Shown here: one piece after another, positions 1 to 64,000 of the stretch
How positions within the stretch are numbered: position 1 is the stretch's first letter
How the letters are laid out: every line of letters begins with the position of its first letter
From: Bacteroidota bacterium
GTDB taxonomy: Bacteria; Bacteroidota; Ignavibacteria; Palsa-1295
Length of the DNA: 64,000 bases
Assembly (NCBI GenBank): GCA_030706745.1
Contig: JAUZNX010000006.1
Location: 140,998 to 204,997, forward strand
Reading direction: 5' to 3'
Made by a program: the position numbers and the translations under genes
The notes under the pieces: generated by a model
Told to the model about the DNA's origin: nothing
What the model saw: only the letters and a program-made list of their open reading frames with translations
The model's database searches: none

Positions 1-1
1 G

Positions 2-658
2 ATCATTATCGAGCCCATCCAGGCCGAAGGTGGCGATCACCACTTTTCGCCCGCATTCTTCCAATCGTTGCGCGAACTTGCGGACGAGAACGAAGCCATG
101 CTGATTTTCGACGAAGTGCAGACCGGCATCGGACTGACTGGGAAAATGTGGGCGCATGAGCACTTTGTCAAACCTGATCTCATGAGCTTTGGCAAAAAGA
201 CGCAAGTATGCGGATTCCTTGCCTCGAACCGCGTGGACGAGGTCCACGACAATGTCTTCCAACGCTCGAGCCGGTTGAACTCGACGTTCGGAGGCAACTT
301 GGTCGATATGCTCCGCTGCAAACGCTATCTCGAAATCATCACTGAAGAGAAACTTGTCGAGCATGCGGCGATCGAAGGCGAATTCCTGCTCGAAGAGGTC
401 GAGAAACTTGGGATGGAATTCCCCGAACTCGTTTCCGAAGCCCGCGGCCGCGGCCTGATGTGCGCGTTCGATCTGGCCGAAGCGCAAATGCGCGACCTCC
501 TAAAGGCGAAATGCTTCGAGGAAGGTCTGATTCTGATCGGCGCGGGCGACCGCTCAATTCGCTTCCGTCCGCCGCTGAACATCACACGCGAAGAACTTCA
601 GATCGGACTCAATATCATTCGGGAGCAACTCAAGGAGTTGAGTCTTAGAGATTACTAA
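2..658 (+). CDS. Class III pyridoxal-phosphate aminotransferase, C-terminal part (L-lysine 6-aminotransferase-like); 5' end lies outside the window
   Basis: The frame is open from nt 2. It translates to IIEPIQAEGG...LIFDEVQTGIGLTGKMWAHEHF...FGKKTQVCG, the class III aminotransferase signature around the PLP lysine. Stop at 658. Confidence 0.8.
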   Translation: MIIEPIQAEGGDHHFSPAFFQSLRELADENEAMLIFDEVQTGIGLTGKMWAHEHFVKPDLMSFGKKTQVCGFLASNRVDEVHDNVFQRSSRLNSTFGGNLVDMLRCKRYLEIITEEKLVEHAAIEGEFLLEEVEKLGMEFPELVSEARGRGLMCAFDLAEAQMRDLLKAKCFEEGLILIGAGDRSIRFRPPLNITREELQIGLNIIREQLKELSLRDY

Positions 659-678
659 CCAGAGAACAGACTCGCCCC

Positions 679-1803
679 TTGCCAATTACCATTTCGCCCG
701 ACGATTACTCCGCCTGGATGCGACTCCGCTTCCCGGAGTTGAATAAAGCTATCGATGATGGCCCCGCGCTCGGTGCCATCCACGCGCTCGCGGAAGAATC
801 CGTTCGTGCCTGCAGCGCAATTTCTCACGTGTGCAAGCAGGAGCGCGAGCGATTCACCTATATCTCGATGATTCACAGCTCGCTCTATCGGCACGAGCGA
901 GCTGTGCCATCGGAGGAACTGAAGCTGGCCGTGGGAAAAGTAGAATCTGTGATGATTCCGCTTGCCGCCTCGCTTGGGGTCGAGCACCGTTTCCTGGCGT
1001 TCTTCTATCTGTTGCACAATCCCAAAGTGAATGGCCTCCACGCCCAATTCCGTCCGGGACCGGGCGAGGCTGCTTTCGCGAACATCAACCGCGAAGGGAC
1101 CAAGTACTTCCAAAGTGCTGCGCTTCAATTACTCGAAGCGCACAAACGACTCTCGTCGGGATCCAAAGACGTCCTCGAACTTCTCCATAGCGCCACAGCC
1201 GACTTCGAGCGCATTGTAACATTGAACCGTGAACTGGCGCAGACGCTCGACCGCGATGAATTCAAAGCATTGACCGAGTACTTCCAGACCGTCGTGGTCC
1301 AGGGCCGCACGTTGCGCGGAGTGAATGCTGGCGACCAACCGTGGTCCTATATCATCGATCTCCTGCTTGGAGTGAATCTCAAGCACGTATTCGAGATTGC
1401 GTTCGATCGGAAGTATCCGCCAGAGGTCCAAACGGTAGCGGATGCCATCATCCACGAGTTCAATCACGGCGATTATCTTAGACGTAATTATCTGCTGCCG
1501 GAAGACTACGCGAAGCTCGAGGAAACCGAAGCCTTGTTTGCCAATGGAGCCCCAAACATCATTGCCGCAGTTGCATCGGGCGACAGCGAAATCCTGAGCG
1601 CCTTGCGCGATGTCGCCCAGACCTATCTCATGACATCGAATACGCATCTTGGTCTGGCCCGGAAGTTTGTCCCGGTCGATCCGGAAAGCCACACACAGAT
1701 TGGCTCTTCGGGGACGAATATTCAGAAATTCTTGAAGGATGGGCTGATTGATGAACGGGCACGCACCCTCGCCGTTGTGGAGCGGCTGAGGGATCAAGGT
1801 TGA
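679..1803 (+). CDS. Hypothetical protein of 374 aa with no recognisable motifs. Start uncertain: TTG at 679, first ATG at 718.
   Basis: Long ORF following the aminotransferase on the same strand, with codon usage like its neighbours. Confidence 0.5.
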   Translation: MPITISPDDYSAWMRLRFPELNKAIDDGPALGAIHALAEESVRACSAISHVCKQERERFTYISMIHSSLYRHERAVPSEELKLAVGKVESVMIPLAASLGVEHRFLAFFYLLHNPKVNGLHAQFRPGPGEAAFANINREGTKYFQSAALQLLEAHKRLSSGSKDVLELLHSATADFERIVTLNRELAQTLDRDEFKALTEYFQTVVVQGRTLRGVNAGDQPWSYIIDLLLGVNLKHVFEIAFDRKYPPEVQTVADAIIHEFNHGDYLRRNYLLPEDYAKLEETEALFANGAPNIIAAVASGDSEILSALRDVAQTYLMTSNTHLGLARKFVPVDPESHTQIGSSGTNIQKFLKDGLIDERARTLAVVERLRDQG

Positions 1804-1920
1804 GGGATGAAGGGTCGGATCCCACCCCTGTCCTTCAACCCATCATCCTTCAAACCTGCCCCGGAAACCCAACAATAAAATATTCGTTGAAACGTCAGTC
1901 GTCTATTCGTCGTCCAAATT

Positions 1921-3753
1921 ATGAAGCTCTTATTACGCTATCTTCGCGGATACCGCAAGCTCGTCCTACTGACGCTTGGCTTGGCGGCGGTCAATACACT
2001 GTTTTCGCTCGTCGATCCAATGATCTTCGCGCGGATTCTGGATAATTACGTCAAAAAGTTCGAGGCGCTCTCCTCCTCCGAATTCTTTGGGGGCGTGGGA
2101 CCGCTGATCCTGCTCATGATGGGCGCCGCGTTTGTCTCGCGAGTGGCCAAGAATTTTCAGGACTATTATACCAACGTCCTGACGCAGCGGCTCGGAGTCC
2201 AGATCTATAGCGAAGGCGTCGAGCATTCGCTCAAGCTGCCGTATCAGGTTTTCGAAGACCAACGAAGCGGTGAGACACTCGGGAAATTGCAGAAAGTTCG
2301 AACAGATACCGAGAAGGTTATCCAATCTGCAGTTGGCTTTGTGTTCACGACGCTCATCGGCGTTCTGTTCGTCATTGGCTATTCATTCTATGTTCACTGG
2401 AGCATTGTTCCGGCCTACTTCTTCGGAATGGCGGTGATCGGTTACATGAGTTGGGTACTCGGAAAGAAGATCAAGGCCATCCAAAAGAAGATTGTAACTC
2501 AGACAACCGCGCTTGCCGGATCCACGACAGAATCGCTCCGCAATATCGAGCTTGTCAAGAGTCTTGGACTTGCCGATCAGGAAATCCGCCGGTTGAACTC
2601 GACGACGGACAAGATTCTGCAGCTCGAACTTCAAAAGGTGAAGTATATCCGGCGCCTTAGCTTCCTGCAAGGGACTGTTGTGAACGGTCTGCGCAATGGC
2701 ATTCTGTTCCTCATGCTGTTTCTCGTGTTCACCCACGCGATCACGTATGGGCAGTTTTTCGCGCTGTACATTTATTCGTTCTTCATTTTCAGTCCGCTGC
2801 AGGAGCTTGGAAATATCATCAATACATTCCGAGAAGCCGAAGCATCACTTAGCATATTCGAAGACTTGCTGAAAATGCCAATCGAGAAAAAGCCGGAGAA
2901 GCCCGCAGCAATCGGCACGATTCAGAGTCTGGCATTCGACGAAGTCTCCTTCAAGCATCTCTCTTCCTCCAACTTCGCGCTCTCCAATATATCGTTTGAG
3001 ACTCGGCGGGGTGAGACCATTGCATTCGTCGGACCATCCGGAGCTGGCAAGACCACGCTGGTGAAGCTACTCGTCGGACTGTATCCACCGCAGGCAGGTC
3101 GAATCCTTTACAATGGAATTTCCGGGACGGATATCGACTTCGACGAACTCCGCGAGCGGATGGGAATGGTCACGCAGGATACGCAGCTCTTCAGCGGGAC
3201 CATCCGCGAGAACCTCAGATTCGTCCGGCCTGATGCGACGGATGCCGAGTGCATGGACGTGCTACAAAAAGCTTCCTGTCAAGGTCTGCTTGCCCGCGCG
3301 CCGGAGGGATTAGACACGGTGATCGGCGAAGGCGGCGTAAAAGTCTCAGGTGGTGAAAAGCAGCGACTCTCTATTGCGCGCGCCTTGCTCCGACAGCCGA
3401 ACCTGCTTGTGTTTGACGAGGCGACGTCTTCGCTCGATTCACTGACCGAAGAAGAGATCACGGAGACGATTCGCGAGGTTTCGAGCCGGACCGATCTCAT
3501 TACCGTCATGATCGCACACCGGCTTTCGACCATCATGCATGCCGACCGGATCTTCGTGCTCGAACGAGGCCAGATCGTCGAGTCGGGCCATCACGCCGAC
3601 TTGCTCGCGCTCAAAGGACTTTACTATGCCATGTGGCGTCAGCAGATTGGGGAGAGACATGCCCTCCATCCTGCGGGTGCGACTGTGACAGGTAATGGCA
3701 AGTTAATTACCGCGACTGGACGAGTCGAGCCGGTTAGCGCTGTTGCCCGCTAA
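1921..3753 (+). CDS. ABC transporter, fused permease/ATP-binding protein (MsbA/exporter type)
   Basis: N-terminal TM region, Walker A GPSGAGKTT, ABC signature LSGGEKQRLSIARAL, Walker B LLVFDEATSSLD. ATG at 1921. Confidence 0.9.
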   Translation: MKLLLRYLRGYRKLVLLTLGLAAVNTLFSLVDPMIFARILDNYVKKFEALSSSEFFGGVGPLILLMMGAAFVSRVAKNFQDYYTNVLTQRLGVQIYSEGVEHSLKLPYQVFEDQRSGETLGKLQKVRTDTEKVIQSAVGFVFTTLIGVLFVIGYSFYVHWSIVPAYFFGMAVIGYMSWVLGKKIKAIQKKIVTQTTALAGSTTESLRNIELVKSLGLADQEIRRLNSTTDKILQLELQKVKYIRRLSFLQGTVVNGLRNGILFLMLFLVFTHAITYGQFFALYIYSFFIFSPLQELGNIINTFREAEASLSIFEDLLKMPIEKKPEKPAAIGTIQSLAFDEVSFKHLSSSNFALSNISFETRRGETIAFVGPSGAGKTTLVKLLVGLYPPQAGRILYNGISGTDIDFDELRERMGMVTQDTQLFSGTIRENLRFVRPDATDAECMDVLQKASCQGLLARAPEGLDTVIGEGGVKVSGGEKQRLSIARALLRQPNLLVFDEATSSLDSLTEEEITETIREVSSRTDLITVMIAHRLSTIMHADRIFVLERGQIVESGHHADLLALKGLYYAMWRQQIGERHALHPAGATVTGNGKLITATGRVEPVSAVAR

Positions 3754-3755
3754 GT

Positions 3756-4646
3756 CTACTCCGACACGAATACCTTCACCAACGCGCCTTCCATGTGGAT
3801 GAAATAGAGTCCAGACGGGAGGCGCGGGATAGTCGCTGAAGTCTCTCCCACTGCAATTGACTGCTCGGTGATCCTCACACCGAGGGGTGTGAATACTTCG
3901 AGAGTTCTCGGATTCGGAGAGGATGCGAAAGCGCATTCGATGGAGCCGCCCAAGGAGCGAATGGATAAACTCCTTAATTGAGTCACCTCTCGCACTGCGG
4001 ACGTACCATTTGTAAGATGAGTGGGAGGGAAGATTCCAGAAAGGTCGGCGGAGTAGGTGCCAAGGAGTGTCGATTTGTGGCCGTCACCTGGACCGATGTG
4101 ATGGCAATACCTCTTCTCACATTGAAGACTTAGCATCTGCCCTACGCCGAGTTGTGGACATTGAATCGATGCGCTGTCGTAGGTGAGACCAAAAAGGAAT
4201 GCGCTGCCAGAATAGCTCCAATCTGCGTGATACTGAAAACTCTCCCCAGAGGAGTCAACGCTAAACTGAAGTGTGCGAATGCTATCGCTATTTGGAGCGA
4301 AGACAATCCACACTCTAAAATCTTCTCCTCCAGAGTCAAACTCGCCCGAGTAACCAATTTGGCGCTGGTACCGTAGCGTATCTCCACGGATAACTAGGCT
4401 GGCACCCTTGAGTGTAGTGTCGACAGTAACGCCTATTCCTACTAGCACAGAGTCAGCAACCCACGGGTCAGCTTCGTAGCACTGGCCAGTCGTCGAGTTA
4501 AATCCGACATGCAACAGTTGTTGCTCAACCAGGAACGTGCCACGCAGTGTGAATGGCAGCTTCCACGGACATTTCCCGCTGTCCACCGGCGTTGCCCGAA
4601 GGCTGGTTGTCATACAGAGGATCGCGATTGTCGATAGTATCCACAT
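3756..4646 (-). CDS. Secreted protein with T9SS-type C-terminal sorting domain (function unknown)
   Basis: N-terminal signal-like segment. C-terminus ...LPSGLYFIHMEGALVKVFVSE matches the Por/T9SS CTD pattern. Confidence 0.55.
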   Translation of the reverse strand: MWILSTIAILCMTTSLRATPVDSGKCPWKLPFTLRGTFLVEQQLLHVGFNSTTGQCYEADPWVADSVLVGIGVTVDTTLKGASLVIRGDTLRYQRQIGYSGEFDSGGEDFRVWIVFAPNSDSIRTLQFSVDSSGESFQYHADWSYSGSAFLFGLTYDSASIQCPQLGVGQMLSLQCEKRYCHHIGPGDGHKSTLLGTYSADLSGIFPPTHLTNGTSAVREVTQLRSLSIRSLGGSIECAFASSPNPRTLEVFTPLGVRITEQSIAVGETSATIPRLPSGLYFIHMEGALVKVFVSE

Positions 4647-4736
4647 GTAATCGTAGTTTGAATTTTGTATTCAAACCAACCAGTGACTCTCCGAATTCGG
4701 AGGGCACTCGGAATAGCCCTTTGCCATCACCACCGC

Positions 4737-5723
4737 CTACGTCAGCGGATTCGAATGCAGGAATGTCTCCTCGCCTTCATCGAGTCGGGTTAGCTCGCTC
4801 TTGATGTGCTCGAATGCGTCCTCTGGGGTATCACTGAAGTGAACGAGATTCAGATCGCTTCGAGAGATCATTCCGAATTCAGCAAGTTTATCGAAGTTCA
4901 CGATTTGCTGCCAATAATCCTGACCGTAAACGACGATCGGCATCTTCTTGCGAATCTTGCCGGTTTGGATCAGGGTGAGGAGTTCGAAGAGTTCGTCCAT
5001 CGTGCCGAACCCACCGGGGAAAATAACGAGGGCTTTACCGAGATATGCAAACCAAAATTTGCGCATGAAGAAATAGTGGAATTCGAAGTTCAGCTCATCG
5101 GTAATGTAACTGTTCGGCATTTGCTCGAAGGGCAACGCGATGTTGAACCCGATGGACTTCCCCCCGCCCAGCGTTGCGCCCCGGTTAGCTGCTTCCATGA
5201 TGCCGGGTCCGCCGCCGGAGCAAATGACATATCGTTGTTTAAAGGAGTGCGTCTTGATGGTCTCCACATTGACGTAAGGAATTTGCTCCTTCACCTGCGC
5301 GGCCGCAATCTGACCTTTTGCCACCTGCGCTCGCTCATAATTTTGCGCGGCTTTGGTGATGGACCACTCCGTGAGAAGGCGCGCCAGCTCGGATGCCTCG
5401 ACGTAATACCGTGAAAAATCGCTGTGCATCTTGGCGCGCCGCATCGCCTCATCGAGTTCGGTCTCGACATCGGGCGACATCGAGTTCGTTTGCTGGGCAA
5501 GCGAGCGAGCATTCTCAAGTTGGTGAATCTCCGCATCGACTTCTTCGGGCGACTGAATGCGGGCAGAGCCAAAGAATACAATAGTATCCCGCACGCGTGC
5601 ATGCGAGAGCCGCATGCGCGGCTCGACATACTCCGAAAGCATGCGAATGATGCGAGCTTCAGGGCTCGTCAGGAAGGATTCGTTTAAGTATGCCTTTTCG
5701 GCGCGTTGTTTGACGGCTGACAC
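4737..5723 (-). CDS. LOG family protein (cytokinin riboside 5'-monophosphate phosphoribohydrolase / lysine decarboxylase-like, long form)
   Basis: GGGPGIMEA...PGGFGTMDELFE motifs of the TIGR00730/LOG family. GTG start at 5723 confirmed by reverse-complementing the printed sequence. Confidence 0.8.
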   Translation of the reverse strand: MSAVKQRAEKAYLNESFLTSPEARIIRMLSEYVEPRMRLSHARVRDTIVFFGSARIQSPEEVDAEIHQLENARSLAQQTNSMSPDVETELDEAMRRAKMHSDFSRYYVEASELARLLTEWSITKAAQNYERAQVAKGQIAAAQVKEQIPYVNVETIKTHSFKQRYVICSGGGPGIMEAANRGATLGGGKSIGFNIALPFEQMPNSYITDELNFEFHYFFMRKFWFAYLGKALVIFPGGFGTMDELFELLTLIQTGKIRKKMPIVVYGQDYWQQIVNFDKLAEFGMISRSDLNLVHFSDTPEDAFEHIKSELTRLDEGEETFLHSNPLT

Positions 5724-5731
5724 AGTTTTAG

Positions 5732-5763
5732 GTGCTAAGTGCTAAGTGCTGAGTGCTAAGTGC
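5732..5763. repeat. Heptanucleotide tandem repeat (GTGCTAA/GTGCTGA, about 4.6 copies) 8 nt upstream of the LOG gene start
   Basis: Read directly: gtgctaagtgctaagtgctgagtgctaagtgc. Confidence 0.9.
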
Positions 5764-5808
5764 GATGTACTCGTCATTGAATAACCATCCGGATGCAAGA
5801 TTCATTTG

Positions 5809-6327
5809 TTACCAAAGGATGGCCATGGAAACAGAAAGGCCAACAATGGCCTGCGCCACAAGCGCATCGCGGGCGATCAAGGCCGATCGAGGTCGGAGAA
5901 GCCCAATGGGTGTCCAGTACGCCCAGCTAATTTGATGGCTCTGCAGGCCATTATAGACCCTGTTCTCCCATGAGCCATGCGAAGGAGGATTGAGCGCATA
6001 AGCCCAACCATAATATCCGAGATCGTCGCCCCAGGTCCACCAAATTAGATTGAATGCGATCGCCGAACTCAGACCACATGTCTTGTACAAAAAATATGTG
6101 ATCGCGGCCTGCGCCACGCTCTGAATGCCATGATAGACCCACGCAATATTGTGCAACTGCCGGACATCGAGATTGAAGCCGACATAATCGAGCAATGAAA
6201 ACGCAAGTGACGAGCCAATTACATATTCGATCCGTTGCACGCGCAAGCGATCCTGGGCTCGGGTGCTGGAAGCAAGGAGCAGAAGGCAAATAGCCATGAG
6301 AAGAAAGAGGCGCAGACAATTCACCAA
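5809..6327 (-). CDS. Small secreted/membrane protein, paralog 1 of a tandem array of four (unknown family; WWTWGDDLGYYGW motif; C-terminal ...SMAILW)
   Basis: Signal-peptide-like N-terminus then AQD. About 75% identical to paralog 4. TTG start inferred. Confidence 0.6.
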   Translation of the reverse strand: MVNCLRLFLLMAICLLLLASSTRAQDRLRVQRIEYVIGSSLAFSLLDYVGFNLDVRQLHNIAWVYHGIQSVAQAAITYFLYKTCGLSSAIAFNLIWWTWGDDLGYYGWAYALNPPSHGSWENRVYNGLQSHQISWAYWTPIGLLRPRSALIARDALVAQAIVGLSVSMAILW

Positions 6328-6851
6328 AGGAATGCCAATGAAATTGAAAACCCGACGATTGCCTGAGCAACAATCGTGCTCCGTGCGATGGAACTTCCTT
6401 TTGGTCGCACCATTCCAATTGGTGTCCAGGATGCCCAGCTGATTTCGGGATTATTCCGCAAGCCGTTATCGGTCCGATTGAGCCATGGCGATGGCAAATT
6501 AAGCGCATCAGCCCAACCATAAAATGCCAGATCATCTCCCCATGTCCACCAAGTCAAATCGAAGGCGAGTGCCGCAGGCAGGCCGCAGGTCCGATACAGA
6601 AAATAATTAATGGCCACACCAAGAGAACTTTGCAGAATATGATAGACCATCAACCCCGAACTTCCGTTATCAAAGTTGAAGACGGTTCGTCCGCCGCTAT
6701 ATGCAAGAAAATCGAACAATGAAAATGCCGCCGTCGCGCCAATCACATATTCGAACCGTTGCGCACGCAAGCTATCCTGGGCTCGCACCACCTGGCCCGA
6801 GGCAATTCCAACGAGGAGAACACTAAGAACCAATTGTCGAACGGTCACCAT
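6321..6851 (-). CDS. Small secreted/membrane protein, paralog 2 (start refined to the internal ATG giving MVTVRQLVLSVLLVGIASG...)
   Basis: Same conserved blocks: WWTWGDDLAFYGW, WTPIGMVRP, C-terminal ...LAFLW. Its start abuts the stop of paralog 3. Confidence 0.6.
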   Translation of the reverse strand: MVTVRQLVLSVLLVGIASGQVVRAQDSLRAQRFEYVIGATAAFSLFDFLAYSGGRTVFNFDNGSSGLMVYHILQSSLGVAINYFLYRTCGLPAALAFDLTWWTWGDDLAFYGWADALNLPSPWLNRTDNGLRNNPEISWASWTPIGMVRPKGSSIARSTIVAQAIVGFSISLAFLW

Positions 6852-7351
6852 AAGATACTCATGGAAAGTGCAAATCCGACCGCCGCCTGACCATACAACG
6901 CGTCGCGTGGGATGATGCTGTTGGGAGGCCTCATGAGCCCGATCGGAGTCCACCCTGCCCAGCGAATCGCATTATCACGCAAGTTATTATCGAGGTTTCG
7001 ATTCGGCCATGGAGCGGCCGGATTAATTCCGAGCTGATATCCATAAAAAGCGAGATCGTCGCCCCAGGTCCACCAGACAAGATTGAACGCGATTGCCGAG
7101 TTCAGACCACAGGTCTTATACAAGAAGTAGGAAATTGCCGCTTGTGCTACAAGTTGTAGACTCCGGTAGACCACTTTGCTATTACCCGGGTGATTGTAGA
7201 TGTCGAGATTCCAGCCCAGATAATCAGCAAGCGCAAACGTCAGTGAGGCACCGACGACATACTCGATCCGCTGAACACGCGTGCTATCCTGCGCCTGCAC
7301 GTCGGTCGCCAGAAGCATTGTGAGGACGACTGGTATGATGATCGTTCTCAT
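6845..7351 (-). CDS. Small secreted/membrane protein, paralog 3 (start refined to ATG giving MRTIIIPVVLTMLLATDVQAQD...)
   Basis: Same conserved blocks. ATG at 7349–7351 confirmed on the printed sequence. Confidence 0.6.
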   Translation of the reverse strand: MRTIIIPVVLTMLLATDVQAQDSTRVQRIEYVVGASLTFALADYLGWNLDIYNHPGNSKVVYRSLQLVAQAAISYFLYKTCGLNSAIAFNLVWWTWGDDLAFYGYQLGINPAAPWPNRNLDNNLRDNAIRWAGWTPIGLMRPPNSIIPRDALYGQAAVGFALSMSILW

Positions 7352-7356
7352 AGGCT

Positions 7357-7875
7357 TCACCAGAGAATTGCCATTGAAACGGAGAATCCAACCATCGCTT
7401 GCGCAATCAAAGCATCGCGGGCGATGAGGCTGCCTGGCGGGCGCAACACACCGATGGGTGTCCAACTGGCCCACGTAATGTGATTACTTCGAAGACCATT
7501 TCCCTCCCGGTTCTCCCAAACCCCAACGCTTTGCTTCCCGGGATTGAGCGCATTCGCCCAGCCATAATAACCGAGATCATCGCCCCATGTCCACCAAATC
7601 AAATTGAATGCGATCGTCGATGGTAAGCCAAATTTTTCGTAGAGTAAATAGCTCATTCCGGCCTGTACTGAGGATTCTATGAGTCGATACCATATCGGCG
7701 CGTGACCGTTTACATTATCGACGCGAGCGAGACTATACCCGACATAATCGGCAAGCGAGAATGCGACTGATGCGCCAATGACATATCCTAAACGTGCGAA
7801 GCGCGCACTATCCTGGGCCCGCGATGGCGAGCCGAAACACAAGAGAACGAGTAGGATAACTTCAAACGACCGCAT
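7357..7875 (-). CDS. Small secreted/membrane protein, paralog 4
   Basis: MRSFEVILLVLLCFGSPSRAQD signal, same conserved blocks, C-terminal ...SMAILW. Confidence 0.6.
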   Translation of the reverse strand: MRSFEVILLVLLCFGSPSRAQDSARFARLGYVIGASVAFSLADYVGYSLARVDNVNGHAPIWYRLIESSVQAGMSYLLYEKFGLPSTIAFNLIWWTWGDDLGYYGWANALNPGKQSVGVWENREGNGLRSNHITWASWTPIGVLRPPGSLIARDALIAQAMVGFSVSMAILW

Positions 7876-7999
7876 ATTATGTCAGTACCGCGCTTCCTGC
7901 ATCGACCACTACTTTGATCGCTGCTCGTTCGGAGAAGCCATAGCGGAAGCCTCTCCTGAAGAAGTGAATAGAACCCCATGAGGAAGGATCGAGCATGCG

Positions 8000-9634
8000 C
8001 TATCGAATGATTTGAACTGCTCGGGTCTGAATGGAGCCACAAGCATGTACCGTAACAAAATAGGTCCCGCCAAACAGTTTGCTCAAATCAATATTTGTTG
8101 CGTGGTCGCCAGTGGATTGCTCGACGGCATTTATGTGCTGGGCTGGGATTCCAAGAATGTTTGTGACTTCAATTGACACGGTCGAATGATCGCACGGAAT
8201 GGAATAGTGGAGCTCGGCCGAAGATCCTTCCGCATTCAGGATGGCACTGAGAACGAAATCGTTTTGGCGCTGTAGTGGGGTGCTTGCCACGCCGGCCTGA
8301 GGGGCAAGCTTCAATACCCAGGCATCGTTGCCACCATGATTGCCAGACACGTCGCCATCGTTAGAGGATGTGTGCCCTGCAATCATATAGCCTCCATCAT
8401 TTGTGGGAATGATACAATGAAGCCATTCATAGCCACTTCCACCAAGTCGCTGCTGCCACAACAGATTACCGCTCGAATCAACTTGCATGAGCCAACCGTC
8501 AAAGCCACCATGTTGTCCGACAGCATCCGTGTCGTTGCTCAGACCGCAAATGGTGTATGAGCCATCTCGATTTTGGACGATGGACCAGAGAGCATCGACC
8601 AGTGTCCCGCCAAAGCATCGTTGCCATTGAATATTTCCGGCGGAGTCGAGCTTGAGAAACCAGCCATCCTTTGAGCCATGATTGCCAGATACATCGAAAT
8701 CATCCGACATAGCCATCCCCCCAACTGCATAGCCACCATCAGAAGTCTGAATGATGCAATTGCCCCAGTCGTTCGCGGAGCCACCATACTGTCGTTGCCA
8801 CTGGATCAACCCGCCATTATCGAGCTTACACACCCAGAGATTATAGAATGTATCTTGGCGGGGATATCCCCCCACATCACCATCGGTCGAATTCGTAAGC
8901 CCGGTCACGGCAAATCCACCATCGCGGGTCGGGATGATCGCCTGAAAGAAGTCCCGAGCAGATCCTCCGAGATAGCGTTGCCAATTGGCTGCGCCATTCG
9001 GAGCGTTGAGTTTTACCACCCAACCGTCATCATTCTGGCTGGCGCCACCGTGGTGCGCGCCCGTCTCCGGTGTCGCTGACCGGTTGTACCCGGCAAAAAC
9101 AAGCGAGCGATCCGCCTGCTCGACAATGCCCTCAGCAGCATCTTCATTCGGGCCGCCAAATACTTTCGACATCTCAATGGCACCGGTATCATCGAGCACG
9201 ATGATCCAGGCATCGCCACATCCATTGTTCATGGGCACGTCGCCATCGCTCGACTCCGCCCGAATCGCCACGGCGTACCCGCCATCTCTGGTCTGGATGA
9301 TCTGATATGCCTCTTCATTCTGCGTTCCACCGTAGCATTTTTGCCATTCCAGGTTGCCGCTGGCATCCATTTTCACCACGTAGGCGTCCTCATTTGGGCC
9401 AGTGTGATGGCGAGGAAGATCATTGGATAGGGAATACCCGCATGCCGCGTATCCTCCATCGCGGGTTTGGATAATGGAGAAGAAATAGTCATCGCTGATC
9501 GATCCAAAGCACTTTTGCCATTGAATGCTTGGCTGCGCATGGGAAAGCTTCGGCAGCAACAGCATCGCAAGACCAAGAATCGCAAAACTCAGAATTGCCC
9601 GGATAAGAGGCGTTCGAGAGAGTAAGACCATCAC
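8000..9634 (-). CDS. Secreted repeat protein (about 9 copies of an approximately 55-aa SBBP-like beta-propeller unit: ...TRDGGYA...GxSxSxDGDVxGNHGGxDGWVVKL...WQ+) with T9SS C-terminal sorting domain
   Basis: Signal peptide. Internal periodicity visible in the translation. C-terminal ...GGTYFVTVHACGSIQTRAVQIIR. Confidence 0.6.
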   Translation of the reverse strand: MMVLLSRTPLIRAILSFAILGLAMLLLPKLSHAQPSIQWQKCFGSISDDYFFSIIQTRDGGYAACGYSLSNDLPRHHTGPNEDAYVVKMDASGNLEWQKCYGGTQNEEAYQIIQTRDGGYAVAIRAESSDGDVPMNNGCGDAWIIVLDDTGAIEMSKVFGGPNEDAAEGIVEQADRSLVFAGYNRSATPETGAHHGGASQNDDGWVVKLNAPNGAANWQRYLGGSARDFFQAIIPTRDGGFAVTGLTNSTDGDVGGYPRQDTFYNLWVCKLDNGGLIQWQRQYGGSANDWGNCIIQTSDGGYAVGGMAMSDDFDVSGNHGSKDGWFLKLDSAGNIQWQRCFGGTLVDALWSIVQNRDGSYTICGLSNDTDAVGQHGGFDGWLMQVDSSGNLLWQQRLGGSGYEWLHCIIPTNDGGYMIAGHTSSNDGDVSGNHGGNDAWVLKLAPQAGVASTPLQRQNDFVLSAILNAEGSSAELHYSIPCDHSTVSIEVTNILGIPAQHINAVEQSTGDHATNIDLSKLFGGTYFVTVHACGSIQTRAVQIIR

Positions 9635-9971
9635 CCGTTAGGAGTAGCTCGATGAATTTTGCGTTGCTTCAAACGATGAGAACTTACCATGATGGGTACA
9701 AATTCCGCTATTAAATCGACTTCATTTCGCGTGCGAGGTGTAATTCCATCCCTGGTCTAGTGTTACTTATAGTACAGGCATGCGTAATTGTCTGTAAGGT
9801 TTTGCATCAGATTCATCCGCTATGGCGCTTAGAATGGCACAATGGTTGATTTTAGGAAACATAAGGACGGTTTTGGTGGAAGGCTGAGTTTCAAGTCGTA
9901 ATTTCGAAGTGGAATGCGGGACCATACAGGTCCTTCGCCACACAAGTTTAGCTGCTGTTAGGAGAAACATT

Positions 9972-12587
9972 ATGCCAGAAGGCAATTTTTCAAATCGAGT
10001 TCAGGACGTCATTCGGCTGTCGCGCGAAGAAGCGATCCGGCTAGGCCATGATTACATCGGCACGGAGCACCTGCTCCTCGGGATTATTCGGGAGGGCGAA
10101 GGGATCGCGGTCAAGATCCTCCGCAATCTCGGGGCCGACCTTTATAAGATCAAGAAGGCGATCGAGGATACCGTTCGGTCATCCGGATCGACGCTCACGA
10201 TCGGCAATATCCCGCTGACCAAGCAGGCTGAGAAGGTGCTGAAGATCACCTATCTCGAAGCCAAACTGTACAAGAGCGATGTCATCGGCACCGAGCACCT
10301 GCTGCTGTCGCTGTTGCGCGATGAGGATAATATTGCCGCGCAAATCCTGAATCAGTTTACGGTCACCTACGATGCCGTACGTGCCGAGCTTGATAATATC
10401 ATCTCGGGCCGCCCAACATCACCGCCAAAAACCGCCGCGGCAGACGCGACGAAAAAGCCCGAGCGGACGAAAACGCCCGTGCTCGATAACTTCGGTCGCG
10501 ACCTGACCAAAATGGCTGCGGACGACAAACTCGACCCCATTGTGGGCCGAGAGAAGGAGATCGAGCGCGTGAGCCAGGTGCTCTCACGCCGCAAGAAAAA
10601 TAATCCGGTGCTTATTGGCGAGCCAGGCGTTGGCAAAACCGCAATCGCGGAAGGCCTGGCGCTGCGCATCGTTCAGAAGAAGGTCCCGCGCATTCTTTAC
10701 GAGAAGCGCGTGGTCACCCTCGATCTGGCTGCACTCGTGGCCGGCACAAAGTACCGCGGTCAGTTCGAAGAGCGTATGAAGGCTGTGATGAACGAGCTTG
10801 AAAAAGCGAAAGACGTCATTCTCTTCATCGATGAGCTTCATACAATCGTTGGCGCCGGTGGCGCTTCGGGTTCGCTCGATGCTTCGAACATGTTCAAGCC
10901 GGCGCTGGCCCGTGGCGACATCCAGTGCATTGGCGCGACGACGTTAGACGAGTACCGCCAGTACATCGAAAAGGATGGTGCTCTCGACCGACGCTTCCAG
11001 AAGATCATTGTCGATCCGCCGACTGTCGAGCAGACGATCACGATCCTGAATAACATCAAGCTGAAGTATGAGCAGCACCATAGCGTGCATTACTCGGAGA
11101 AGGCGATCGAGCAAGCTGTAAAACTTTCCGACCGCTATATCACGGACCGTTTCCTGCCCGATAAGGCCATTGACGTGCTCGATGAAGCCGGCAGCCGCGT
11201 GCATCTGGCAAATGTTCATGCGCCGAAGAATATTGAGGAGCTGGAGAAGAAGATCGAAGAGGTCAAGACCGAAAAGAATCTTGTCGTCAAGACCCAGAAC
11301 TTCGAAGAAGCGGCTCGCTTGCGCGATCTTGAAAAGAAGTATCAGCAAGATCTCGAATTGGCTGTTTCCCAGTGGGAGGCCGAGACGGGCGCACAGGTCT
11401 ACGAAGTCAGCGAAGAGGACATTGCAGATGTCGTCGCAATGATGACGGGTATCCCGGTTAACAAGGTTGCCGAAGGTGAAACCTCGAAGTTGCTCAACAT
11501 GATGGAGTCCCTGCGTGGCTCTGTCGTTGGTCAGGACGAGGCCATCGAGAAGTTGACGAAGGCAATCCGCCGGGCTCGCGCCGGACTCAAAGATCCGAAT
11601 CGGCCCATCGGCAGCTTTATCTTCCTTGGCCCTACGGGCGTGGGAAAAACCGAGCTCGCGAAAGTGCTCGCGCGGTATCTCTTCGATACCGATGATGCAC
11701 TGGTGCGCATTGACATGTCGGAATACATGGAGAAATTCTCCGTGAGCCGATTGGTCGGCGCGCCTCCAGGATACGTCGGGTACGAAGAAGGCGGCCAACT
11801 GACCGAGAAGGTCCGTCGCAAACCGTATTCGGTCGTACTCTTGGACGAGATCGAGAAAGCGCATCCAGATGTGTTCAACATCCTGCTGCAAGTACTCGAT
11901 GATGGCCAACTTACCGATTCGCTCGGTCGCCGCGTCGATTTCAAGAACACGATCATCATCATGACGTCGAACGTCGGCACCAAGGACATTAAGAAGCAGG
12001 CCCGCATCGGATTTGGGGAGTCTGCCGGCGGCGATGAACATACGAAGATGAAGGACCAGGTCGATGAGTCCATGAAGCGACTCTTCAATCCGGAATTCCT
12101 CAATCGTATCGACGACACGATTGTCTTCCGTCACCTCGAGAAGGACGATATCAAGCTGATCATCAAGATCTCGCTCGGCAAGTTGCTCAAGCGGGTGCAT
12201 GAGATGGGCGTTGAGGTCGAACTGACCGATAAGGCGCTGGACTTCCTCTCCGAGAAAGGATATGACAAGACATTCGGCGCGCGCCCACTCAAGCGCGCAA
12301 TGCAGAAATTTGTCGAAGACCCAATCGCCGAGGAAATTCTGAAGGGGACGGTCAAGGATGGTACACTCGTCAAGGTCGATGTCGCGGCTAACGGAGCAGA
12401 GTTGCTGTTTACGATCGAGACGAAGGCGGGTGTCGGACCGGACGCACAGCCCGTTTCCCTTCCAACGGCCTCGATCGATGAAGTGATGAAGGAAGCCGGC
12501 ATCACGACGGCCCCACCAGAAGAAGAAGCGCACCACGAAGCGCACACGGATTCTGGCGGCGATCATCCAGAACCAGCAGAGGTATAA
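9972..12587 (+). CDS. clpC: ATP-dependent Clp protease ATP-binding subunit ClpC
   Basis: Two Clp_N repeats, AAA-1 [12 protein letters not shown]-like linker, AAA-2 GPTGVGKTE, ClpB D2-small domain. ATG at 9972 preceded by AGGAGA. Confidence 0.9.
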
Positions 12588-12591
12588 ATAG

Positions 12592-12625
12592 AAAGGCCGG
12601 GTCTTTGACCCGGCCTTTTCATTTC
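12592..12625 (+). terminator. Rho-independent terminator after clpC
   Basis: aaaGGCCGGGTctttgACCCGGCCtttt: 8-bp GC stem, 5-nt loop, T-run. Confidence 0.85.
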
Positions 12626-12651
12626 AACACAGCTTTGCTGTTGCCTGAGAG

Positions 12652-13839
12652 TTAGGCTGCTTCCAGCACTCCGCCAGAGGCAACCTTCGTGTTCGATATA
12701 AGGTCGCGCTCACCTAAGTTTACGCCACCGAAGAAGCGCGCGCGGTTGTAGGCATCGAGGTTCTTATTGCAGACGATCTGGAAGCAGGTCGAATTACCTT
12801 GCTTCGCAATATCGACCGACCAGGCCAGGAAGATCTCCCAGCAACGGAACCACCACTCGCCATACTTGGCAAGAATTTCTGCTTTGTGCGATTGCCAGTT
12901 GTTGTACCACTTCTGGATCGTGAGTGAGTAATGGATACCAACATTTTCGACCGAGTGAATTTCGAAGCCGGCACCTTCGAGGCGCTTGACAACAAAACTG
13001 AGCGGGCAACTCGCGTCAGCACCAGGGAAGATATACTCTCCCATAAATCCGCCCCACACGAGCGACTCCTGATGATATCCGGCGCGAAGTCCGGCGATCT
13101 GAAGATAAAAAAGCCCGTCGTCTTTCAATAGTCCGGCAATCTGCCTCATGAAGCGCTGGAAATATTTAACGCCCACGTGCTCGGCCATTTCGAGGCATGA
13201 GATCTTATCGAACTTGTCCTGCGGGATCGAGCGGTAGTCCATGCGGTGAACGCGAGCATGACTCTTGACACCCCAACGCTCGATTTGATCGTTCGCGTAG
13301 TCCGCGCCCTTTTGCGCAATCGTGATACCGGTCGAGTCCGTCCCGTAATACTTGGCAGAATGTGCGACGAGCGTTCCCCATCCGCAGCCAATATCAAGGT
13401 GGCGCTCGCCTTTCTTCATCTGCAATTTTTGGCAGACGAGGTTCATCTTCTGGTCCTGCGCCGTCTCCAAGTCCTCGAGACCCGTCTTGAAAAAGCCAGA
13501 CGTATAGACCATACGGTCACCTAAAAATCCAGCGAAGAAATCATTGCCGCGATCGTAGTGATCCCGTATCACCCGCTCATCCTGCGCCTTCGAGTGGATG
13601 GTGACCTGGGGTATGAACTTCGAGAACAGAAATTTCAGATGGTGCTGCGTGTATTTGTAATTGAAAAAGAACGTTCGGTTCTGGATGATCTCCTGCACCG
13701 AGCATTTGAGATCCACACGCCCGTTCATGTAGTCCTCGATGAATGTCGTGATCGGAATCTTGACACCGTTCTGATAGCGCGACTTCACGCTCTGATCCTT
13801 GACGGAAACGACGTCCGTGATATTCTTGATTTGCTGCAT
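12652..13839 (-). CDS. cfa: Cyclopropane-fatty-acyl-phospholipid synthase family SAM-dependent methyltransferase
   Basis: LDIGCGWGTL SAM-binding motif and overall CMAS-family (PF02353) layout, 395 aa. Confidence 0.8.
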   Translation of the reverse strand: MQQIKNITDVVSVKDQSVKSRYQNGVKIPITTFIEDYMNGRVDLKCSVQEIIQNRTFFFNYKYTQHHLKFLFSKFIPQVTIHSKAQDERVIRDHYDRGNDFFAGFLGDRMVYTSGFFKTGLEDLETAQDQKMNLVCQKLQMKKGERHLDIGCGWGTLVAHSAKYYGTDSTGITIAQKGADYANDQIERWGVKSHARVHRMDYRSIPQDKFDKISCLEMAEHVGVKYFQRFMRQIAGLLKDDGLFYLQIAGLRAGYHQESLVWGGFMGEYIFPGADASCPLSFVVKRLEGAGFEIHSVENVGIHYSLTIQKWYNNWQSHKAEILAKYGEWWFRCWEIFLAWSVDIAKQGNSTCFQIVCNKNLDAYNRARFFGGVNLGERDLISNTKVASGGVLEAA

Positions 13840-13944
13840 ATTGTTGAAATAGACGATGGAAACTTGAGTAGGCGGGACTCTGACGAAACGGACCGGAACA
13901 GGCGTGTCCGGGCTCTAGGAGTACGAGCAATCAGGGGGAATCGT

Positions 13945-14421
13945 TCACTTCTCCCCCGCAACCTTCGGCAAAGCCTGGTACTCCTCGGTGGAGCGGACGA
14001 TCGAGTCGATATATTCGAAAAGCTGTTCCGGATGGTAAGTATTTGGATGCAACCCTTGAATCGAGCCTTGCCACGTTATCGTGTGGTCCAGCGTATCGGC
14101 CTGGATGCGAAGCGAGTGGTGCAGCGTGTCGGTCTCGCTGGTATGGGTAAATTTGGCGGGCATTTGGTAGAAATGGAGCACCAGCGCCTTGTTCAGGATC
14201 AACAACTGCTGGCCCGGATCGAGTGTGATATTTGTCTGCGCGTAGTGGCCCGGCGCGATCTCCTTTTTGTAGTATCCTTCATACGTGTTCAGCTCGCTTT
14301 TGCCGGGATACGAGCACCGGATATCGACGTGGATGATATTCGTCGCCGTTTTCTCGCTTTTGAAATTAACAACGCATGAAGAGGCACACAGGGCAAGTGA
14401 CAAAACCAAGAGTGATTTCAT
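13945..14421 (-). CDS. Lipoprotein, hypothetical (start refined to MKSLLVLSLALCASSC...)
   Basis: Lipobox LCASSC. ATG confirmed. Stop of the upstream gene is 2 nt away, so they are co-transcribed. Confidence 0.6.
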   Translation of the reverse strand: MKSLLVLSLALCASSCVVNFKSEKTATNIIHVDIRCSYPGKSELNTYEGYYKKEIAPGHYAQTNITLDPGQQLLILNKALVLHFYQMPAKFTHTSETDTLHHSLRIQADTLDHTITWQGSIQGLHPNTYHPEQLFEYIDSIVRSTEEYQALPKVAGEK

Positions 14422-14423
14422 AG

Positions 14424-15743
14424 CTATTTGTTTATATCCAGTCTCATTCCGCAGGCATGACCGTAGGAATCGTAATTCTCGCCGAGAGCACCAAATCCAT
14501 AGGAATAGACGGCAATGGGAGACACGCAATTCACAACATGGCGACCAGCTTCCACTAATAGTGGTACGACACTCAGTTTGTCAGCTATTCGTGTATGCTT
14601 GACGTTTGGGCCAATCTTCCGGCCATCGACGCGGATCGAACTGAACGCGGAGTCGGGGGCCACAATATTGAGGTAATGATACCACTGACCTGTGCCGACG
14701 GAGGTCGTCGCTACTTCTTTGATAAACCGGTCGTTCGGCACTACGATCAGCATAAACGGATCGCCAATTTTGATGCTGTCTGCATTTGCACTCGTCGAGT
14801 ACTGCGCCACAAGCACTGGCTTCGAAGCCTGAATTTCTGCATCCGAATGAAGTGTGTCGATTTCGCAATATCCTCCCTTCTGCAAACTCGCCACGCGGGC
14901 GCCATTGAGAACGACCTCTGTTGAGTCCTCCCGCGCAATGACACGCACGACAGAATAGGTCTTGCCTTCGAACTTCGTCACGATAAATTCCTTTCCCCAA
15001 TCGTTGGCCGGCGGCTCCTCTTCGAGCAGCATATCGCAGAACTGCACGTCATTCGGCACTTGCGCGCATCGATGGCCGGTGAAGAAGGCGATGGGCTTGC
15101 TGGCTGTCACGATTGTTCCAGTCAGGTCACTATGCGCCGAATCGCCCGCGCCTTGTGATTGGAAGACTTCGCCACGGTTCAGCACAAACATGATCGTCCT
15201 TCCGGCAGGCTCGCCATCACGCGTCGTGGCAGTCAGATGGGCCGTCACGAGTGTATTGTCCTCGGTTGCGATAATTTCTGCCTGAGAAGTGAAAGTCGGA
15301 TAGCCTTGAGACATCAACGAGGCATAACCTGCTACGATATATTCCTTCCCAAGCATTGACGTTGGAATCGCCACATAGCTATCGGTGCTCGCCTTGCGAT
15401 GACTCACGGCCGTGAGTGTTATATCGTGATCGCACGTGACGTGAATGGACTTGCGCTCGACCTGCCCGCTGGAAGTGATAACGATCGACGAATCGATCTC
15501 AACGGGAATTTCCGCTCCATACTCGACCGAAAACGGGATCTTCCCTGTGTCGTTCATCAGCTGGATTGTGCCGGTCGTCCGCGAGTCAGACGTGATATGA
15601 AGGGTCAGCTCAATGGCGGTACCCTGCTCGTAAATGGCATTGGCCGGAAAGCAAATCCAGAAATCGCGGCCTTGATAGCCCTGCCCAAAAGCAGAGGCGG
15701 CGATACAAGTCAGGAAACAGGCGAGGATTATGCGTTGGATCAT
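14424..15743 (-). CDS. Secreted protein, possibly with an IgGFc-binding-protein N-terminal-like domain (tentative)
   Basis: Signal peptide MIQRIILACFLTCIAASAFGQ. C-terminal ...VYSYGFGALGENYDSYGHACGMRL resembles that family. Domain call is from memory only. Confidence 0.4.
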   Translation of the reverse strand: MIQRIILACFLTCIAASAFGQGYQGRDFWICFPANAIYEQGTAIELTLHITSDSRTTGTIQLMNDTGKIPFSVEYGAEIPVEIDSSIVITSSGQVERKSIHVTCDHDITLTAVSHRKASTDSYVAIPTSMLGKEYIVAGYASLMSQGYPTFTSQAEIIATEDNTLVTAHLTATTRDGEPAGRTIMFVLNRGEVFQSQGAGDSAHSDLTGTIVTASKPIAFFTGHRCAQVPNDVQFCDMLLEEEPPANDWGKEFIVTKFEGKTYSVVRVIAREDSTEVVLNGARVASLQKGGYCEIDTLHSDAEIQASKPVLVAQYSTSANADSIKIGDPFMLIVVPNDRFIKEVATTSVGTGQWYHYLNIVAPDSAFSSIRVDGRKIGPNVKHTRIADKLSVVPLLVEAGRHVVNCVSPIAVYSYGFGALGENYDSYGHACGMRLDINK

Positions 15744-15807
15744 TTGGCTGCGAATTTACGTGTAACATTCTCCCGGTTTCGAAGTTCTTATCATCGACAA
15801 GTAATTC

Positions 15808-17973
15808 GTGAGCACCCAACCCTACGTTATTCTGAGCGCAGTGAAGCATCGCTTGCCCTTCGGGGAGCGGTCCTTTAGGATTCGCTCTGTTCAGAAGAAG
15901 CTTTGCGTTGCACTCTTACTATTTGTGGTTTTGTCCTCCCTTGCCAATGCCCAGCCGCAGGAAAATCTCTGGCAAAAGCTTGCGACGTTCCCGCATAAGA
16001 TCTTCACGATTCAGTTTCTCGATATGCCAGGTCCTCCACGCATCGGGTTTGTGGGCGCAGATAGTATGGTCTATCGCACCACGAATGGCGGCGAAACCTG
16101 GCTGCCAACGGTGGCCTCCGATTACGGTTTCGATGCATCCGATTTCGCATTCAAAGATTCGCTCACTGGGTGGTTCTCCAATTGGTCATCGACTGGCGCT
16201 CCGTACTTCAAGACAACCGATGGCGGAGTGACGTGGTCCGCTCAGACCGCTCCGACCGCCTACTGCTCCTCGATATGTTATCGGCCAAAGCAAAATCTTC
16301 TCTTCCTATCTGTATGGCCCGTTCAGGGAATCAAACACTCGTGCCTATCTACCGATGAAGGTCTCACGTGGAGCGTGTTCGCGACCGATCCTCCACTCAA
16401 TGGCTACGCCTTCCTGAACGACGATAGTGGTATTGTTACACACTATCACGATCCCGGTTACTTGCGAACGACGGATGGCGGTTTGACCTGGACAGGCGTC
16501 CTTCGTGGCGGCAATGACGAGACCTGGCAACCCCTTGCTGATACCGTGCACCAACTCGTTTGGGCCGCATCGGAGAACCATCAGACCCTCAATGTCTCCT
16601 CGGATGGCGGACTGAACTTCGTCAGCTTGCTCCCGGGTCGCAAGTTCTGGACCACCGGCACGATGCGCGAGAGCCCCTGTGGTGCGCTCTTCGTCGAAGC
16701 AAACAATGACCCCAACAGTACGAGCAGCGGCATACTTCGATCGGACGACGGTGGCCAAACATGGCCGCCCGTCACAGATCGGCGCGGAAACATCGGACCG
16801 TCCGAAGAAAATGACACGCGATTTTATGTACGCGGCAGCTACATTTACGCGCCCGGTGAAGATGCCGCCGCAACGACCTTCACGTTGTGGCGATACATTG
16901 GAGACTCGACTGAGTATGATGGCGGGCACTTCGATCGTCCGCTGGCAGCATCGCATCGGATTGAGATCAATGGTTTACAGTGCGGCCCGACCGATTCTAC
17001 GTTCTTCATTCGTTATCTGAATGATTGTGTACCGGCCGTATTCGACTCGGCGAGAATCGAGCCACCATCGCGATTTCGTCTGGTACTTCGGGATACACTG
17101 CCCTACCCGATCAGTGGCGATTATCCGATTATTATCGAGCACGATCCGCTATTCCACACACCGGATACCGGGACGCTCTACCTCGCGTACCATTCGCACG
17201 GTGTAGCATATTACGACACCGTACGAATCACTGGCAACGTCGCCGGCAATCGCTTGCTACCCCACCTGACACTGCTCGCCAATGGCAATCCATCAGCACA
17301 AGTCAAAGCTGGTGATACTGTGTTGCTCACGCTGCGTCTGCTCGATTCCATCTCCGGCTCAACCGGACTCGATTCGATTCTGATGCAGACTTCATTCGAT
17401 AGCACGATGCTCGAGCTTGCTCCTGGCCCTGACGTCATGCCACCATTCTCGATCTTACGCGAATCGCACACACTTGGGAGCGAAACGCTCGTCGTGCGGC
17501 ACCCGCACGGGGAAGATTTGCCCGCAGGTACTGACATCGCGCGCATACCCTACCGGACATATCTCACGATAGGCCGCGAAGCAATTTACTCCGCCGATCA
17601 AATTCGTTTTAATGATACGCTCTTCGATGATTGCGTTGCAGCGGCATCCATCACGAATTCCCCATTTGACATCACCATCCTTGGCTGCGGCGATTCGACA
17701 CTCCGGGCTTTCATGCAAGGCGAGCCGCTGATTCAGATCCTGCGCGTCCAGAGTGGCAGCGAACCATCGATTGATCTGCATGCATCGCGAGATTTTGACG
17801 CAGAAGTTGTCGTCTTTACCGAACTGGGAATTCCAGTGAGAACGATTCCAATGTCGTTACTTTCTGGCGATCAGGCGGTGAGTCTTGAGGGATTGCCGAG
17901 CGGATTCTATATGATTGGAGTTCAATACCATGGGCGCTCCATTGCGCGAAGCAGAGTCGTTGTAGTTCGGTAG
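15808..17973 (+). CDS. BNR/Asp-box (Ycf48/sialidase-like) repeat protein with T9SS C-terminal sorting domain. 5' end uncertain: GTG at 15808, alternative GTG near 15841.
   Basis: Repeated TTNGGETW / TTDGGVTW / STDEGLTWS / TTDGGLTW / SSDGGLNF / SDDGGQTW boxes. C-terminal ...GLPSGFYMIGVQYHGRSIARSRVVVVR. Confidence 0.7.
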   Translation: MSTQPYVILSAVKHRLPFGERSFRIRSVQKKLCVALLLFVVLSSLANAQPQENLWQKLATFPHKIFTIQFLDMPGPPRIGFVGADSMVYRTTNGGETWLPTVASDYGFDASDFAFKDSLTGWFSNWSSTGAPYFKTTDGGVTWSAQTAPTAYCSSICYRPKQNLLFLSVWPVQGIKHSCLSTDEGLTWSVFATDPPLNGYAFLNDDSGIVTHYHDPGYLRTTDGGLTWTGVLRGGNDETWQPLADTVHQLVWAASENHQTLNVSSDGGLNFVSLLPGRKFWTTGTMRESPCGALFVEANNDPNSTSSGILRSDDGGQTWPPVTDRRGNIGPSEENDTRFYVRGSYIYAPGEDAAATTFTLWRYIGDSTEYDGGHFDRPLAASHRIEINGLQCGPTDSTFFIRYLNDCVPAVFDSARIEPPSRFRLVLRDTLPYPISGDYPIIIEHDPLFHTPDTGTLYLAYHSHGVAYYDTVRITGNVAGNRLLPHLTLLANGNPSAQVKAGDTVLLTLRLLDSISGSTGLDSILMQTSFDSTMLELAPGPDVMPPFSILRESHTLGSETLVVRHPHGEDLPAGTDIARIPYRTYLTIGREAIYSADQIRFNDTLFDDCVAAASITNSPFDITILGCGDSTLRAFMQGEPLIQILRVQSGSEPSIDLHASRDFDAEVVVFTELGIPVRTIPMSLLSGDQAVSLEGLPSGFYMIGVQYHGRSIARSRVVVVR

Positions 17974-17982
17974 CGTCTTTCT

Positions 17983-18795
17983 TCAGAGATATACGGACGC
18001 ACCCTTTGGAATAACACCCGTCAGCACTCCATAAATATAAGCTGCACCTAAACTTATGGCAAGGGAAAGCGCCATCAGACAAAAGTAGGCGACTGTTGTA
18101 GTCACAAACCGGAGAAAGAGGGCCACACCGCGATCGGCATAAACACGCCTCATGGCAACAAACAGATAGATCAGAAATGCAGTGAGTCCGGCGATCGTCA
18201 AATCGCCAGAATCGAGTGACACACCAGGAGCAAACACTATCAAAGCCAGGGAACACACGTAATAGGAGAATATGATGTGCTCCACATAGAGCCTCCTGCG
18301 GCCATAAAGGATTTTGAGGCTCAAAGCAAGGAGTGGTGCGGAAAAAATCAGAATTGTATAGGGCGCAATCTCGGTGACATAAGTTAGGATTGCCACTCCA
18401 TTCTGTCGCGCATGTGTTGCGTTGCTGGTGTTCACAGCAAGATTGAGGACTCCGGAGTGTGATGGGAGCGGTCGCTGAATCTTTTCCTTTGCCATCGAAC
18501 CGAAGAACAAGAAGAATACGATGCCTATCAGAAGATAGAGGCGCAACGGCTTCATGTAGCGTTGCCGCCGGCCTGCAGTATACTCCTTCATCAAAAACCC
18601 GGGCCGGAAGAGTGCAGGAACCGTGCGGACGAGCTTCGAATCAAGTTCGACAAACTCGCGCGATAGCTCCCTCAGATAATGCTTGACCGTTGGCAGCGCT
18701 GGCTCCATCTCCTCACCGCACGCCGGACAATACGTGCCCGATGATGCCACGCCGCAATCGGGACAAACCCTGACCTCAATCACTTCCATGTTCAT
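17983..18795 (-). CDS. DUF3667-like membrane protein with N-terminal zinc ribbon
   Basis: CPDCG...CPACG at the N-terminus followed by multiple TM segments. Confidence 0.55.
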   Translation of the reverse strand: MNMEVIEVRVCPDCGVASSGTYCPACGEEMEPALPTVKHYLRELSREFVELDSKLVRTVPALFRPGFLMKEYTAGRRQRYMKPLRLYLLIGIVFFLFFGSMAKEKIQRPLPSHSGVLNLAVNTSNATHARQNGVAILTYVTEIAPYTILIFSAPLLALSLKILYGRRRLYVEHIIFSYYVCSLALIVFAPGVSLDSGDLTIAGLTAFLIYLFVAMRRVYADRGVALFLRFVTTTVAYFCLMALSLAISLGAAYIYGVLTGVIPKGASVYL

Positions 18796-18829
18796 TCTAC
18801 AAAGATACCACCGTAACTAAAGCCCGCCG

Positions 18830-19579
18830 TCATCGCACTCCATTCATCCGTCGAAAGATTTGATCGGCAACATCCTTCGGTGCGCTCATCAGATTCGCTG
18901 CCATCCCAACCGCAATCTCCATTTTGTCTTCGGACATCCCCTTGATCGCAGCTTCCGCTACGTCCATTGCAGGAATGCCGCGGTCGGTTTGTCCGCGCCT
19001 GGCACGCGCACCACGATCGAGTTCGGTATCGACCGTCGGCGGGATGATCTCGAATACCTTGATACCGGTCGGCTGTAATTGATGCCGAAGTGAGATGGTG
19101 TACGAGTGGATCGCAGCCTTCGTCGCGCAATAGATCGGCATGGAGGCGATGGGGATAAAACCGAGACCCGAAGAGACATTGCAGATCGCCGCGTTCTGTT
19201 GCTTTAACAAGTGCGGCATGAGTCCTGCGGTGAGATAGACTGCACCCTCGAAATTGATTCGGAATTCGTTGTCACCTTCGTCGAGTGCCGGAATGCCACG
19301 CTTAAGATCGATCTCGCGCTGGATGCCGGCGTTGTTGATGAGGATGTTCACGCCTTCCGAGCGTGCCCAATCGGCGAGTGATGTCCGCTCCGATGCATCC
19401 GAAATATCGCTGACTTTCGTCAACAGTTCTGGTATAGCAACCTTCGCCTCCATGAGCTTTGCATCCCGCCTGCCACTGACGAGCACTGTGTTGGACGCGG
19501 CAACAAATGCGCGCGCCATCGCCAGGCCGATGCCCGTCGCGCCACCAGTAATGAGAATGGTATTGCCGGAGAGATTCAT
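18830..19579 (-). CDS. SDR family oxidoreductase
   Basis: TGGATGIG glycine motif and YxxxK catalytic motif (YCATKAA), 249 aa. Confidence 0.85.
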   Translation of the reverse strand: MNLSGNTILITGGATGIGLAMARAFVAASNTVLVSGRRDAKLMEAKVAIPELLTKVSDISDASERTSLADWARSEGVNILINNAGIQREIDLKRGIPALDEGDNEFRINFEGAVYLTAGLMPHLLKQQNAAICNVSSGLGFIPIASMPIYCATKAAIHSYTISLRHQLQPTGIKVFEIIPPTVDTELDRGARARRGQTDRGIPAMDVAEAAIKGMSEDKMEIAVGMAANLMSAPKDVADQIFRRMNGVR

Positions 19580-19671
19580 GTGTAAACGTGATTGATTGCA
19601 CCCAAACGACCCGACAAATTAACAGGTGCCGTGCACGGGGATGCCAGGCCTCCCCCAGTGGTCATCCTCCA

Positions 19672-20280
19672 TTATGTCCTGACAAATTCTGTAAGTAGTG
19701 AATAATTGCCATCATCTGCCGCGTGAAGGGCTTCGATGTATCGGTCGCGGGTTTCGCTCATTCGAGAGAGCGATTCGCTTCCCCAGGTAAATGGCGCTTG
19801 GCCATATTGCATGAGCAGAAGCTCCGTCAGCTCGCGCGCATGCCGGCCGTTTCCATTTTTGAAGTAATGGACTTTTACGATGCGATGATGAAACTCCGCA
19901 CCAAGCCGGTTCCATTCTGCTTGCGTTTTGGGTCTCGCGTGCTGCAATCGATACCGGAAGTCAGCAAGGATGTTCTCTGTTGCAGTAGCTATGATGTAGT
20001 AATCGGCAAATTTTTCATTCTGAAGCTGAACAATTCGGCGTTTGCCAGCCCATTTCCACACATCTCCGTACATTCGTTTATGCAGACGCTCCATGAATGC
20101 AGTTGTTAATAGGTCGCCATGCTTGCGAGCCCTCGACCACGCTCGGGACATGACGATATTCTGAAATTCCACCTCGTTGAGTTGCGACTGAGTTGCGATG
20201 TTCTTTGGGATCAGATCGCTCTCGTCGTTCGGGTCAATTGGTGTGGCACCTTCGGAATAATCGAATATCATTTCACCCAC
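19672..20280 (-). CDS. Fic-domain protein, 'mobile mystery protein B' type
   Basis: Fic motif HYFKNGNGRHAREL, about 200 aa. Immediately downstream of, and overlapping, the HTH partner. Confidence 0.7.
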   Translation of the reverse strand: MGEMIFDYSEGATPIDPNDESDLIPKNIATQSQLNEVEFQNIVMSRAWSRARKHGDLLTTAFMERLHKRMYGDVWKWAGKRRIVQLQNEKFADYYIIATATENILADFRYRLQHARPKTQAEWNRLGAEFHHRIVKVHYFKNGNGRHARELTELLLMQYGQAPFTWGSESLSRMSETRDRYIEALHAADDGNYSLLTEFVRT

Positions 20281-20723
20281 CTCCAGATCAGGCGCGGGTT
20301 ATTTTCGAGTTTGAGAATAAGCTCCTCTCGTGAGCCACTGACTTCAACCGATTGACCTTCGAGGTCCATTGATTGGTCGACGCCCTTCATCATTGCATCC
20401 GCTGCTTGCTCTGCGGCCTTGTGAAGTGTTTCTTCCAGCGGGCGCTTCGGAACGATCGCATAGACGAATAGGCAATCGAGCGTTTCCGCCGCACTTTGGA
20501 GCGAGGCAAGCGTAATGCTCCGATCGGCCTCTCTTTTCTCGATACGCTCGATTGCTTGAGGCGTCACTCCAATCCTATCTGCCAACGTTCGGAGCGGCAT
20601 CCCCAATGATTGACGAATGGCATGAAGCCATCCCCTCGCAGGGGCAGCGATCGTGGGGAAACTACCTACATTAAGGAGTACTTCGTCGAGTTGCTTTCTT
20701 TGAATCCTTTTACTCATTCGCAT
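20268..20723 (-). CDS. HTH (XRE-like) protein, 'mobile mystery protein A' type
   Basis: LRTLADRIGVTPQAIERIEK helix-turn-helix. Overlaps the Fic partner by 13 nt. Confidence 0.6.
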   Translation of the reverse strand: MRMSKRIQRKQLDEVLLNVGSFPTIAAPARGWLHAIRQSLGMPLRTLADRIGVTPQAIERIEKREADRSITLASLQSAAETLDCLFVYAIVPKRPLEETLHKAAEQAADAMMKGVDQSMDLEGQSVEVSGSREELILKLENNPRLIWRWVK

Positions 20724-20914
20724 ATCAACCCATATGTTTAAGTAACGATTCCTATTAACAACCTATATGTTGATTCTCACTAAGTGTCTTTCAACGTATA
20801 CGTAGAAGGCTTTGATAATCCAATTAACACCATCAAGCTTACAGCGCAAATTTATGAATGTCCACTGCCAGAACAATAAACTTATCCACAAACTGAGCCT
20901 TACTATATATTTTT

Positions 20915-21087
20915 ATGATGTCGTTGCAACACCGTGACCATCGAACAACGTTGTAATAGATGGAAGGGGTACTCTCGATTTATCGAGTTATTTCTGTGGG
21001 ACATTCGCCCGTTACTGGGGTCCAGTCAATTGAAATAGAACGGATCGGGATTTCACCTTTTGTTTGGAGTTCATTGACAATTGAAAT
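20915..21087 (+). promoter_or_regulatory. Conserved ~175-nt leader element, copy A (upstream of sdhA), preceded by the TATA-like box tatatat at about 20903–20909
   Basis: 88–95% identical to the reverse complement of 34204–34379. Contains two direct CAATTGAAAT repeats 51 nt apart. Confidence 0.7.
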
Positions 21088-21278
21088 ACCCTCATACCTC
21101 GCATTTAGCGGCCAATTGGATGCCCTGAACGAGATTGCTTCGTCGGCCTTCGGCCTCCCCGCAATGACGGCTTCAGAAAAACATCGCGTTCGTGTCGTAT
21201 TTTTGCAGGACAAAGGCGTTCTCCAAACGCAACCAGGGTTGCGTTCACCTCTGTTTGAAGGCGCGACGAAAGGAATTA

Positions 21279-23048
21279 ATGACACATCAATTCGACGTAA
21301 TCATAGTAGGCGCGGGCGGTGCAGGGCTTCGCGCGGCGGTGGAAATTCCTGCTGGCTACACGTGCGCGGTGCTGACGAAAGTGCATCCGCTCCGCTCGCA
21401 TACCGGCGCGGCCCAAGGCGGCGTCTGCGCTGCGCTGGGCAATCAGGAAGAGGATAATCCTGAGTGGCACGCATACGATACCGTCAAAGGCTCTGATTAT
21501 CTCGGCGATCAGGATGCAATCGAAACGATGTGCAACGATGCACCGCGCGCTGTGATCGAGTTGGAGCATATGGGCATGCCATTCTCTCGAACTGAGGAAG
21601 GCAAGATTGCGCAACGCAAGTTCGGCGGTCATACCCGTCCGACCGATCCGAACGATCCGGACTCAAAGCGAGTCGCAGTCATGCGCGCGTGCTACTCCGC
21701 GGACCGGACTGGCCATGTGATGCTACACACGCTCTATGAGAACTGCCTCAAGAACAATGTCAACTTCTTCAGCGAGTTTTTTGCGACGGAGTTGCTCTAT
21801 GAGAACGGCGTCTGCTCGGGCGTCATCGCAATCGAAATTCTGACCGGCGCGATTCATACCTTCCATGCAAAGGCTGTGATGTTCGCCACCGGCGGCGATG
21901 GCCGCATCTGGCGCATCACCTCGAACGCCCACGTCGGCACCGGCGATGGTTTCATGCTGACCTACAACGCAGGTCTGCCACTTGAAGACATGGAATTTAT
22001 GCAATTCCATCCGACGGGATTGTGGAAGCTTGGCATTCTGGTGAGCGAAGCAGCTCGCGGCGAAGGCGGTATCCTTCGCAATAAAGATGGTGAGCGTTTC
22101 ATGGAGCGCTACGCGCCGACCGTGAAAGATTTGGCTCCGCGCGACATGGTTTCGCGCGCAATCATTCAGGAGATTCGCGAAGGCCGCGGCATCAAGGGCT
22201 CCGATGGCACATTTTACATTGACCTCGATCTGACCCATTTGCCGGCATCGGTCATCAACGAGAAGCTTCCGGAAATCACTGGATTTGCGCGGACCTATCT
22301 TGGCGTCGAACCGACGACTGAAGGCGTGCCGATCCAGCCGACCGCGCACTATGCGATGGGCGGAATTCCGACTGACGTTGATGGTCAGGTGCGCAGCAAC
22401 AGCGGCGATGGCCTTGCGCGTGGATTCTATGCTGCGGGCGAGTGCGCTTGCGTTAGCGTTCATGGTGCGAATCGACTCGGCACGAATTCGCTGCTTGATA
22501 TCATCGTCTTTGGACGTCGAGGCGGTAAGGCAATTGCGAATTACCTGAAGGCTGGCGCGGAGTATGCGAAACTCCCGGCAACGGCCGGCGAGTGGACCCG
22601 CTCGAAGATCGATGAGATCAAGTCGCGCGCAACCGGCGAGAAACCCGCGCCAATCCGCACCGAATTGCAGCAGATCATGATGGATGACTGCGGTATTTTC
22701 CGCACCGCTAAAGGCTTAGAGAGCGTTCGTGATAAGATCGTCGGTCTTCGCGAACGATATTCTCGCGTCGTGATCGATGACAAGGGTATGCAATTCAATA
22801 CCGATCTGCTCGAAGCGATCGAGCTTGGCAACTTACTCGATACAGCTAACGTGGTTGTCAATTGCGCGTTAAATCGCGAGGAAACACGCGGTGGTCATGC
22901 CCGAGAGGACTTCCCTGAGCGAGACGATAAGAATTGGATGAAGCATACATTTGCCTCCAAGGGAAATCAGTCGGGCTTTGCGGCCCCAACCCTCGAATAC
23001 CGGCCTGTCGCTGTGACGAAGTACAAGCCAAAGAAACGCGTCTATTAG
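21279..23048 (+). CDS. sdhA: Succinate dehydrogenase/fumarate reductase flavoprotein subunit (SdhA/FrdA family); no sdhB/sdhC adjacent
   Basis: FAD-binding VIIVGAGGAGLRAA, RSHTGAAQGG, HYAMGGIPTD, 589 aa. ATG at 21279 after AAGGAA. Confidence 0.85.
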   Translation: MTHQFDVIIVGAGGAGLRAAVEIPAGYTCAVLTKVHPLRSHTGAAQGGVCAALGNQEEDNPEWHAYDTVKGSDYLGDQDAIETMCNDAPRAVIELEHMGMPFSRTEEGKIAQRKFGGHTRPTDPNDPDSKRVAVMRACYSADRTGHVMLHTLYENCLKNNVNFFSEFFATELLYENGVCSGVIAIEILTGAIHTFHAKAVMFATGGDGRIWRITSNAHVGTGDGFMLTYNAGLPLEDMEFMQFHPTGLWKLGILVSEAARGEGGILRNKDGERFMERYAPTVKDLAPRDMVSRAIIQEIREGRGIKGSDGTFYIDLDLTHLPASVINEKLPEITGFARTYLGVEPTTEGVPIQPTAHYAMGGIPTDVDGQVRSNSGDGLARGFYAAGECACVSVHGANRLGTNSLLDIIVFGRRGGKAIANYLKAGAEYAKLPATAGEWTRSKIDEIKSRATGEKPAPIRTELQQIMMDDCGIFRTAKGLESVRDKIVGLRERYSRVVIDDKGMQFNTDLLEAIELGNLLDTANVVVNCALNREETRGGHAREDFPERDDKNWMKHTFASKGNQSGFAAPTLEYRPVAVTKYKPKKRVY

Positions 23049-23194
23049 TAGTGGATAGTTGATAGTGGGTAGTGGACAGTTGAAATGCACAGAGTGGAGA
23101 TTGATCGATGAGAAGCGGATGCTGCCAATAGTATGGGCACTATCCATTTTCCTCTATTCACTATCCACTATTATCTACCCACTATCATCTACTG
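23048..23194. repeat. Long imperfect inverted repeat built from GTGGATAGT-type units (hairpin), copy 1
   Basis: Left arm gtagtggatagttgatagtgggtagtggacagttg pairs with right arm cactatccactattatctacccactatcatctactg. Related in sequence to 41350–41466. Confidence 0.7.
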
Positions 23195-23829
23195 CGCAGA
23201 ACATGCCGCGTGAGGCGGGATTTCTGTTTGCAGCGAACGGTCAAGCGTCACTGGTGAAGAGCAATGATATCAATCGCGGATTCTTCACGAACCCGACGAT
23301 CGAGCACTTCTACTATAGCTTTGAGACCAATGGTGTGCAGTCGCTCTCGATCTTTCTCGAGCATATTAATGAAACTCGAAATTGGAGCGGCATTTGGACT
23401 GATGCGCAAATACTCGGTGGCTCCAAGAACTTTCCAGCGAGCGTATCAGAGAATCTCCAGGTGACCGTGATCGGTTTGGAGACAAATCGGACGCTCATCA
23501 CGGCATCCGATTTTCGTCTCGGTGCTGGATTTGGATTGGGCTTCGGTCTCGGTGGTGCATCAGCGGATGTCACACACGATACGACAAATATTACCGACAC
23601 ACACACATCGGAGACTGCATGGCAGGCGCTCCTAATGGCCGCGTCACTCCGGGCGCGTTACACGATTTGGACTGGTGGCAAATATGAAATCGCGATTGTC
23701 GCGTTGGGTCGAGTATGGTACTTTCCTTATATCGGCCCTATCGGCAGTGCAAGTCGTTCATATAACGGCCCCGGCTTGCGTACCCTAAGTGAATATGGCT
23801 ATCTGGCCGGTCTTGCGTTCGGATTCTGA
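23119..23829 (+). CDS. Putative outer-membrane beta-barrel protein. Start uncertain: ATG at 23119 gives a signal peptide; alternative ATG at 23203 sits just after the hairpin.
   Basis: Gly-rich strands (GAGFGLGFGLGG), C-terminal ...GLAFGF ending in F. Confidence 0.5.
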   Translation: MLPIVWALSIFLYSLSTIIYPLSSTAQNMPREAGFLFAANGQASLVKSNDINRGFFTNPTIEHFYYSFETNGVQSLSIFLEHINETRNWSGIWTDAQILGGSKNFPASVSENLQVTVIGLETNRTLITASDFRLGAGFGLGFGLGGASADVTHDTTNITDTHTSETAWQALLMAASLRARYTIWTGGKYEIAIVALGRVWYFPYIGPIGSASRSYNGPGLRTLSEYGYLAGLAFGF

Positions 23830-26800
23830 GGCGTTCAGCACAATACAGGCTTCACCGCTCAAGAATTTGCAGTCCGGACAATGCTTGAGATTACGGTCCA
23901 GATCGATGAGATCCGTCACCATTTCGTTCTGTCGAATCCGCTCGATCATCGCGTCACACTCGACCTCCAGTCCGATGAAATCTTCAGGAGTAAAGGAGAA
24001 TTCCAAGGCTTCGCCTCGGTCAGTATAGAAGAGAATTGACTTTATGCACGACTCTTCGGGATACATGAGATGGACGAGATATGCATAGAAACGCAGCTGA
24101 AATTTGTGGCGCTCTCGGTTGGCGCGATCGCGTTCTTTATTATGACTATGTTCCGTTTTGTAATCCAGGATGGTCCAAATGCCATCCGCATCGCGATACA
24201 GCCGGTCAATGATACCATAGAATGTATTACCACTTGGCACCTGGGTCTGCAAAGAATACTCTGTACGAACATCGCTTGCAGCGATGACTTTCAAAGCCAG
24301 CGGTGAATCGATAACATTCTGAATGTGGCGCAGTGCCTCGTGCCGCAGCTTCGATTGTTCGCGAGTATCCAACACACCAAGCGAGAAGAATACGGTGCTT
24401 AACTCACGGTCCACTTTGGCGGCGTTCACCGTTCGACCCGTAACGAGGGAATCGATCGAGGCGAGCACTCTATGAACGATCTGGCCCAGCAATGATCCGC
24501 GAACCGTCTCGGAGAGAAGATCCGCTTCAAGATCGTAAGCAAGTCTCGGCTCTTCCGGAAGCCCGAGAGCATATGACAGATGATACTTCGTCGGACATTC
24601 CCGGAATCTGAGGAATTGTGTTGCACTATACCGTGAGGTGCTTCGCTCAATCGTGATCGGCGAAAGATGGAACGGCCCAAGTTCATCGGGAGCCTCAACG
24701 GTCGTGTCACGCCGAGCAAGGGGAATATCACTCTCGGTTCGCAACAAGGGTATCGCAAACTTGATAAAAGTCTCCGATCGTTCGCGGCGGTTGGAATCGT
24801 ACCGAGTTACTCGCTCTTCAAGCGGAATGGTGCTACATGACTCATCAAAAACCGCGGGCAATGCCGCACCCGCCCACGCCAACCAACTATCTTTCGGCGA
24901 ATTCATTGGCAGTGTGGAAGAGAGAATCAAATGGTCGCGAGCACGCGTCATTGCAACATAGAAGATACGCTTCTCCTCGGCGATGGTCCGAGCGTGAAAT
25001 TCTTCGCGTATGATTTCGGCGATAAGCGGCTGTCGCTCGGCATCGGAGAAACGGATATGGAGCCCAATTTCGGGATCCAGCATTCCGCGTGAATCGAACT
25101 GAAAGCGCTTCTGAAGAAAGGGAATGACTACGATCGGAAATTCCAAACCTTTCGCGGCATGGACGGTCATGATCCGAACTGCATCTGTCACGCCGGCCGA
25201 ATCGGCCTGCGACTCTTTTTCGTCTTCATCGATCAGATACTGAATGCGTTCGACAAAATCGAACAGGCTCGAAAACCCTCCGGCATCGGATGCGCGAGCC
25301 ATGCCTAGGAATTTCTCGAGGTTCGCAATCTTTTGGCGGCCATCGGCACCCGCCGCAAGCGTAGCGAACATTCCTGTCTCGGAGTATATTTTCTCGAGTA
25401 GGAACGCGGCACCGGTTCGGCCAGCAATCGCAAGATTTGCTTCAAGTAGCTCAAGCGCATGCAACAAATATGGTTTCGGAGCTTGCGAGCAGTAGCGGCG
25501 AAGTTTATCCCAGAAGCTGAGCGCAACGCCCTCCTGATGCTTTGCACTGTGAAGTGCAATCTGAAACAGATCGACATCGCTGAGCGCGAAGAATGGAGAG
25601 CGCAGGATGGCGATCAGTGCAATATCATTGTTTGGCGAAATCAAAAAAGAAAGGTAGCTGGTCGCATCGAGTATTTCCTGTTGGAGAAAGAATCCAGCGC
25701 CCTTCGAGACTACGAACGGAATTCCCAATGCATGAAGCGATCGCTCGATCAACGGAAGATTAGTCCGGGATCGCAACAAGATTGCCACATCGCCATATCG
25801 AGCTTCGCGCAGGTTGCCGTTCTCTTCGATCTGATATCGAGTATTGCCGACAATCACAGCGATTTTTCGAGCAATGAGTTCGGATTCTGCGGCATCCTCG
25901 GAGATAGAGTCTTCCCCCTCGACGCCTTCCCCAAGCGATGATTTTGAGGGCCTTACTGGACAGATCCACTCCACCCCTCCGGCAGTTTCGACGACGCGAC
26001 CAAAGATCAGTTCTGAGTATGCCACCTCATGCCTGGCCGCGAACGGCATCGTGGCTGGCTGCATCAGCGTGTGAAATAGCTTATTGATTGTGGCCAGAGG
26101 TCGCGATGCCATCCGAAAGGATTCACCGAGTTGAATGCGGCCCCGCTCCTCTTCGGGACTGAGCGAAAGTGTGATCGACTCCGCGAGTGCATCTCCGGAA
26201 AGTACTTGCCCGGAAATCTTCGATTCGGTCTCGTGAAAGACAGCCACATCGGCATTTCGGAAGCCATAGATCGACTGCTTTGGGTCGCCAACGATCATGA
26301 GGTTCGTATGTGCACTGAAATTCTCTGTGAGAAGTCGTGCAAGCTCGAATTGCGAAGCGTCTGTATCTTGAAACTCATCAATCATAATGAACCGGAACTG
26401 GCGGCTCAGCTCCTCGCGAATCCGCGGCTCTTCGAGCAGACGATGAAACCGCTGAATCAGATCATTGAAATCGAGAAGTCCGTATGCGGATTTGTCTGCA
26501 GTATATTCTATTGCGACTTGATCGGCAAGGGTCGTCGCGCTTCGCATGAGCGAGATGTACGCCCGATGCTCGCGGAGCCAATCTTCCTCAGATGCAGGAA
26601 TGGACTCCAGTAGGGATTTATGTCGCTGGATGTATGCAACAAACTCCTCGCGCTCTGCTACGAGGTCAGGAGATACATTTTTGAGATCGATGCGTTGCGA
26701 ATGAATCGTGCCTGCGTTGGTCATCATCTTTTTGGCCAATGCGGCGAATGCGAACACTACTGCAAATGGCTCCCTGGCCTTGAGATACGCCTCGAAATAT

Positions 26801-27570
26801 GGCACAACTTCCTTGCCTAATTTTCCGGTCTTCACGTTTGCGTAAAGATCCGAGATCAAATCTCTGGCGGATTGAGGATATTGCAGAAGCGTTTCAGCCT
26901 TCTCGCGCCACGAGGAGAGGATGGTATCATCAGTCAACACCAGCAGCTTCAAACGAAGGGCATTCGTGCGAGCAGGATTTGCGAGTAACGTGCGAACCAG
27001 TTGGCTCACTTCCTTTCGACCGAGCGCGCGGAAGAGGTGCAACACCGGCGGCTCTTCTGGCTGCTCGTAAGCCTCATCGAGCAGTGAGTAAAATGTGCGC
27101 TCGATTACCTCTTCCCGCAAGAGCCGCTCATCCGCCCCTTCAATGATAGAAAAGCTGGCATCGACATTTGCCTCAACCGGATAGGAGCGGAGCATCCGAG
27201 ATGCAAAGCTGTGGATCGTTCCGATGAACGCGCTGGGAAGGGTATCTCGCAATCGTGTCAGACGGGACCGTCGATCACTCACTCGCGGAAGTGCTGCGAT
27301 TCGCTCATTGACCTCGCCAAGGATCTTCTTTCGGAGCTCCGCTCCGGCATTTTCCGTAAAGGTAATCGCAACGACATTTTGGGCCTGGAGGTCCGGGGCG
27401 GTTTCGAACAGATTGACATACCGTTCGACGAGCACGCGCGTCTTACCTGAACCGGCATTCGCCGTAATGGCAAGATGTCGCTCAGTACTCAGGGCTTTTT
27501 GTTGTGTGGGAGTTAGCTGGAGCACGATGTAGTTACAAGACTGCAATGCGAATGAGTCCCGAAGAGACAT
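23785..27570 (-). CDS. UvrD/Rep-type helicase fused to a C-terminal PD-(D/E)XK (RecB/AddAB/Cas4-like) nuclease domain with a Cys cluster
   Basis: Walker A ANAGSGKTR, helicase motifs (MIDEFQDTD, VGDPKQSIY, TVHAAKGLEF, FYVAMTRA). C-terminal ...DYKTE...CPDCKFLSGEAC. 1261 aa. Confidence 0.8.
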   Translation of the reverse strand: MSLRDSFALQSCNYIVLQLTPTQQKALSTERHLAITANAGSGKTRVLVERYVNLFETAPDLQAQNVVAITFTENAGAELRKKILGEVNERIAALPRVSDRRSRLTRLRDTLPSAFIGTIHSFASRMLRSYPVEANVDASFSIIEGADERLLREEVIERTFYSLLDEAYEQPEEPPVLHLFRALGRKEVSQLVRTLLANPARTNALRLKLLVLTDDTILSSWREKAETLLQYPQSARDLISDLYANVKTGKLGKEVVPYFEAYLKAREPFAVVFAFAALAKKMMTNAGTIHSQRIDLKNVSPDLVAEREEFVAYIQRHKSLLESIPASEEDWLREHRAYISLMRSATTLADQVAIEYTADKSAYGLLDFNDLIQRFHRLLEEPRIREELSRQFRFIMIDEFQDTDASQFELARLLTENFSAHTNLMIVGDPKQSIYGFRNADVAVFHETESKISGQVLSGDALAESITLSLSPEEERGRIQLGESFRMASRPLATINKLFHTLMQPATMPFAARHEVAYSELIFGRVVETAGGVEWICPVRPSKSSLGEGVEGEDSISEDAAESELIARKIAVIVGNTRYQIEENGNLREARYGDVAILLRSRTNLPLIERSLHALGIPFVVSKGAGFFLQQEILDATSYLSFLISPNNDIALIAILRSPFFALSDVDLFQIALHSAKHQEGVALSFWDKLRRYCSQAPKPYLLHALELLEANLAIAGRTGAAFLLEKIYSETGMFATLAAGADGRQKIANLEKFLGMARASDAGGFSSLFDFVERIQYLIDEDEKESQADSAGVTDAVRIMTVHAAKGLEFPIVVIPFLQKRFQFDSRGMLDPEIGLHIRFSDAERQPLIAEIIREEFHARTIAEEKRIFYVAMTRARDHLILSSTLPMNSPKDSWLAWAGAALPAVFDESCSTIPLEERVTRYDSNRRERSETFIKFAIPLLRTESDIPLARRDTTVEAPDELGPFHLSPITIERSTSRYSATQFLRFRECPTKYHLSYALGLPEEPRLAYDLEADLLSETVRGSLLGQIVHRVLASIDSLVTGRTVNAAKVDRELSTVFFSLGVLDTREQSKLRHEALRHIQNVIDSPLALKVIAASDVRTEYSLQTQVPSGNTFYGIIDRLYRDADGIWTILDYKTEHSHNKERDRANRERHKFQLRFYAYLVHLMYPEESCIKSILFYTDRGEALEFSFTPEDFIGLEVECDAMIERIRQNEMVTDLIDLDRNLKHCPDCKFLSGEACIVLNASESERKTGQIAIFT

Positions 27571-29114
27571 TTCTCGGCCAAGTTCTGATGCCTCGGCTCA
27601 ATGCCGAGGCATTTGCGGAGGACAGTGCTTATCGCGAACGAATATTCCGCCTCGTGCGTGAAAACAAGGCTGGCGGGTTTTGCATGTTCGGCAGCCAAGC
27701 AGAATCCGTCGCGAATGCTGTAACGGTACTACAAAATGAGGCTGGGCATCGGACACATCTCGATGGGACACCGAAGTCCTTGATCTTTTCAGCCGACTGT
27801 GAATTTGGCCTGCCCATGCGGTTCGAGTGTGGGACCGAATTCCCAGATGCGATGGCAATCGCCAAAGCCGGCGAACCAGGACTCGCGTATCAAGTTGGAC
27901 AGGCGATAGCCAACGAAATGCGGGCGCTCGGACTTTCCTGGAATTTTGCGCCAGTTGCGGACGTAAATTCGAATCCGGATAACCCGATCATCAATACGCG
28001 CTCATTCGGAGATAATCCCGAGACAGTCTCAACGTTCGCTCTTCCGTTTATGCTTGGTCTGCAATCCGAGCACGTGAATGCAACAGCAAAGCACTTTCCC
28101 GGCCATGGTGACACATCCGTGGATTCGCATCGTGCGTTACCGGTGATTCTGGATGGTGTTTCGCGCTTTGAGAAAATCGAGCTACCACCATTCAGATCAA
28201 TGATCCAGCATGGGGTCAAGTCGATCATGACAGGTCATCTTGCGACGCCAGAGTTTGCACGAGTACTTGGTGCGCAACCCAATGAATGCGAATTGCCCGC
28301 TACCATTTCAAGACTCCTGACAACGGAGTTGCTCCGTAATCGACTTGGATTTGATGGGGTCATTGTTACGGACGCATTGGAGATGCGTGCCATTAGAGCT
28401 TCTTTTGATGATGGCGAAGCCACCGTGAAAGCATTTCTCGCCGGGGCAGACATCATCCTGATGCCACCAGAACCTGAAATTGCATTCGATGCATTACTGC
28501 AAGCCACGAATCACGCAAGGATCACGAGCGGACATATCCTCGCACGAATATCGCGGATCCGTTCGCTGAAGACATTTGCCGGCAATCCCGCACCAAATCT
28601 CGAACGACTGAGCCACCTGGAAAGCGAGAATAAATCGCTCGCGACCGAAATAGCACGCCGCGCAATCGAATTGACTGGCAAAGCGGAAATGCGTTCAAGA
28701 TCGCTCATCGTCTTGATCGACAATGGAGCCAAAGCCATTCAAAGAAGTGAAGAATTCATCGCAGGTGTAAGAAGCCTCTTTGACAGTATCAAGACTGTTG
28801 TAGCCAGTTCCGGCGAAATTCCAATATTGAATGAAGATACGGTGCTGGCCGTCTTTCATCGGGCTCGCGGTTACATCGATTCTACTGCAACCGAATGGTC
28901 CGTCCCACGTATGATGCGCAGCATAGGCGCAACGCTCGCGGAGCACGGGCCAGGATTTGCCGGGCTTATTTTGTTTGGAGATCCGTATCTCGATCGGCAT
29001 TTTGCACCCTTAGGCGAACACGCGCCTCACTTTATTCTAAAAGCATTTAGTGAATCGTCGGCTTCCATCGAAGCAGCAACAGAGACACTTCGGAACATTC
29101 GCAACGTACAATGA
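27546..29114 (+). CDS. Glycoside hydrolase family 3 protein (NagZ-like beta-N-acetylhexosaminidase domain)
   Basis: KHFPGHGDTSVDSH catalytic motif. ATG at 27546; its start region overlaps the divergent helicase start. Confidence 0.8.
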   Translation: MRMSPEETFLGQVLMPRLNAEAFAEDSAYRERIFRLVRENKAGGFCMFGSQAESVANAVTVLQNEAGHRTHLDGTPKSLIFSADCEFGLPMRFECGTEFPDAMAIAKAGEPGLAYQVGQAIANEMRALGLSWNFAPVADVNSNPDNPIINTRSFGDNPETVSTFALPFMLGLQSEHVNATAKHFPGHGDTSVDSHRALPVILDGVSRFEKIELPPFRSMIQHGVKSIMTGHLATPEFARVLGAQPNECELPATISRLLTTELLRNRLGFDGVIVTDALEMRAIRASFDDGEATVKAFLAGADIILMPPEPEIAFDALLQATNHARITSGHILARISRIRSLKTFAGNPAPNLERLSHLESENKSLATEIARRAIELTGKAEMRSRSLIVLIDNGAKAIQRSEEFIAGVRSLFDSIKTVVASSGEIPILNEDTVLAVFHRARGYIDSTATEWSVPRMMRSIGATLAEHGPGFAGLILFGDPYLDRHFAPLGEHAPHFILKAFSESSASIEAATETLRNIRNVQ

Positions 29115-29650
29115 GAATCGCGATCTTTCTTGCCGCTTGCTTTCTTGTCTCATGCTCGAGCAAGACCGTGACCCGGACATCGAATGACCAGACATCACGC
29201 ACAAGCACTGCCGCTGCCAAGGCTCCGTTTAAGTTCAGCTTTCGGATTAGCGGTAGTGGACTTGAGAACAAGCCTTATGATATGCTCCTCATGGACACAA
29301 ATCATATGATGGGTGTCCATACCACCAAGCGTGGAAAGGACGGAAAGTTTCACACGATAAATGCACTCGCTCAACTGGAGCCAGCCGATTTCGATACGTT
29401 ACAACAACTGATTATTAAGGGCAGACTCTATGCCATAGACTCGGCCGACGTAACACAGGTTTGCCCGGAGGATGAGCTCTATCAAATGGATATTGTCCCG
29501 CTTGCGGAGATCAAGCCAGTTCGATTAGATTTCAGTGCCTGTGCAGCCGATTATAACCTTCTGCTGCAACCAGAACGCACCTATTTCCGCAGAATCATCG
29601 ACTGGTTCGAGCGAATAAGGGTTAAGTATCGTCCCGAACAACCAGAATAA
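29111..29650 (+). CDS. Lipoprotein, hypothetical
   Basis: Lipobox LVSCSS. ATGA overlap with the GH3 gene stop. Confidence 0.6.
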   Translation: MRIAIFLAACFLVSCSSKTVTRTSNDQTSRTSTAAAKAPFKFSFRISGSGLENKPYDMLLMDTNHMMGVHTTKRGKDGKFHTINALAQLEPADFDTLQQLIIKGRLYAIDSADVTQVCPEDELYQMDIVPLAEIKPVRLDFSACAADYNLLLQPERTYFRRIIDWFERIRVKYRPEQPE

Positions 29651-29665
29651 GGAAAGCCGGAAACG

Positions 29666-29881
29666 CTAATTGTTCTGATACTCGCCAAGTGCCACTCCAC
29701 TTGGATATTCGAGGCCTAACTCGTGGTAGAGATCGGCGAGATTGCGAGTATTGTAATCTTTACGGGTGATCTTCTTGCCAGTTCGAGAAAGCCGGTTCAG
29801 TTCACGGACCTTATCATCTTGTGCGCGCTCGAACCCATCGGCAAGCGCACGCTCCATCTTATCTTTTAGTGATTCTCCCAT
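29666..29881 (-). CDS. Small hypothetical protein (71 aa)
   Basis: ORF only, downstream of and co-oriented with the NtrC-like gene. Confidence 0.35.
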   Translation of the reverse strand: MGESLKDKMERALADGFERAQDDKVRELNRLSRTGKKITRKDYNTRNLADLYHELGLEYPSGVALGEYQNN

Positions 29882-30005
29882 TCGTTTTGCTTAGAGTGAG
29901 GTAGTCGCGCAGGGCGGACCAAATACTGTTTTGAAAGAACAGGAACGCAACGCACAGGGCTGCGCGAAGGTTCGTGATTTTTTGTTGAGCAGATGGCTGC
30001 TGCGC

Positions 30006-31592
30006 TTACAACATATCATCATCTTCAAGATCGACATCGCTCACATCTTTCAAATCCGGCGCTACGGTTTCAATGCCCTTGCTATCCTTTGTCAGGCCGA
30101 ATTTTCGCATTTTGGTGTAGAGATGCGAACGTTGGATGTCAAGGGCTTCGGCCGTTCGGCTGATGTTATAATTATGTTCGCGAAGCTTCTCCTCGATGAA
30201 TACTTTCTCCGCCCGATCTTTAAATTCCTGAAATGTCGGAGCCTGCATCGCGCCATCAAGAGGATGGTCCTCATCCATCAAGGCATAATCGCGCTCAACC
30301 GATTCGATCCGCCGCCGGTCGATTGGGGTGAGAATTACGCTCTTTTCTAATTCATTGGATGGTGCGTCGACTCGTTGCGATTCTGATTCACGACCATCTG
30401 CCGAGTATTCGGACATTGAGAACGCTAGCCCAAGGCGCTCGACATCTTCCACACGAACGATATCGCCTGGGACGAGGATCACAATCCGTTCGACGATATT
30501 GCGCAGCTCACGAATATTGCCGCTGAATGGGAGTTGTGTGAGTAACCGCATGGCGCCCTCATCGAAACGGACAGATTTTCGCGGCATCTCTCCGGTAAAT
30601 TCTTCACCGAACGCACGGACGAGCAGCGGAATATCTTCGCGCCGCTCCCGCAATGGTGGAACATGTATTGGAATGACATTCAGGCGATGATATAAATCTT
30701 CACGAAAGCGGCCTTGCCGAATTTCTTCTGGCAAGTTCTTATTCGTTGCCGCGAGGATCCGGACGTTTACAGGTATTGGGCGGCTTGAGGAACTGCCAAC
30801 ACGTTCTAATCTGCCTTCTTCAATGACGCGAAGCATCTTGGCTTGGGCGTCCATCGACATATCGCCGATCTCGTCCAGGAACAATGTTCCGAGATCGGCT
30901 TGCTCAAATTTTCCAATGCGCTGAGCTGCTGCCCCAGTGAACGATCCCTTCTCGTGGCCGAACAACTCACTCTCGATCAAATCCTTCGGAATTGCCGCAC
31001 AGTTCACCTCGACGAACGGCTTGTCCACTCGCTTGGATGCACGATGGATGGCTCTTGCGACAAGCTCCTTACCCGTACCGTTTTCTCCCGTGACAAGTAC
31101 CCTCGCATCTGTCGGGGCGACACGCTCGATGATTGCCCGAATGTTCCGCATCGCCTGTGAGGTGCCCAGCATGCGCTCCTTGCCCTTGAGGCGTTCGCGC
31201 ATGACGCGATTCTCACTAACAAGTTGCTTCTTCTCGGTCGCGTTTCGAACGAGCAAGAGCAAGCGCTGACGATCCGGTGGTTTTTCGAGGAAATCGAATG
31301 CGCCAAGTTTAGTCGCTTCGACAGCCGTCTCAATATTTCCATGACCAGAGATCATGATAACCGGCACATCGGGCCTGATTTCTTTCAGTTTCTCCAGGCA
31401 CTCAATGCCATCCATGCCAGGCATTTTGACATCCAAGAGAATGCAGTCGATCGGCGTATCGGAATTCTGGGCAAATTTCAGCCCTTCGATGCCGCTCTCG
31501 GCAGTCGAAACTTGGTGATGCTCATACTCGAAGATCATCGCGAGAGTATCGCGAATTCCAGCCTCGTCGTCGATTATCAGAATGTGAGCCAT
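30006..31592 (-). CDS. Sigma-54-dependent response regulator (NtrC/Fis family)
   Basis: Receiver domain (D...LLDVKMPGMDG), AAA+ sigma-54 interaction domain (GENGTGKELVARAIH, GAFTGA-like), C-terminal Fis-type HTH. Confidence 0.9.
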   Translation of the reverse strand: MAHILIIDDEAGIRDTLAMIFEYEHHQVSTAESGIEGLKFAQNSDTPIDCILLDVKMPGMDGIECLEKLKEIRPDVPVIMISGHGNIETAVEATKLGAFDFLEKPPDRQRLLLLVRNATEKKQLVSENRVMRERLKGKERMLGTSQAMRNIRAIIERVAPTDARVLVTGENGTGKELVARAIHRASKRVDKPFVEVNCAAIPKDLIESELFGHEKGSFTGAAAQRIGKFEQADLGTLFLDEIGDMSMDAQAKMLRVIEEGRLERVGSSSSRPIPVNVRILAATNKNLPEEIRQGRFREDLYHRLNVIPIHVPPLRERREDIPLLVRAFGEEFTGEMPRKSVRFDEGAMRLLTQLPFSGNIRELRNIVERIVILVPGDIVRVEDVERLGLAFSMSEYSADGRESESQRVDAPSNELEKSVILTPIDRRRIESVERDYALMDEDHPLDGAMQAPTFQEFKDRAEKVFIEEKLREHNYNISRTAEALDIQRSHLYTKMRKFGLTKDSKGIETVAPDLKDVSDVDLEDDDML

Positions 31593-32014
31593 ACAACTGT
31601 ACTAATACGTGGACATCTCCGAAGGTTTCTTCTCAATATCTTTCACGAGGGCAGATTGATGCGATAGACGTCTAATCCCAAATCTGCAAAATAGTGTATC
31701 AAAATGAGACGGCTCAACAAGCACCGATTAACCTAAATCACCTATTTTCTAAATGCAATCTGTTTTTTGTGTTTGAGCTCTTGCGTTTCATAGGTGACTC
31801 ATGTATTTTAGTGCTGAGACAATTGTGTCTCCTTAGTTTAGTTACCAGGGAATGTGGGCTTTTGCCAGCTCCTTCCCATTTGAAGACAGTTAGTTTGCCA
31901 CAATTAAGAGAAATAAGCCATGTTTGGACGCCCCGAAGTATCTATTGCCCGCGTATTCGTTGAAGTTGTATCCCTGCTGAGTGCCCTCGTCGTACTATCG
32001 GCGATCGTTCTCCG

Positions 32015-33013
32015 CTAAGATTCCTGCTGAAGCAGGTTCCAAAGCTTCCGGATCAGTACATCAATATTAAAGCCCGTAACGGCGCTAATGACAAGTGGTT
32101 TCCGCTTGTCTATTGGAGCACGCGCGAGCGTTTCATGCTCATCTTCACCAATTGCATCGCCCTTGGTGATGGCGATGATTGATGGCCTTTTCAGGAGCAG
32201 AGGATCATAACGCTTCAACTCATTCCGCAGGATTTTGTAGGCGGTCTTCGGATCGTGCTCCGAAGACATCCCGTCCAGCAGAAACAGCAGGACGCGGCTC
32301 CGCTCGATGTGACGCAGGAATTGCATGCCGAGGCCTTTGCCTTCGCTCGCGCCTTCAATCAGGCCGGGAATATCCGCCATGACGAAAGACTTATGCTCTT
32401 CCGGCGCTCTAACAATGCCCAAATTCGGCACCAGCGTTGTGAAAGGATAGTCCGCGATCTTTGGCCGCGCTGCCGAAATGCGTGAAATCAGCGTGGACTT
32501 TCCAGCATTCGGGAAGCCCACCAAGGCAACGTCTGCTAACAATTTCAGCTCGAGTTCGACCTCAAGAGCCTCACCCGGCTTTCCGTTGGTCTGTTTGCGC
32601 GGTGCTTGGTTCGTCGGCGATTTGAACGCCCAGTTCCCCATTCCGCCTTTGCCGCCTTTCGCAACGAGTATGCGTTGATGAGACTCAGTCAGATCAGCAA
32701 GCACCCGATCGGTACCAGCTTCGCGGGCTATTGTCCCGACTGGCATGCGTAGCACAAGGTCCTCGCCATTGCGGCCCGTGCAATTGCTACCGCCTCCCTT
32801 GGCACCATCTTCAGCTTCATGCTCCCGCTTATATCGGAAGTCGAGAAGCGTCGAAAATTGTGGATCGGCCTCGAAATATACGTCCCCACCCTTGCCGCCA
32901 TTGCCGCCATCGGGACCGCCCTTAGGCACATATTTCTCCCGACGCCAGGAGATGACACCATCGCCACCCTTACCGGCTCCGATTCGAATTTTCGCTTCGT
33001 CTATGAATTGCAT
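32015..33013 (-). CDS. obg: GTPase Obg/CgtA
   Basis: Obg fold N-terminus with GGxGGxGG runs, G-domain GFPNAGKST...DIPGLIEGA. Confidence 0.9.
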   Translation of the reverse strand: MQFIDEAKIRIGAGKGGDGVISWRREKYVPKGGPDGGNGGKGGDVYFEADPQFSTLLDFRYKREHEAEDGAKGGGSNCTGRNGEDLVLRMPVGTIAREAGTDRVLADLTESHQRILVAKGGKGGMGNWAFKSPTNQAPRKQTNGKPGEALEVELELKLLADVALVGFPNAGKSTLISRISAARPKIADYPFTTLVPNLGIVRAPEEHKSFVMADIPGLIEGASEGKGLGMQFLRHIERSRVLLFLLDGMSSEHDPKTAYKILRNELKRYDPLLLKRPSIIAITKGDAIGEDEHETLARAPIDKRKPLVISAVTGFNIDVLIRKLWNLLQQES

Positions 33014-33084
33014 TGGACCCTCAACGCATGCGGGCGATAGAAAGTCCGGCTGTCATGCATTGCGCGAAAATGATACCCAGACTG

Positions 33085-33486
33085 CTATACTCCTGGTGAG
33101 CCGCCTTCAGGCTTATCTTCACCGAATCGAATTCTGAACTCTTGCTTCCACTCGGTTTTGTTGCGCTTCCACTCTTCTTTGGCTTGCTGACGTTCCTCGG
33201 GCGACATCTTCGCCCACTTGCGCCAGTCATGTGATGATGGTCCGCAACTTGGGCCGCAGTCCCATCCCCAGTTCCAGTTCTTGTCCGAACCCTTCCAATG
33301 CCGCTTGTGCCACGGCTTCCACCAACCACGACGCGGACCGCGAATTCCAACTAGCACACGGGACAGCACAACCAGTCCAACCGCCTGCCAGTAGTTCAGG
33401 AATGGACCATGAAAGAGATCTGGAATGAGCGCATTCCAAAGCAGCATCGCGAGCAGCCCGAGAATCGCAAGTGCGAATATAAACAT
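33085..33486 (-). CDS. Small membrane protein with Trp/Lys-rich C-terminal tail, downstream of the ECF sigma gene (possible regulatory partner; not a classical anti-sigma)
   Basis: One or two TM segments, then ...WWKPWHKRHWKGSDKNWNWGWDCGPSCGP... Lies 71 nt after the sigma gene on the same strand. Confidence 0.45.
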   Translation of the reverse strand: MFIFALAILGLLAMLLWNALIPDLFHGPFLNYWQAVGLVVLSRVLVGIRGPRRGWWKPWHKRHWKGSDKNWNWGWDCGPSCGPSSHDWRKWAKMSPEERQQAKEEWKRNKTEWKQEFRIRFGEDKPEGGSPGV

Positions 33487-33557
33487 TATTACCTCACCAT
33501 TTTGGATAGACTACCCTGCCCCTTCAAGGCGGGTGCATCGACTATGATGCGGGGTGG

Positions 33558-34118
33558 TTAACCCTCATCGAATTCCAACTGATACTTCGCCAGCCGCTTC
33601 CGAAGAAACTGAACAGCCCGGTGCTTCCGCGCCAAGAGCGTGTTCAGATTTTCTCCAGTCGCTTCGGAAATTTCGCGGAAACTGACGCCTTCCATCTCGT
33701 TCATCACGAAGATCTCGCGTTGCTTCGCCGGCATCTCGGCCAGCGCATCGATAAACGCTTCGTAGGCGTCGCTCGCTGCGAGATCGCTCAGCGCATTGCT
33801 CGTCGATCGCGCCGTCCGCTCGATCTCCGGTGTAATCCGCTCGGTTTTGTGCTTGCGGTACCAGTCGATGATCCGGTTTCGCGCAGCCCTGGCAAGCCAG
33901 GCGCCGGCGTCCTCGATGATCATGTCCGGACTCCCGACCGCGTTCGATGAGCGCAGAAGGCTCAGGAACACGTCCTGCACGATGTCCTCGGCAGTTTCGA
34001 GATCTCGCACGCGTGATGACACAAATCGGACGAGCGACTGCCGGGCAGCCTCGAGCCGTTTCGAGCCCTCAGCCTTACCCAGTCCCTTGATATCGCTAAG
34101 CGTCAGTTCCGCTGTCAT
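33558..34118 (-). CDS. RNA polymerase sigma-70 factor, ECF subfamily
   Basis: Region 2 DIVQDVFLSL...IIDWYRK and region 4 REIFVMNEMEGVSFREISEATGENLNTLLARKHRA. Confidence 0.85.
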   Translation of the reverse strand: MTAELTLSDIKGLGKAEGSKRLEAARQSLVRFVSSRVRDLETAEDIVQDVFLSLLRSSNAVGSPDMIIEDAGAWLARAARNRIIDWYRKHKTERITPEIERTARSTSNALSDLAASDAYEAFIDALAEMPAKQREIFVMNEMEGVSFREISEATGENLNTLLARKHRAVQFLRKRLAKYQLEFDEG

Positions 34119-34203
34119 TGTTATGGTGATTGACGTCTATGGACGTGAAAAATTGCTCGTTTGTTTCAGGTCTCGGTGTGGAGCATGCTTCAGCTTGCCC
34201 CAA

Positions 34204-34379
34204 ATTTCAATTGTCAATGAACTCCAAACGAAAGGTAGAATCCCGATTCGGTCTGTTTCAATTGACTGGACCCCAGTAACGGGCGAATGTCCCACTGAAA
34301 CAAACACTACAAATCGAGAGGCCCCCCTTCACCCCATATATAACAAGGTTCGAGGGTCCAGGTGTTGCAATGACATCAT
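34204..34379 (-). promoter_or_regulatory. Conserved ~175-nt leader element, copy B (upstream of the ECF sigma gene), preceded on the minus strand by TATAAT. An extra partial 34-nt copy lies at 34451–34484.
   Basis: Reverse complement aligns base-for-base with 20915–21087. Same CAATTGAAA direct repeats. Confidence 0.7.
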
Positions 34380-34762
34380 CTAATTATATACTTTAGCTCA
34401 TTTTGTGTATAAGCTTATTATTCTTTCACATCACATTCATCATTACGGAAGAGCCCCCCTTCCATCTATTACAACGTTGTTCGACCCATCCGGCATCGCA
34501 TATTTTCGATGAATTCTGCAAATAATCGTTGGGACCAATCGACAAGCTCCCGCCGGTCCCCGCCTCGGAGAGGCGGCGCTGTGTAGCGCGGCGCGGAAGC
34601 GCCGTGAAGCGCCACCCCGCCGCGCCGGGCGCTCCACCACCACCCGCCCAACACACCCGCACTCCCGCCGTGCGTGGGGAAGTGCCCGCTTCTACGCTCC
34701 AGAAATTCCTGCATGCGCAGCTTTTTGCCGTAAGTTTGCTATGACTGTACGAAAGGAGAATC

Positions 34763-36652
34763 ATGTACCTCTCTAATATTAAGCTCTGGAATTTCCGAAA
34801 GTACGGACGCGCGGGTCAAGAGTCAACGCTCGATCTTCGGAACCCCCACTTGAGTCTCGACTTCTCGAATGGGCTCAATGTTCTGATCGGTGAGAACGAC
34901 TCGGGGAAATCAGCTATCATTGATGCAATTAAGCTCACGCTCAAGACGCAAAGCTACGAGTGGTTGAGAATTGAGCGAGAGGATTTTTTCAATGACTCCG
35001 CCAAGCTGAGAATAGAATTAGAGTTCGACGGTTTTAAGGACATCGAAGCAAAGAACTTTACTAAATGGTTAGGATGGAAAGAGAAGACTACCGAGACCGG
35101 GTCTAAGGAGAAGGTGCCATACTTGCGCTTGGTTTACGAGGTACAGCGCAAACTGGAGGAGGGAAGAATATTACCATCTGACGTGAGGGCTGGCGTCGAT
35201 GACGAGTGTTATCTTCTCGATGCCGGCGCAAAAGAATACCTGAAAGTCACTTACCTCAAGCCATTGCGCGATGCCGAGAGCGACTTGACCCCAAAGAGGA
35301 ATTCAAGACTGTCACAAATTCTTGCGAGCCACGAGGCTTTTAAGGGCAAAGAAACAACTCATTTTTTGGTCCGTCTTTTCGAGAGATTCAATGATTCCAT
35401 CCTTGGATATTTTGAAGGCGTGGACGTTGGGACTGACGGTAGCGAAGCGCCATCCCAGGATCAAGAAGGTAAGAAGCTGAAGGACAAAGTCGATAGTCTG
35501 CTCAGTGAGATGTACGATGAATCGAAAGAATCTAACTTTGATGTAACTTCGAAGAAGGAAGTAAAGGAGATTCTTGAGAAGCTCGAGTTGAGCTTGAAAA
35601 ATGACTTGAACCCTGGGCTCGGCACCCTGAACCGACTTTTTGTTTCTTCTGAATTGCTTCACCTTGAGAAGAAGGATTGGACTGGGCTACGCCTCGGCCT
35701 CATCGAAGAACTCGAAGCTCACCTTCATCCTCAGGCTCAAATGCGTATCATTGCGGCACTCCGAGAGATAAGCGGTACTCAACTGATTCTCACCACGCAC
35801 AGTCCGAATATTGGTTCAAAGGTCAAGTTAAAAGAATTGATCTTGTGTAGTGGCGACAATGTCTTTCCGATGAAGGATGGTTGCACCAGACTCAAAAGCC
35901 CCGACTACACATTTCTTGAGAGATTTCTCGACGCAACGAAAGCAAATCTATTTTTCGCGAAAGGAGTCATCCTTGTCGAAGGGTGGGCAGAGGAAATTCT
36001 GATTCCGGCTCTCGCCAAGGCCATTGATTGCGACCTTACGAAGAAGGGTGTTTCCGTCGTTAATGTCGGGAACCTCGCCTTCTTGCGATATTCCAGCATC
36101 TTTCAAAGGCAGGCTCCTCCCCCCATGGAGATGCCTGTGGCCGTCGTAACCGACCTCGACATTATGCCTGAGGATGAAGGTGCTGACGCAGAAAGTAAAA
36201 CAACAACCAAGAAGGCGAAGTACGATGGCGTACCAGTAAAAACATTCGTCTCCCCGCATTGGACCTTGGAGTACTGTATTGCAAGATCGACTAAACTCCG
36301 AAGGACATTCTACAAGGCAATCTTGGAGGCATTGCGTGAGAAAAAGGAGGATGAAGGAATGAGCGAGACCGGATTGGCAGAATATGTCACGGCAATTACG
36401 AATATAGACGTGCACTTCAATGGTTGGAGTAAGAGTGAAGCTGAGATAGCCAGTTCGATCTATTCTCAAATTTTGGGAGAAGCCAAGGTGCTGGAATTGG
36501 CCAGGGGCAAGATTTCGAAGACTATCATTGCCCAGCATTTCGCCAAGCTCCTGGATGAAGGGGCAGTTGCGAAGACTGATATCGAGACCGACACTAATAT
36601 TTCTTATCTCATCGATGCCATAAAGTATGCCTGCCGCGTTAGTAGTCACTAA
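34763..36652 (+). CDS. gajA: OLD-family ATP-dependent endonuclease, Gabija GajA-like (ABC-type ATPase + TOPRIM)
   Basis: N-terminal IKLWNFRKY...GENDSGKSAIIDAI (Walker A), LIEELEAHLHPQAQ (Walker B/H-loop), TOPRIM GVILVEGWAEEILIPALA. Strong SD AAAGGAGA before ATG 34763. GC lower than its surroundings. Confidence 0.8.
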   Translation: MYLSNIKLWNFRKYGRAGQESTLDLRNPHLSLDFSNGLNVLIGENDSGKSAIIDAIKLTLKTQSYEWLRIEREDFFNDSAKLRIELEFDGFKDIEAKNFTKWLGWKEKTTETGSKEKVPYLRLVYEVQRKLEEGRILPSDVRAGVDDECYLLDAGAKEYLKVTYLKPLRDAESDLTPKRNSRLSQILASHEAFKGKETTHFLVRLFERFNDSILGYFEGVDVGTDGSEAPSQDQEGKKLKDKVDSLLSEMYDESKESNFDVTSKKEVKEILEKLELSLKNDLNPGLGTLNRLFVSSELLHLEKKDWTGLRLGLIEELEAHLHPQAQMRIIAALREISGTQLILTTHSPNIGSKVKLKELILCSGDNVFPMKDGCTRLKSPDYTFLERFLDATKANLFFAKGVILVEGWAEEILIPALAKAIDCDLTKKGVSVVNVGNLAFLRYSSIFQRQAPPPMEMPVAVVTDLDIMPEDEGADAESKTTTKKAKYDGVPVKTFVSPHWTLEYCIARSTKLRRTFYKAILEALREKKEDEGMSETGLAEYVTAITNIDVHFNGWSKSEAEIASSIYSQILGEAKVLELARGKISKTIIAQHFAKLLDEGAVAKTDIETDTNISYLIDAIKYACRVSSH

Positions 36653-38651
36653 CGGTGACATCGAATACGCCGAGGGTATTCTGTTGCCCGCCGGCATGAC
36701 GTTCGATGATGAACGTCGGGCCTTCATTCGCAATTTTGAAACCATAGACCTTCAGGCCGTTCCAGGAAGTGGCAAGACAACAGCGCTCCTTGCCAAACTG
36801 CTGATTATCGAGAAGCATCTGCCTCTGAATGACGGATCTGGGGTCCTGGTACTTTCGCACACAAACGCAGCAGTGGATGAGATCAAGAATGCAATTGGCA
36901 TCCACTGTCCGAAGCTATTCGCGTATCCTAACTACGTCGGCACAATACAGAGCTTCACAGATAAATTCCTTGCAATACCCTACGGACACAACTGTCTCGG
37001 AGTTAGATTTGACCGTGTCGATTCAGAAGCTTTTTCGGAGAGGCTTTGGAAGAACTTCCGTCTCGTGCAACAACGCGAAGATTTCGGAAGTCTCGGGAAG
37101 TGGTTCTATGGCATGCACATTGCGACCGCGAAAGAAATCGCCGGAGAGAATAAGCCAGAGGTTAGGCGCCTCTGCAATGCGTTGATCGAAGCGCACGTGA
37201 AAAATATTCGTTACGACTACAACGAGGAATGCTTTAGGAATGGGATTGATGGTAAAGCGCTCCTGAAGTCGAAGACCAATCCAAAATTTAATGCACTGCT
37301 GGCGATTACTCAAGAAACTTTCGCCGAGGGTTATCTTTCGTTTGATTACGCCTATATCCTTGCCAAGCATTATCTCATTCTTGTCCCTGAGCTTACCCCA
37401 ATTGTGAGAAAGCGATTCCCATACGTCTTCGTTGATGAGATGCAAGATATGGATCCCCACCAATACACCTTGTTAGAGACGCTTTTTGCACCTTCGGGGC
37501 CTCATCAACCCATTTATCAAAGGATCGGAGACAAGAACCAAGCGATATACGAGGGGCTTACCGGGGAGATTTGGCAGGATCGAGCGCCTGATCGAATACT
37601 CTCCCTAAAAGGGTCATATCGCTTGAGCAGTCAAGTCGCAAAAGTCGTGCAGCCATTCGCCCTCACTCCTATAGCAATAGATGGGCGGCGGGAGCTTCGT
37701 GTGCCAATTAAGCCTTGCTTGTTGGTTTATACCGAGCCTTCGCACGTGATTAATGAGTACATCCGAATTATCCGAACGCATGTCGACTCCGGGGCTATTC
37801 CATCCAATACAGCAAATGGGTTCCATGCAATCTGTTGGGTGACGAAAGAGAAAGAGACGGAAACGACACTCTCTAGATACTTTGCTGATTTCAAGCGTGT
37901 CAAACAAGAGTCAGGTTCAAATTATTATTGCCTTAGGGCTTACTTCGATGCGATGGATCCGGTAAGTCAGTGCGTGAGAGCAATACGTAGTCATCTCATC
38001 AACGCCATTCTGAAGGTGTTACGACTTGAAGATATACGCGATGAGAACAATAGATACTATACGCAAGCGCGCTTTCTTCGCCAATTGAATCAACTTGACC
38101 TCACGCGAGATACAAAATATTCGGACGAATTTAATTTTCAGCTCTTTCAATGGTGCAGTGCGGTGGCAAACGGGAAGACTACTGAGGCCCTGAGGGACCT
38201 GCGCATCTTCCTTCCTAATCTGTTGGGCTGGCTTGACAAGACTCTTACGAAAGCGGACGCGATCACATTTGTCAATGCAGACTCAGCATCGAGTCAATCG
38301 GTTGGGGAGAATACCTCCGAAAGTCGAGATGTAAACGTTGCCATCGAGCCATCGGGAGACATTAGGATTGAAGTGTCAAACGTTCACGCAGTAAAGGGAC
38401 ACACGCACACAGCAACGTTGTACATGGAGTCCTTTTACCAGAAAATGTATGAGTCATCCAGACTCCCCGGACCTTTCCTGAATGGCAGTGCTAAGATCAA
38501 AGGAACGTACCAGAATGAAACCGCAAGGTTGCTCTACGTAGGTTTCTCGCGTCCGACGCATCTGCTTTGCTTCGCGGTTCACAAGGAGCGATTTGAAGCT
38601 CATTTAAGTGCGATTGACAGAGATATTTGGGAAATCGTGGAGGTATCGTGA
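36627..38651 (+). CDS. gajB: UvrD-like superfamily-1 helicase, Gabija GajB-like. Alternative start ATG at 36696.
   Basis: Walker A AVPGSGKTTAL. Motif II VFVDEMQDMD. IGDKNQAIY, SYRLSSQV, VHAVKGHTHTATL, LYVGFSRPTHLL match the GajB/UvrD motif set. Overlaps gajA by 26 nt. Confidence 0.8.
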   Translation: MPAALVVTNGDIEYAEGILLPAGMTFDDERRAFIRNFETIDLQAVPGSGKTTALLAKLLIIEKHLPLNDGSGVLVLSHTNAAVDEIKNAIGIHCPKLFAYPNYVGTIQSFTDKFLAIPYGHNCLGVRFDRVDSEAFSERLWKNFRLVQQREDFGSLGKWFYGMHIATAKEIAGENKPEVRRLCNALIEAHVKNIRYDYNEECFRNGIDGKALLKSKTNPKFNALLAITQETFAEGYLSFDYAYILAKHYLILVPELTPIVRKRFPYVFVDEMQDMDPHQYTLLETLFAPSGPHQPIYQRIGDKNQAIYEGLTGEIWQDRAPDRILSLKGSYRLSSQVAKVVQPFALTPIAIDGRRELRVPIKPCLLVYTEPSHVINEYIRIIRTHVDSGAIPSNTANGFHAICWVTKEKETETTLSRYFADFKRVKQESGSNYYCLRAYFDAMDPVSQCVRAIRSHLINAILKVLRLEDIRDENNRYYTQARFLRQLNQLDLTRDTKYSDEFNFQLFQWCSAVANGKTTEALRDLRIFLPNLLGWLDKTLTKADAITFVNADSASSQSVGENTSESRDVNVAIEPSGDIRIEVSNVHAVKGHTHTATLYMESFYQKMYESSRLPGPFLNGSAKIKGTYQNETARLLYVGFSRPTHLLCFAVHKERFEAHLSAIDRDIWEIVEVS

Positions 38652-38660
38652 GGTGTGGGT

Positions 38661-38781
38661 AACTCGCGCTCAGGGTCGAGCGTCGCGGGGCTGGCGGGTC
38701 TTTGGAGCCTCAGCCATGCCCATGGTTGCTCATTGCAACGCTAGCAAACGAACAGGGTGGTGCTACCGGGAGTTCGGGCGC
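38661..38781. repeat. Direct repeat R1 (~120 nt) immediately after the gajB stop
   Basis: aactcgcgc..cgcggggctggcgggtctttggagcctcagccatgcc ... gctcattgcaacgctagcaaacgaacagggtggtgctaccgggagttcgggcgc repeated at 40398–40542. Confidence 0.85.
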
Positions 38782-38809
38782 GTGGAGGCAAGTAGGGTGT
38801 AGCTCGTCT

Positions 38810-40096
38810 CTACGTGATGCTTCCAGCGGGATAGAGCGCGGGAAAGATATACGGGACTGCTTTGATCGGAAAAGTTAGCCGAAGCGCGCCAAGCGGAGTG
38901 AGTGAAGTGACAAGTTCCAGTTTGGTGAGAGCCTGCGTAATTCTCCTTGCGGAGCGATCCGATGTACCAGTCAGCCTGGCTACCTCGCTTCGCGGAAGTT
39001 CTCCTCTTAAGAAAATCTCCGTAAGAAGATATTTCGCGCTCGTGTCGAGCACTCCTTGCAACGCAAGAAGTTCGACATATTGCGTAAGACGATCGAGCAT
39101 CGCGTTGGTCTCGAGCAGACCAGACATAAAGTTCACTTGATCGATTGCAACATCGAGCAAAAAATCGACGAAGTCATCCAGTCCGCGTTGCGAGAGATTG
39201 CCGCGTCCATCATAATTGTTGTAACGGGGTGCATCTGCGGCCTCCAGTGCTTTATAGTATTCCTCCCTTTTCCGCGCAATACCGCGGGAGAGCGACCACA
39301 GCCCATTACTATCCAGATCTGCCCTCATAAAATAGAGGTGCGTAAAAAGCCTGACAACCCGTCCATTCCCATCTAAGAAGGGATGGATCCACGCGAGTCG
39401 GTGATGTGCTGCAATAGCGGCGATAATTCTCTTCACGGAGCCGAGAGGAGTTGGAGAATAGACTTCGTGAAATCGCTCCATGAACTGAGGGATCGAGGAG
39501 TGCTGCGGCGGAACATGCTTGCCGACTTGCACATCATCCCGTCTAAATTTGCCTGGCACGACTTTCAGCACGTTGCCGGCAGTCGCACGGACTAATTTGA
39601 ATTCTTCCGGGAGCTTATCGTAAAAGCTTTTGTGCATGCTCAGGAGAAACTCCGGTGACGCAACATCGACATCTGAAGAATCTCGTAGCTCTCGCTCAAA
39701 CTGTTCCTGCACCTCGATATGTGCTCGCCCTTCAATCTGCAACGCCTTCTTGCGAGGCTCCGCAGAGTAATCGTTCTTTTGTGCGCGCTCGAGGTCCAAT
39801 GGATGCGTGACATTTCCCTCGATGAGATTGGAATAATAGCTATTCATCAGCCGAAGGAGCTGAGAGGTCTGACGCTGGGTGATGGGATGGAGTTTGCCCG
39901 AAAGCTGTTGCGATCGTTTGAGGAGTTCAACCGCTTTCTCTTCGAGACTTGGGCGGGCGGGCCACATCGGCTCCATTTGAGAGATTCCGCTGTACATGGG
40001 CATCACAGCCTTCCGGGCCACTGATTTCCCATTTAGCTTGGCACTTTTGGCCGACTTATTGGCCGACTTATTGGCCGACTTATTGGCCGACTTCAT
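38810..40096 (-). CDS. Fic family protein (Fic domain + C-terminal winged-helix) with a KSAN-repeat N-terminus encoded by a 12-nt tandem repeat. Alternative starts at internal Met residues (MPMYSG...).
   Basis: Fic motif HPFLDGNGRVVRL. ATG at 40096 confirmed. 428 aa. Confidence 0.8.
   Translation of the reverse strand: MKSANKSANKSANKSAKSAKLNGKSVARKAVMPMYSGISQMEPMWPARPSLEEKAVELLKRSQQLSGKLHPITQRQTSQLLRLMNSYYSNLIEGNVTHPLDLERAQKNDYSAEPRKKALQIEGRAHIEVQEQFERELRDSSDVDVASPEFLLSMHKSFYDKLPEEFKLVRATAGNVLKVVPGKFRRDDVQVGKHVPPQHSSIPQFMERFHEVYSPTPLGSVKRIIAAIAAHHRLAWIHPFLDGNGRVVRLFTHLYFMRADLDSNGLWSLSRGIARKREEYYKALEAADAPRYNNYDGRGNLSQRGLDDFVDFLLDVAIDQVNFMSGLLETNAMLDRLTQYVELLALQGVLDTSAKYLLTEIFLRGELPRSEVARLTGTSDRSARRITQALTKLELVTSLTPLGALRLTFPIKAVPYIFPALYPAGSIT
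40047..40093. repeat. 12-nt tandem repeat (TTGGCCGACTTA, about 4 copies) lying in-frame in the first codons of the Fic gene
   Basis: Read directly. Encodes (KSAN)n. Confidence 0.9.
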
Positions 40097-40232
40097 AATA
40101 AGTTATAATCCTCATAAATTAGCAAGATTAGCCGAATACGAACAGGAAACTTCAATCCCGGCAATCGAATTCCCGAGAAGTTGGACCGTTATTTTGGCCG
40201 AGTTGTGAGGTGGACCTTTGAGTGGATCTAAA

Positions 40233-40285
40233 GGACATAAACCATTGGAACTCTATTACGTTTGGCTTTGCCAAACGTAATAGAG
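40233..40285. repeat. Perfect palindrome: 25-bp stem with 3-nt loop (ccattggaactctattacgtttggc ttt gccaaacgtaatagagttccaatgg)
   Basis: Read directly, no mismatches. Confidence 0.9.
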
Positions 40286-40299
40286 TTCCAATGGTAGCA

Positions 40300-40335
40300 G
40301 AAGCACATGCAAGCGGCTGTTCGCTTAAGCGAACA
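40300..40335. repeat. Perfect 36-nt palindrome (gcaagcggctgttcgctt|aagcgaacagccgcttgc)
   Basis: Read directly, no mismatches. 14 nt downstream of the first palindrome. Confidence 0.9.
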
Positions 40336-40397
40336 GCCGCTTGCAGCAAAGTGATTCCAGCTTAGGGAATAGCGAAGAGTGAAACTTCTCAGTGTTC

Positions 40398-40542
40398 GCG
40401 TGGGCCGAACTCGCGCCCCGGGTCACATCGGCGCGGGGGCTGGCGGGTCTTTGGAGCCTCAGCCATGCCACCAATAGCATGATAGGTCATCCCTAATTGC
40501 TCATTGCAACGCTGGCAAACGAACAGGGTGGTGCTACCGGGA
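40398..40542. repeat. Direct repeat R2 (~145 nt, with an approximately 22-nt internal insertion relative to R1), 50 nt upstream of the AbrB-like gene
   Basis: Same sequence blocks as R1. Confidence 0.85.
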
Positions 40543-40591
40543 GTTCGGGCGCCTTCAACGAATGTGGTCTCGCTCGTGTTATGGAATCACT

Positions 40592-40810
40592 ATGGACCGC
40601 ATTGATTTTGAAGGCACGGTAGAGGGCGATGGCATCATCCGCATCCCCGCTGAGTATAAGCGCGAGCTTGTGAAGGGCGAGACGGTGCATGTATCGCTCT
40701 CCGTTGGTAAGCGCCGCACCCGCCTTGTCGATCGTATGATCAATCATCCCGTTCCCGTCGATGAGTTCACACCCTTGACGCGCGAAGAGATATACGACCG
40801 TACGATTTGA
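40592..40810 (+). CDS. AbrB/MazE/SpoVT-fold (swapped-hairpin) DNA-binding protein, orphan
   Basis: MDRIDFEGTVEGDGIIRIPAEYKRELVKGETVHVSL resembles the AbrB/MazE N-terminal domain. About 72 aa from the internal ATG. Confidence 0.55.
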   Translation: MDRIDFEGTVEGDGIIRIPAEYKRELVKGETVHVSLSVGKRRTRLVDRMINHPVPVDEFTPLTREEIYDRTI

Positions 40811-41081
40811 TCTTCCTCGACTCTACTCCGAAGACATGCAGAATGGCATGCGCATCCGCAATCGGATGACCGTTCGGAATCCGTTTGCGTAGTCCTGTGC
40901 GCTTCTGCGCGCAAGCTAAAGCATGCGCTACACTGGAATTATTGCGCCCAATCCCCCGTTTCCCGCCAGTTCAAAAAGTTTACATAACAGCTCCAACGAG
41001 GAGCAAGCTGTCCGGCGGCTTTGATAGCGCGAGGTTCCGGGCAGATGTTCAATTTCACGGCGCTATACGACATTACTTATA

Positions 41082-41349
<268 letters not shown>

Positions 41350-41351
<2 letters not shown>

Positions 41352-41466
41352 TGGATAGTTGATAGTGGAGAGTGGATAGTTCTACTCGTCTGCTATCTTC
41401 TTTGTGGCATGGCCGCATGAACGGCCCTGCACACTATCCACTTTCCACTATACACTATCCACTATA
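41350..41466 (+). promoter_or_regulatory. rpsO–pnp intergenic long hairpin (about 31-bp imperfect stem of GTGGATAGT-type units, about 54-nt loop containing a GGCCG/CGGCC sub-hairpin) ending at the pnp ATG
   Basis: Left arm agtggatagttgatagtggagagtggatagtt pairs with right arm cactatccactttccactatacactatccactata. Confidence 0.7.
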
Positions 41467-43728
41467 ATGAAATACGACGTACAGTACGGCAACGGCAAAT
41501 CGATGCAGTTCGATGTAGGCCGGTATGCCAAGCAATCGAACGGATCCGTGATGGTCCGTCTCGGCGACACGATGTCGCTGGTCAACGCAGTCGCCGCCGA
41601 AAAGGAAAAAGAAGGCATTGACTTTATGCCGCTGCAGGTAGAATTCCGCGAGCGCGCGGCTGCCGCCGGCAAGATTCCGGGAGGCTACTTCAAGCGCGAA
41701 GCCCGCCCAACCGAGAAAGAAATTCTCTCCGCCCGTCAGATCGATCGTCCGATCCGCCCGATGTTCCCGAAGGACTGGCGCGTCGAGACGCAGATCGTCG
41801 CGACCATCTTCTGTTCCGATCAGGAGCACGATGCCGACACGATCACCGCAACTGCGGCCTCGCTTGCGCTGCTCATCTCCGACATTCCATTCGAAGAGCC
41901 GGTCGCGGAAGTACGCATTGCACGCGTCAACGGCCAGATCATCATCGATCCGACCTACACCGAACTTCAAACGGCTGACTACGAGTTCGTCGTCGCCGGG
42001 ACGAAGGATTCGATCCTGATGGTTGAAGGCGAGTCGCACGAGATCAGCGAGACCGAGTTTATCGAAGCGCTCCGCGCCGGCTCGAACGCCGTTCGTGAAC
42101 TCTGCATCGGTCAGGAGCGCATCGTCAAAGAGTGTGGCCTCGCAAAGCCGAAGCGCATCAAGGACGAGCACATCATGGACCCGGCGCTCATCGCGCAGGT
42201 CGAAGCCCTTGCCGCGCCAAAGCTGCGCGAGCTTGCCAAGACTGTGCTCGCAAAGGAAGAACGCTCACTGCAAACGCACTCGGCCCGTGACGCAACACGC
42301 AAGGCACTCACCGAGACTGTCGGCGAGTTGCAGTTCGAGCACATCCGCGGCGATGTCGATCATATCCTGTATGACATCGAGAAGCGTGAGATGCGTAATA
42401 TGATCCTGGATAACAACCATCGTCTCGATGGACGTAACTCCACGCAAATTCGTCCGATCGAGTGCGAAGTTGCCGTTCTGCCACGCGTGCATGGCTCTGC
42501 TGTCTTCCAACGCGGTGAGACGCAATCGCTGACAAGCTGCACGCTTGGCACCAAGCGCGACGAGCAGAACATCGAGGGTCTCTTCCCCGAGACGACCAAG
42601 CGGTTCATGCTGCATTACAATTTCCCGCCGTATTCCGTCGGTGAGGTTGGACGTTACAGCGGAACCGGTCGCCGCGAAATCGGCCACGGCAATCTCGCCG
42701 AGCGCGCGATCAAGTTGCTGCTTCCGACCGTCGAAGAATTTCCATATACGCTCCGTATCGTGAGCGATATTCTCGAAAGCAACGGATCGAGTTCCATGGC
42801 GACGGTTTGCGCCGGCACGCTGGCACTCTTCGATGCTGGTGTACCGCTGAAGAAGCCCGTGAGCGGCATTGCGATGGGCCTCATCAAGGAAGGTGATCGC
42901 GTCGCGATCCTTTCGGACATTCTCGGTAACGAGGATCATCTTGGCGACATGGACTTCAAAGTCTGCGGCACGCGTGATGGTATCACCGCCTGCCAGATGG
43001 ATATGAAGATCAAGGGCATCGACTTCGATCTGCTCGAGAAGGCGCTGATGCAAGCGCGCGATGGCCGCTTGCACATTCTCGGCAAGATGGCGGAGGCTCT
43101 CTCGGGACCGAAATCCGAGCTCTCGCAATACGCGCCGCGTCTCACGACAGTCAAGGTGCCGGTCGATTGTATCGGACTCGTCATCGGACCTGGTGGCAAG
43201 ACGATCCGCCAGATTCAGGCCGATGCTGGCGTCGAGATCAACATCGAGGAAGATGGAACGGTCACGATCGCTGCGCTTTCGGGCGAGGCGTCGGATCGCG
43301 CAAAGCAGTTTATTATGGCGCTCGTCGCGGAGCCGGAAGAAGGCGGGACCTACTCCGGTCGCGTCACCCAGGTCCGCGAAGGACTGGGTGCGATCGTCGA
43401 ATTCCTTCCCAAGAAGGAAGGCTTGCTCCATATTTCGGAGATCGATTACCAGCGCGTCGAGAACGTCTCGGATGTCATCCAGGTGGGTGATGTCTTTGAC
43501 GTAAAGCTCATCGCTGTCAAGCCCGACGGCAAGTTCTCGCTGTCGCGCAAGGCGTTGCTTCCGGTACCGGAAGGCTACGAGGAGCGTCCACGTGAGCGCC
43601 GCGAAGGCGGCGGCGACCGCGGTGGTTACGGCGACCGACGCGGTGGCGGCGATCGTCGTGGCGGCGGAGATCGCGGCGGCGACCGGCGCAATGGAGGTGG
43701 CGGCGGATTCCGCGACCGAAGGAATTAA
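41467..43728 (+). CDS. pnp: Polyribonucleotide nucleotidyltransferase (PNPase) with RGG/RGD-rich C-terminal tail
   Basis: Two RNase PH domains, KH and S1 domains. ATG 41467 confirmed. Tail ...GGGDRGGYGDRRGGGDRRGGGDRGGDRRNGGGGGFRDRRN. Confidence 0.95.
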   Translation: MKYDVQYGNGKSMQFDVGRYAKQSNGSVMVRLGDTMSLVNAVAAEKEKEGIDFMPLQVEFRERAAAAGKIPGGYFKREARPTEKEILSARQIDRPIRPMFPKDWRVETQIVATIFCSDQEHDADTITATAASLALLISDIPFEEPVAEVRIARVNGQIIIDPTYTELQTADYEFVVAGTKDSILMVEGESHEISETEFIEALRAGSNAVRELCIGQERIVKECGLAKPKRIKDEHIMDPALIAQVEALAAPKLRELAKTVLAKEERSLQTHSARDATRKALTETVGELQFEHIRGDVDHILYDIEKREMRNMILDNNHRLDGRNSTQIRPIECEVAVLPRVHGSAVFQRGETQSLTSCTLGTKRDEQNIEGLFPETTKRFMLHYNFPPYSVGEVGRYSGTGRREIGHGNLAERAIKLLLPTVEEFPYTLRIVSDILESNGSSSMATVCAGTLALFDAGVPLKKPVSGIAMGLIKEGDRVAILSDILGNEDHLGDMDFKVCGTRDGITACQMDMKIKGIDFDLLEKALMQARDGRLHILGKMAEALSGPKSELSQYAPRLTTVKVPVDCIGLVIGPGGKTIRQIQADAGVEINIEEDGTVTIAALSGEASDRAKQFIMALVAEPEEGGTYSGRVTQVREGLGAIVEFLPKKEGLLHISEIDYQRVENVSDVIQVGDVFDVKLIAVKPDGKFSLSRKALLPVPEGYEERPRERREGGGDRGGYGDRRGGGDRRGGGDRGGDRRNGGGGGFRDRRN

Positions 43729-43746
43729 GCGAACGCGCTGAATTTC

Positions 43747-43785
43747 AAAACCCCTCTTCCATTCGAAGAGGGGTTTTTATTTTTG
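43747..43785. terminator. Rho-independent (potentially bidirectional) terminator after pnp
   Basis: aaaaCCCCTCTTCcattcGAAGAGGGGtttttatttt. Confidence 0.85.
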
Positions 43786-43807
43786 CTACTGGCTGAATCG
43801 TATATTT

Positions 43808-44572
43808 GTGGTCATGAGCTACTGGTCATCAGAAGTTGCCGCCGATTTCTACGCCAAGGGCAGGCCGTATTTCCATCCATCCGTTGTCGCACAAGTTGCA
43901 GAGTTTCTGAAGGATCATGTTCCCTTCAACAATGCGCTGGATGTGGGATGCGGAACAGGCCTCTCTTCACGAGCCCTTCAGCAAGTCGCTTCACAGGTTC
44001 GAGGGATTGACACCTCACCTGAAATGTTGCGCCACGTGCCCACGGCACCACACCTTGCTTTCGCGCAAGCTCCGGGCGAGGCCATTCCGTTCGAGGATAA
44101 CTCGTTCGATCTCATTACACTTGCGCAGTCGTTTCACTGGCTCGATCGAGCGAAATTCTTCAGCGAAGCAAGACGGGTACTCAAGAGCCGTGGCTGGATC
44201 GTTGTGTACGATAACTACTTCTCCGCGATGATGCAGGAAAAACCTGACTTTCAGCCTTGGTTTGCAGAATATCTATCTCGTTTTCCGACACCTCCACGAC
44301 CAAGAGTCCAATTCACACCTGAGGACGCGAATGCGGAGGGTTTTGACTTCGTGCATAAATCGATGCACGAGGAATGGCCGGAGTTTACTAAAGAATCATT
44401 GACAGCCTACCTGCTCACACAGAGCAACATCAGCGCCGCGATGGAGCGAGGCGAGCCGCTTGAATCGATTACCGATTGGATGGGCTCTGAATTATCGAGG
44501 TTTATCCCTGAAAGTGGCAGCGTTCATATTGGATTCGGAAGTCCGATTTGGTATCTACGCAAAGTCAGCTAA
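43808..44572 (+). CDS. Class I SAM-dependent methyltransferase
   Basis: LDVGCGTGLSSRAL motif I. Confidence 0.75.
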   Translation: MVMSYWSSEVAADFYAKGRPYFHPSVVAQVAEFLKDHVPFNNALDVGCGTGLSSRALQQVASQVRGIDTSPEMLRHVPTAPHLAFAQAPGEAIPFEDNSFDLITLAQSFHWLDRAKFFSEARRVLKSRGWIVVYDNYFSAMMQEKPDFQPWFAEYLSRFPTPPRPRVQFTPEDANAEGFDFVHKSMHEEWPEFTKESLTAYLLTQSNISAAMERGEPLESITDWMGSELSRFIPESGSVHIGFGSPIWYLRKVS

Positions 44573-45233
44573 CGTGTTGAGTCTCCCGCCGAAAGAGTCG
44601 ATACGAATATATCACCGTGCTAATGACAAGCACAATCAATGTACCAAATGCGATGAAGAAGCTAATGGATTGAAACACGAGCGAGAGAACAATTCCCAAC
44701 AAAGATCCACGTACCCACCACTTACCTGCGAAGGCATGCGTCCGCCGCCAGTTCTCTTCACTATCGAGCGTCCAAGGTAAGCGAATGCCTATAAGATAAT
44801 TCTGCTTCAACTTCGGCATCAAGAAGCCCAGCATACAAAAGAGCACCAGCAGACCAATCCCGATGAATGGCATCGCATCGAACGTCGGATTCAGCGTCGT
44901 CGCGAGCATGCGACCAAACACACACGTAAGAAACGCGGCAATTGCGAACCGTATCCAGCGATAGGCCGGCAAGGAAGCCGCGATGTTCGCTTGCTTCGGA
45001 TCGATGCGCGGAATGAAGTAAAGCAGAATCGCAACGAGCAGGTTGATGCCGGGCAGGATCAGCAACTCTATAGGAATGCCGTAACGGTTCACAATCCCGT
45101 GCGAGTCGACGTGCATCGGCACTTGTGCCGGAAGTGATGGCCAGATGATTACGAAGACAACAAACGGCAAAAGAACGACCAGGGCAGTCGGCCACTCGCG
45201 GCGGAAGAGAGAACTGGGATTTGTGGGATTCAT
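44565..45233 (-). CDS. SdpI/YhfL-family (DUF1648 + SdpI) membrane protein
   Basis: Polytopic protein; GIRLPWTLDSEENWRRTHAFAGKWW matches the SdpI-family core. Confidence 0.6.
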   Translation of the reverse strand: MNPTNPSSLFRREWPTALVVLLPFVVFVIIWPSLPAQVPMHVDSHGIVNRYGIPIELLILPGINLLVAILLYFIPRIDPKQANIAASLPAYRWIRFAIAAFLTCVFGRMLATTLNPTFDAMPFIGIGLLVLFCMLGFLMPKLKQNYLIGIRLPWTLDSEENWRRTHAFAGKWWVRGSLLGIVLSLVFQSISFFIAFGTLIVLVISTVIYSYRLFRRETQHVS

Positions 45234-45266
45234 GGTAAGAATCGGCAGACAAAACCAGGTAGTGCG

Positions 45267-45506
45267 CTACGACACTGCTTCCATCTCACGCGTGTGCAGA
45301 ATCTCATGTCCGGTAAACGGCCGAACATCCGCTCGTTCCAGTGTCAGCACATCGATGGTCTTGCCTCCGGCGGTCATAAATTCTACTTCAAATGCCTTCC
45401 CATCAGCATAAACCCCGACTACCGTGCCAATATCACCGCGCGCAAGTCCCAGATCGTCGATGTCATGCTCGAGAACGACAAGATCATGTTCTTTAATCAT
45501 CTTCAA
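45267..45506 (-). CDS. DUF4926-like small protein
   Basis: 79 aa; VVLEHDIDDLGLARGDIGTVVGVYADGKAFEVEF pattern. Confidence 0.5.
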   Translation of the reverse strand: MKMIKEHDLVVLEHDIDDLGLARGDIGTVVGVYADGKAFEVEFMTAGGKTIDVLTLERADVRPFTGHEILHTREMEAVS

Positions 45507-45515
45507 TGGTCCCTA

Positions 45516-45847
45516 TTATAAAGGATAAGCCGAGATTAGGCGTGGTATGGTTCCACCACGGTCGATCATCCAGATGGTCCTCAAAGACAGTGGCAACCCG
45601 TTGGGAGTCCGAAGTCGCCCTTCCACGACAAATTTCATCCCGTGTACGGTTTCGGATGATTGAGTCACGGGATTTTCCTGTGCTACTTGAAGGAGTGCTT
45701 GTCTCAACTCATCCAGGCGTTCGACGCTAAATCCACGGGAAAAGAATACAACAGCCTTCTCCTTACCTTCGGCATGAGTGGTTGAAAGGAGATACTCTGT
45801 TAGCTTTGAGTCGGCAACAACTGCCCGCTCCACATTCGGCAGCTTCA

Positions 45848-45848
<1 letters not shown>
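45516..45848 (-). CDS. DUF6883-like protein (start refined to MKLPNVERAVVADSKLTEYLLS...)
   Basis: Usual partner of DUF4926 genes. Its ATG overlaps the gyrB stop (TGATG). Confidence 0.45.
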
Positions 45849-47881
<2,033 letters not shown>

Positions 47882-48148
47882 TCAAAAATCCGTGAATAAC
47901 CGTATTTGAATCCCTCGGATCAGGGGCTGCGCGCAACGATGGTTGCGCTCTACTCCGAGGTGCCCAATATGAACGCCAAAATCGCTCGAAATGCACCTAA
48001 AAACAGCGATTTTTGGCTGTTGAGAGAACACAAAATATGGGGGTAAGAGTCCCCTTTATGAGGGTTGCGGACATAAGATTTCTTGAGGGTGTAACTTTCC
48101 GAATTATCTGAGGTTCTTATTACAACTTAACCAATCTGGAAACACCCA

Positions 48149-48967
48149 ATGAAGTCATTCCTGGTGGTCCTTTCGGCATTCGCGGCTCTCAGCTTCCTCT
48201 CGTGCCGGACTCAAACGCTGGCGCCGGATACGGGGATGGCGACGGTCAAGGGTATCGTTTCGCTGGCTAATGCCTATGATTCGTACACGCCGCCCTACAG
48301 CGGCGTGCAAATCTCTTTCGAAGGCACTGCGATCTCTACCATCACGAATGATAGCGGAATATTCCAACTTAATGGAGTACCGGAAGGCACCTACAACGTC
48401 CGATTTTCCAAAAACGGGTACGGAGAGGTTCGATGGATTGGAAAAATGATCGAGGGGGGTGGCAATTCGACGATTTACCTGAACGGACCACAGGATCCGT
48501 ATTACAGGAATCCAACACTTTATAAACAACCGGAATTGGTACTGAGCCTTCACTCCGCATACGTGGTGGATACAACAATCATGGGGTACGGCCACAGCTA
48601 TCTCATCTTGCGAGGAGGATATGGGGGAAGCACGCCTATTACCATGGGCGGAATAGCCGTATACATCTCGCACTCATCAGACGTCTCTTCGAGTTTGGGA
48701 CACTACTCTGCGTATTACTACCATTACTATCCAGGGGCCCAAAACTTGTACGATACAACTTCCATGACCTTTTGGGAGCCAATCGACCTTCTGACAATCA
48801 AGAGCGAAGGGTTTCAATCAGGTGATTCTGTTTACATAGCAGTTTATGGCGCACCCATCGTTGGAGCGAGCCCACCAAATGATTATTACGATCCAGCAAC
48901 TCGCAAGTACGTTCTCACGTCTCTCAACCAAACTCCATCGCCCGTTCTCGGATTCAAGGTTCCGTAG
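48149..48967 (+). CDS. Lipoprotein with CarboxypepD_reg-like domain
   Basis: Lipobox LSC. GIFQLNGVPEGTYNVRFSKNGYGE. Confidence 0.55.
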   Translation: MKSFLVVLSAFAALSFLSCRTQTLAPDTGMATVKGIVSLANAYDSYTPPYSGVQISFEGTAISTITNDSGIFQLNGVPEGTYNVRFSKNGYGEVRWIGKMIEGGGNSTIYLNGPQDPYYRNPTLYKQPELVLSLHSAYVVDTTIMGYGHSYLILRGGYGGSTPITMGGIAVYISHSSDVSSSLGHYSAYYYHYYPGAQNLYDTTSMTFWEPIDLLTIKSEGFQSGDSVYIAVYGAPIVGASPPNDYYDPATRKYVLTSLNQTPSPVLGFKVP

Positions 48968-49042
48968 CAGAAGCAATATGCGTGAGCGCGATGGCCGACG
49001 GCGAACTTGTGACGCGGAGCTTCGTCAACGAATAGGTAATCC

Positions 49043-50140
49043 GTGATTACCGATAGTGGTGAGAGCCATAAGCCCCGAGTCCGCGAACTCATCCTCCGCT
49101 TTGGATGGAATTCGACCTGCTACCAACTGCTGAATCCGGGCTTTGAGTATTGGTTCAGCGAGCGGCATGTGGCTGTCGTCGGGTACGTCCAATTCTCGGG
49201 CACACGGATCGTTGGCGGCGCACCGGTCTGTGCCGATGACGTAATTAACGATGTCGTGCAAGAATTCGAAGCCGATGCCCGCTCGCATGGACTTCGCGTT
49301 TGCTACTTCGCAAGCGAAGCGCGGCTTGAACGCGAGATCGCCAGCAAGCCCGGCTATTCGGTGTTGCTCCTGGGTGCCCAGCCGGTTTGGCGACCGGCGG
49401 AGTTGGCGCGCGAGATGGAGGAGAAGCGCTCGCTCCGCACACAGTTGCACCGCGCGTGGAATAAGGGCGTGATAGTCGAGCGATGGAACGCAGACAAGGC
49501 AACCGACCATCCTGGTCTGCATGCGCTCCTGCACGATTGGCTCGAAACGCGTGGGCTTCCCAGCCTCCATTTCCTCGTGGAGCCGGAAACGCTCTCGAAT
49601 CTCTCTGATCGCCGACTCTTCGTTGCCTTTCGCGGCACGGAGTTGCTTGGTTTCCTGAATATCTCGCCGGTACCCGAGCGCAATGGCTGGCTCGTCGAGC
49701 AGTTCGTCCGTTCGCCAAACGCTCCGAACGGGACGGTCGAGTTGATGCTGCACACCGCAGCCGAACAACTCGCCGAGGATGGGTTCGACTACTTGACACT
49801 CGGACTTTCGCCGCTCATTCCCTTTGGTGGATATCTGCCGGAGGCTCCGCCCGCTTTCATTCGTTTCTTACTTCGCTGGGCTCGCGCTCACGGCAAGCGA
49901 TTCTATGATTTCGAGGGCCTGGAATTCTTCAAGGCAAAGTTCGAGCCCGAGAGCTGGGAGCCGATCTATGCGATCGCGAACGAGCCGAGATTCTCCGTAC
50001 GCACGCTGTACTCGATCGCATGTGCCTTCACGCGCGGCAGACCAATCCGGACGGTGTTCGAGGGATTCCTGCGAGCAGCGAGGCAGGAGCTTTCGTGGTT
50101 GCGCCGCAAGGCGAAGTCCGTTAATCGCGTCCCCACATGA
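49043..50140 (+). CDS. DUF2156 / phosphatidylglycerol lysyltransferase C-terminal-domain protein (MprF C-terminal-like)
   Basis: ...RFYDFEGLEFFKAKFEPE motif. GTG start. Confidence 0.6.
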   Translation: MITDSGESHKPRVRELILRFGWNSTCYQLLNPGFEYWFSERHVAVVGYVQFSGTRIVGGAPVCADDVINDVVQEFEADARSHGLRVCYFASEARLEREIASKPGYSVLLLGAQPVWRPAELAREMEEKRSLRTQLHRAWNKGVIVERWNADKATDHPGLHALLHDWLETRGLPSLHFLVEPETLSNLSDRRLFVAFRGTELLGFLNISPVPERNGWLVEQFVRSPNAPNGTVELMLHTAAEQLAEDGFDYLTLGLSPLIPFGGYLPEAPPAFIRFLLRWARAHGKRFYDFEGLEFFKAKFEPESWEPIYAIANEPRFSVRTLYSIACAFTRGRPIRTVFEGFLRAARQELSWLRRKAKSVNRVPT

Positions 50141-51389
50141 CGTTGTCGATGACACCGTTCGTCACGTCCATCTTCTTTCCGCCGGTCTGCATATGAGTTG
50201 TAACGTAGAACGTCCCGGAAACGCGGCGGGTCACAGTATCGAATGCAGTAATCGTGACGGAGCCAGGTCCGCCACTCATGGTCGAGTAAAAATCAAGACC
50301 TGCGCTGTACTCAAAGTAGGCTGTGCCTGGCCGAGGAGGCCAGGCGACTGGGAACGTGCCGACTCGCGGGGAGGTGATCCAAATTCTAAGAACTTGCCGC
50401 GACGAATCATTTTGAACGCTCTCAAGCTGGAGTCGATCGACAGGAGGGATGTACTCTGATATGAAAAAGTTTTTGGGACCATCCTGCTGAATGGTTAGAG
50501 GACCGGCGTTCGCGGTATATAGTCCCTGACCAAACAATCCGACGTTAAAACAGACATTGGTGAATGACCCCTTGACCGTATCGAACACGCTAAGACCGCC
50601 CGCATCCTGGAGCACCATCGAATACGTGCCAGAAATTGTATTATGCACCGTATCGAATGAAGTTATCGTAAACGAGCCGCCCGGCAGCGAAAAAAATTCT
50701 TTAGAGTCCTTCATAAGTTGAGCGTATGCACCATTATCGTCGCCATACGTCGTCAGCGTATAGGTCGATGGCATGAGGTTGTTCAACCGGACCCAAAAGG
50801 CCAAGTGGACATCTCCGGTGAGGTTATACTGCGTGCGCGAATAATCGAGGCCGAGTTGCATCCGGTCTCCGGGACTGCCATTGAAGAGGAAATGGGAAAA
50901 GGTGGCTGTAGCGGTACAAAACATCGGGACCGTACCCCGATCGAAGGCTTCGCCATTGACCGTGATATTAAATGCGCCGAGCCCACCTGACAGTGGCGAT
51001 ACGGTGTCCACGATCGTGATAATGCTCGTGGCAGAATCCCGCCTGCTGCCGGTTGAATCGATATAGACCGCGCGCAGCGTATGCTTCCCCACTGTGGTGA
51101 ACGTATAGGAGACGGAATCGGTGTTGGTGCGGACAACTTGCGCCAAATCGAAGCTCCATGCAATCGAATAGCGCTTCGGCAGCGATGGACTTGACGAGAG
51201 GGTAAAGTGTGCGAGCGTGCGGATTGTCGCCGTTGATGAATCGGGCAAGATCTTGAGAGCGCGTCGCGTAGTATCGGCCTTCGATGCACCACCAGACCCT
51301 CCCGGTGCGGATGGGTTGGATGAACAGGCCATCATGCCTCCCAAGGACATGACCAAGAGGATGCGTAATGGATTAAGACGAAACAACAT
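50121..51389 (-). CDS. Lipoprotein, hypothetical, paralog A (repeated ...ITxFDTVxxxxSGTF... modules)
   Basis: Lipobox MMACSS. FTITSFDTVHNTISGTY and VTITAFDTVTRRVSGTF modules. Confidence 0.55.
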   Translation of the reverse strand: MLFRLNPLRILLVMSLGGMMACSSNPSAPGGSGGASKADTTRRALKILPDSSTATIRTLAHFTLSSSPSLPKRYSIAWSFDLAQVVRTNTDSVSYTFTTVGKHTLRAVYIDSTGSRRDSATSIITIVDTVSPLSGGLGAFNITVNGEAFDRGTVPMFCTATATFSHFLFNGSPGDRMQLGLDYSRTQYNLTGDVHLAFWVRLNNLMPSTYTLTTYGDDNGAYAQLMKDSKEFFSLPGGSFTITSFDTVHNTISGTYSMVLQDAGGLSVFDTVKGSFTNVCFNVGLFGQGLYTANAGPLTIQQDGPKNFFISEYIPPVDRLQLESVQNDSSRQVLRIWITSPRVGTFPVAWPPRPGTAYFEYSAGLDFYSTMSGGPGSVTITAFDTVTRRVSGTFYVTTHMQTGGKKMDVTNGVIDNVMWGRD

Positions 51390-51475
51390 GGTGCAAATAT
51401 ACTGCGATTTTACATTCAATGCATCCAAATGTGTGTTCTTATCTATTATATGAGCATCCGCAAAGAAACCGAAAT

Positions 51476-52018
51476 ATGAGACTCTACGAGAAGCAGGAAT
51501 TCGAAGACATACGCGGCAACGAATTTGAAGGCGCGACCTTCAGGCAATGCGAACTCATCGGCACCGATGCCCGCGATGCGAAATTCATCGGCTGCACATT
51601 CGAAGGTTCTACATTGAGTTCTGTGAAAGTTGATGGCGCCGTTATTCAGGCACACTTCGTCAATTCGAAGATCGAGGGCATCAATTTCTTCACAGCCAAG
51701 CGGGAGTTGCTTTTGCTCTCATTTACAAACTGTCTGATTCGATATTCTTCGTTCGCAGAGCTTAAACTCAAGAAGATCAAGATCAACGGCTGTACGCTAC
51801 AATTCGTCGATTTTGCGGACGCCGATTTGACAGAAGCGAACTTTGAGAATTCAAGCTTCGAAGACTGCACGTTTCGAAATACCAACCTCACGAAGGCCGA
51901 CTTCCGCACGGCACGCGGCTATTCCGTCGATCCGCGCATTAACACGATCAAGGGTGCCCACTTCGATCTGCCCGAAGTGCTGGGATTGCTCGATGCATTC
52001 GATATTGAAATCGGCTAA
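51476..52018 (+). CDS. Pentapeptide-repeat protein (Qnr/MfpA-like fold)
   Basis: Runs of A(D/N)LxxA/F pentapeptides: FEGATFRQCELIGTDARDAKFIGCTFEGSTL... ADFRTARGYS. Confidence 0.75.
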   Translation: MRLYEKQEFEDIRGNEFEGATFRQCELIGTDARDAKFIGCTFEGSTLSSVKVDGAVIQAHFVNSKIEGINFFTAKRELLLLSFTNCLIRYSSFAELKLKKIKINGCTLQFVDFADADLTEANFENSSFEDCTFRNTNLTKADFRTARGYSVDPRINTIKGAHFDLPEVLGLLDAFDIEIG

Positions 52019-52025
52019 GACGTCA

Positions 52026-53006
52026 TTAGGGGATGAACCACTGAAGGTTATTGATACTGCCGTTTGTCGTTGAAACAGTACGGCCGGTACGGGTATCCGT
52101 CCCGGAGAACGAGAAGGTCGCGGAAATCCGGCGAGTCACGGTATCGAATGATGTGATGTTGAGTGTCCCCATATTTCCTCGCACTTGCAGCATGACCGAT
52201 GCCTGCTGATCGAACTCGACGTTCGCCGTGCCGGCGGTTGTTCCTTGTGCGAATGGAAACAAACCAACCTTGGGGTCCTTAACTTGCATCTGTAGGGTTC
52301 GGTAGACCGGAGGATTACCCTCGACAGCATCCAGCGAGAGTCCGTTCGTCTCGGTCATTGAGATGGATATTTGATCGGGATGATAGCCCTGCGCATCAAC
52401 AATGGCGGAAATACTTCCTTGCCCGAATGTCCCATTACTGATCCCGACATCGTTAAAAGCACCGATAATGGTATCGATTTCCGATGGATTGAAGTTCGGC
52501 GAAGCCGTGAAGCGGAATGTCCCCGAGACCAGATTCATCACGGTATCGAACTTGGTGATCGTGAATGTCCCATCCGCGCGTGAGTTGTAGTCCTGCATTG
52601 CCGAGTCGATTGTGATCGACACTCCGTCCGGGCTGTTCCTTGGCATCACCGGATATGATTTCACGACCGCCCCGGAAATCGGGATATCAATGTTCGTTGT
52701 CACAGTTGTGGCATAGAGCGATGCGGGAGTATATTGAAGCTGAATGAACAATGAATTCCCTCCCGGCTGACCCGATATGCTCGTGTTGGAATATGTAGCG
52801 ATTGCACCGTACGTCGCCGCAGAGTTGGTCCGGTAGATCGTATCATGTCCGACAATCACCCGAAAGGCTGCCGGACCCGACAGCTGATTGTTCTTTGTCG
52901 AATCCGGACTATTGTTTGTCGAACTGCCAGACGGAGAGTTGCTATTGCTGCAACCCATGACGGCAACACAAAGAACGAGAAGATTAAACCGAAACTGTGC
53001 GATCAT
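52026..53006 (-). CDS. Lipoprotein, hypothetical, paralog B of 50121–51389
   Basis: Lipobox VMGCSNS. FTITKFDTVMNLVSGTF and LNITSFDTVTRRISATF modules. Confidence 0.55.
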   Translation of the reverse strand: MIAQFRFNLLVLCVAVMGCSNSNSPSGSSTNNSPDSTKNNQLSGPAAFRVIVGHDTIYRTNSAATYGAIATYSNTSISGQPGGNSLFIQLQYTPASLYATTVTTNIDIPISGAVVKSYPVMPRNSPDGVSITIDSAMQDYNSRADGTFTITKFDTVMNLVSGTFRFTASPNFNPSEIDTIIGAFNDVGISNGTFGQGSISAIVDAQGYHPDQISISMTETNGLSLDAVEGNPPVYRTLQMQVKDPKVGLFPFAQGTTAGTANVEFDQQASVMLQVRGNMGTLNITSFDTVTRRISATFSFSGTDTRTGRTVSTTNGSINNLQWFIP

Positions 53007-53064
53007 GATCTGTTGAAACGTTGCGAAGTTAGGTCCGCAAATATACAACATCTCACCACATAAC

Positions 53065-54720
53065 CTAATGTTCTGCTCTGATTACTCGTGACTGAGCGAT
53101 CGCATCTTCCAGCGTCGCATGGATATTCTCCTCGCCAATGAGTTCGAGTAGTCCCGCTCGTTGGGACGCAACGAGTGGTTGGGCATGAAGTTCTGTAATG
53201 AGCAATGTGGAATGGTGCACCATCGCGCGATGATGAAGATCTCTCAACACTTTAAGGCCGCTCGCATCGACAGCCAGAACATCCGCCATACGAAGGACGA
53301 GCACGCGAGGGAAGGCATGTAGCGAGTTGATCGTCTCGGCGAATTGCTCAGCCGCACCGAAAAATAGCGCGCCGCTCACATCGAAGATCATCACGCCATC
53401 TGGCAGAGGCAATTTCGCTGGTCGAATTGCATCCGTTTCGCTTTGCGGCTCTTCGATCTCGCTCGTAAATGGCCGAACGTTCGTGACCTGCGCCATGCGG
53501 TGCATAAACAAAAACGCCGCGAGCACCATCCCAACTTCCACGGCGACCGTGAGATCGACAAGCACCGTAAGAAAAAAAGTCGCCAGCAGTACGGCAAGAT
53601 CGCTCTTCGGTGCGCGGAACACCTCGACGAATGCGTGCCACTCGCTCATGTTGTATGCCACGACGACGAGAATCGCCGCGAGCACGGCCAACGGTATTGT
53701 CGAAGCCAGTTGCCCAAGCAACAGCATGATGAGTAGCAATGTGATCGCGTGGATGATCCCGGCGATCGGCGTGCGACCACCCGAACGAACGTTGGTTGCG
53801 GTCCGCGCGATGGCGCCCGTTGCCGGTATTCCTCCGAAGGCGGCGGACCCTATGTTCGCGATGCCCTGAGCAATCAATTCCATGTTCGACCGGTGTTTCG
53901 AACCGATCATGCCATCGGCTACCACAGCCGAAAGCAACGACTCGACGGCAGCGAGGATCGCGACGGTGAAGATGGACGGAGTCAGCTCCCGAATCGCAGC
54001 CAATGTCACGTGCGGCATGTGCGGGTGCGGCAGCATAGTTGGGATGGCTCCGAACCGCGAGCCGATCGTCTCGATCGGGATGTGAAACAGCGATACAACT
54101 CCGGTCGAAATCACCAGAGCAACGAACGGCGACGGGATCGTCTTGTTGATGCGCGGCCACAACACAATAATCAGCAGCGTCAGGAGCGCAATCCCGACCG
54201 CATAGAAGTTCACGGAGCCGAAGCTGGAAAGATAAAGTGCCCACTTCGCCAGAAAGTGTGCTGGCGGATTGTCGAATCGGACGCCAAGAAAATCCGGAAT
54301 CTCCGACGTGAAAATGATCACCGCGATACCGCTCGTGAACCCGATTATGACGGGCGCGGGGATAAACTTGATCGCGGTTCCGAGTTTTGCCAGACCAAAG
54401 ATAACCAGAACGATCCCGGCAAGAAACGTTGTGATTATGAGACCATCGATGCCATACTTCTGGACAATGCCATAGACGATGATGACGAACGCGCCAGTCG
54501 GCCCGCCAATTTGGACACGGCTCCCACCGAGCGCGGAGATAATGAACCCCGCCACGACGGCGGTAATGAGCCCCTTATCGGGAGTCACTCCACTCGCGAT
54601 AGCGAACGCAATCGCAAGAGGAAGGGCAACGACGCCAACGATTACTCCGGCGCCCAGATCGCGGCCGAAGGCCTTACGGTCGTAGCCGGAAAGAGTGGTA
54701 AAAAGTTTTGGTACGAACAC
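53065..54720 (-). CDS. SulP family inorganic anion transporter with C-terminal STAS domain
   Basis: Sulfate transporter core plus STAS (…VLVLRMADVLAVDASGLKVL…). Confidence 0.9.
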   Translation of the reverse strand: MFVPKLFTTLSGYDRKAFGRDLGAGVIVGVVALPLAIAFAIASGVTPDKGLITAVVAGFIISALGGSRVQIGGPTGAFVIIVYGIVQKYGIDGLIITTFLAGIVLVIFGLAKLGTAIKFIPAPVIIGFTSGIAVIIFTSEIPDFLGVRFDNPPAHFLAKWALYLSSFGSVNFYAVGIALLTLLIIVLWPRINKTIPSPFVALVISTGVVSLFHIPIETIGSRFGAIPTMLPHPHMPHVTLAAIRELTPSIFTVAILAAVESLLSAVVADGMIGSKHRSNMELIAQGIANIGSAAFGGIPATGAIARTATNVRSGGRTPIAGIIHAITLLLIMLLLGQLASTIPLAVLAAILVVVAYNMSEWHAFVEVFRAPKSDLAVLLATFFLTVLVDLTVAVEVGMVLAAFLFMHRMAQVTNVRPFTSEIEEPQSETDAIRPAKLPLPDGVMIFDVSGALFFGAAEQFAETINSLHAFPRVLVLRMADVLAVDASGLKVLRDLHHRAMVHHSTLLITELHAQPLVASQRAGLLELIGEENIHATLEDAIAQSRVIRAEH

Positions 54721-54898
54721 TGCGGGAGGATTTCGACATTAATTGGTTCGGCGCACCGTAAACTCAAAATAGTTGTTTGCAATTCCGAATCGAGAATTGT
54801 TTTCCACTGAATTCTTGATTCCAGGGAAATTATTCCATGATTCCGTTGGATGTTTCGATGTATGTATCTCTACCAGCATTAAGTATGGCGAACTCGCG

Positions 54899-55639
54899 AT
54901 GAAACTGCTTCTTTCTGTTCCCATCGTTCTTCTGCTCGCATTCTCTTTCACGGGATGCTCCGATCCGGTAACGCCGACCACCATCCGTGATACGACGTAC
55001 ATTTCTGTTCCGACCGGCCCGGCGCTTGTGCGATTCGTTTCTATGTATCCGGATGGAAGGAGTGCTTTCGTTCTCAAGCTTACATCGAACCCCGACGATC
55101 CTGGTTTTGTGAGTACTGGTTCTGGCACACAGCCCTATTACCTGCCACTGGTTCCGGATTCGGATGCTCGTTACTACGTATTCTTCAATAGCCAACTCGT
55201 TGATAGTATTGTGCTCTCGGGGAAACAACTGCCCGATGCCAGTATCAATACTTTTGCACTTTCCTGGCGCATATCCTCGAACGGAAATCCCAGCATTAAT
55301 ACCAACGGTGGCGTCAACAACGATTCACTCAAATGGAAACCGATTCCAAGAGGCTATGCACGTATCCGGTTCATCAATGGCGTTGACTATTTGAGTTCGA
55401 TGAGTCTCGCACTCGACAATGTTTCAAATCCATTGGATACGATCCCGTTTAGCGAATTAAGTGGATACGCCGATGTACCGGCTGGCAAGCATCAGTTACT
55501 TGTCATTCCCACCGGCTTTACGCAAGTCCTTTCTTCTTACAACGAAATCCTTGATTCCGGTGGTTATTACACGGCTCGGTATGTGGGCATCCATGGAGAT
55601 GCGACCAATCCAGATCATTTAGTTGTGGACGCCGAGTAA
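54899..55639 (+). CDS. Lipoprotein, hypothetical
   Basis: MKLLLSVPIVLLLAFSFTGCSD lipobox. ATG 54899 confirmed. Confidence 0.5.
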   Translation: MKLLLSVPIVLLLAFSFTGCSDPVTPTTIRDTTYISVPTGPALVRFVSMYPDGRSAFVLKLTSNPDDPGFVSTGSGTQPYYLPLVPDSDARYYVFFNSQLVDSIVLSGKQLPDASINTFALSWRISSNGNPSINTNGGVNNDSLKWKPIPRGYARIRFINGVDYLSSMSLALDNVSNPLDTIPFSELSGYADVPAGKHQLLVIPTGFTQVLSSYNEILDSGGYYTARYVGIHGDATNPDHLVVDAE

Positions 55640-55641
55640 CC

Positions 55642-56913
55642 GTGAAATACTCCCGGTTTATCGCTGCTCGATATCTGACCGCAGAGCGGAGACATGGCCA
55701 GAGTGCGAGCAACAAGTCGGAAGACCGGGCCGAGCACCGATTTGTCTCGACGATTGTGCTCATCGCGGCCGCTGGTGTCGCACTCGGAGTAGCTGCACTC
55801 GTCGTCACACTTTCGATTCTCTCCGGATTTGAAAAGACCTTGACGAATAATGTGCTCGGCTTTACATCCGATGTCGAGATCAGCTCATACGGGAATCGAC
55901 CGTTACCCGATTTTCCCGGCACGACCCGTTTTCTTACGCAACGGGTGCCTGAGATTCGATCGATGGTGCCCTTCGTCGAACGCGAAGCGATCTTGCGTTC
56001 ACCGCATGGTGTGGCCGGTATTATTTTGCGTGGGCTTCCGCTTTCCGATACAGCGGCTCTTGTGCGACATCGCATTGTCCGAGGACATGACTTCGCCTCC
56101 ACAACTCCCGATTCCCTTCCGCCAATCCTGATCAGCATCGGCCTTGCGAGCGACCTCCATATCGATACCGGCAAGACACTTGCGGCCATCCGGATGAATG
56201 AACGGCTCCGTTCGCGGGAAGATATTCTTGCCAATCTCCGAAAATTTCGTGTCGTTGGTATTTACTCGACCGGCATGACGCAATATGATAATTCTGTGGC
56301 CTTCACAACTCTTCCGGCCGCGCAGGCTTTCAATGGTCTGAGCATGACGCAGGTGACCGGATATGATATTCGCACTGCATCCATCGCGGATGCGAATCCT
56401 GTCACACGGAAGATCAACCGGGTACTCCGATATCCCTACTTCGCGCGGAGCGTGTATGATGTTTATCCAACCATTTTCGCGTGGATCGATCTGCAAAAGA
56501 AGCCGATCCCGATTATTCTCGGGCTTATCATCTTAGTGGCAACATTCAATGTGGTTTCCACACTTTTACTCATTGTGATCGAAAAGACACACTCGATCGG
56601 AGTACTGAAAACTCTTGGGGCCACGATGGGCGGAATTGCTCGCATCTTCGTCACGGAGGGAATGACGATCGCTATCTTCGGGACGCTCATCGGCGACCTG
56701 ATCGCGTTTGTTCTCTGTACGCTCGAAGCACATTATCACTTCTTCAAGCTTCGCGCCGAGATTTACTTCATGTCGTCCGTTCCAGTCTCGATCGAGTGGC
56801 AGCACTATGCGATCGTATCTGGGATCGCTCTCGCGCTGGCGCTGGCGGCCTGCCTGATACCATCAAGAATTGCCGCTCGGATGCAGCCGCTCGACGCCCT
56901 CCGGTTTGCATGA
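55642..56913 (+). CDS. FtsX-like ABC transporter permease, LolC/E family
   Basis: N-terminal TM, MacB-like periplasmic domain, C-terminal 3-TM FtsX domain. FIAARYL start typical of LolC/E. Confidence 0.75.
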   Translation: MKYSRFIAARYLTAERRHGQSASNKSEDRAEHRFVSTIVLIAAAGVALGVAALVVTLSILSGFEKTLTNNVLGFTSDVEISSYGNRPLPDFPGTTRFLTQRVPEIRSMVPFVEREAILRSPHGVAGIILRGLPLSDTAALVRHRIVRGHDFASTTPDSLPPILISIGLASDLHIDTGKTLAAIRMNERLRSREDILANLRKFRVVGIYSTGMTQYDNSVAFTTLPAAQAFNGLSMTQVTGYDIRTASIADANPVTRKINRVLRYPYFARSVYDVYPTIFAWIDLQKKPIPIILGLIILVATFNVVSTLLLIVIEKTHSIGVLKTLGATMGGIARIFVTEGMTIAIFGTLIGDLIAFVLCTLEAHYHFFKLRAEIYFMSSVPVSIEWQHYAIVSGIALALALAACLIPSRIAARMQPLDALRFA

Positions 56914-57311
56914 TACCCATTTCTGTTGCCGTCGGTCTCCTCCTAAGGGATGGCTGTGTCCTCATGGGCGAACGTCGTCCCGACAAAATTTACGGATTGC
57001 ATTGGGAATTCCCTGGAGGAAAACTCGAAGTCGGAGAGACCGCGCTGGACGCACTTCGAAGAGAACTCTCGGAAGAACTGGCGATTCATATCACCGATGC
57101 GCAGGAATGGCTGCGGGAGACTGCCACTTATTCGAATGGCTTGACCTACGACATTCATTATTACCTGGTCCGGGGATGGACCGGAACGATGGAAAATTGC
57201 GAGTTCAATAAAATCCAATGGGTGTCAAATGAGGCGCTTCCTACGTTGTTGCACTTGAGTGGCAACAAGAACATCCTCGACCGCCTCACGCACGAAGGCA
57301 TTCCGGCGTAG
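56910..57311 (+). CDS. mutT: NUDIX hydrolase, MutT-like (8-oxo-dGTP diphosphatase)
   Basis: Nudix box GGKLEVGETALDALRRELSEELA. ATGA overlap with the upstream stop. Confidence 0.75.
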   Translation: MIPISVAVGLLLRDGCVLMGERRPDKIYGLHWEFPGGKLEVGETALDALRRELSEELAIHITDAQEWLRETATYSNGLTYDIHYYLVRGWTGTMENCEFNKIQWVSNEALPTLLHLSGNKNILDRLTHEGIPA

Positions 57312-58191
57312 CATCGTACCTCGATTACTTGCCTGGCATTCTGCGAACAAACGCAGCTTTATCTGGCGCGGAGTGAAGCGATCGCCATACATCGTGCTCG
57401 TGAGTGAATTCATGCTCCAGCAAACGGGCACAACACACGTTGATCGCAGATTGCCAATCTTCCTCAAGCAGTTTCCGTCCGTGAAGTCGCTCGCGAATGC
57501 GACACCAGCCCAAGTATTGCGAGCATGGCAAGGGCTCGGCTATAACCGTCGTGCACTCTATTTGCATCGCGCCGCGAAGGCATTGGCTGCGCTACGCACG
57601 TTTCCTAAATCGCTTGAAGCGTTACAGAAGCTACCCGGCGTTGGACAATATACAGCCAGTGCTGTCCTGGCATTTGCGTACAATGCGGATATGCCTGTCA
57701 TCGATGTGAATGTCGAACGAGTGCTCTCTCGGCTCTGGAAGAAGATGCCGAACAACCGGACGACCTTGCCAAAGAAAGATCTGTACGAATTTGATGCGTC
57801 GGTCTTGCCAAAGGGTCAGTCCTCCGCGTGGCACGAGGCACTGATGGATTTGGGTGCTACCATCTGTACAAAGAATGCACCAAAGTGCCTGGAGTGTCCG
57901 CTCCGTCGCTCCTGCCCATCGGTTACGATGGAGCATTCGTCTCAGAAGTCCGCTCGTTCCGAGCCACATTATTTTGGAGAACCGAGACGCATATGGCGAG
58001 GCCGCGTGCTGCGGACTATTGCGAACGCGGATGGGGTTGCGACGCGCACTCTTACATCAACCATGGAGAAGCGATTCGAGATTGAAGGCGCTGGTTTCGC
58101 CCCCTTTATCAAACAACTGGTCAAGACGCTCGTCGCTGAACAATTCATTCACGAAAGCGCTGATGGCACGCTCATACTTGCAAATGAATAA
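57259..58191 (+). CDS. mutY: A/G-specific adenine DNA glycosylase (MutY/endonuclease III HhH-GPD family; no C-terminal MutT-like domain evident)
   Basis: LLAWH...YIVLVSEFMLQQT...GLGYNRRA...LPGVGQYTA and 4Fe-4S cluster CTKNAPKCLECPLRRSC. Confidence 0.75.
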   Translation: MATRTSSTASRTKAFRRSIVPRLLAWHSANKRSFIWRGVKRSPYIVLVSEFMLQQTGTTHVDRRLPIFLKQFPSVKSLANATPAQVLRAWQGLGYNRRALYLHRAAKALAALRTFPKSLEALQKLPGVGQYTASAVLAFAYNADMPVIDVNVERVLSRLWKKMPNNRTTLPKKDLYEFDASVLPKGQSSAWHEALMDLGATICTKNAPKCLECPLRRSCPSVTMEHSSQKSARSEPHYFGEPRRIWRGRVLRTIANADGVATRTLTSTMEKRFEIEGAGFAPFIKQLVKTLVAEQFIHESADGTLILANE

Positions 58192-58813
58192 ACTGCCAGA
58201 GCCATGGCGCTCAGTCTACACCGAACGACAATCGGCTATTCTGCAACGTCTACTGGACTTCTCGGATGTTCCCCCCGATCAGTATTTTTACGAACTTGCC
58301 TTTTGTATTCTTACACCACAATCGAGTGCAGCAAATGCCGAGGCAACAATAGCCGAACTTGTCCGGGATCACTTTCTTGAACGTGGGTTCGATCCGATGA
58401 GCTATTTGCGAGATGCGAAGCATTATATCCGCTTTCATAATGTGAAAGCGAAGCGCTTGCTCGAGATTCGCGAGCGCTTTCCAGATTTGCTGCCCTACTT
58501 GCTCGATCAAACCGCAACGCCTGAGGCAAAGCGTGAGATCGTCTTAGCCAGCGTGAAGGGACTCGGCATGAAGGAAGCCTCGCATTTTCTCCGCAACATC
58601 GGCGTACGCGGACTCGCCATTCTCGACCGGCATATCTTCAAGCATCTGACCCGACTTGGTGTAATCAATGAGATTCCGATGAGCGGCCCGACGAAGAAAC
58701 GCTATCTGGAGATCGAAAGGCTATGGCACGAGTATGCGAAACGCATCGACATCTCGCTCGATGAGTTGGACCTGCTGTTTTGGAGCATGGAAACGGGCGA
58801 GATCAGAAAATAA
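58184..58813 (+). CDS. ogg: 8-oxoguanine DNA glycosylase/AP lyase, Ogg2 (archaeal-type) family
   Basis: HhH-GPD motif VKGLGMKEASHFLRNIG...ILDRHI. 208 aa from ATG 58184, which overlaps the mutY stop. Confidence 0.7.
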   Translation: MNKLPEPWRSVYTERQSAILQRLLDFSDVPPDQYFYELAFCILTPQSSAANAEATIAELVRDHFLERGFDPMSYLRDAKHYIRFHNVKAKRLLEIRERFPDLLPYLLDQTATPEAKREIVLASVKGLGMKEASHFLRNIGVRGLAILDRHIFKHLTRLGVINEIPMSGPTKKRYLEIERLWHEYAKRIDISLDELDLLFWSMETGEIRK

Positions 58814-58858
58814 CTCGGGTCAGAGAATGACCTGCAATCGGAATCGGTTAGCCTCGGA

Positions 58859-59386
58859 ATGGCTATACTGACCACGTCTCCACGACTCACGCTTCGCTCG
58901 CTCGAGCGCGAAGACATCCCACATTCGGTGGATATGTGGTGCGATGCGGAAACGATGCGATATATGGGTGGCCCACGAGAGAGAACAAAACTGCTGGCCT
59001 ATATTGATGATCTTCTCACGCATGAAGACGCAACTGACATTCACACCCCGAACCAATTCTGGACAGCGATCCAAACTCATACAAACGAATACATCGGAGA
59101 TTTTGGGTTGATTCAAAAAGAAGTAGATGGGGCTGTGGAAACGGAGTTGGTCTACTTGGTTGCGAAGCACCATTGGGGTAACGGCTACGCGACTGAAGGC
59201 GCTCGAGCATTGGCAGACTATGCGTTTGCCGTTGCAGGACTCTCGCGACTTGTCTCGCTTGTCGATCCCGAGCATATCGCCTCTCAACGCGTCGCCGAAA
59301 AAGTTGGCATGACCTTCGAACGTGAGACAGTACGCTCTAATGGTCGCACCATGCGAATCTATAGCATATTGAACGAATCGGTATAG
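58859..59386 (+). CDS. GNAT family N-acetyltransferase (RimJ/RimL-like)
   Basis: LRSLEREDIP...HWGNGYATE motifs. Confidence 0.75.
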   Translation: MAILTTSPRLTLRSLEREDIPHSVDMWCDAETMRYMGGPRERTKLLAYIDDLLTHEDATDIHTPNQFWTAIQTHTNEYIGDFGLIQKEVDGAVETELVYLVAKHHWGNGYATEGARALADYAFAVAGLSRLVSLVDPEHIASQRVAEKVGMTFERETVRSNGRTMRIYSILNESV

Positions 59387-59403
59387 AGCGGAACCGGTCT
59401 GAC

Positions 59404-60414
59404 TTACCTTTGAAAGGGAGTAACACGGTCTGAGAAATCCGGCCGGTAGTAGTCCTGACTCTCGAACTCCTGCGCCCAGCCATTTTCGATTCCGAACTCA
59501 TCCAGCATGTCGAGCACTTTGTCATATTCGCGCTCGCGAATGCGGCGATTGAGCAACAGGAGCGATTCAAATTTCTCGGCGTTCTCGTCGGACACCTTGT
59601 TCGTCGGATAGTACTGCGACATCACCGAAAGAGTCACGCCGGGAGACAACTCACTCGATATGAACTCAAACGATTCACGCGTCCCGGCAAGGTCGTTTGG
59701 TAAGACAAGATGGCGAATAATCAATCCGCGCTCGACCAATCCATCATCTCCCATCACCAGCGTACTGCCCATTTGCCGATACATCTCCCGCAACGCCGCC
59801 CGTGAATGCTTCGCATATTCCTTCACGCCGGAGTATGTATACCCCATCTCGTCCTCGGAGTACTTCAGATCCGGCAGATAAACGTCGACGATTCCATCGA
59901 GTATACGGAGCACCTCGACGGAATCATAGCAGTTGGTATTGTAAATGATTGGCAGATGGAGTCCAAGCTTACATGCTTCAAAAATCCCTTCGACCATTTG
60001 CGGCACAAAATGAGTCGGCGAGACAAAGCCGATGGCATGACAATGATGCACGTCCTGCAACTCGATCATCATCTCGGCAAGCCGCTGAACCGTCACTTCG
60101 TTTTTGCGCTCTTCTTTCCAGCGTTGGCTGATCTCATAGTTCTGGCAATAGGAGCATTTGAGATTACAATTCCCGAAAAAGATATTGCCGACTCCGCGCG
60201 TACCGACCAGCGCCGGCTCTTCGCCAAAGTGCGGACAATAGGATGAGACGATCGGCAGGCGCGCCGAGTAGCATCGTGAGATCTCACCTTCGAGCCGGTT
60301 GACATGACAATCAAGCGGACAGATATTGCACGATTCGAGCATACCAACAAGCTGCTCCGCCCGGCGGGCAAGCTCGCCAGATTCGAACAGTCTGCGATAC
60401 GGAGCGATATACAT
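59404..60414 (-). CDS. Radical SAM protein (PflX-like pyruvate formate-lyase activating enzyme family)
   Basis: CNLKCSYCQN CxxxCxxC cluster motif. Confidence 0.8.
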   Translation of the reverse strand: MYIAPYRRLFESGELARRAEQLVGMLESCNICPLDCHVNRLEGEISRCYSARLPIVSSYCPHFGEEPALVGTRGVGNIFFGNCNLKCSYCQNYEISQRWKEERKNEVTVQRLAEMMIELQDVHHCHAIGFVSPTHFVPQMVEGIFEACKLGLHLPIIYNTNCYDSVEVLRILDGIVDVYLPDLKYSEDEMGYTYSGVKEYAKHSRAALREMYRQMGSTLVMGDDGLVERGLIIRHLVLPNDLAGTRESFEFISSELSPGVTLSVMSQYYPTNKVSDENAEKFESLLLLNRRIREREYDKVLDMLDEFGIENGWAQEFESQDYYRPDFSDRVTPFQR

Positions 60415-60517
60415 GACGACAGAGCCTATAGGTCATTCGAAACCGGAATGTTCCTCAGACTCGTTACTCGTTGCTCAGATGAGATCATCGATGATCTCAT
60501 CTTTACTCGTTACTGGA

Positions 60518-60991
60518 ATGCAATACTGGCTCTTAAAATCCGACGCTGAATCGTACTCGATCGACGACCTGAAACGCGACAAGACGACCGCCTGGACGGG
60601 CGTGCGCAATTACCAGGCCCGCAACTACATGCGGGACCAGATGAAGCCGGGCGACATGGCGCTGTTCTATCACTCGAATATGGGTAGCGGCAGTAATGCC
60701 TCTCGACCGGGCATCGTCGGTATTTGTGAGATTGCGAGCACGTCAATCCCCGACGAGACTGCCTTCGACCCGAAGGACTCCCACTTCGATCCCAAAGCGA
60801 CTGAGGCGAATCCGATCTGGTGCGCCGTCGAGGTGAAGTACGTCAAACACCTGAAGGAACCGATCTCGATCGACGAGCTTCGAAAGACTAAGGGACTCGA
60901 GAAGATGGTCATCCTCCAAAAAGGCTCGCGGCTTTCGATCACACCGGTGACCGAGAAGGAATGGAAGATCATAGAACCTAGATTACGCTGA
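60518..60991 (+). CDS. EVE (PUA-like) domain protein
   Basis: MQYWLLKSDAESYSIDDLKRDKTTAWTGVRNYQARNYMRD is the EVE-domain signature. Confidence 0.7.
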   Translation: MQYWLLKSDAESYSIDDLKRDKTTAWTGVRNYQARNYMRDQMKPGDMALFYHSNMGSGSNASRPGIVGICEIASTSIPDETAFDPKDSHFDPKATEANPIWCAVEVKYVKHLKEPISIDELRKTKGLEKMVILQKGSRLSITPVTEKEWKIIEPRLR

Positions 60992-61028
60992 TTTGGCGGA
61001 TTGCGCAGATAGATTCTTCAGATTGTAT

Positions 61029-62108
61029 CTATTTCCTCTGCGCCATCCGCTTCATCTCCAGTAACACCCGCTCCATATCCTCCGGCAGAGGCGCTGACCA
61101 CTCCATCCGCTCGCCGGTCGTGGGATGATTCAGGCGTAGCGACCGAGCATGTAATGCCTGACGGGGAAAGTCCGACAAGAGATGCTCGATTTTCGACTTC
61201 CACTGCGGAATATCCTGCCGCATGACATTCATCGCTCGGCCACCGTATGTCACGTCCCCAAACACCGGATGCCCGATATGCTGCATGTGAACACGGATCT
61301 GGTGCGTGCGGCCTGTCTGCAAGCGGAGCTCGACGAGAGAGAATCCAAGATACTCCTCGAGGACGGCATAGTCGGTAATTGCGATCTTGCCGCCTCCCCC
61401 CTCCTTCTCTTTTAGATAGAGTGGAGCTTCATTAATTACCGCAAAGCGCTTTCGGTCGCGTGGGTGCCGGCCAATCAACGTCTCGATACGGCCCGCGCGC
61501 TCCTTGAAGATACCCCAGACGATCGCGTTATATGTCCGCTGTGCGGTGTGCAAAAAAAACTGCCGCGCAAGGTTACGATGCGCCTCTTCTGTCTTTGCAA
61601 CTACGAGCAAGCCCGACGTGTCCTTGTCCAACCGATGCACGATCCCGGGCCGCTCGGGCTCGCTCGATGGATACCCCTTGCGAAATTCCTTAATATGATG
61701 CAGCAGTGCATTGACCAAGGTACCGGTTGCATGCCCATGTGCCGGATGCACGACCATGCCTGCGGGCTTATTGATAATCAGCAGCGTTTCATCTTCGAAA
61801 ATAATATCGAGCGCGATGTCCTCCGCCTCGGCCTGCATGGGCGGTGGCCGGGGAATCGTAATCTGAAACAAATCACCGCCTCGGACCTTGTACGAAGGCT
61901 TGTCTAAGACTTGTCCATTGACAAGAACTGCTCCCGCCGCAATCGCGCTTTGAATCTTGCTCCGCGAACTGTTCGCGATCTGTCGGGAAAGATACTGATC
62001 GACGCGCTCGGGATGTTCGCCCCTCGGAGCAGCAATCTCGATCGTTCGCGATGTCGAAGGTAGACTTGAGCGATACTCGTCCGAAGGAATTCCTTCGGTG
62101 GCATTCAT
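61029..62108 (-). CDS. rluD: RluA-family pseudouridine synthase (RluD-like, with S4 domain)
   Basis: HRLDKDTSGLLVVAKT catalytic motif. S4-like N-terminus. Confidence 0.85.
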   Translation of the reverse strand: MNATEGIPSDEYRSSLPSTSRTIEIAAPRGEHPERVDQYLSRQIANSSRSKIQSAIAAGAVLVNGQVLDKPSYKVRGGDLFQITIPRPPPMQAEAEDIALDIIFEDETLLIINKPAGMVVHPAHGHATGTLVNALLHHIKEFRKGYPSSEPERPGIVHRLDKDTSGLLVVAKTEEAHRNLARQFFLHTAQRTYNAIVWGIFKERAGRIETLIGRHPRDRKRFAVINEAPLYLKEKEGGGGKIAITDYAVLEEYLGFSLVELRLQTGRTHQIRVHMQHIGHPVFGDVTYGGRAMNVMRQDIPQWKSKIEHLLSDFPRQALHARSLRLNHPTTGERMEWSAPLPEDMERVLLEMKRMAQRK

Positions 62109-62728
62109 GGCGCGGAAGACTCAGCGGCCTCGGAGTGTGATTCTCTGGCCTCAGGTTCATTAGGTTTCGATTCCATCGGGAGCGGCTCGCCTTCAGCAAC
62201 AATTGATTCCGGTTGCGAAGGTTTATGGCGCATGAGCAGAAGGATCAGGAGCCCAACACCAATCGTGACCGATGAGTCGGCGACGTTAAAAACAGGAAAC
62301 CAGTTGCGGTGATAGCCGAAGTCAACAAAATCGACCACGCGACCATAAAAGAGTGATTGCTCGTGATAGATAACACCATAGAAGACGCGGTCAATCAGAT
62401 TGCCTACAGCACCACCCAGAATGAGCGCAAGCGCGACGCGCTCGCTTGTGCGCAACCGTTCCAGATTGTGCTTCAAATACCAGAGGATCGCAATGGAGGC
62501 AACGATGGAAAATACCGCGAAGACAACCTTAAACCCAGGAATGCTAATGCCAAACGCGATACCAGCATTCTCGATATAGGTAATCCGAACGATATCGTCA
62601 ATAAACGGAATCGAGCTTCCATACCGCATTCCCGGGAATGGGAGTACACTCCACGGCGAACCCTTCACGAGCAGCTTCGTCAGCTGATCGAAAATAACGA
62701 CGATAACTGTGATCCAGAGAACGGCCAT
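62105..62728 (-). CDS. lspA: Lipoprotein signal peptidase II
   Basis: ...FNVADSSVTIGV... Four TM segments. ATGA overlap with rluD. Confidence 0.85.
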   Translation of the reverse strand: MAVLWITVIVVIFDQLTKLLVKGSPWSVLPFPGMRYGSSIPFIDDIVRITYIENAGIAFGISIPGFKVVFAVFSIVASIAILWYLKHNLERLRTSERVALALILGGAVGNLIDRVFYGVIYHEQSLFYGRVVDFVDFGYHRNWFPVFNVADSSVTIGVGLLILLLMRHKPSQPESIVAEGEPLPMESKPNEPEARESHSEAAESSAP

Positions 62729-62809
62729 GTGTCAGTACGAATGCCAAGTCAGTCAGGGCCAAGCACCGAAATGAAAAAGGTCAGGACTTGGTGTAAACGC
62801 ACAAATCCC

Positions 62810-63793
62810 TTATTCGATATTCGCTGCGGGCTCTTCCATTTCGCGCTGACCGCTTTCGGCAGGACGACGTGTGTTTGTGCGGTTCTTGCAGTCCACATGC
62901 TTCTGCGTGATCGGCACTGCCTGGAGGCGTTGCTTCTCGATCAGGCCGCCGCAAATGACGCAAATCCCGTACGTTCCACGGTCGATGCGTTCGATGGCCT
63001 CGTCAAGCTTCTTGATGTAGTCGCTTGTCCGTTGCGCGTGAAGAAAGGTCTTTTCCCGCTCGATGGCATCCGTACCTTGTTCGGCCGTGTGCAACGAATA
63101 CGTCTGATTGTCAGCTTCAAACTCGCCGGATGTGTCGAGAATATTCTGACTCAGAATATCAAATTCTTCGCGCGCCTCGAGCTGTTGCTCAAGGATTAGC
63201 TTGCGAAATTGATCGAGGTCCTTCGTACTGTAGCGTTCCTTCGCGGTGGCGAGAATCTCGGCATCGTCCGCACGAAGTCGCATGGCCGGGGCAGACTTCG
63301 TCGCTGGCTGGACAAGTCCACCGCCTGGTGCAATTTCTTTTGGGGTCACTTTTGATGTTGGCATTCCTGAATTTCTGTTCTTGCTTTTGGCGTTACCTTT
63401 GGCTCCGCCCATTACTGGCGGAACTGCGCCGTTCGAGCGCACCGCCGTCTTGATCGCGGCCGGACTAGCGGCCTTGGCAACTACTCTCTTGGCAATTTTC
63501 GAACCCGCGCCGGCTTTTGATGGGGGTTTTGGAGCAGTTTTTTTGCTCACACTTGTTTTACCGCGACTTGCGATCGTTGCGACTTTCCGCGAAACAGCCT
63601 TAATCACCTTCTTTACGACTGTTTTCGCCGAAGATTTCTTCGATGTGGCAGTGACGGACCGGGAAGCCTTCGAAGCTCCTTTCGGCATTGCCTTCATCGT
63701 TGGTTTCGCGGCCTTCGCCTTGATAGCCCGTTTGACGGGCTTCGCCGCAGGTTTCGCGGCTTGTCCCCGTTTCAGTTTGCTCGATTTCGCCAT
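62810..63793 (-). CDS. DksA/TraR-family zinc-finger protein with about 150-aa Lys/Ala-rich histone-H1-like N-terminal extension
   Basis: C-terminal GTYGICVICGG...KHVDC. N-terminal AKPAAKPVKRAIKAKAAKP... low-complexity basic repeats. Confidence 0.65.
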   Translation of the reverse strand: MAKSSKLKRGQAAKPAAKPVKRAIKAKAAKPTMKAMPKGASKASRSVTATSKKSSAKTVVKKVIKAVSRKVATIASRGKTSVSKKTAPKPPSKAGAGSKIAKRVVAKAASPAAIKTAVRSNGAVPPVMGGAKGNAKSKNRNSGMPTSKVTPKEIAPGGGLVQPATKSAPAMRLRADDAEILATAKERYSTKDLDQFRKLILEQQLEAREEFDILSQNILDTSGEFEADNQTYSLHTAEQGTDAIEREKTFLHAQRTSDYIKKLDEAIERIDRGTYGICVICGGLIEKQRLQAVPITQKHVDCKNRTNTRRPAESGQREMEEPAANIE

Positions 63794-64000
63794 AGAATTG
63801 TAGAAAACGGTCGTTTTTTAAAACGGATGAGTCAAAACACACGGGTGCCCGAAAGAATCCGAAATACTGAGGTCAAAATTGGTGGAATGCTTCATCAATA
63901 TCAGAGACTTGATAGATCCACCCCGCTCGAAGCATCCAACTCTCGCGCCGAGAAAGGTAGGCAGAGTAATCGCTCGGTGGCTTCTCACCTTCGAGTCTTG

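Follow-up and report, generated by a model that had tools for sequence, protein, structure and literature searches.

The 64-kb stretch of DNA analysed here (the window) carries four small open reading frames packed head-to-tail on its minus strand between positions 5809 and 7875, and the question they raise is what kind of protein is encoded by such a set of neighbouring copies. It had been predicted that these genes form a tandem array of paralogues, and this is confirmed both by the list of open reading frames in the window together with the sequence itself and by an alignment of the four products, here called A to D, which runs over their full length and contains 55 invariant columns. The features of the array are as follows, an arrow marking the predicted cleavage site of each signal peptide.

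7876..7999, minus strand: intergenic region upstream of gene A, 124 nt
7357..7875, minus strand: gene A, first gene of the array, 172 aa; family HMM 6e-76
7816-7875, minus strand: predicted signal peptide of gene A, residues 1-20, ...SPSRA↓QD, with the four-helix core after it
7352..7360, minus strand: A/B junction, TGG TGA AGCCT ATG, with a 5-nt spacer to the ATG of gene B
6845..7351, minus strand: gene B, 168 aa, start ATG 7351; family HMM 6e-73
7292-7351, minus strand: predicted signal peptide of gene B, residues 1-20, ...TDVQA↓QD
6845..6851, minus strand: B/C junction, ATGGTGA; the last two codons of gene B (Trp and stop) overlap the start of gene C
6321..6851, minus strand: gene C, 176 aa, start ATG 6851 or GTG 6848; family HMM 1e-65
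6780-6851, minus strand: predicted signal peptide of gene C, residues 1-24, ...VVRA↓QD
6321..6327, minus strand: C/D junction, TTGGTGA; the last two codons of gene C (Trp and stop) overlap the start of gene D (GTG or TTG)
5809..6324/6327, minus strand: gene D, 171 aa (GTG 6324) or 172 aa (TTG 6327); family HMM 2e-77
N-terminus of gene D, minus strand: predicted signal peptide, ending ...STRA↓QD
6157-6246, minus strand: gene D TM1, predicted helix H28-57 (AlphaFold2 model m27fba6871f55)
6076-6144, minus strand: gene D TM2, predicted helix H62-84 (AlphaFold2)
5992-6072, minus strand: gene D TM3, predicted helices H86-97 and H100-112 with a kink at G-D-D (AlphaFold2)
5872-5991, minus strand: gene D structured loop, bearing WxWTPxG
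5815-5871, minus strand: gene D TM4, predicted helix H153-171 (AlphaFold2)

The products of genes A and B are identical to the NCBI hypothetical proteins Q8922_03710 (P0021) and Q8922_03705 (P0024) respectively, gene C is the copy that diverges most among the four, and the NCBI call for gene D is shorter, at 162 aa from ATG 6297. When the whole 64-kb window was scanned with the family HMM no copies were found besides these four, which score between 1e-65 and 1e-77. Most of the motifs by which the array had originally been described hold across the alignment, namely AQD, (E/G)YV.G, WWTWGDDL, WTPIG and the C-terminal LW, but FLYKTCGL does not, being found as FLY(K/R)TCGL in B to D and replaced by LLYEKFGL in gene A.

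The genes had been thought to be separated by 1-5 nt throughout; it is only the A/B junction that has a gap, of 5 nt and provided that the ATG of gene B is used, whereas the other two pairs overlap, by 7 nt (ATG 6851) or 4 nt (GTG 6848) for B/C and by 7 nt (TTG 6327) or 4 nt (GTG 6324) for C/D. All three junctions read TGGTGA, with an embedded GTG that is in frame with the downstream gene and allows 4-nt overlaps; for gene B this GTG lies at 7360-7358 and overlaps the stop codon of gene A (GTGA). Stop/start geometry of this type is usually linked to translational coupling, and the four genes are probably translated as a coupled unit. The promoter of the array is presumably held in the 124-nt spacer upstream of gene A, in which no sigma-70-like or TAnnTTTG match and no recognised motif was found.

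The four products share 50-62% pairwise identity over their full length and 51-65% over the mature part, a narrower range than the 45-75% given in the original prediction. The accompanying view that the duplications are old and have been maintained fares better: dN/dS among the window paralogues is 0.12-0.23 with dS saturated, and in a neighbour-joining tree they are interleaved with genes from other genomes, gene A clustering with the first array genes of loci L001 and L006 and gene B with the single copy of L005. These sequence comparisons indicate that the duplications are old and that the copies are kept under purifying selection. Copy number, which had been singled out as worth comparing, does vary, with one to five tandem copies per locus across 30 GTDB loci and one copy pseudogenised in L002/L011.

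The window proteins have no match in Pfam, NCBIfam, PHROGs or PADLOC, nor in a sequence profile search of the PDB, in keeping with the expectation of an unrecognised family. Close homologues are found only in metagenome-assembled genomes of uncultured Kapabacteria, Ignavibacteriota and Bacteroidota, and make up 120 clusters at 90% identity, every one of which is named "hypothetical". A profile search among 1.84 billion proteins extends the family to 149 representatives (50% identity, E<=1e-3) and reveals a broader superfamily, its proteins 135-160 aa long and devoid of a signal peptide, with several of its members on phage contigs. An HMM made from these far members alone recovers all four products of the array, at 1e-30 to 1e-37. 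Distant members gave nothing meaningful either in Pfam, NCBIfam, PHROGs or PADLOC, and when 48 of them were scanned against Pfam down to E<=10 there was no recurrent weak match; among known holin families the sole match was to Phage_holin_3_6, at E 3.8 and in one of the 48, with none in PHROGs. No similarity of sequence or fold above noise was seen to entries in the PDB, Pfam, NCBIfam or PADLOC, and this is a genuinely new family whose members have all been carried as "hypothetical" until now.

What the proteins look like is suggested by an AlphaFold2 model built on 113 sequences (pLDDT 92.9), which is all-helical and consists of a signal peptide helix (H2-18) and four transmembrane helices, at H28-57, H62-84, H86-112 (kinked) and H153-171 in gene D. 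A far homologue that has no signal peptide (P0159) gives the identical four-helix plan at pLDDT 95.2, and DSSP finds in both models only helices and one two-residue bridge. The mature protein of ~150 aa is thus predicted by the models to be an up-down four-helix transmembrane bundle. Lysine and arginine are rare in loop 2 (~0-0.3 per protein) and more numerous in loop 1 (1.3-1.9) and loop 3 (4.3-4.9), and from this distribution an N-out/C-out topology is predicted, with both termini periplasmic and loops 1 and 3 cytoplasmic. The chains end within or just after TM4 (...SMAILW), at a C-terminus that would therefore be periplasmic. Of the two locations that had been entertained for the proteins it is the polytopic inner-membrane one that is favoured by the four-helix models, the hydropathy and the loop charges, and the array very probably consists of four paralogous genes from an unannotated family whose members are small integral proteins of the inner membrane.

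The signal-peptide-like N-terminus ending in A↓QD that was noted at the outset is present in all four products, and is predicted from the sequence to be of Sec type. In the close members the consensus of the cleavage site is x-(R/H/K)-A↓Q-D, and the Q at +1, which predicted cleavage would expose as an N-terminal Gln in 93% of them, fits the Q-rule described for signal peptidase I substrates in Bacteroidetes (PMC5837995, PMC10653852). That rule was described for soluble, outer-membrane and T9SS exports of Bacteroidetes proper, whereas here it would extend to a predicted polytopic inner-membrane protein of Kapabacteria. Most far homologues lack a signal peptide, and their helices are very hydrophobic, with 0-16 residues before TM1 in ~60 of 79 and 20-43 in the rest; in the close clade the signal peptide would impose the N-out orientation that is predicted for them too.

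The close and far groups have in common a signature of D (TM1), YRxxQ (TM2), WWTxxD..YY (TM3), WxWTPxG (loop) and Q..G (TM4), the residues of which are invariant from phages to Kapabacteria despite identities of 25-30%. On one of its faces each helix carries a conserved stripe: D46-Y-x-G-x-N in TM1, Y64-R65-xx-Q68...Q72 in TM2, W95-W96-T97...D101..Y104-Y105 in the kinked TM3 and Q158...G162 in TM4, to which is added a structured loop of 40 residues between TM3 and TM4 that contains W-A-x-W-T-P-x-G and is modelled with high confidence (pLDDT 90-98). Conservation is clustered in this loop and where the four helices reach the cytoplasmic side, the periplasmic half being poorly conserved, and from the model we infer that the stripes and the loop together enclose a polar pocket, lined with acidic residues, in the half of the membrane that faces the cytoplasm.

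The neighbourhoods of the bacterial genes say little about function. The array had been placed between a T9SS-sorted protein and a LOG-family gene; whilst the LOG gene stands (PF03641, 1.2e-30), the T9SS tail of the upstream flanking protein gives a sub-threshold match (PF18962, E 7e-4). The array sits at a conserved core-chromosome locus (NadA/GcvT ... LOG), and both the adjacency to LOG and the NadA/GcvT synteny are conserved solely within the Kapabacteria clade (14 loci). In a second clade the family gene adjoins succinyl-CoA ligase alpha, and at the Ignavibacterium loci it is flanked by a tricorn-like protease and an MFS gene; with such unrelated neighbours in other clades, the data do not support any connection in function with the LOG and T9SS genes. 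A conserved operon partner was rejected, as the analysis of conserved neighbours brought out no functional partner. In a set of 73 genes flanking far members just two Pfam families recurred, Mem_trans (three times) and QueF (twice), and most bacterial members stand alone among housekeeping genes. No endolysin was found near the window array or at any of 30 genomic loci, and no toxin, recombinase or mobile-element genes at the array locus.

The sole clue to function is the frequent adjacency of distant, phage-borne relatives to peptidoglycan hydrolases. Such a hydrolase lies no more than three genes from the family gene in four of seven clearly phage or prophage contexts, a small sample with partly home-made gene calls, against a chance expectation roughly estimated at ~9% per context. 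In L034 the order is NlpC/P60, DPBB, an 83-aa ORF and the family gene, downstream of which comes a gp25 baseplate gene; in L038 the family gene is followed by a 99-aa ORF that combines a TM segment with a coiled coil, a 123-aa ORF and an Amidase_2 endolysin; in L062/L063 a Peptidase_M15_4 endolysin (a weak precomputed Pfam match) is followed by a 277-aa ORF, an 82-aa ORF with two TM segments and a charged tail, and the family gene, which the 82-aa ORF overlaps by 4 nt. In L073, a 65.6 kb IMG/VR contig, the next gene downstream of the family gene is a GH108 + PG_binding_3 endolysin. No lysis genes were found in the phage contexts L036, L040 and L060, the last of which is a replication module. 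Scans of IMG/VR yielded just two true members (L040 and L073), and neither a phage-type member nor gene D found a match by tblastn in 50,697 GenBank phage records. The relationship to phage genes near endolysins was absent from the earlier reading of the sequence.

Our tentative reading, possible though well short of established, is that this is a holin-like, membrane-depolarising family with cellular paralogues. The phage members without signal peptide, encoded in lysis cassettes beside endolysins, would build up in the inner membrane and, once triggered, form oligomers that leave it depolarised or permeabilised so that wall hydrolases could act, and the invariant intramembrane Asp pair with its Arg, Gln and Tyr would be an element that senses or conducts ions or protons. 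The chromosomal genes of Kapabacteria would then be cellular holin-like proteins of a status analogous to CidA/LrgA and would control membrane potential, permeability or the export of some solute, their one to five diverged tandem copies being isoforms or parts of mixed oligomers.

The family resembles phage holins and pinholins (lambda S105, phage 21 S68 and four-TM families) in its size of 135-175 aa, its several TM helices, its predicted inner-membrane location and the position of its phage members near endolysins in four of the seven phage contexts, as well as in the overlapping cassette genes and the small TM ORFs with charged tails or coiled coils alongside. It differs from them in its N-out/C-out topology, its conserved structured loop of 40 residues with the invariant D/YR/Q/D signature, and its failure to match any Pfam Phage_holin model or PHROG. 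A hydrophilic, highly charged C-terminal tail is typical of holins, whereas here the chain stops at the last helix; the cellular members, moreover, form core-chromosome arrays away from any endolysin and have cleavable signal peptides, which are unusual in a holin. In L062 and L038 the part of the true holin could fall to the other small TM protein, which has a charged tail, and the family gene could then encode an antiholin or an accessory protein, or be a moron with no relation to lysis. CidA and LrgA, regarded as relatives of holins with an influence on membrane permeability or on the transport of solutes, are likewise chromosomal four-TM proteins (~120-150 aa) that occur in paralogous sets, but no sequence similarity to the family was detected and they have CidB/LrgB partner genes, which the family does not. 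The homology of the family to phage lysis-cassette genes is, on the other hand, real on the evidence of profile E-values and not a resemblance as for CidA/LrgA.

The strongly conserved polar residues in one leaflet and the structured loop resemble an active site or a binding site more than most holins do. It is conceivable, if rather unlikely, that the protein is a small interfacial membrane enzyme, possibly metal-dependent, whose catalytic site at the cytoplasmic leaflet would comprise the two invariant Asp with Arg, Tyr, Gln, Thr and the WxWTPxG loop, and whose substrate would be a lipid, or a carrier lipid, that has phosphate in its head group. The copies in phages would then serve to remodel the envelope, and those in tandem would be isoenzymes. 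Such an enzyme would suit the clustering of conservation at the cytoplasmic side, the confidently modelled loop, the invariance of the residues from phages to Kapabacteria and the stand-alone position of most bacterial members, but no link of sequence or fold to any known membrane enzyme was found, no glycosyltransferase or lipid-synthesis partner gene is conserved nearby, and to our knowledge phage lysis cassettes are not recognised as including enzymes embedded in the membrane.

It is unlikely that the family is instead a small secondary transporter or ion channel, a homo- or hetero-oligomer following the logic of paired SMR proteins, in which the acidic residue of TM1 and the aromatic residues of TM3 would bind a cation or substrate and coupled tandem paralogues would give mixed oligomers or differing specificities. 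The four helices, the invariant acidic TM1 residue, the W/Y cluster of TM3 and the overlap of adjacent paralogous genes are all shared with SMR proteins, and the genes stand alone in their contexts. By the marks of the SMR/DMT group, however, the comparison fails: there is no profile match to Multi_Drug_Res or EamA, with neither a Multi_Drug_Res nor a DMT signal in Pfam even at E<=10, the invariant acidic residue of TM1 is Asp and not the conserved Glu of that group, and the TM3-TM4 loop is long and structured. Since the signal peptide fixes a single orientation an antiparallel SMR-type dimer is impossible, the variation from one to five copies among related genomes argues against an obligate fixed hetero-oligomer, and conservation is poor in the periplasmic half of the bundle.

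A bolder version of the holin-like reading, which we regard as distinctly unlikely, is that of a minimal acid-cored four-helix proton or cation gate common to phages and Ignavibacteriota/Kapabacteria, a holin lineage with conserved gating chemistry in a D46/D101/R65/Q158 network. Phages would use it to time lysis, and bacteria, having added a signal peptide, would use hetero-oligomerising paralogues for regulated dissipation of membrane potential, in programmed death or abortive infection or in the controlled release of material.

Regions beside lysis cassettes are common sites of morons, and the phage copies might be morons whose products stop the DNA of incoming phages or toxins that target the membrane, with the Kapabacteria arrays as diversified protective paralogues. 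The variable copy number with differential loss, the pseudogenised copy in L002/L011, the prophage copy among early and replication genes in L060 and the integrase 1.2 kb away in L053 would agree with such a role in immunity or superinfection exclusion. It is nevertheless highly unlikely, given the core-chromosome locus free of toxin, recombinase and mobile-element genes, the absence of a PADLOC match, and the strong purifying selection and polar signature invariant over very large distances in a class of proteins that usually diverges fast. Finally, the small outer-membrane beta-barrel or soluble secreted protein, for which the signal peptide, aromatic-rich composition, terminal Trp and alternating hydrophobic and small side chains of the last 11 residues would speak, can practically be discounted, as two independent AlphaFold2 models are all-helical (pLDDT 93-95, with no sign in DSSP of the antiparallel strands of an OmpA/OmpX/PagP-like barrel), far homologues mostly combine very hydrophobic helices with the lack of a signal peptide, and many members end in L, F or another residue instead of W.

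Should the link to lysis be coincidental, the family would be one more domain of unknown function, useful for annotation and unsurprising. If the link is true, this would be a new holin-like family with an unusually well-defined invariant intramembrane polar network, in which the two Asp, the Tyr-Arg pair, the Gln and the WxWTPxG loop provide concrete mutation targets for the sensing or dissipation of membrane potential. A label could then be given to membrane proteins that make up ~120 clusters (90% identity) and ~150 representatives (50% identity), all of them now annotated as "hypothetical". The family would also be a holin-like one with true cellular homologues, present in one to five diverged copies in the poorly known, uncultured Kapabacteria and Ignavibacteriota.

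The four paralogues occupy the following positions in the window.

7357-7875, minus strand: gene A, ORF of 172 aa
6845-7351, minus strand: gene B, ORF of 168 aa
6321-6851, minus strand: gene C, ORF of 176 aa
5809-6324/6327, minus strand: gene D, ORF of 171/172 aa

The array is real and far beyond chance: a full-length alignment of the proteins has 55 invariant columns, among them A-Q-D, YV.G, WWTWGDDL, W.WTPIG and the terminal LW, and a family HMM finds exactly four copies in the 64-kb window, A to D, at 1e-65 to 1e-77. The original prediction of four tandem paralogues with these motif blocks is upheld, but its identity range of about 45-75% was too wide, the measured values being 50-62% to A over the full length and 51-65% pairwise in the mature region only. 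Its spacing of 1-5 nt between stop and start holds from A to B (5 nt if ATG is taken as the start of B) but not at the other two junctions, where the downstream gene starts inside the upstream one: C by its ATG in the last bases of B (ATGGTGA), D by GTG or TTG in those of C (TTGGTGA). All three junctions contain TGGTGA, the conserved terminal Trp codon plus stop, within which the GTG is in frame with the downstream gene, so a 4-nt overlap is possible at each; such overlaps are of the kind associated with termination-reinitiation. The 85-nt spacer between the stop of D and the start of the LOG-family gene (5723) holds an imperfect short tandem repeat, CACTTAGCA-CTCAGCA-CTTAGCA-CTTAGCA-CC (window 5730-5770, minus strand), and no terminator-like hairpin was detected in it.

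Searching 5.8 billion clusters yielded 120 homologues of 42-100% identity, every one unnamed or "hypothetical", with Bacteroidota and Candidatus Kapabacteria/Kapaibacterium MAGs as the only taxon labels; the window proteins are themselves entries Q8922_03695-03710 of a Bacteroidota MAG. GTDB, sampled as a single representative genome for each species, gave 30 loci. All but two come from MAGs that carry the label Kapaibacterium, Ignavibacteriae/Ignavibacteriota, Bacteroidetes or Ignavibacterium; the other two, L019 and L020, are from MAGs labelled Chromatiales. These two loci are syntenic with those of the Bacteroidetes-labelled L021-L026, which suggests mis-binned or mislabelled genomes and not true proteobacterial members. 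Copy number varies from 1 to 5 per locus by HMM count: L004 has 5, the window 4, L007 3, several loci 2 and many only 1. The tandem copies are always head-to-tail with spacers of a few nt. In L002 (10084-10638, equal to L011 8033-8587; MAG chromosome OY969726) an extra copy, separated from the first by a gene of 493 aa, is broken into ORFs of 62 and 119 aa; it is probably a frameshifted pseudogene and as such would be evidence that copy loss is still going on.

In a neighbour-joining tree, which carries no bootstrap support and whose groupings are a rough guide only, A-D do not form one cluster and their branches alternate with those from other genomes. A falls with the leading genes of the arrays in L001 and L006, B with the sole copy in L005 and C with L017, L007_2 and L015_1; copies 1 and 5 of L004 are a more recent duplicate. 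This interleaving points to duplications older than the divergence of these species, with differential loss. Synonymous divergence among A-D is saturated (pS 0.66-0.76) and dN/dS, where computable, is 0.12-0.23, values that indicate purifying selection on all four copies and bear out the earlier view that the duplications are old and maintained.

The window proteins have no credible match in Pfam-A or NCBIfam and none in PHROGs, PADLOC or a PDB sequence-profile search, and when 48 far members (remote superfamily proteins, most without a signal peptide) were scanned singly against Pfam at E<=10 no weak family recurred. By these searches the family appears genuinely unannotated, as had been proposed. 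Searched with a profile of A-D, 1.84 billion representatives yielded 149 proteins at E<=1e-3, and an HMM built from far members only matches A-D at 1e-30 to 1e-37, so homology holds from either side of the search. Beyond the Kapabacteria-type close members the proteins are mostly 135-160 aa and start directly at TM1, with a few longer fusions such as P0180 (537 aa, Myxococcota MAG). The columns conserved in both close and far groups, numbered on gene D from its GTG start, are as follows.

TM1: F42, D46 (100% of close and 97% of far members), Y47, G49, N51
Start of TM2: Y64-R65 (about 70-77% close, 96% far), Q68, Q72
TM3: F91, W95-W96-T97, D101 (100% close, 99% far), Y104-Y105
Loop 3: W134-A135-x-W137-T138-P139-x-G141
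TM4: L155, Q158, G162

Inside each helix the conserved residues recur at every third or fourth position, which places them on one helix face, and few lie outside loop 3 and the cytoplasmic half of the helical bundle. From this arrangement we infer a putative polar, acid-lined pocket or pathway open to the cytoplasmic leaflet. The invariant intramembrane Asp pair and the conserved structured loop are well supported.

An AlphaFold2 model built on a 113-sequence alignment (pLDDT 92.9, pTM 0.80) is entirely helical.

2-18: signal peptide, helical
28-57: helix
62-84: helix
86-97 and 100-112: single helix kinked at G-D-D
113-152: ordered loop
153-171: helix

The far member P0159, which is 147 aa long and lacks a signal peptide, was modelled on 48 aligned sequences (pLDDT 95.2, pTM 0.89) and has the same plan. 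The original prediction had offered either a beta-barrel or a polytopic inner-membrane protein; the latter stands and the former is rejected, since both models are all-helical. Across 121 close and 79 far members Lys and Arg cluster in loop 1 (1.3-1.9 per protein, to which the Y-R at the beginning of TM2 adds) and in loop 3 (4.3-4.9), loop 2 is three essentially uncharged residues and the N-terminal tail is almost absent in most far members; the positive-inside rule therefore predicts that both termini are periplasmic and that loops 1 and 3 are cytoplasmic. The signal peptide added in the close clade is predicted to impose the same N-out orientation. At its predicted cleavage site the consensus is x-(R/H/K)-A↓Q-D, 93% of close members having the Q, in agreement with the "Q-rule" for substrates of signal peptidase I in Bacteroidetes (PMC5837995, PMC10653852). 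Mean Kyte-Doolittle values of the helices are only moderately hydrophobic in the close clade (0.35-1.6) and clearly membrane-like in far members (0.96-1.77). That A-D are signal-peptide-bearing, four-helix paralogues with a predicted inner-membrane location is well supported. The fusions P0180 (L061 7001-8614) and P0188, both of ~540 aa, begin with a long hydrophilic region that lacks a signal peptide, continue with the four-helix core and end in a domain of ~160 aa whose residues alternate in a strand-like way; the N-terminal extension, if real, conflicts with the N-out topology.

The bacterial neighbourhoods differ by lineage. Among the loci of the Kapabacteria clade the array is followed by a LOG-family gene in 14 and preceded by NadA and GcvT in 10, the window having a T9SS-type propeller protein upstream instead; a second clade (L019-L026) adjoins succinyl-CoA ligase alpha, the Ignavibacterium loci lie downstream of a tricorn-like protease and an MFS gene, and only Mem_trans (3) and QueF (2) recur as Pfam families among 73 far-member neighbours. 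We conclude that the family lacks a conserved operon partner and that the adjoining LOG gene reflects no more than lineage synteny. The upstream 544-aa repeat protein (8000-9634, minus strand), previously described as a T9SS-sorted beta-propeller, scores 20.3 bits against Por_Secre_tail (E 7e-4), under the Pfam cutoff of 27, and matches no propeller family; its signal peptide ends SHA↓QP and fits the Q-rule like those of A-D. Elsewhere in the window a PrnB-like ORF (monodechloroaminopyrrolnitrin synthase family, PF08933, 5.9e-15; 679-1803, plus strand) sits between an ORF at 68-658 (plus) and an ABC exporter at 1921-3753 (plus), and the 68-3753 region may represent a small locus for a secondary metabolite or for tryptophan modification.

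The sole functional clue comes from several far members on phage or prophage contigs. The family is rare in IMG/VR, and no homologue was found in GenBank phages. The contexts with a peptidoglycan hydrolase are these.

L034/L035: ThyX, deformylase, ClpP, then NlpC/P60, DPBB/RlpA-like, 83-aa ORF, family gene; baseplate gp25 downstream
L038: family gene, then 99-aa ORF, 123-aa ORF, Amidase_2 endolysin
L062/L063 (20 contigs): tail genes, 54-aa ORF, Peptidase_M15_4 endolysin (weak precomputed Pfam match), 277-aa ORF, 82-aa ORF, family gene
L073 (IMG/VR, 65.6 kb): family gene directly upstream of a GH108 + PG_binding_3 endolysin

The NlpC/P60 and DPBB/RlpA-like proteins both have N-terminal hydrophobic anchors, the 99-aa ORF of L038 is i-spanin-like (N-terminal TM segment and coiled coil), and the 82-aa ORF of L062/L063 has two TM segments and a charged tail, its stop overlapping the start of the family gene. 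No recognisable lysis gene was seen in L036, where SU10-type capsid and P22-type portal genes adjoin, around the family gene of L040 (a 172-kb viral contig) or in the prophage replication module of L060 (RecT, SSB, Rep_O, DnaB). A hydrolase thus lies within three genes in four of seven contexts, a small sample with some gene calls made in this analysis. Chance alone would, by our estimate, give about one in ten for each context, and coincidence is therefore unlikely.

On the short phage-like contigs L052 and L053, the latter with an integrase 1.2 kb off, small TM-plus-charged-tail or coiled-coil ORFs adjoin the family gene. In two unrelated phages a small ORF (L062 6596-6844, L038 992-1291) overlaps or abuts it; the product starts with one or more TM segments and ends in a charged coiled coil. 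The two tails share an R-L-D-x-L-x-x-R-x-x-x-I-E-like stretch, and the small ORF may be a recurrent partner (holin, antiholin or i-spanin). The early region of the L060 prophage (GCA_037975375.1) also carries a metallo-beta-lactamase-fold gene (860-1567) with a weak match to anti-Pycsar Apyc1.

We tentatively propose a holin-like role. The protein would build up in the inner membrane until triggered to depolarise or permeabilise it, with the acidic polar network as an ion- or proton-responsive element; in working it would be most similar to holin/pinholin and CidA/LrgA-type proteins, and the Kapabacteria arrays would be cellular holin-like paralogues of a status comparable to CidA/LrgA. Against this, the charged C-terminal tail classical for holins is absent, a signal peptide is unusual in holins, an endolysin is near none of the chromosomal copies, two phage cassettes contain better holin-looking small ORFs and the conservation pattern resembles an active site. 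An interfacial membrane enzyme with a lipid or carrier lipid as substrate is an unlikely alternative. A physiological function as a small transporter or channel is rather doubtful. The family resembles SMR proteins in size, acidic TM1 and aromatic TM3, but fails both the profile and the dimer-topology test. An immunity or superinfection-exclusion moron family seems improbable, and a beta-barrel or secreted protein scarcely credible; the remaining probability falls to something else.

The holin-like reading would not place the family in any known holin sequence family, as it matches none of their profiles; together with the missing tail and the failed SMR tests this marks it as a new family and, at best, a new variety of a known protein kind. 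Uncharacterised membrane families of this sort are many, which limits the interest, but the link of this one to phage lysis cassettes is new and testable, and may concern specialists in phage lysis or in the envelopes of Bacteroidota/Ignavibacteriota.

Follow-up and report, generated by a model that had tools for sequence, protein, structure and literature searches.

The window analysed here is a 64,000-nt stretch of a contig from a Bacteroidota bacterium, and the nearest named relatives of the proteins that it encodes are Kapabacteria. Two of its intergenic regions, 13 kb apart, carry copies of the same non-coding unit of about 235 bp in opposite orientations (Table 1). Copy A separates an HTH_3 gene (151 aa) and a Fic gene (202 aa) from sdhA, which encodes a succinate dehydrogenase/fumarate reductase flavoprotein, while copy B separates the Gabija gene gajA from an ECF sigma factor gene. 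The assignments of the two genes downstream of the copies, made earlier from the DNA alone, were both confirmed.

Table 1. Positions of the repeat, its internal features and the adjoining genes and promoters in the window
Feature	Position	Strand	Remarks
Copy A	20854–21087	+	234 nt; between the divergent HTH_3/Fic genes and sdhA
Copy B	34204–34440	−	237 nt; inverted relative to copy A; between gajA and the ECF sigma gene
Third, partial copy	34450–34484	−	35 nt; 9 nt upstream of copy B
Near-invariant core	20996–21036	+	40/41 positions identical between copies A and B; copy B equivalent ~34255–34295 (−)
Invariant 3′ block GTTTGGAGTTCATTGACAATTGAAAT	21062–21087	+	26/26 identical; 3′ strand of the basal stem; homology ends right after it
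Predicted hairpin, copy A	20919–21079	+	extended, imperfect; consensus structure, 49 pairs
Predicted hairpin, copy B	34212–34375	−	extended, imperfect; MFE −59.9 kcal/mol
Box 1	21027–21035	+	CAATTGAAA; within the near-invariant core of copy A
Box 2	21078–21086	+	CAATTGAAA; within the invariant 3′ block of copy A
TATATT hexamer	20906–20911	+	inside copy A; aligns with TATAAT 34388–34383 (−) of copy B
HTH_3 gene	20268–20723	−	left of copy A; divergent from sdhA; overlaps the Fic gene
Fic gene	19672–20280	−	left of copy A; divergent from sdhA; overlaps the HTH_3 gene
sdhA	21279–23048	+	succinate dehydrogenase/fumarate reductase flavoprotein
ECF sigma gene	33558–34118	−	followed by a 133-aa gene, then obg
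gajA	34763–36652		next to copy B
sdhA promoter motif CGTATTTTTG (TAnnTTTG)	21196–21205	+	outside the element; copy A ends 110 nt upstream
Sigma gene promoter GAAAC-N17-CGTC (ECF-type)	34142–34167	−	outside the element; copy B ends 37 nt upstream

In blastn comparisons of each locus with the window, the two copies align over 240 columns at 80.4% identity (E 3e-58), and a repeat finder run on the window returned an inverted 100-nt pair of 92% identity between the two loci. A 20-mer from the core occurs exactly twice in the window, against none expected in shuffled sequence. The repetition is therefore real and far beyond chance, as the original prediction held, but the span and identity given there need revision. 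Homology begins 61 nt further upstream, at 20854 in copy A and 34440 in copy B, and identity over the span first described (20915–21087) is 83.0% rather than 88–95%. Conservation is uneven, with 72% identity over the first 61 nt (20854–20914), 71% over 20915–20987 and 92%, the only value in the range first reported, over 20988–21087. Two blocks reach 98–100% identity, and the homology has an abrupt 3′ edge. The TATA-type hexamers, right after which the element was thought to begin, consequently lie inside the repeat; the tatatat run noted next to copy A is present, with its first base at 20904 and not 20903. The distances from the element to the start codons hold (191 nt to the ATG of sdhA and 85 nt to that of the sigma gene), and the sequences that fill them are unrelated between the two loci.

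The 35-nt fragment beside copy B is 94% identical to positions 20941–20975 of copy A, and this stretch of copy A is nearer to the fragment than to the equivalent stretch of copy B itself. The fragment includes a 10-bp palindrome, ACAACGTTGT. No further full copy was found in the 72 kb searched of the 160-kb contig (the window plus 8 kb to its left), and a covariance model built from the two copies detected no more diverged ones in the window, in the 8 kb to the left or at the corresponding loci of relatives. The term repeat family thus rests on 2.15 copies, as the 72 kb hold only two full copies and one fragment. An assembly artefact was considered and rejected: the copies show 20% divergence as well as indels, and the gene neighbourhood found around them in the window is shared by four assembled contigs.

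The element is non-coding. All three forward frames read contain stops, the indels that separate the copies disrupt any frame and tblastx gives equal identities across all six frames, which bears out the reported lack of a conserved reading frame; a coding remnant was rejected. Searches for a tRNA, tmRNA or integration-target gene found none. The covariance models of Rfam 15 gave no match at gathering score in the whole window, and at E ≤ 10 only noise fell over the element at the two loci (snoR116, 15.6 bits; HIV_POL-1_SL, 14.6 bits; SCARNA7; HOTAIRM1_3). Each copy does contain the two CAATTGAAA repeats 51 nt apart and the GGGACATTCGCCCGTTACTGGGGTCC core that had been described, the latter invariant between the copies. 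These CAATTGAAA boxes are the sole four in the window, where 0.87 would be expected, and one of them forms a perfect palindrome, TCAATTGA. Copy A also holds a perfect DnaA box (TTATCCACA), but the window has about as many of these boxes as expected (10 versus 9.3), and a role as a replication origin was rejected.

Within each copy, an AT-rich 5′ part of about 60 nt with a promoter-like hexamer is followed by a hairpin part of about 165 nt. The hexamers stand just before the hairpin, so placed that the predicted start coincides with the hairpin foot. In copy B, TATACA-17-TATAAT scores 10/12 as a sigma-70-like promoter, and its equivalent in copy A was counted at 8/12. The Chlorobi share a Bacteroidetes-type RpoD with a looser −7 consensus, TA[ATC][ATC][AT]T (bioRxiv 10.1101/172254), which both TATAAT and TATATT fit. 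It is possible, judging by these matches, that the hexamers represent a distal promoter of the element's own. The forward strand of the element has no Bacteroidota-type TAnnTTTG motif. Likewise, no ECF-type GAAAC-N16-18-CGTC motif occurs in the element or upstream of sdhA, the sole relevant match being the sigma gene's own promoter. No intrinsic terminator is present at the 3′ edge of the element or between the element and the genes. On the opposite strand, at 20902–20929 (−) and 34365–34392 (+), TTGCAA-16-TATAGT/TATACT is kept in both copies (9/12) and points outward to the Fic and Gabija genes; the relevance of a sigma-70-like motif in a lineage that uses TAnnTTTG is doubtful.

On the gene-facing strand, RNAalifold predicts a consensus hairpin of 49 pairs from the two copies, none of them broken in either copy, although the program picks a structure that fits both. 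About a fifth of the pairs are G-U, and the differences between copies A and B at paired sites consist of two compensatory and seven one-sided but compatible changes. The consensus energy is −39.8 kcal/mol, against −22.95 kcal/mol on the opposite strand. When one copy was kept and the observed substitutions were relocated at random, either freely or within the same thirds of the element, the observed energy was matched in 0/300 trials, and then in 0/200, 4/200, 0/200 and 0/200. Folded by itself, copy B has a z-score of −2.34 and a centroid equal to the MFE structure, with a z-score of 0.09 for its reverse strand; copy A (z +0.16) folds no better than shuffled sequence. A covariation control returned 130/500 shuffles, a statistic without power for only two sequences. 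The near-invariant core forms the apical stem-loop of the predicted structure, with the loop GUUACUG. The basal arms, TGTCRTTGCAACACC and the complement of GGAGTTCATTGACA, match at about 12/15 positions with G-T pairs included, and the homologous unit runs 61 nt past the 5′ arm. Taken together, the predictions are suggestive of a common fold of copies A and B, and the modelled strand asymmetry favours a feature at the level of RNA, or of single strands, over a plain DNA palindrome.

Relatives were compared at three loci with the sigma gene (protein identity 78% in L004, 75% in L007 and 64% in L008) and four with sdhA (92% in L011, 85% in L012, 86% in L013 and 86% in L017). Neither the spacers before the sigma gene in L004, L007 and L008 nor those before sdhA in L012, L013 and L017 contain the element. 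L011, a 2-kb contig whose sequence starts 192 nt ahead of sdhA, retains GTTCTTTGACAATTGAA, which matches 16/17 nt of the invariant 3′ block (0–1/300 shuffles score as high), as well as GTAACTCGGGGTACA, which matches GTTACTGGGGTCCA at the right spacing. When the first 80 nt of L011 were aligned end-to-end with the 3′ half of the element, 7/2000 shuffles did as well for copy A and 0/2000 for copy B. The rest of the L011 spacer has diverged beyond recognition, and the retained blocks suggest some constraint on the sdhA copy. In L012, a box-1-like TCCAGCTCATTGAAATAG precedes sdhA, with a score that 11/300 shuffles reach.

Exact-word scans with the invariant core and the 3′ block covered 185,579 species genomes (one per species), JGI metagenomes and IMG/VR, with the 35-nt fragment searched in the viral contigs only. 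They yielded chance matches only, and none for the 26-mer. A 20-mer match in a Spirochaetales MAG (L001) lies inside a binding-protein gene, and a metagenome match (L010) inside a membrane-protein gene; both were set aside as chance, as were three IMG/VR matches that do not extend past 18–20 nt. Phage and plasmid collections gave no blastn match to the element. By these searches the element is lineage-restricted, without a detected homologue in the genome, metagenome, viral, phage or plasmid collections.

Each of the two genes has a conserved promoter of its own downstream of the element and independent of it. Upstream of sdhA, the TAnnTTTG motif at 21198 corresponds to the −7 consensus for the primary sigma factor in Bacteroidetes (PMC7366714). 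A motif of the CGTATTTTTG type is kept upstream of sdhA in L011, L012, L013 and L017; in all of these and in the window, CGTA(T/A)TTTTG is followed by GTTCTCC. The same type of motif precedes gajA (TAAGTTTG at 34731, 32 nt upstream of the gene) and a DUF3667 gene (18807). Upstream of the sigma gene, the only sequence that the window shares with L004, L007 and L008 is a stretch of ~46 nt ending at the start codon; it holds the ECF-type promoter, and GAAAC-N16/17-CGTC is invariant in 4/4 sequences. The proposal of a shared leader, in which both transcripts would open with the element as their first ~175 nt, is therefore not supported: the conserved promoters lie downstream of the element and the hexamers lie inside the repeat, with homology running 61 nt upstream of the supposed −10 box. 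Neither copy stands between the start of transcription at these promoters and the start codon, and among the orthologous loci only L011 has a trace of the element, itself diverged. The main value of the finding is corrective: instead of a supported common leader, sdhA and the sigma gene each have a conserved promoter of their own, of the lineage-typical kinds (TAnnTTTG and ECF-type).

Both copies are intergenic and lie at junctions between core genes and accessory genes of defence type. Beside copy A, the Fic protein of 202 aa has a PADLOC match to PDC-S04, a candidate defence family (7e-26). Next to copy B, the Gabija system that had been noted there was matched in PADLOC and is complete (34763–38651; GajA 2e-215, GajB 7e-201); beyond it, a 428-aa Fic protein (38810–40096, −) matches SoFic (8e-36). 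Among 5.8 billion proteins, the nearest GajA homologue, from an Aminicenantes MAG, reaches only 58% identity, which is consistent with a horizontal acquisition of Gabija. At this distance the DNA flanks are not comparable, and delimiting the island by close GajA relatives was given up. The relatives carry other genes at both junctions. The two Fic proteins resemble each other only in the Fic motif region (40% over 65 aa) and are not close paralogues, so the islands beside copies A and B are not duplicates of each other. In L012 and L013, a BNR-repeat gene directly adjoins sdhA, and the 680-aa BNR gene of the window is in the opposite orientation; the arrangement suggests an insertion and an inversion to the left of sdhA. 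The sdhA gene itself has no adjacent sdhB or sdhC (21279–23829), and either its partner subunits must be encoded elsewhere or it must belong to an unusual flavoprotein system. It is followed by a gene for a protein of 230–242 aa without a Pfam match, which occupies the same place in L012 and L013.

The ERIC (IRU) elements of Enterobacteria are intergenic, non-coding imperfect palindromes of 100–200 bp that would form an RNA hairpin if transcribed and that have no transposase of their own. The BOX, RUP and SPRITE repeats of pneumococci are lineage-restricted intergenic families with tens to hundreds of dispersed copies (PMC3049150). The element shares with these families its non-coding, intergenic and lineage-restricted character, its imperfect palindrome with a predicted RNA hairpin and its lack of a transposase, and the 49-pair consensus, the z-score of copy B and the intergenic position of both copies agree with a hairpin repeat of the ERIC/REP/BOX type. 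Unlike them, with their tens to hundreds of copies, it is represented in the 72 kb read by two copies and a fragment, all within 13.6 kb; its duplicated unit also includes 61 nt outside the palindrome, and there is no sequence similarity. The Correia elements (CREE/NEMIS) of Neisseria have 26-bp terminal inverted repeats, a TA target duplication and more than 100 copies, and their transcript forms a long hairpin that is an RNase III substrate in Neisseria (PMC2649163). The element resembles CREE as a short unit upstream of genes with a conserved core, promoter-like hexamers, a long, here predicted, hairpin and possibly inverted ends. It differs from CREE in its basal arms, which pair at only ~12/15 positions with G-T pairs included, in having no target duplication and in its locally low copy number.

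A promoter-like box followed by a predicted strand-specific extended hairpin of ~165–170 nt, in copies that are 80–92% identical, also recalls sibling sRNAs and 6S-like RNAs. Unlike these, the element lacks a terminator and a central bubble of the 6S type, and it matches neither the 6S nor the 6S-Flavo model of Rfam. Riboswitch and attenuator leaders are likewise conserved structured sequences upstream of more than one gene and in gene orientation, whereas this element lies upstream of conserved promoters, is not conserved in relatives with the same genes, has no shared expression platform and matches no Rfam family.

The reading preferred here, held tentatively and with somewhat less than even confidence, is that of a young, lineage-restricted unit of about 235 bp that is either an intergenic repeat transcribed as a hairpin or a duplicated small-RNA unit. 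The copy upstream of sdhA would be the resident one, with a diverged trace in the nearest relative, L011. The inverted second copy and the 35-nt fragment would have arisen in this lineage 13 kb away, upstream of the ECF sigma operon, by duplication or recombination. The patchy identity and the A-like 35-nt patch beside copy B point to repeated exchange between the inverted copies, and the uneven identity (72% versus 92%) could mark a recent gene-conversion tract rather than selection. The part under constraint would be the RNA hairpin, or else the invariant apical loop and the 3′ block. The hairpin is presumed to be transcribed, and any function is likewise presumed; an effect on sdhA or the sigma gene, if there is one, would be exerted through an additional distal transcript or through bound factors and not through the main 5′ leaders of these genes. 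The alternative raised in the original prediction, that of a small element, duplicated or mobile, bordering acquired DNA, fits better than the leader in its defence-type neighbours, the nested fragment and the restriction to one lineage; no target-site duplication was found, nor, in the 72 kb read, many dispersed copies. No direct repeat is common to the flanks of copy A (caaattt / accctca) and those of copy B (cgtaatg / ttggggc), and the homology reaches 61 nt past the palindrome, so the duplicated unit is not a classical MITE.

The repeat could also have arisen without any function being involved: a piece of the sdhA spacer would have been copied to the sigma locus when accessory DNA inserted or recombined there, as a by-product of rearrangement at the junctions of the defence islands; the inverted copies would since have been partly homogenised by gene conversion, and the hairpin would be incidental. 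The placement of both copies exactly between core and defence-type genes (PDC-S04, GajA, GajB, SoFic), the distant GajA homologue from another phylum, the different genes at these junctions in relatives and the presence of other duplicated non-coding segments in the region (D4/D9, D6/D8) all agree with this account, as does the patchwork of 72%, 71% and 92% identity with the A-like patch beside copy B, which resembles repeated exchange. It is nevertheless considered unlikely, since the substitutions are placed so as to keep the common fold better than random placement does, and the blocks kept in L011 while the remaining spacer diverged suggest constraint on at least the sdhA copy. A further possibility, at the level of DNA, is that the CAATTGAAA boxes and the invariant core form a module of operator or upstream-activating sites, bound by one protein that would co-regulate sdhA and the sigma operon from upstream of their own promoters. 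The boxes are exclusive to the two copies and lie in the 98–100% identical blocks; box 2 with its flank is the best-conserved stretch upstream of sdhA in L011, a box-1-like motif precedes sdhA in L012 and sites for an activator or a repressor are expected just where the element lies, upstream of the conserved promoters of the two genes. But the four boxes are two duplicated pairs, so that their enrichment is not independent, and a similarity of 80–92% over 235 bp goes far beyond what an operator needs, which indicates common descent and not convergence. The boxes are also missing upstream of the sigma gene in L004, L007 and L008 and of sdhA in L013 and L017, their distances to the two promoters are unequal (110 nt versus 37 nt) and no regulator gene is linked to both copies. 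A shared operator is accordingly rated as distinctly unlikely.

A cis-regulatory RNA leader that starts at the inner TATA-type hexamer and continues through the hairpin into sdhA or the sigma operon, acting by attenuation, processing or ligand binding, is very unlikely. Its attraction lies in TATAAT and TATATT at the same aligned position, both fitting the Chlorobi −7 consensus (bioRxiv 10.1101/172254) and with a predicted start at the hairpin foot, in a fold specific to the gene-facing strand and in the possibility of read-through where no terminator precedes the genes. Against these stand the lineage-conserved promoters downstream of the element and the relatives that have the same genes without it, the lack of a match to any cis-regulatory Rfam family, the poor folding of copy A and the unrelated stretches of 191 and 85 nt to the start codons, which offer no common expression platform; a leader would also leave no place for the 35-nt fragment beside copy B. 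A bolder extension of the preferred reading, put forward as an improbable one, is an undescribed structured RNA of ~165–170 nt, an extended hairpin with an invariant apical GUUACUG loop and two CAAUUGAAA motifs; confined to a Kapabacteria-like lineage of the Bacteroidota, it would exist as sibling copies and link a respiratory flavoprotein with an ECF stress sigma operon, or alternatively be a hotspot mark for defence cassettes (Fic/PDC-S04, Gabija, SoFic). If the hairpin of the preferred reading is transcribed and functional, it would constitute a new family of small RNAs or structured repeats from an uncultured and little-studied branch of the Bacteroidota, and a seldom documented instance in which a regulatory or non-coding module was copied between core operons. 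If the element marks insertion junctions of defence genes, it could aid the definition of integration hotspots in such genomes.

A second, unrelated hairpin repeat family is present in the same region, at 23049–23191 and 41348–41468 (z −4.06 and −8.86), and duplicated intergenic hairpins are thus a feature of this genome. Its members contain iterated TAGTGGATAG-like motifs, with arms of ~33 nt that are 89–91% identical between the loci. The hairpin at 23049–23191 comes directly after the stop codon of sdhA and extends over the annotated start of a 236-aa gene; the spacers downstream of sdhA in L012, L013 and L017 (2–56 nt) are too short for it. The hairpin at 41348–41468 is located in the rpsO-pnp spacer. 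Direct repeats of ~95–117 nt that are 98–100% identical (38687–38781 and 40436–40552) flank the SoFic gene, and at 40241–40295 a perfect 26-bp inverted repeat encloses a 3-nt loop. The arrangement has the appearance of a cassette that was inserted beside Gabija, its flanks being duplicated. Between the 35-nt fragment and gajA, a spacer of 59% GC holds two GC-rich hairpins at a sub-threshold match to the Rfam Acido-Lenti-1 RNA motif (34561–34606, −; 22.2 bits versus a gathering score of 37; E 0.005–0.01), which may be due to chance. At 5809–7875 (−), four tandem paralogous genes of ~162–176 aa without a Pfam match are seen as periodic repeats of ~520 nt with 66–83% identity (repeat families D1 and D2).

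Follow-up and report, generated by a model that had tools for sequence, protein, structure and literature searches.

The stretch of DNA under study (64,000 nucleotides, hereafter the window) contains two gene junctions, one downstream of sdhA and the other between rpsO and pnp, that are occupied by long inverted repeats. At each locus about five tandem copies of TAGTGGA face about five copies of TCCACTA, with arms of 33-35 nt flanking an unrelated spacer of 52-58 nt (Table 1). All four arms are head-to-tail arrays of a 7-nt unit, present in 4.6-7 copies as judged by TRF at period 7 and by a unit-register scan, and all four are intergenic, lying between the sdhA stop codon and the ATG at 23203 or between the rpsO stop codon and the pnp ATG. 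A sequence-only reading of this DNA had pointed out long hairpins with near-identical arms at both places, and TRF, an inverted-repeat finder and folding bear it out. That reading had also taken the arms to be built from repeated units, which are real, but had only half noticed that the units are tandem heptamers.

Table 1. Genes and repeat features at the two hairpin loci and elsewhere in the window
Feature	Position	Strand	Basis
sdhA, succinate dehydrogenase/fumarate reductase flavoprotein	21192..23048	+	Pfam FAD_binding_2 (4e-107), Succ_DH_flav_C (3e-45)
Locus 1, 5' arm, five tandem heptamers	23049..23083	+	TRF period 7, unit-register scan
Locus 1, spacer (loop), 52 nt	23084..23135	+	fold, local alignment
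Locus 1, 3' arm, about 7-8 degenerate complement units (CACTATC class)	23136..23192	+	TRF, inverted repeats
Native leader (tgcgcagaac), then 208-aa ORF with ATG at 23203	23193..23829	+	leader conserved in L125
rpsO, ribosomal protein S15, 89 aa	41082..41351	+	PF00312, gene call on source contig
Locus 2, 5' arm	41349..41380	+	TRF, inverted repeat
Locus 2, spacer (loop) with its own small GC hairpin GGCCGcatgaaCGGCC	41381..41431	+	fold, sequence
Locus 2, 3' arm	41432..41465	+	TRF, inverted repeat, sequence
pnp, polynucleotide phosphorylase, 753 aa	41467..43728	+	Pfam RNase_PH x2, PNPase, KH_1, S1
Third hairpin, like architecture, other unit	1787..1852	+	TRF period 14 at 1787-1813, fold, sequence
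Lone heptamer array, (GTGCTAA)x4.6	5732..5763	.	TRF, sequence

At the sdhA junction (locus 1) the first heptamer unit directly adjoins the stop codon of the gene (TAG, 23046-23048), and the C-terminus encoded just before it (...KKRVY*) is common to the window and L125. The units of the 5' arm run in the order TAGTGGA TAGTTGA TAGTGGG TAGTGGA CAGTTGA. TRF called period-7 arrays at 23049-23080 (TAGTGGA, 4.6 copies) and at 23138-23186/23192 (CACTATC, 7 copies), the 3' arm being reported as two rows, 23138-23186 and 23161-23192. The inverted-repeat finder paired 23046-23080 with 23139-23173 (35 nt, 77% complementary, 58 nt between the arms) and returned a second register with arms of 28 nt and 80 nt between them. 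The structure as a whole extends from 23049 to 23192 and is followed, after 10 nt, by the ATG at 23203. In L125, whose protein is 54% identical, the N-terminus of the open reading frame (ORF) is kept, as is the leader, gcgcagaa(t/c)ATGCCGC.... The product had been called an outer-membrane protein, an identity for which we obtained no support, as the 208-aa ORF had no match in Pfam or NCBIfam. A metagenome scan with this protein recovered one distant relative, and the spacer downstream of sdhA in that relative carries an unrelated palindromic element.

At the rpsO-pnp junction (locus 2) the fit is closer still, in that the first heptamer unit opens with the stop codon of rpsO itself (TAG, 41349-41351). 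The 5' arm reads TAGTGGA TAGTTGA TAGTGGA GAGTGGA TAGT and the 3' arm reads CACTATC CACTTTC CACTATA CACTATC CACTAT. TRF called period-7 arrays at 41348-41380 (4.7 copies) and 41432-41465 (4.9 copies), and the inverted-repeat finder paired 41348-41380 with 41433-41465 (33 nt, 91% complementary, 52 nt between the arms). The structure extends from 41349 to 41465, so that the hairpin takes up all 115 nt between the stop and the start codon. The earlier statement that the 3' arm ends at an ATG in both cases needs correction: a single nucleotide lies between the arm and the pnp ATG at 41467, but 10 nt do so at the sdhA junction. The lineage of the host largely does without Shine-Dalgarno pairing, and no Shine-Dalgarno sequence was visible on inspection upstream of rpsO or pnp.

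Both loci are predicted to fold into strong RNA hairpins. Locus 1 had a minimum free energy of -59.1 kcal/mol (z -4.18) and locus 2 one of -61.2 kcal/mol (z -8.86), and in neither case did any of 200 shuffled sequences fold as well. The arms of the two loci are also closely similar to each other. When at most one mismatch was allowed, GTGGATAGT gave 23 matches against 7.45 expected, the surplus sitting mainly at the two loci, and a 20-mer pattern with at most three mismatches gave 11 matches against 0 expected, all 11 of them inside the two loci. Indeed, a run of 20 nt, TAGTGGATAGTTGATAGTGG, is identical between locus 1 and locus 2, and alignment revealed that the order of the variant units agrees along both arms. 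Within the 64-kb window, then, the motif sits solely at two gene junctions rather than at random places. Meanwhile, local alignment of the two spacers against shuffled sequences detected no homology in either orientation (p 0.998 forward, 0.30 for the reverse complement).

The earlier suggestion of a terminator-type element did not hold up. The arms of both loci lack a U-run after the stem on either strand (the sequences that follow the two stems are UAAUGAAAUAC and CUGCGCAGAAC), and neither locus has the combination of GC-rich stem and U-run that marks an intrinsic terminator. A scan for terminators found no terminator-like site between 22700 and 23500 and, between 40900 and 41700, none on the + strand or at the hairpin and only two elsewhere, on the - strand; a promoter scan is of limited value for the host lineage. 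A search of the whole window against Rfam 15 at gathering thresholds gave no match, and in E-value mode the two loci returned only animal miRNA precursors (29.8 bits against a threshold of 100). On inspection, no target-site duplication was evident at the boundaries of either locus.

The two loci are not the only structures of this kind in the window, contrary to the sequence-only reading. A third hairpin (-41.7 kcal/mol, z -2.78) has a like architecture in which GAGGGAT/CAAGGTT/GAAGGGT units face CCTTCAA/CCATCAT, and its 5' arm contains the stop codon (TGA, 1801-1803) of an ORF at 679-1803 that resembles PrnB by its Pfam match. There is in addition a lone array, which on the - strand reads (AGCACTT)n and lies 9 nt upstream of the GTG start codon of the ORF at 4737-5723. 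Its unit core is also the core of an octamer hairpin found between rpsO and pnp in L122 (see below). In all, TRF reported five period-7 rows in the window, with TAGTGGA/CACTATC and GTGCTAA as units, the GAGGGAT-type hairpin being called at period 14.

A look-up with the S15 and PNPase proteins of the window returned the source contig and three near-identical contigs; PNPase homologues bore the names Candidatus Kapaibacterium, Kapabacteria, Ignavibacteriota and Bacteroidota, which makes the host probably a member of the Kapabacteria. We compared the rpsO-pnp spacer among PNPase relatives of 69-93% identity and found it in four states: a heptamer hairpin, an octamer hairpin, a single-copy stem, and an ordinary terminator followed by a leader. 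Within this set L123 is the sole relative with a heptamer hairpin of the identical type; a nested double-heptamer hairpin (-81 kcal/mol, z -9.35) is a further example in L123. In the closest relative, L122 (93%), the hairpin consists of another unit, which is 8 nt long. A single-copy stem is present in L208, and L124, L209 and L203-L206 have an ordinary GC hairpin with a T-run, that is, a terminator, and then a leader; the fold of the L124 spacer is unexceptional (z 0.02). Turnover at the orthologous rpsO-pnp site is therefore rapid. Because relatives show four different states of one spacer, the repeat hairpin in the window is, by these comparisons, a young and replaceable structure.

Arrays of this kind are widespread. 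The TAGTGGA unit occurs at no fewer than 120 loci in Cyanobacteria, Planctomycetota, Chloroflexota, Verrucomicrobiota, Acidobacteriota, Bacteroidota and others, against about 17 matches expected by chance by our own arithmetic; the names show the range of hosts and not their proportions. The source genome is not among the loci listed, and tblastn of proteins from the window against these loci found no close relative. Among the loci listed, which come from many phyla and amount to 874 kb, we counted 279 arrays of period 7, and none of the periods 5, 6 and 8-12 reached more than 9, a surplus that is due in part to how the loci were selected. The consensus unit was other than TAGTGGA in 162 of the 279, several of these units being one-base variants of it. 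Exact triple repeats were also present in viral contigs, with TGAGTGA (34) and TAGTGGA (20) followed by GGTATAG (9), AAGTGCT (6), AGTGTAG (5) and GATGTAG (3). We considered that TAGTGGA might be uniquely favored, or that an AGTG core might be needed, and rejected both ideas, as the viral counts for the six units, between 3 and 34, follow no clear rule.

The paired arrays obey a strict inward polarity. In close TAGTGGA pairs among the loci listed, the TAGTGGA arm came first 23 times and the reverse arrangement never occurred. When inverted pairs of all units at those loci were considered, G exceeded C in the 5' arm in 46 of 48 and the unit of the 5' arm contained a stop codon in 43 of 48. The arrays also abut gene ends: at the loci listed, an array ended an open frame of at least 100 codons in 66 of 188 cases (35%), as compared with 26 of 744 random positions (3.5%), the frame being required to terminate on TAG within the first three units of the array. 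Arrays thus coincide with the end of an ORF at ten times the rate of random positions, in keeping with the earlier proposal of a dispersed hairpin family at gene ends, and the family is no chance match. C-rich arrays near start codons showed a weak excess (24 of 188 against 64 of 738 in a control inflated by internal ATGs). The arrays listed were from 3 to 21 units long and many were unpaired; where they were paired, the inner sequences were unrelated and 5-113 nt in length. Finally, a comparison of variant-unit order between arms gave no sign of mirroring, with 0.85 mismatches per unit observed against 0.89 in shuffled arms and none of 24 informative pairs at p<=0.1, in a test of low power. 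Arm-to-arm conversion, or correction of a quasipalindrome, is therefore not supported by this test.

The two loci belong to a widespread class of heptamer repeats already described in bacteria, which is represented by the cyanobacterial STRR repeats and by those of Xanthomonas, Nostoc (GGGGAYT) and the Beggiatoaceae (TAACTGA). We think it probable that each is a convergent pair of heptanucleotide simple-sequence repeats that has come to fill all of the non-conserved DNA between two genes on one strand and forms, on a read-through transcript, a stem that couples or processes the flanking cistrons without being specific to pnp. As to origin, the arrays would lengthen by slippage and would spread or be homogenized between sites by ectopic conversion or another copying mechanism, until coding sequence is met. 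A step beyond slippage in place is called for because the two copies in the window share the same variant-unit order although their spacers are unrelated, which requires copy-and-paste or conversion. Nor can slippage combined with point mutation give rise to the different unit and period found at rpsO-pnp in the closest relative, L122.

As to function, we infer that the arms would be transcribed together and would pair on a read-through rpsO-pnp or sdhA-ORF transcript, giving a stem of about 33 bp with the insert looped out. The base of the stem would bring the upstream stop codon next to the downstream start codon, and the stem would bury the downstream initiation region. A perfect to near-perfect RNA stem of about 33 bp is a generic substrate for RNase III, so cleavage is plausible, and the same stem could serve as a 3' barrier to exonucleases. 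When a ribosome terminates on the stop codon where the 5' arm begins, it would open the outermost turns of the stem and so expose the sequence immediately before the next ATG; coupling of stop and start across the stem is, by this model, plausible as well. The net behavior would be that of an intercistronic coupling and processing hairpin.

The sequence-only reading had instead taken the 41.4-kb copy for a regulatory hairpin of pnp. Under such dedicated autoregulation, RNase III would cut the stem and PNPase would degrade its own mRNA, the sdhA copy being a second site. The stem is in the right position and, at about 33 bp, -61 kcal/mol and z -8.9, could be cut by RNase III by established knowledge. 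Moreover, a spacer-wide stem of differing sequence is found in the window, L123 and L122, and a short version in L208; its retention among the closest relatives could mean that the hairpin is under selection. Yet arms of the identical type follow sdhA, analogous hairpins lie at unrelated junctions, and the unit and architecture recur at arbitrary gene ends in many phyla. In relatives with PNPases of 69-87% identity the spacer holds just a plain terminator and a leader whose fold is unexceptional, and the spacer in the window has no space for the separate rpsO terminator and pnp promoter of the E. coli layout. Autoregulation of pnp thus seems to us distinctly unlikely; judging from the spacers of relatives, the heptamer hairpin appears to have supplanted the ordinary terminator and leader at rpsO-pnp and not to be a pnp-specific regulator. 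The hairpin does occupy the position of the rpsO terminator in relatives, as would befit a bidirectional terminator or insulator in which a symmetric hairpin, with stops in all frames on both inward strands, ends translation and then transcription. Because seven is coprime with three, a run of three TAGTGGA units carries a TAG in every reading frame, and the inward-reading unit has a stop codon in most inverted pairs (43 of 48, as above). We nevertheless hold this role to be very unlikely: U-runs are missing after the stems on either strand, the terminator scan was negative there, and there is no room after the stem for a promoter of pnp itself, so termination would silence an essential-type gene. 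Also, the GGGAATC repeats have the same polarity without a stop codon (PMC4692102).

Two further explanations look to the arrays rather than to the stem. If they were the terminal inverted repeats of a mobile foldback element (MITE- or REPIN-like), with sites for a transposase or a hairpin-specific recombinase at the ends and a variable interior, then the fixed polarity (23:0 and 46 of 48) would be accounted for, as would the near-identity of the window copies' arms down to the order of variant units, the presence, absence and replacement of hairpins at one orthologous site in close relatives, and the occurrence of TAGTGGA in distant phyla and in viral contigs. However, the conserved arms of the window loci enclose unrelated sequences with no target-site duplication evident, unlike a MITE, and the unrelated interiors, variable array lengths and many unpaired arrays of the wider survey speak against it too. 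No transposase was called within about 10 kb on either side of pnp on the source contig, and the sharing of period and polarity by many units points to a unit-independent process rather than to one transposase. We judge a mobile element to be unlikely. Alternatively, the units could be repeated sites for a nucleic-acid-binding protein that sets translation of the downstream gene, the hairpin being incidental. The arrays at 41432-41465 and, read on the - strand, 5732-5763 place G-poor, C/A/U-rich units just before a start codon, which would suit such a role, as would the scarcity of Shine-Dalgarno pairing in the host lineage. There is also a precedent in the S1-, Csp- or CsrA-like factors proposed to bind TAACTGA repeats (MacGregor 2015; PMC4679880). 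But the units vary within one genome and between close relatives, so that no single sequence-specific factor fits; the enrichment on the start-codon side is weak; and the paired form buries the sites in a stem of -60 kcal/mol. We doubt this explanation strongly.

A bolder version of the coupling-hairpin reading is that an active process, operating in many phyla, lays down hairpins at gene boundaries, as the period of seven, the polarity, the abutment and the replacement might suggest, and that passive slippage is not responsible. Although we give this little credence, candidates for the process may include an enzyme that lays down 7-nt repeats, or a templated reaction that extends or copies DNA where there are hairpins or stalled forks. 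Were it true, the hairpins would be a general device for looping out spacer RNA and coupling termination to the next initiation.

The literature on heptameric repeats goes back to 1990, and few long simple repeats are as common in bacteria. The window adds a clean case in a little-studied lineage. At rpsO-pnp a hairpin built from repeats stands exactly in place of the usual terminator and leader between housekeeping genes, and the relatives supply a series of four states for one spacer. The cross-phylum counts for inward G-rich polarity and for stop-codon abutment are rules that any mechanism must explain. The case also carries a warning for genome annotation and RNA-motif searches, since stems of this kind look strong, seemingly covarying and conserved in position, yet are not conserved regulators.

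How do these loci compare with known systems? In E. coli, the rpsO-pnp spacer contains the rpsO terminator, the pnp promoter and then a unique, conserved leader hairpin that is cut by RNase III. The window resembles it in having a long stem between rpsO and pnp, in a transcript capable of read-through and double-stranded enough for RNase III. Unlike the E. coli leader, however, the stem in the window is built from repeats, spans the whole spacer and recurs at unrelated junctions, while relatives lack it or have another structure in its place, and the spacer could not accommodate a terminator and a promoter as well. REP sequences, to which the sequence-only reading had likened the arms, are single imperfect palindromes of 20-40 nt, and REPINs have a conserved spacer and a cognate RAYT gene; Bertels and Rainey in 2011 reportedly described the mobilization of these elements by RAYT transposases. 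The loci in the window share with them short intergenic inverted pairs, long hairpins and dispersal at gene ends, but have arms of tandem heptamers in variable number and unrelated spacers, and no RAYT (Y1 transposase) gene was found among the genes called around pnp. The arms are better placed in the class of heptameric simple-sequence repeats (PMC4692102). Integron attC sites were considered too, as the arms are conserved around a variable centre and follow a stop codon, and were dropped on inspection of the sequence: core housekeeping genes flank the loci, and the arms, being tandem repeats, lack the attC core sites.

Among simple repeats, Mazel and colleagues are said to have described cyanobacterial heptamers in 1990 as short tandemly repeated repetitive (STRR) sequences, and Mrazek and colleagues reportedly wrote in 2007 of "long simple sequence repeats" (LSSR). 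The arrays studied here are like both in the over-representation of period 7, in the many units per genome and in a sporadic taxonomic distribution. To our knowledge, STRR and LSSR descriptions concern single direct arrays, the paired hairpin and the abutment of gene boundaries lying outside the definition. A further comparison is with the direct repeats of TAACTGA in marine Beggiatoaceae and in some Cyanobacteria and Bacteroidetes (MacGregor 2015; PMC4679880), which run right up to the start codon and in some cases reach back into the preceding ORF, and which occur ahead of ribosomal-protein genes and in spacers without a Shine-Dalgarno sequence, their spread across phyla being unexplained. 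The window heptamer likewise contains a stop codon, forms arrays at start codons and overlaps the ends of upstream ORFs. The TAACTGA repeats, in contrast, face the start codon in their stop-containing orientation and are almost never found as inverted pairs (1 of 170; PMC4679880), whereas the arrays in the window come in pairs and turn their complementary, stop-free orientation towards the start codon.

A close parallel is with the heptameric repeats of Xanthomonas (GGGAATC) and Nostoc (GGGGAYT) described by Rehm et al. (2015, PLoS One; PMC4692102). Each Xanthomonas genome has 70-75 convergent pairs capable of forming stem-loops, and the majority of the Xanthomonas repeats are transcribed. The G-rich strand lies on the sense side within 50 bp of, or overlapping, a stop codon, and on the antisense side just upstream of ORFs, a polarity that GGGAATC displays without containing a stop codon; the sequence and length of the repeat can differ at one junction between close relatives (PMC4692102). 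The loci in the window have the same intergenic tandem 7-nt units, the same convergent pairs and the same placement of the G-rich strand at the stop codon. They differ in that TAGTGGA has no G-run, and so no quadruplex, and carries a stop codon in each unit; in their host, which is a Kapabacteria-like bacterium of the FCB group; and in that the stop and start codons are exactly the limits of the paired structure. Both the polarity and the placement at ORF ends had been described for GGGAATC in Xanthomonas (Rehm et al. 2015).

Two long hairpins built from tandem heptamers lie in the window, one following sdhA (locus 1) and the other between rpsO and pnp (locus 2), and both are present as the sequence-only reading described them, with repeat calls, folds and motif counts in agreement. 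Tandem Repeats Finder assigned a period of 7 to all four arms, and an inverted-repeat finder returned arms of 33 nt (91% complementary) at locus 2 and of 35 nt (77%) at locus 1. The predicted RNA folds reached −61.2 kcal/mol (z −8.86) at locus 2 and −59.1 kcal/mol (z −4.18) at locus 1, with none of 200 shuffles as good in either case. The TAGTGGA-type motif greatly exceeds its chance expectation, and the 64-kb window has it only at these two junctions. The hairpins are thus real, non-random structures, and neither matched an Rfam family.

Features of the window and of the rpsO–pnp spacers of relatives (L-numbered loci)
Feature	Position	Description
sdhA stop codon TAG	23046-23048	directly adjoins first heptamer of locus 1
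Locus 1 5′ arm	23049-23083	five tandem heptamers: TAGTGGA TAGTTGA TAGTGGG TAGTGGA CAGTTGA
Locus 1 spacer		52 nt, between 5′ and 3′ arms
Locus 1 3′ arm	23136-23192	seven to eight degenerate complement units, CACTATC class
ORF after locus 1	ATG 23203	208 aa
rpsO stop codon TAG	41349-41351	beginning of first locus 2 unit
Locus 2 5′ arm	41349-41380	TAGTGGA TAGTTGA TAGTGGA GAGTGGA TAGT
Locus 2 spacer		about 51 nt
Locus 2 3′ arm	41432-41465	CACTATC CACTTTC CACTATA CACTATC CACTAT
pnp ATG	41467
Third hairpin	1787-1852	different 7-nt units: GAGGGAT, CAAGGTT, GAAGGGT facing CCTTCAA, CCATCAT
Lone array (GTGCTAA)x4.6	5732-5763	9 nt upstream of a − strand start codon
Palindrome A	40241-40295	26-nt arms, 3-nt loop; not repeat-built
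Palindrome B	40308-40345	19-nt arms, no loop; not repeat-built
L122 spacer	9896-9993	PNPase 93%, closest; stop-to-start hairpin, 8-nt units AAGTGCTN facing AGCACNNN; spacer unrelated
L123 spacer		PNPase 85%; TAGTGGA hairpin as at locus 2, sharing the first 24 nt and then built of other units (GAACGGA, both arms)
L208 spacer	229-349	PNPase 85%; only single-copy outer stem TTGTAGTGG ... CCACTACAA around three small GC hairpins
L209, L124 spacers		PNPase 86%, 87%; canonical GC hairpin and T-run after rpsO, then leader
L203-L206 spacers		PNPase 69-77%; canonical GC hairpin and T-run after rpsO, then 90-350 nt leader

Pfam confirmed the identities of sdhA and pnp, and the annotation of the source contig, JAUZOI010000007.1 of NCBI assembly GCA_030706525.1, that of S15 (rpsO). 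Among named PNPase homologues, those nearest to the window's protein belong to Candidatus Kapaibacterium, Kapabacteria, Ignavibacteriota and Bacteroidota. Shine-Dalgarno pairing is little used in this lineage, and neither rpsO nor pnp is preceded by a visible sequence of that kind. The ORF that follows locus 1 had been called an outer-membrane protein, a label that gained no support, as no Pfam or NCBIfam family matched it. Its start codon and the preceding 10 nt (gcgcagaac) are conserved in a homologue (54% identical) from the distant relative L125, so that what the repeat structure occupies is exactly that part of the spacer which is not conserved. In L125 the post-sdhA spacer (3800–3925) contains a different nested palindrome, GTCGTCATTGCGAG ... 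CTCGCAATGACG around CGACGAAGCAATC ... GATTGCTTCGTCG, and hence another kind of hairpin element occupies the equivalent junction; it resembles a dispersed repeat of many environmental genomes.

Orthologous rpsO–pnp spacers were retrieved from relatives ranked by PNPase identity. Their states vary, which shows the repeat-built stem to be a recent, replaceable occupant of the spacer, where it has displaced the usual terminator and leader. The octamer core in L122 matches the lone GTGCTAA array of the window, the L208 state may represent an unexpanded precursor of the TAGTGGA hairpin, and the fold of the L124 leader is unremarkable (z 0.02). The sequence-only reading had likened locus 2 to the RNase III-cleaved hairpin through which E. 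coli pnp is autoregulated. Part of this stands, in that a stem of some kind persists in the closest relatives, so that selection for having some hairpin at this position is conceivable. But ordinary terminators and leaders occupy the spacers of L209, L124 and L203–L206, and the repeat-built stem, judged from these comparisons, is not a conserved, pnp-specific element. A dedicated autoregulatory role for it is quite improbable.

Other features of this region deserve mention. Just upstream of rpsO is a defence island (34763–40096) comprising a Gabija system, GajA (E 2e-215) and GajB (E 7e-201), followed on the − strand by a gene whose product has a Fic domain and fits the SoFic model (E 8e-36; ORF 38810–40096); because these genes are missing from the corresponding region of L122, the island looks like an insertion. 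The first codons of the Fic ORF carry a 12-nt tandem repeat (ACTTATTGGCCG x4.3, 97% match; 40043–40093), which would specify a repeated four-residue N-terminal motif or be the sign of a mis-called start. Palindromes A and B, both perfect and 12 nt apart, lie in the gene-poor stretch of about 1 kb between this ORF and rpsO. The 3′ end of pnp (window 43609–43681; L122 12158–12227; L203 7515–7588) codes for a Gly/Arg/Asp-rich repeat of 18–21-nt period (GGCGGCGACCGTCGC-like), whose variable length among relatives accounts for differences in PNPase length (729–777 aa).

Repeat-built stems are not confined to TAGTGGA. A PrnB-like ORF upstream of the third hairpin of the window has its stop codon inside the 5′ arm. 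Such stems can be layered, as is shown by a nested hairpin between two − strand genes in L123 (13217–13365; −81.4 kcal/mol, z −9.35), in which outer AAGGATG/TCATTCC arms enclose inner CCGAAGT/ACTTCGG arms with no loop.

A scan for TAGTGGATAGTNNATAGTGG, with one genome per species, found at least 120 loci, as against about 17 matches expected by chance (arithmetic). Among the matches listed were Cyanobacteria, Planctomycetota, Chloroflexota, Verrucomicrobiota, Acidobacteriota, Bacteroidota, Proteobacteria, candidate phyla and one Methanoculleus bin. The 874 kb of listed loci held 279 arrays of period 7, as compared with at most nine for each of periods 5, 6 and 8–12; 162 of the 279 had a consensus other than TAGTGGA, in several cases differing from it by a single base. 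TAGTGGA is not a uniquely favoured unit: exact triple-unit counts in viral contigs were 20 for it and 34, 9, 6, 5 and 3 for five others. In the listed loci TAGTGGA arrays occur singly or in pairs and contain 3 to 21 units, and in close opposite-orientation pairs TAGTGGA came first in 23 and TCCACTA in none. The spacers of these pairs (5–113 nt) are unrelated in sequence and often have a GC hairpin of their own. Among inverted heptamer pairs of any unit in these loci, G exceeded C in the 5′ arm in 46 of 48, and 43 of 48 had a stop codon in the inward-reading unit. The TAG of one of the first three units ended an open frame of 100 codons or more in 66 of 188 TAGTGGA arrays, as against 26 of 744 random positions. 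Stop codons are not the sole cause of the inward G-rich polarity, since it holds for units that lack them, both in these loci and in published repeats (PMC4692102). The polarity may, for example, keep C-rich, G-poor RNA, on which Rho loads, from lying exposed until its partner arm has been transcribed.

Both window copies have the same order of variant units in both arms and spacers that share nothing, which requires that arms were copied or converted from one locus to another. When the two arms were tested for a mirrored order of units, the outcome was negative. In the closest relative, both unit and period differ at the same rpsO–pnp junction. Derivation from a mobile foldback element is a credible rival but unlikely, given that inner sequences are unrelated, array lengths vary, target duplications are not visible and many different units obey one rule. 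In several TAGTGGA pairs from other phyla (L009, L016, L045) the spacers are long GC-rich hairpins, and two pairs in L009, a Thiotrichaceae MAG (608–780 and 1952–2125), enclose nearly the same inner hairpin, which suggests that stem-loops or other small repeats were there first and that heptamer arrays came to surround them.

Beyond the observed anatomy, polarity, gene-end abutment and turnover, we consider it likely that the hairpins combine membership of the heptamer class with general intercistronic-hairpin behaviour. Given that neither spacer contains a canonical terminator or has space for a promoter, a single transcript probably covers rpsO and pnp, and likewise sdhA and the gene after it. 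On such a transcript the arms would pair, looping out the inserted sequence, bringing the stop codon of the first gene and the start codon of the second together at the stem foot and burying the 15–30 nt before the ATG. A ribosome that ends rpsO at the TAG, where the 5′ arm has its foot, would melt the outermost part of the stem and so uncover the nucleotides preceding the pnp ATG, which would couple the two genes. The 33-bp duplex would also be a substrate of the generic kind for RNase III and would hinder 3′ exonucleases. Canonical terminators are in use elsewhere in this genome, as indicated by an ordinary, bidirectional-looking one (AAATAGAAAGGCCGGGTC ... GACCCGGCCTTTTCATTT) between convergent ORFs at 12586–12624.

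The STRR heptamers of Cyanobacteria have reportedly been known since 1990. Rehm et al. (2015, PMC4692102) described GGGAATC repeats in Xanthomonas, with 70–75 convergent inverted pairs per genome, and GGGGAYT repeats in Nostoc; the G-rich strand is, with strong bias, sense within 50 bp of or overlapping a stop codon and antisense immediately before ORFs, transcription extends to most of the repeats, and sequence and length differ between close species. TAACTGA arrays lie flush with start codons, at times overlapping upstream ORF ends, and are common to Beggiatoaceae, Cyanobacteria and Bacteroidetes with no known transfer route (MacGregor 2015, PMC4679880); among the long simple repeats of prokaryotes, according to Mrazek as summarised there, heptanucleotides are the most abundant. 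The class is known but poorly understood, and the main value here lies in four spacer states at one housekeeping-gene junction and in cross-phylum numbers for polarity and stop codons. Because its properties are already published for other units, the window hairpins are a new member of this same class, with a new unit and a new host lineage, in the paired form.

What the first reader, a model, noticed from the sequence alone, without database searches (positions are those of the whole stretch)
34763..38651. Complete Gabija-type defence module (OLD-family ATPase/TOPRIM nuclease + UvrD-like helicase) in a lower-GC island
The two overlapping genes have the GajA architecture (Walker A GENDSGKS, H-loop EAHLHPQAQ, TOPRIM VILVEGWAEE) and the GajB motif set (DEMQDMD, IGDKNQAIY, SYRLSS, VHAVKGHTHTATL, LYVGFSR). 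The segment has visibly lower GC than the flanking core genes. It lies between the ECF sigma leader element and the rpsO–pnp operon, so it looks horizontally acquired. Gabija itself is a described family, so the interest here is the island context: a Fic cassette, direct repeats and palindromes sit directly downstream and may be accessory parts of the same island.
Basis: partly seen in the sequence, partly recalled or inferred. Interest (0 to 1): 0.65.

Follow-up and report, generated by a model that had tools for sequence, protein, structure and literature searches.

The report
Ordinary Gabija anti-phage gene pair
The two overlapping genes are a complete, intact copy of the very common Gabija anti-phage defence system in an uncultured Bacteroidota genome; the Fic gene, repeats and palindromes next to it form a separate, independently inserted defence-type gene and are not part of Gabija.

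Summary
Observation confirmed. Window 34763-36652 (+) encodes a 629-aa OLD-type ATPase/TOPRIM nuclease. It matches PADLOC GajA models end to end (2e-215). Window 36627-38651 (+) encodes a 674-aa UvrD-like helicase that matches GajB models end to end (7e-201). The genes overlap by 26 nt, and every quoted motif is present. The GajA model superposes best on solved GajA structures. GajB scores far below the NCBIfam cut-offs for UvrD, Rep, PcrA and RecB. The pair is the lowest-GC 3.9-kb stretch of the window (0.478 against 0.528). Its nearest non-self relative is only 58% identical and lies in another phylum. Horizontal acquisition is therefore plausible, but no empty site was found. This is a new member of a known kind, with low interest.

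The Fic gene downstream is a class II, SoFic-like Fic. Its closest relatives (68-74% identity, Kapaibacterium-type MAGs) sit at other chromosomal sites and never beside Gabija. The three Gabija relatives examined have no Fic neighbour. The 12-nt repeats and palindromes are conserved upstream elements of the Fic gene itself.

One unexplained by-product: all five close Fic loci are flanked by 65-365-nt direct repeats of local sequence, a sign of cassette-like insertion by an unknown route.

The parts
34763..36652 (+). gajA: class 2 OLD-family ABC-ATPase/TOPRIM nuclease, 629 aa. Walker A at residues 43-50, Walker B/H-loop at 313-326, TOPRIM Glu E406, DxD D464/D466. AGGAG Shine-Dalgarno-like sequence just upstream of the ATG.
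   Evidence: PADLOC GajA PDLC00080, 2e-215, residues 1-625 against profile 1-620/622. Pfam AAA_15 + OLD-like_TOPRIM. Catalytic residues invariant in 25 homologues. AF2 model (pLDDT 81) matches GajA chains 8u7i_A, 8x5i_B and 8sm3_A best. Motif positions and upstream sequence.
36627..38651 (+). gajB: UvrD-like SF1 helicase partner, 674 aa, with motifs I, II, III, IV, V and VI present. Its start overlaps the gajA end by 26 nt, which suggests translational coupling (inferred).
   Evidence: PADLOC GajB PDLC00146, 6.7e-201, residues 7-673 against profile 4-663/663. Pfam UvrD-helicase. NCBIfam UvrD/Rep/PcrA/RecB give only 25-36 bits against cut-offs of about 700-1700. The same overlapping pair occurs in 3 homologous loci.
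34485..34762 (+). Unique upstream region of gajA. It contains a roughly 150-nt, very G+C-rich block (about 34540-34690). The left junction of the presumed insertion must lie here.
   Evidence: Sequence. No second copy in the window. Folding is not exceptional, z -1.2 to -1.7. The only Rfam match is sub-threshold (Acido-Lenti-1, 22 bits against 37).
34204..34484 (.). Repeat 'R240' between the ECF sigma start and gajA. It is not part of Gabija. A second, inverted copy lies at 20854-21087.
   Evidence: 80% identity over 240 nt, plus a 35-nt block at 94%.
38661..38781 (.). DR1, a direct repeat downstream of the gajB stop and of the Fic stop. It brackets the Fic cassette, not Gabija.
   Evidence: Matches 40408-40552 in blocks of 98-100% identity, with a 2-nt and a 22-nt indel. 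Only two copies occur in 64 kb; 0 expected by chance.
38810..40096 (-). Class II Fic (SoFic-like) gene. Fic motif HPFLDGNGRVVR at residue 238 and inhibitory-helix motif SNLIEG at 89. The true start is probably the conserved MEPMWPA Met at 39976. A separate candidate single-gene defence/toxin gene.
   Evidence: Pfam Fic 3.8e-16. PADLOC SoFic 8.4e-36, covering profile 32-340/361. PDB sequence hits to FICD and SoFic. Motif positions.
40047..40093 (.). Four 12-nt tandem repeats (TTGGCCGACTTA) at the annotated Fic start. A degenerate copy lies at 40182-40204. A conserved cis-element of the Fic gene, possibly an operator.
   Evidence: The same AAGTCGGCCAA repeats occur at the start and about 90-110 nt upstream in Fic homologues of 44-74% identity. 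They are read in a different frame in L087, so they are conserved as DNA.
40241..40345 (.). Two perfect palindromes (26-nt arms with a 3-nt loop; 19-nt arms with no loop) in the Fic upstream region.
   Evidence: Related palindromes (GGAAC...TTGGC-nnn-GCCAA...GTTCC) lie upstream of Fic in L083, L096 and L108. Their middle parts differ, but both arms change together.
40408..40552 (.). DR2, the second copy of the Fic-flanking direct repeat, just upstream of the small ORF at 40592.
40592..40810 (+). 72-aa ORF, called as a gene in the source assembly. By eye it looks like an AbrB/VapB-type antitoxin, followed by a frame-broken PIN-like remnant at about 40807-40893. No profile supports this.
   Evidence: Gene call. 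No Pfam, NCBIfam, PADLOC or PDB match. Translation. The antitoxin reading is my own inference.

Best explanation
What it is. Window 34763-38651 is a complete two-gene Gabija (GajA/GajB) anti-phage system of the 'class 2 OLD + UvrD-like helicase' type. It sits in a small accessory patch between core genes (obg / anti-sigma-like gene / ECF sigma on the left, rpsO-pnp on the right) of an uncultured Bacteroidota genome, probably Kapaibacterium-like.

How it most likely works. The steps below are taken from experiments on other members and are inferred here.
1. GajA and GajB are co-translated from overlapping genes and assemble into a GajA4:GajB4 complex.
2. The GajA TOPRIM nuclease nicks or cleaves DNA but is held off by physiological NTP/dNTP levels through its ATPase domain.
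3. It is released when an infecting phage drains nucleotides, or presents DNA ends that RecBCD does not occupy.
4. The GajB helicase/NTPase is required for defence, and its helicase/NTPase activity is thought to regulate GajA.
5. The outcome is destruction or non-circularisation of phage DNA.

Shown here: gene content, order, overlap, full-length family membership, intact catalytic motifs and atypical composition. Inferred: complex formation, the trigger and phage protection.

The adjacent Fic gene is a separate class II Fic (SoFic-like) unit with its own upstream repeats and palindromes and its own flanking direct repeats.
For: - PADLOC gives full-length top hits: GajA 715 bits and GajB 668 bits. 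The next non-Gabija model, AriA, scores 100 bits.
- Pfam finds AAA_15 + OLD-like_TOPRIM in gene 1 and UvrD-helicase in gene 2.
- The best PDB sequence matches of GajA are the class 2 OLD TOPRIM domains 6nk8 and 6njv. The review PMC10568477 treats class 2 OLD and GajA as synonymous.
- The AF2 model of GajA (pLDDT 81) finds GajA chains first, E 5e-17.
- TOPRIM Glu E406 and DxD D464/D466 (the active-site elements listed for BcGajA in PMC10781630) and Walker A K49 are invariant in 25 homologues.
- The GajB helicase motifs are invariant in 4 homologues.
- GajB is not a housekeeping helicase. As a control, the window's own AddA-like helicase hits GajB models only partially, at 147 bits or less.
- Three homologous loci keep the same overlapping gajA-gajB pair. 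They lie in defence or mobile contexts: VapBC; a conjugative transposon with type I R-M; MmeI-like methyltransferase/SNF2 genes with GmrSD.
- The mechanism comes from PMC8136825, PMC10781630 and PMC12407980.
- Composition and phyletic pattern.
Against: - No experiment exists on this locus or on its subclade.
- GajA aligns at only about 14-17% identity with the characterised B. cereus GajA in the structure-based (Foldseek) alignments, and phmmer gives only E about 2e-4.
- GajB, and a 4-sequence GajB profile, do not detect B. cereus GajB chains at all. They find UvrD1, Rep and PcrA weakly. 'GajB' therefore rests on the PADLOC cluster models and on conserved pairing with GajA.
- The single-sequence AF2 model of GajB was unusable (pLDDT 35).
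- The GC3 shift is weak, and no empty site, integrase or att site was found. Recent horizontal acquisition is therefore not demonstrated.
Confidence: 0.9

Rival explanations
1. Gabija and the downstream Fic gene, with its repeats and palindromes, form one composite three-part system or one co-acquired island.
For: They are adjacent and convergent; only 158 nt separate the two stop codons. Both are defence-type genes. Distant Fic relatives sit at the edge of variable defence islands.
Against: None of 3 GajA-homologue loci has a Fic neighbour. None of the Fic-homologue loci examined has Gabija. Fic has typical GC (0.52), whereas gajAB has 0.478. Fic's nearest relatives are 72-74% identical within the same lineage, whereas GajA's nearest is 58% in another phylum. 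The direct repeats bracket Fic alone.
Confidence: 0.04
2. The pair is a housekeeping DNA-repair module (a RecF/SMC-like ATPase plus UvrD/Rep/PcrA) and not a defence system.
For: GajB carries the generic UvrD-helicase Pfam domain. A GajB profile finds UvrD1, Rep and PcrA in the PDB rather than B. cereus GajB. The genes lie among core genes.
Against: NCBIfam equivalogs score 25-36 bits against cut-offs of about 700-1700. GajA has a TOPRIM nuclease with the OLD-specific Pfam domain. The distribution is patchy across phyla, with homologues in ICE and defence-island contexts. The composition is atypical. The window already carries an AddA-like helicase-nuclease.
Confidence: 0.03
3. It belongs to another OLD/ABC-ATPase defence family (class 1 OLD, retron class 3 OLD, PARIS AriAB or Septu PtuAB) and only resembles Gabija.
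For: Weaker hits to AriA (100 bits), PtuA and the retron-Eco8 effector. Class 1 OLD 6p74 and retron Eco8 are also found by fold search.
Against: GajA models score 715 bits over the full length, against 100 bits or less for the others. A UvrD-like helicase lies immediately downstream and overlapping, which is the defining class 2 context. No reverse transcriptase gene lies next to gajAB, no known RNA family is detected, and there is no separate TOPRIM (AriB) or HNH (PtuB) partner.
Confidence: 0.02
4. It is an inactive relic: the genes are intact in frame but no longer function.
For: No expression or activity data exist. The Walker B region reads IEELE, not the commoner DE form.
Against: Both ORFs are full length against their profiles. 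E315/E316/E318, H320/H322, K49, E406 and D464/D466 are invariant across 25 homologues, so IEELE is the family norm. An AGGAG ribosome-binding site precedes gajA.
Confidence: 0.05

Closest known systems
Gabija of Bacillus cereus VD045 (GajA/GajB; PDB 8SM3, 8U7I, 8X5I)
   Same: Two-gene operon in the order gajA then gajB. GajA is an ABC-ATPase with a dimerisation insert plus a TOPRIM carrying the Glu and DxD active-site residues. GajB is an SF1 UvrD-like helicase with a DExQ box. The GajA model superposes best on these structures.
   Different: Only about 14-17% identity to BcGajA in the Foldseek alignments. GajB is about 674 aa, a long form matching PADLOC profiles of 647-663 positions, and is not detectably similar to BcGajB by sequence or profile search of the PDB. 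Gram-negative-type Bacteroidota host. Recognition sequence, trigger and phage range are unknown.
Class 2 OLD nucleases of Burkholderia pseudomallei and Xanthomonas campestris (PDB 6NK8, 6NJV)
   Same: These are the closest solved sequences to the TOPRIM region (E 3e-13 and 7e-11). [quoted passage not shown]
   Different: Only their isolated C-terminal regions are solved. The review lists their phage targets as unknown, so this subclade has no demonstrated defence phenotype.
SoFic, a class II Fic single-gene defence system (for the neighbouring gene 38810-40096)
   Same: N-terminal inhibitory motif SxxxEG, canonical HPFxDGNGRxxR motif, and a long C-terminal extension of about 180 aa after the Fic core. 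PADLOC SoFic model 8e-36 over profile positions 32-340 of 361. SoFic is described as a class 2 Fic giving phage defence in PMC12249575.
   Different: It fails NCBIfam's SoFic equivalog (39 bits against a cut-off of 550). PDB similarity to SoFic is confined to the Fic core. No conserved small downstream ORF resembling the AS1 antitoxin was seen in the repeat downstream of Fic (my reading; not searched systematically). It is flanked by long direct repeats, a feature I found no description of (one literature search).
Integron gene cassettes / prophage-type integration into gene ends (for the repeat-bounded Fic cassette)
   Same: A single gene is bounded by direct repeats, and an array of two cassettes is separated by three copies of one sequence in L084. 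The repeats are imperfect copies of a host gene end. From general knowledge, phages such as e14 and phage 21 leave this pattern when they integrate into a gene end.
   Different: The repeats do not fold as hairpins, so they are not attC-like. Their sequence differs at every locus. No integrase or transposase lies in the 64-kb window among the ORFs tested or in the gene lists of the related loci.

Membership tests
Gabija (GajA/GajB) | GajA: N-terminal ABC-type ATPase fused to a C-terminal OLD-type TOPRIM nuclease, matching GajA profiles over the full length | tested here: met
   PADLOC PDLC00080 2e-215, residues 1-625 against profile 1-620/622. Pfam AAA_15 + OLD-like_TOPRIM above cut-offs.
Gabija (GajA/GajB) | TOPRIM active site complete: invariant Glu and DxD, as listed for BcGajA (E379, D432/D434) in PMC10781630 | tested here: met
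   E406, D464 and D466 are invariant in a 25-sequence alignment. The region aligns to the BpOLD TOPRIM. Reference residues. The equivalent of G409 was not identified: the invariant column in the corresponding NVGN stretch is N434.
Gabija (GajA/GajB) | GajB: UvrD/PcrA/Rep-like SF1 helicase matching GajB profiles, distinct from housekeeping helicases | tested here: met
   PADLOC PDLC00146 6.7e-201 over the full length. Helicase motifs present. NCBIfam UvrD/Rep/PcrA/RecB are far below cut-off. Caveat: no detectable sequence match to the solved BcGajB.
Gabija (GajA/GajB) | The helicase gene lies immediately downstream of the OLD gene on the same strand (the class 2 OLD context) | tested here: met
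   26-nt overlap on the same strand. The same arrangement, with 20-29-nt overlaps, occurs in 3 homologous loci.
Gabija (GajA/GajB) | The GajA fold resembles solved GajA more than other ABC-ATPase nucleases | tested here: met
   Foldseek against the PDB: 8u7i_A, 8x5i_B and 8sm3_A rank 1, 2 and 5 (E 5e-17 to 6e-15). Class 1 OLD 6p74 ranks 3, close behind, so the fold alone does not separate the classes.
Gabija (GajA/GajB) | GajA4:GajB4 supramolecular complex; nucleotide-inhibited site-specific nicking; protection against phage | not testable with these tools
   Needs protein biochemistry and plaque assays. Known only for B. cereus and a few other members.
Class 1 OLD (stand-alone OLD nuclease) | A single gene with no adjacent UvrD-like helicase | tested here: not met
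   A helicase overlaps the 3' end. The best sequence matches are class 2 TOPRIM domains, ahead of the class 1 TsOLD 6p74.
Housekeeping UvrD/Rep/PcrA | Scores above the NCBIfam equivalog cut-offs | tested here: not met
   36, 25 and 26 bits against cut-offs of 965-1144, 951-1168 and 911.
SoFic-type defence Fic (neighbour gene) | Class II Fic: N-terminal (S/T)xxxE(G/N) inhibitory helix plus the HxFx(D/E)GNGRxxR motif; match to the SoFic profile | tested here: met
   SNLIEG at 89 and HPFLDGNGRVVR at 238. PADLOC SoFic 8.4e-36. However, the NCBIfam SoFic equivalog is not met (39 against 550 bits). I therefore file it as SoFic-like, not as a SoFic orthologue.
Integron cassette (attC-bounded), for the Fic-flanking repeats | The boundary repeat folds as an imperfect hairpin in single-stranded form | tested here: not met
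   DNA folds of 4 repeats on both strands give z-scores from -1.6 to +2.1, with no end-to-end hairpin.
Genomic island integrated at a tRNA/tmRNA gene | A tRNA or tmRNA gene at one border, an integrase, and flanking att repeats around the island | tested here: not met
   No tRNA or tmRNA in 64 kb. No integrase or transposase domain in the ORFs scanned. No direct repeat brackets gajAB.

The most novel reading that the evidence does not exclude
In Kapaibacterium-like Bacteroidota, single defence-type genes may move as recombinase-less cassettes. Examples are this SoFic-like Fic, a Ppl-like ATPase, and a 705-aa gene that hit no PADLOC model and has no Pfam family on record. Insertion of such a cassette would duplicate 50-370 nt of the local target. 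Repeated insertion at one site would build arrays, such as the three copies of a glycosyltransferase 5' end in L084. The window's Fic unit (38661-40552) beside Gabija would be one such insertion. That would be an integron-like way of assembling defence islets without attC sites, or a previously undescribed long-duplication insertion mechanism.
Probability: 0.15. Interest if true: 0.55.

Novelty: new member of a known kind. Interest (0 to 1): 0.18.

Why it matters
Gabija is one of the commonest anti-phage systems; the literature read here puts it at roughly 8.5-15% or more of sequenced genomes. One more copy adds little beyond annotation: the NCBI record calls the protein only 'AAA family ATPase'.

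It has modest value as an example of the long-GajB subclade related to Burkholderia and Xanthomonas class 2 OLDs, in a poorly sampled lineage. Sequence methods do not link this subclade's helicase to the structurally studied B. cereus GajB, and I found no defence assay reported for it.

The more interesting lead is the side observation. Close relatives of the neighbouring Fic gene are always bracketed by long direct repeats of local sequence. This hints at an unrecognised way in which small defence genes are inserted in these genomes.

Tried and rejected
1. Searching E. coli genomes for the locus gave no match.
2. Rfam (gathering thresholds on the whole window; E-value mode on 34100-34800 and 38640-41100) and ARAGORN gave nothing. 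The only hits were a sub-threshold Acido-Lenti-1 match and spurious miRNA hits on a palindrome.
3. I looked for an empty site or a syntenic relative. The genome-contig scan with the ECF sigma found relatives of 61% identity or less. These share only sigma plus the 133-aa neighbour, not obg, rpsO or pnp. Exact-protein look-ups of GajA and S15 found only the same context, 4 contigs. The island borders therefore remain undefined.
4. The metagenome scan with Fic returned only 6 loci, of which one was new and informative.
5. The attC/integron idea for the Fic-flanking repeats was rejected because they do not form hairpins.
6. A diversity-generating retroelement (TR/VR) reading of the repeats was rejected: the mismatches are not adenine-specific and no RT is present (my reading of the sequences).
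7. The repeats as small coding genes: they encode nothing conserved in the window, where the two copies differ by a 22-nt indel.
8. The single-sequence AF2 model of GajB was unusable (pLDDT 35). A 4-sequence GajB profile against the PDB found UvrD1, Rep and PcrA but not GajB.
9. The AbrB/VapB reading of the 72-aa ORF has no support from Pfam, NCBIfam, PADLOC or the PDB and is kept only as a visual impression.
10. The G+C-rich block upstream of gajA as a structured RNA: folding is not exceptional.

Full report
OBSERVATION. The window has two same-strand ORFs at exactly the stated coordinates: 34763-36652 (629 aa) and 36627-38651 (674 aa). They overlap by 26 nt. In the first protein these are GENDSGKS (residue 43), EAHLHPQAQ (318) and VILVEGWAEE (402). 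In the second they are AVPGSGKTT (44), DEMQDMD (270), IGDKNQAIY (300), SYRLSS (330), VHAVKGHTHTATL (586) and LYVGFSR (636). An AGGAG ribosome-binding sequence lies just upstream of the first ATG.

WHAT THE TWO GENES ARE.
- Against PADLOC-DB, protein 1 matches GajA models from end to end. The best is PDLC00080 at 2e-215 and 715 bits, residues 1-625 on profile 1-620/622. The best non-Gabija model, AriA, reaches only 100 bits.
- Protein 2 matches GajB models from end to end: PDLC00146 at 6.7e-201, residues 7-673 on profile 4-663/663.
- Pfam gives AAA_15 plus OLD-like_TOPRIM for protein 1 and UvrD-helicase for protein 2.
- In the PDB, the closest sequences to protein 1 are the TOPRIM regions of the class 2 OLD nucleases of Burkholderia pseudomallei (6nk8, 3e-13) and Xanthomonas campestris (6njv). 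Next comes the class 1 Thermus OLD. The B. cereus GajA chains appear only at about 2e-4.
- A review states that class 2 OLD proteins are defined by the adjacent UvrD/PcrA/Rep-like helicase and are synonymous with GajA (PMC10568477).
- An AlphaFold2 model built on 25 homologues (mean pLDDT 81) finds Gabija GajA chains as its best matches (8u7i_A at 5e-17, then 8x5i and 8sm3). The class 1 OLD 6p74 and the retron-Eco8 OLD follow close behind.
- In the 25-sequence alignment, these residues are invariant: Walker A (G43, G48, K49), the E315/E316/E318-H320-H322 block, the TOPRIM glutamate E406, and D464/D466. The glutamate and the DxD pair are the active-site elements listed for B. cereus GajA (E379, D432/D434; PMC10781630).
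- The helicase motifs of protein 2 are invariant among four relatives.

Neither refuting outcome occurred.
- Protein 1 is not a class 1 OLD, because a helicase overlaps its 3' end.
- Protein 2 does not group with housekeeping helicases. NCBIfam equivalogs for UvrD, Rep, PcrA and RecB score 25-36 bits against cut-offs of about 700-1700.
- As a control for the selectivity of the GajB models, the window's own AddA-like helicase-nuclease (23785-27570) gives only partial hits of 147 bits or less.

One caveat applies. Neither protein 2 nor a four-sequence profile of it detects the solved B. cereus GajB. The profile finds UvrD1, Rep and PcrA weakly instead. A single-sequence structure model was unusable (pLDDT 35). 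The 'GajB' label therefore rests on the PADLOC cluster models and on the conserved pairing.

RELATIVES AND CONTEXT.
- The exact GajA sequence is on record only from MAG GCA_030706525.1, named 'Bacteroidota bacterium', always in this same context.
- The neighbouring ECF sigma, Fic and other genes have their nearest relatives in Ignavibacteriae and Candidatus Kapaibacterium MAGs. NCBI places Kapaibacterium in Bacteroidota.
- The nearest non-self GajA is only 58% identical and comes from an Aminicenantes MAG. The next hundred hits (49-62% identity) spread over Bacteroidota, Proteobacteria, Planctomycetota-type and other MAGs.
- Three homologous loci all keep gajA followed by an overlapping gajB (20-29-nt overlaps). 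Their surroundings are a VapBC pair with ClpA/ClpS; a conjugative-transposon segment with an HNH gene and a type I restriction gene; and an MmeI-like methyltransferase/SNF2 block with GmrSD. None has a Fic gene.

IS IT AN ISLAND? Composition supports foreign origin moderately.
- The gajAB segment has the lowest GC of all 121 sliding 3.9-kb windows (0.478 against 0.528 +/- 0.014).
- Its dinucleotide-signature distance ranks fifth, behind only a tandem paralogue array.
- GC3 is not an outlier.
- The stretch between the ECF sigma start (34118) and rpsO (41082) holds only accessory-type genes.
- No tRNA, integrase or transposase was found in the window.
- No direct repeat brackets gajAB.
- The nearest available relatives share only the sigma/anti-sigma-like pair, so there is no empty site to compare with.
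- The 34204-34484 segment upstream has a second, inverted copy at 20854-21087. It is therefore native repeated sequence, and the left junction must lie in 34485-34762.

Horizontal acquisition is the best reading but is not demonstrated.

THE FIC GENE, DIRECT REPEATS AND PALINDROMES.

The gene. Gene 38810-40096 (-) is a class II Fic. It carries the inhibitory motif SNLIEG at residue 89 and HPFLDGNGRVVR at 238. It has the Pfam Fic domain and matches the PADLOC SoFic model at 8e-36. It falls far below NCBIfam's SoFic equivalog. SoFic-type class 2 Fic proteins are described as single-gene anti-phage systems (PMC12249575). Its GC is ordinary (0.52).

Its relatives. The closest relatives (68-74% identity) come from Kapaibacterium-type MAGs. 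They sit at five different chromosomal places between unrelated genes, never with Gabija. More distant relatives (52% identity) sit at the fixed edge of a variable defence island.

The 12-nt repeats. TTGGCCGACTTA at 40047-40093, with a degenerate copy at 40182-40204, recurs as AAGTCGGCCAA-type repeats at the gene start. A further copy lies about 90-110 nt upstream in homologues of 44-74% identity. In L087 the repeats are read in another frame, and in L108 they lie outside the called ORF. They are therefore conserved as DNA, and the true start is probably the conserved MEPMWPA methionine at 39976.

The palindromes. Those at 40241-40295 and 40308-40345 have relatives upstream of Fic in L083, L096 and L108. 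These share outer GGAAC and central TTGGC-nnn-GCCAA parts, and their middle parts differ with both arms changing together. All these features belong to the Fic gene's own upstream region, not to Gabija.

THE UNEXPLAINED BY-PRODUCT.
- The window's Fic unit is bracketed by direct repeats: 38661-38781 and 40408-40552. They match in blocks of 98-100% identity with 2-nt and 22-nt indels, and they are the only two copies in 64 kb.
- All five loci with Fic of at least 68% identity show the same thing, each with its own repeat sequence: 121/145, 90, 65, about 365 and 76 nt, at 79-98% identity. Relatives of 44-52% identity do not.
- A control used 100 genes of at least 200 aa from the same loci. Only 8 had flanking repeats: the 5 Fic genes, one member of a tandem paralogue array, and two Fic neighbours. 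One neighbour is a Ppl-like ATPase in L083 (PADLOC Ppl, 1.6e-37). The other is a 705-aa gene in L084 with no PADLOC match.
- In L084, the repeat is the 5' end of the downstream glycosyltransferase gene, from about -37 to +28. Its N-terminus is conserved in orthologues.
- That sequence is present three times in L084, separating the 705-aa gene, Fic and the real glycosyltransferase gene. In an orthologous locus the same position holds CBASS genes and an IS200-type transposase gene instead.
- The 75-nt repeat that flanks Fic in L096 also bounds a 3.6-kb block (toxin remnant, HTH gene and Ppl-like gene) in L083.
- The repeats do not fold as hairpins, so they are not attC-like. No recombinase gene is nearby.

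Possible explanations are integration by a recombinase acting in trans, with element-borne copies of the target gene end, or an insertion process that makes long target duplications. I could not distinguish between them.

MECHANISM (inferred by homology). In characterised members:
- GajA is a sequence-specific nicking endonuclease whose activity is fully inhibited by physiological NTP/dNTP through its ATPase-like domain. It is proposed to be released when phage replication depletes nucleotides (PMC8136825).
- GajA and GajB form a roughly 500-kDa 4:4 complex (PMC10781630; PMC10822852).
- A recent preprint proposes that Gabija blocks circularisation of linear DNA whose ends are not occupied by RecBCD (PMC12407980).

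The present pair has every sequence element needed for this. Complex formation, trigger and protection are untested here, and this long-GajB subclade has no member with a reported defence phenotype that I could find.

VERDICT. This is a correct identification of an ordinary, complete Gabija system: a new member of a known kind, of low interest. The only real curiosity is that this Fic clade, and some neighbouring defence-type genes in related genomes, are bracketed by long direct repeats of local sequence.

Noticed in passing
window 38661-38781 and 40408-40552; L083 3818-3907/5911-6000; L084 3088-3150/4609-4673; L087 8796-9159/10628-10988; L096 3669-3744/5262-5336: All five loci carrying a Fic at least 68% identical to the window's are bracketed by direct repeats of 65-365 nt, each with a locus-specific sequence. 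In a control of 100 genes from the same loci, only two other (neighbouring) accessory genes and one tandem paralogue show this. The mechanism is unknown, and the repeats do not form hairpins.
   Followed up: partly
L084 713-794, 3088-3150, 4597-4677; L083 5448-5545 and 9033-9130: In L084 the 5' end of a conserved glycosyltransferase gene occurs three times. The copies separate a 705-aa gene of unknown function, the Fic gene and the real glycosyltransferase gene, as if two cassettes had been inserted one after the other at one site. In L083 a 98-nt repeat brackets a block of toxin remnant, HTH gene and Ppl-like ATPase, where L096 has a single copy downstream of Fic. The orthologous site in L109 carries CBASS genes and an IS200-type transposase gene instead.
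   Followed up: partly
window 40047-40093, 40182-40204, 40241-40345; L083 4087-4229; L084 3238-3373; L087 9185-9312; upstream of Fic in L098, L102 and L108: Conserved upstream architecture of this Fic family. AAGTCGGCCAA-type repeats with a 12-nt period lie at the annotated start, with one copy about 100 nt upstream. The closest clade also has long perfect palindromes centred on TTGGC-nnn-GCCAA. The repeats are read in different frames in different loci, so they are DNA elements, possibly operators for the protein's own C-terminal region. The annotated N-terminus (KSAN repeats) is probably not translated.
   Followed up: partly
window 34204-34484 (+) and 20854-21087 (-): A roughly 240-nt repeat ('R240', 80% identity, plus a 35-nt block at 94%) lies upstream of the ECF sigma gene and, inverted, upstream of sdhA. 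In both copies the other end points to an accessory module: gajAB in one, mobile mystery proteins A/B in the other. The strand read towards the core genes folds better than shuffles (z -2.4, 1 of 200). The copy next to gajA carries a partial internal duplication (34316-34353 and 34450-34484). No Rfam match.
   Followed up: partly
window 19672-20280 (-) and 20268-20723 (-): An HTH_3 gene plus a short Fic/Doc gene pass NCBIfam's cut-offs for 'mobile mystery protein A' (134 bits against 123) and 'mobile mystery protein B' (172 against 124). They also hit the PADLOC candidate PDC-S04. This is a second Fic-type module 14 kb from the first.
   Followed up: partly
window 41348-41465 and 23049-23191: A long inverted repeat (33-nt arms of TAGTGGATAGT-like units, 52-nt spacer) fills the rpsO-pnp intergenic region. 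A related copy lies right after the sdhA stop codon. It may be a repeated terminator or processing element.
   Followed up: no
window about 5800-7900 (-): A tandem array of four paralogous units of about 520 nt (67-83% identity) encodes roughly 170-210-aa proteins; the one member scanned (6321-6953) has no Pfam match. This stretch has the most deviant dinucleotide signature of the window.
   Followed up: no
window 34540-34690: A roughly 150-nt block of very high G+C lies just upstream of the low-GC gajA. The only Rfam match is a sub-threshold Acido-Lenti-1 hit (22 bits against 37), and folding is not better than shuffles.
   Followed up: partly
window 40592-40893: A 72-aa ORF is followed by what looks by eye like a frame-broken PIN (VapC) remnant: LIFLDST... 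in one frame and ...TVRNPFA* in another. No profile or PDB search supports the antitoxin reading.
   Followed up: partly
window 45267-45848 (-); L084 478-711: A DUF4926/DUF6883 small-gene pair sits between the SdpI-family gene and gyrB. A DUF4926 gene also lies next to the Fic/705-aa cassettes in L084. It may be another toxin-antitoxin-like accessory pair.
   Followed up: no
window 36627-38651: This long (about 650-690 aa) GajB subfamily is not detectably related to the structurally solved B. cereus GajB by sequence or by a small profile. It is about as close to UvrD1, Rep and PcrA. The diversity hidden under the name 'GajB' is large.
   Followed up: partly
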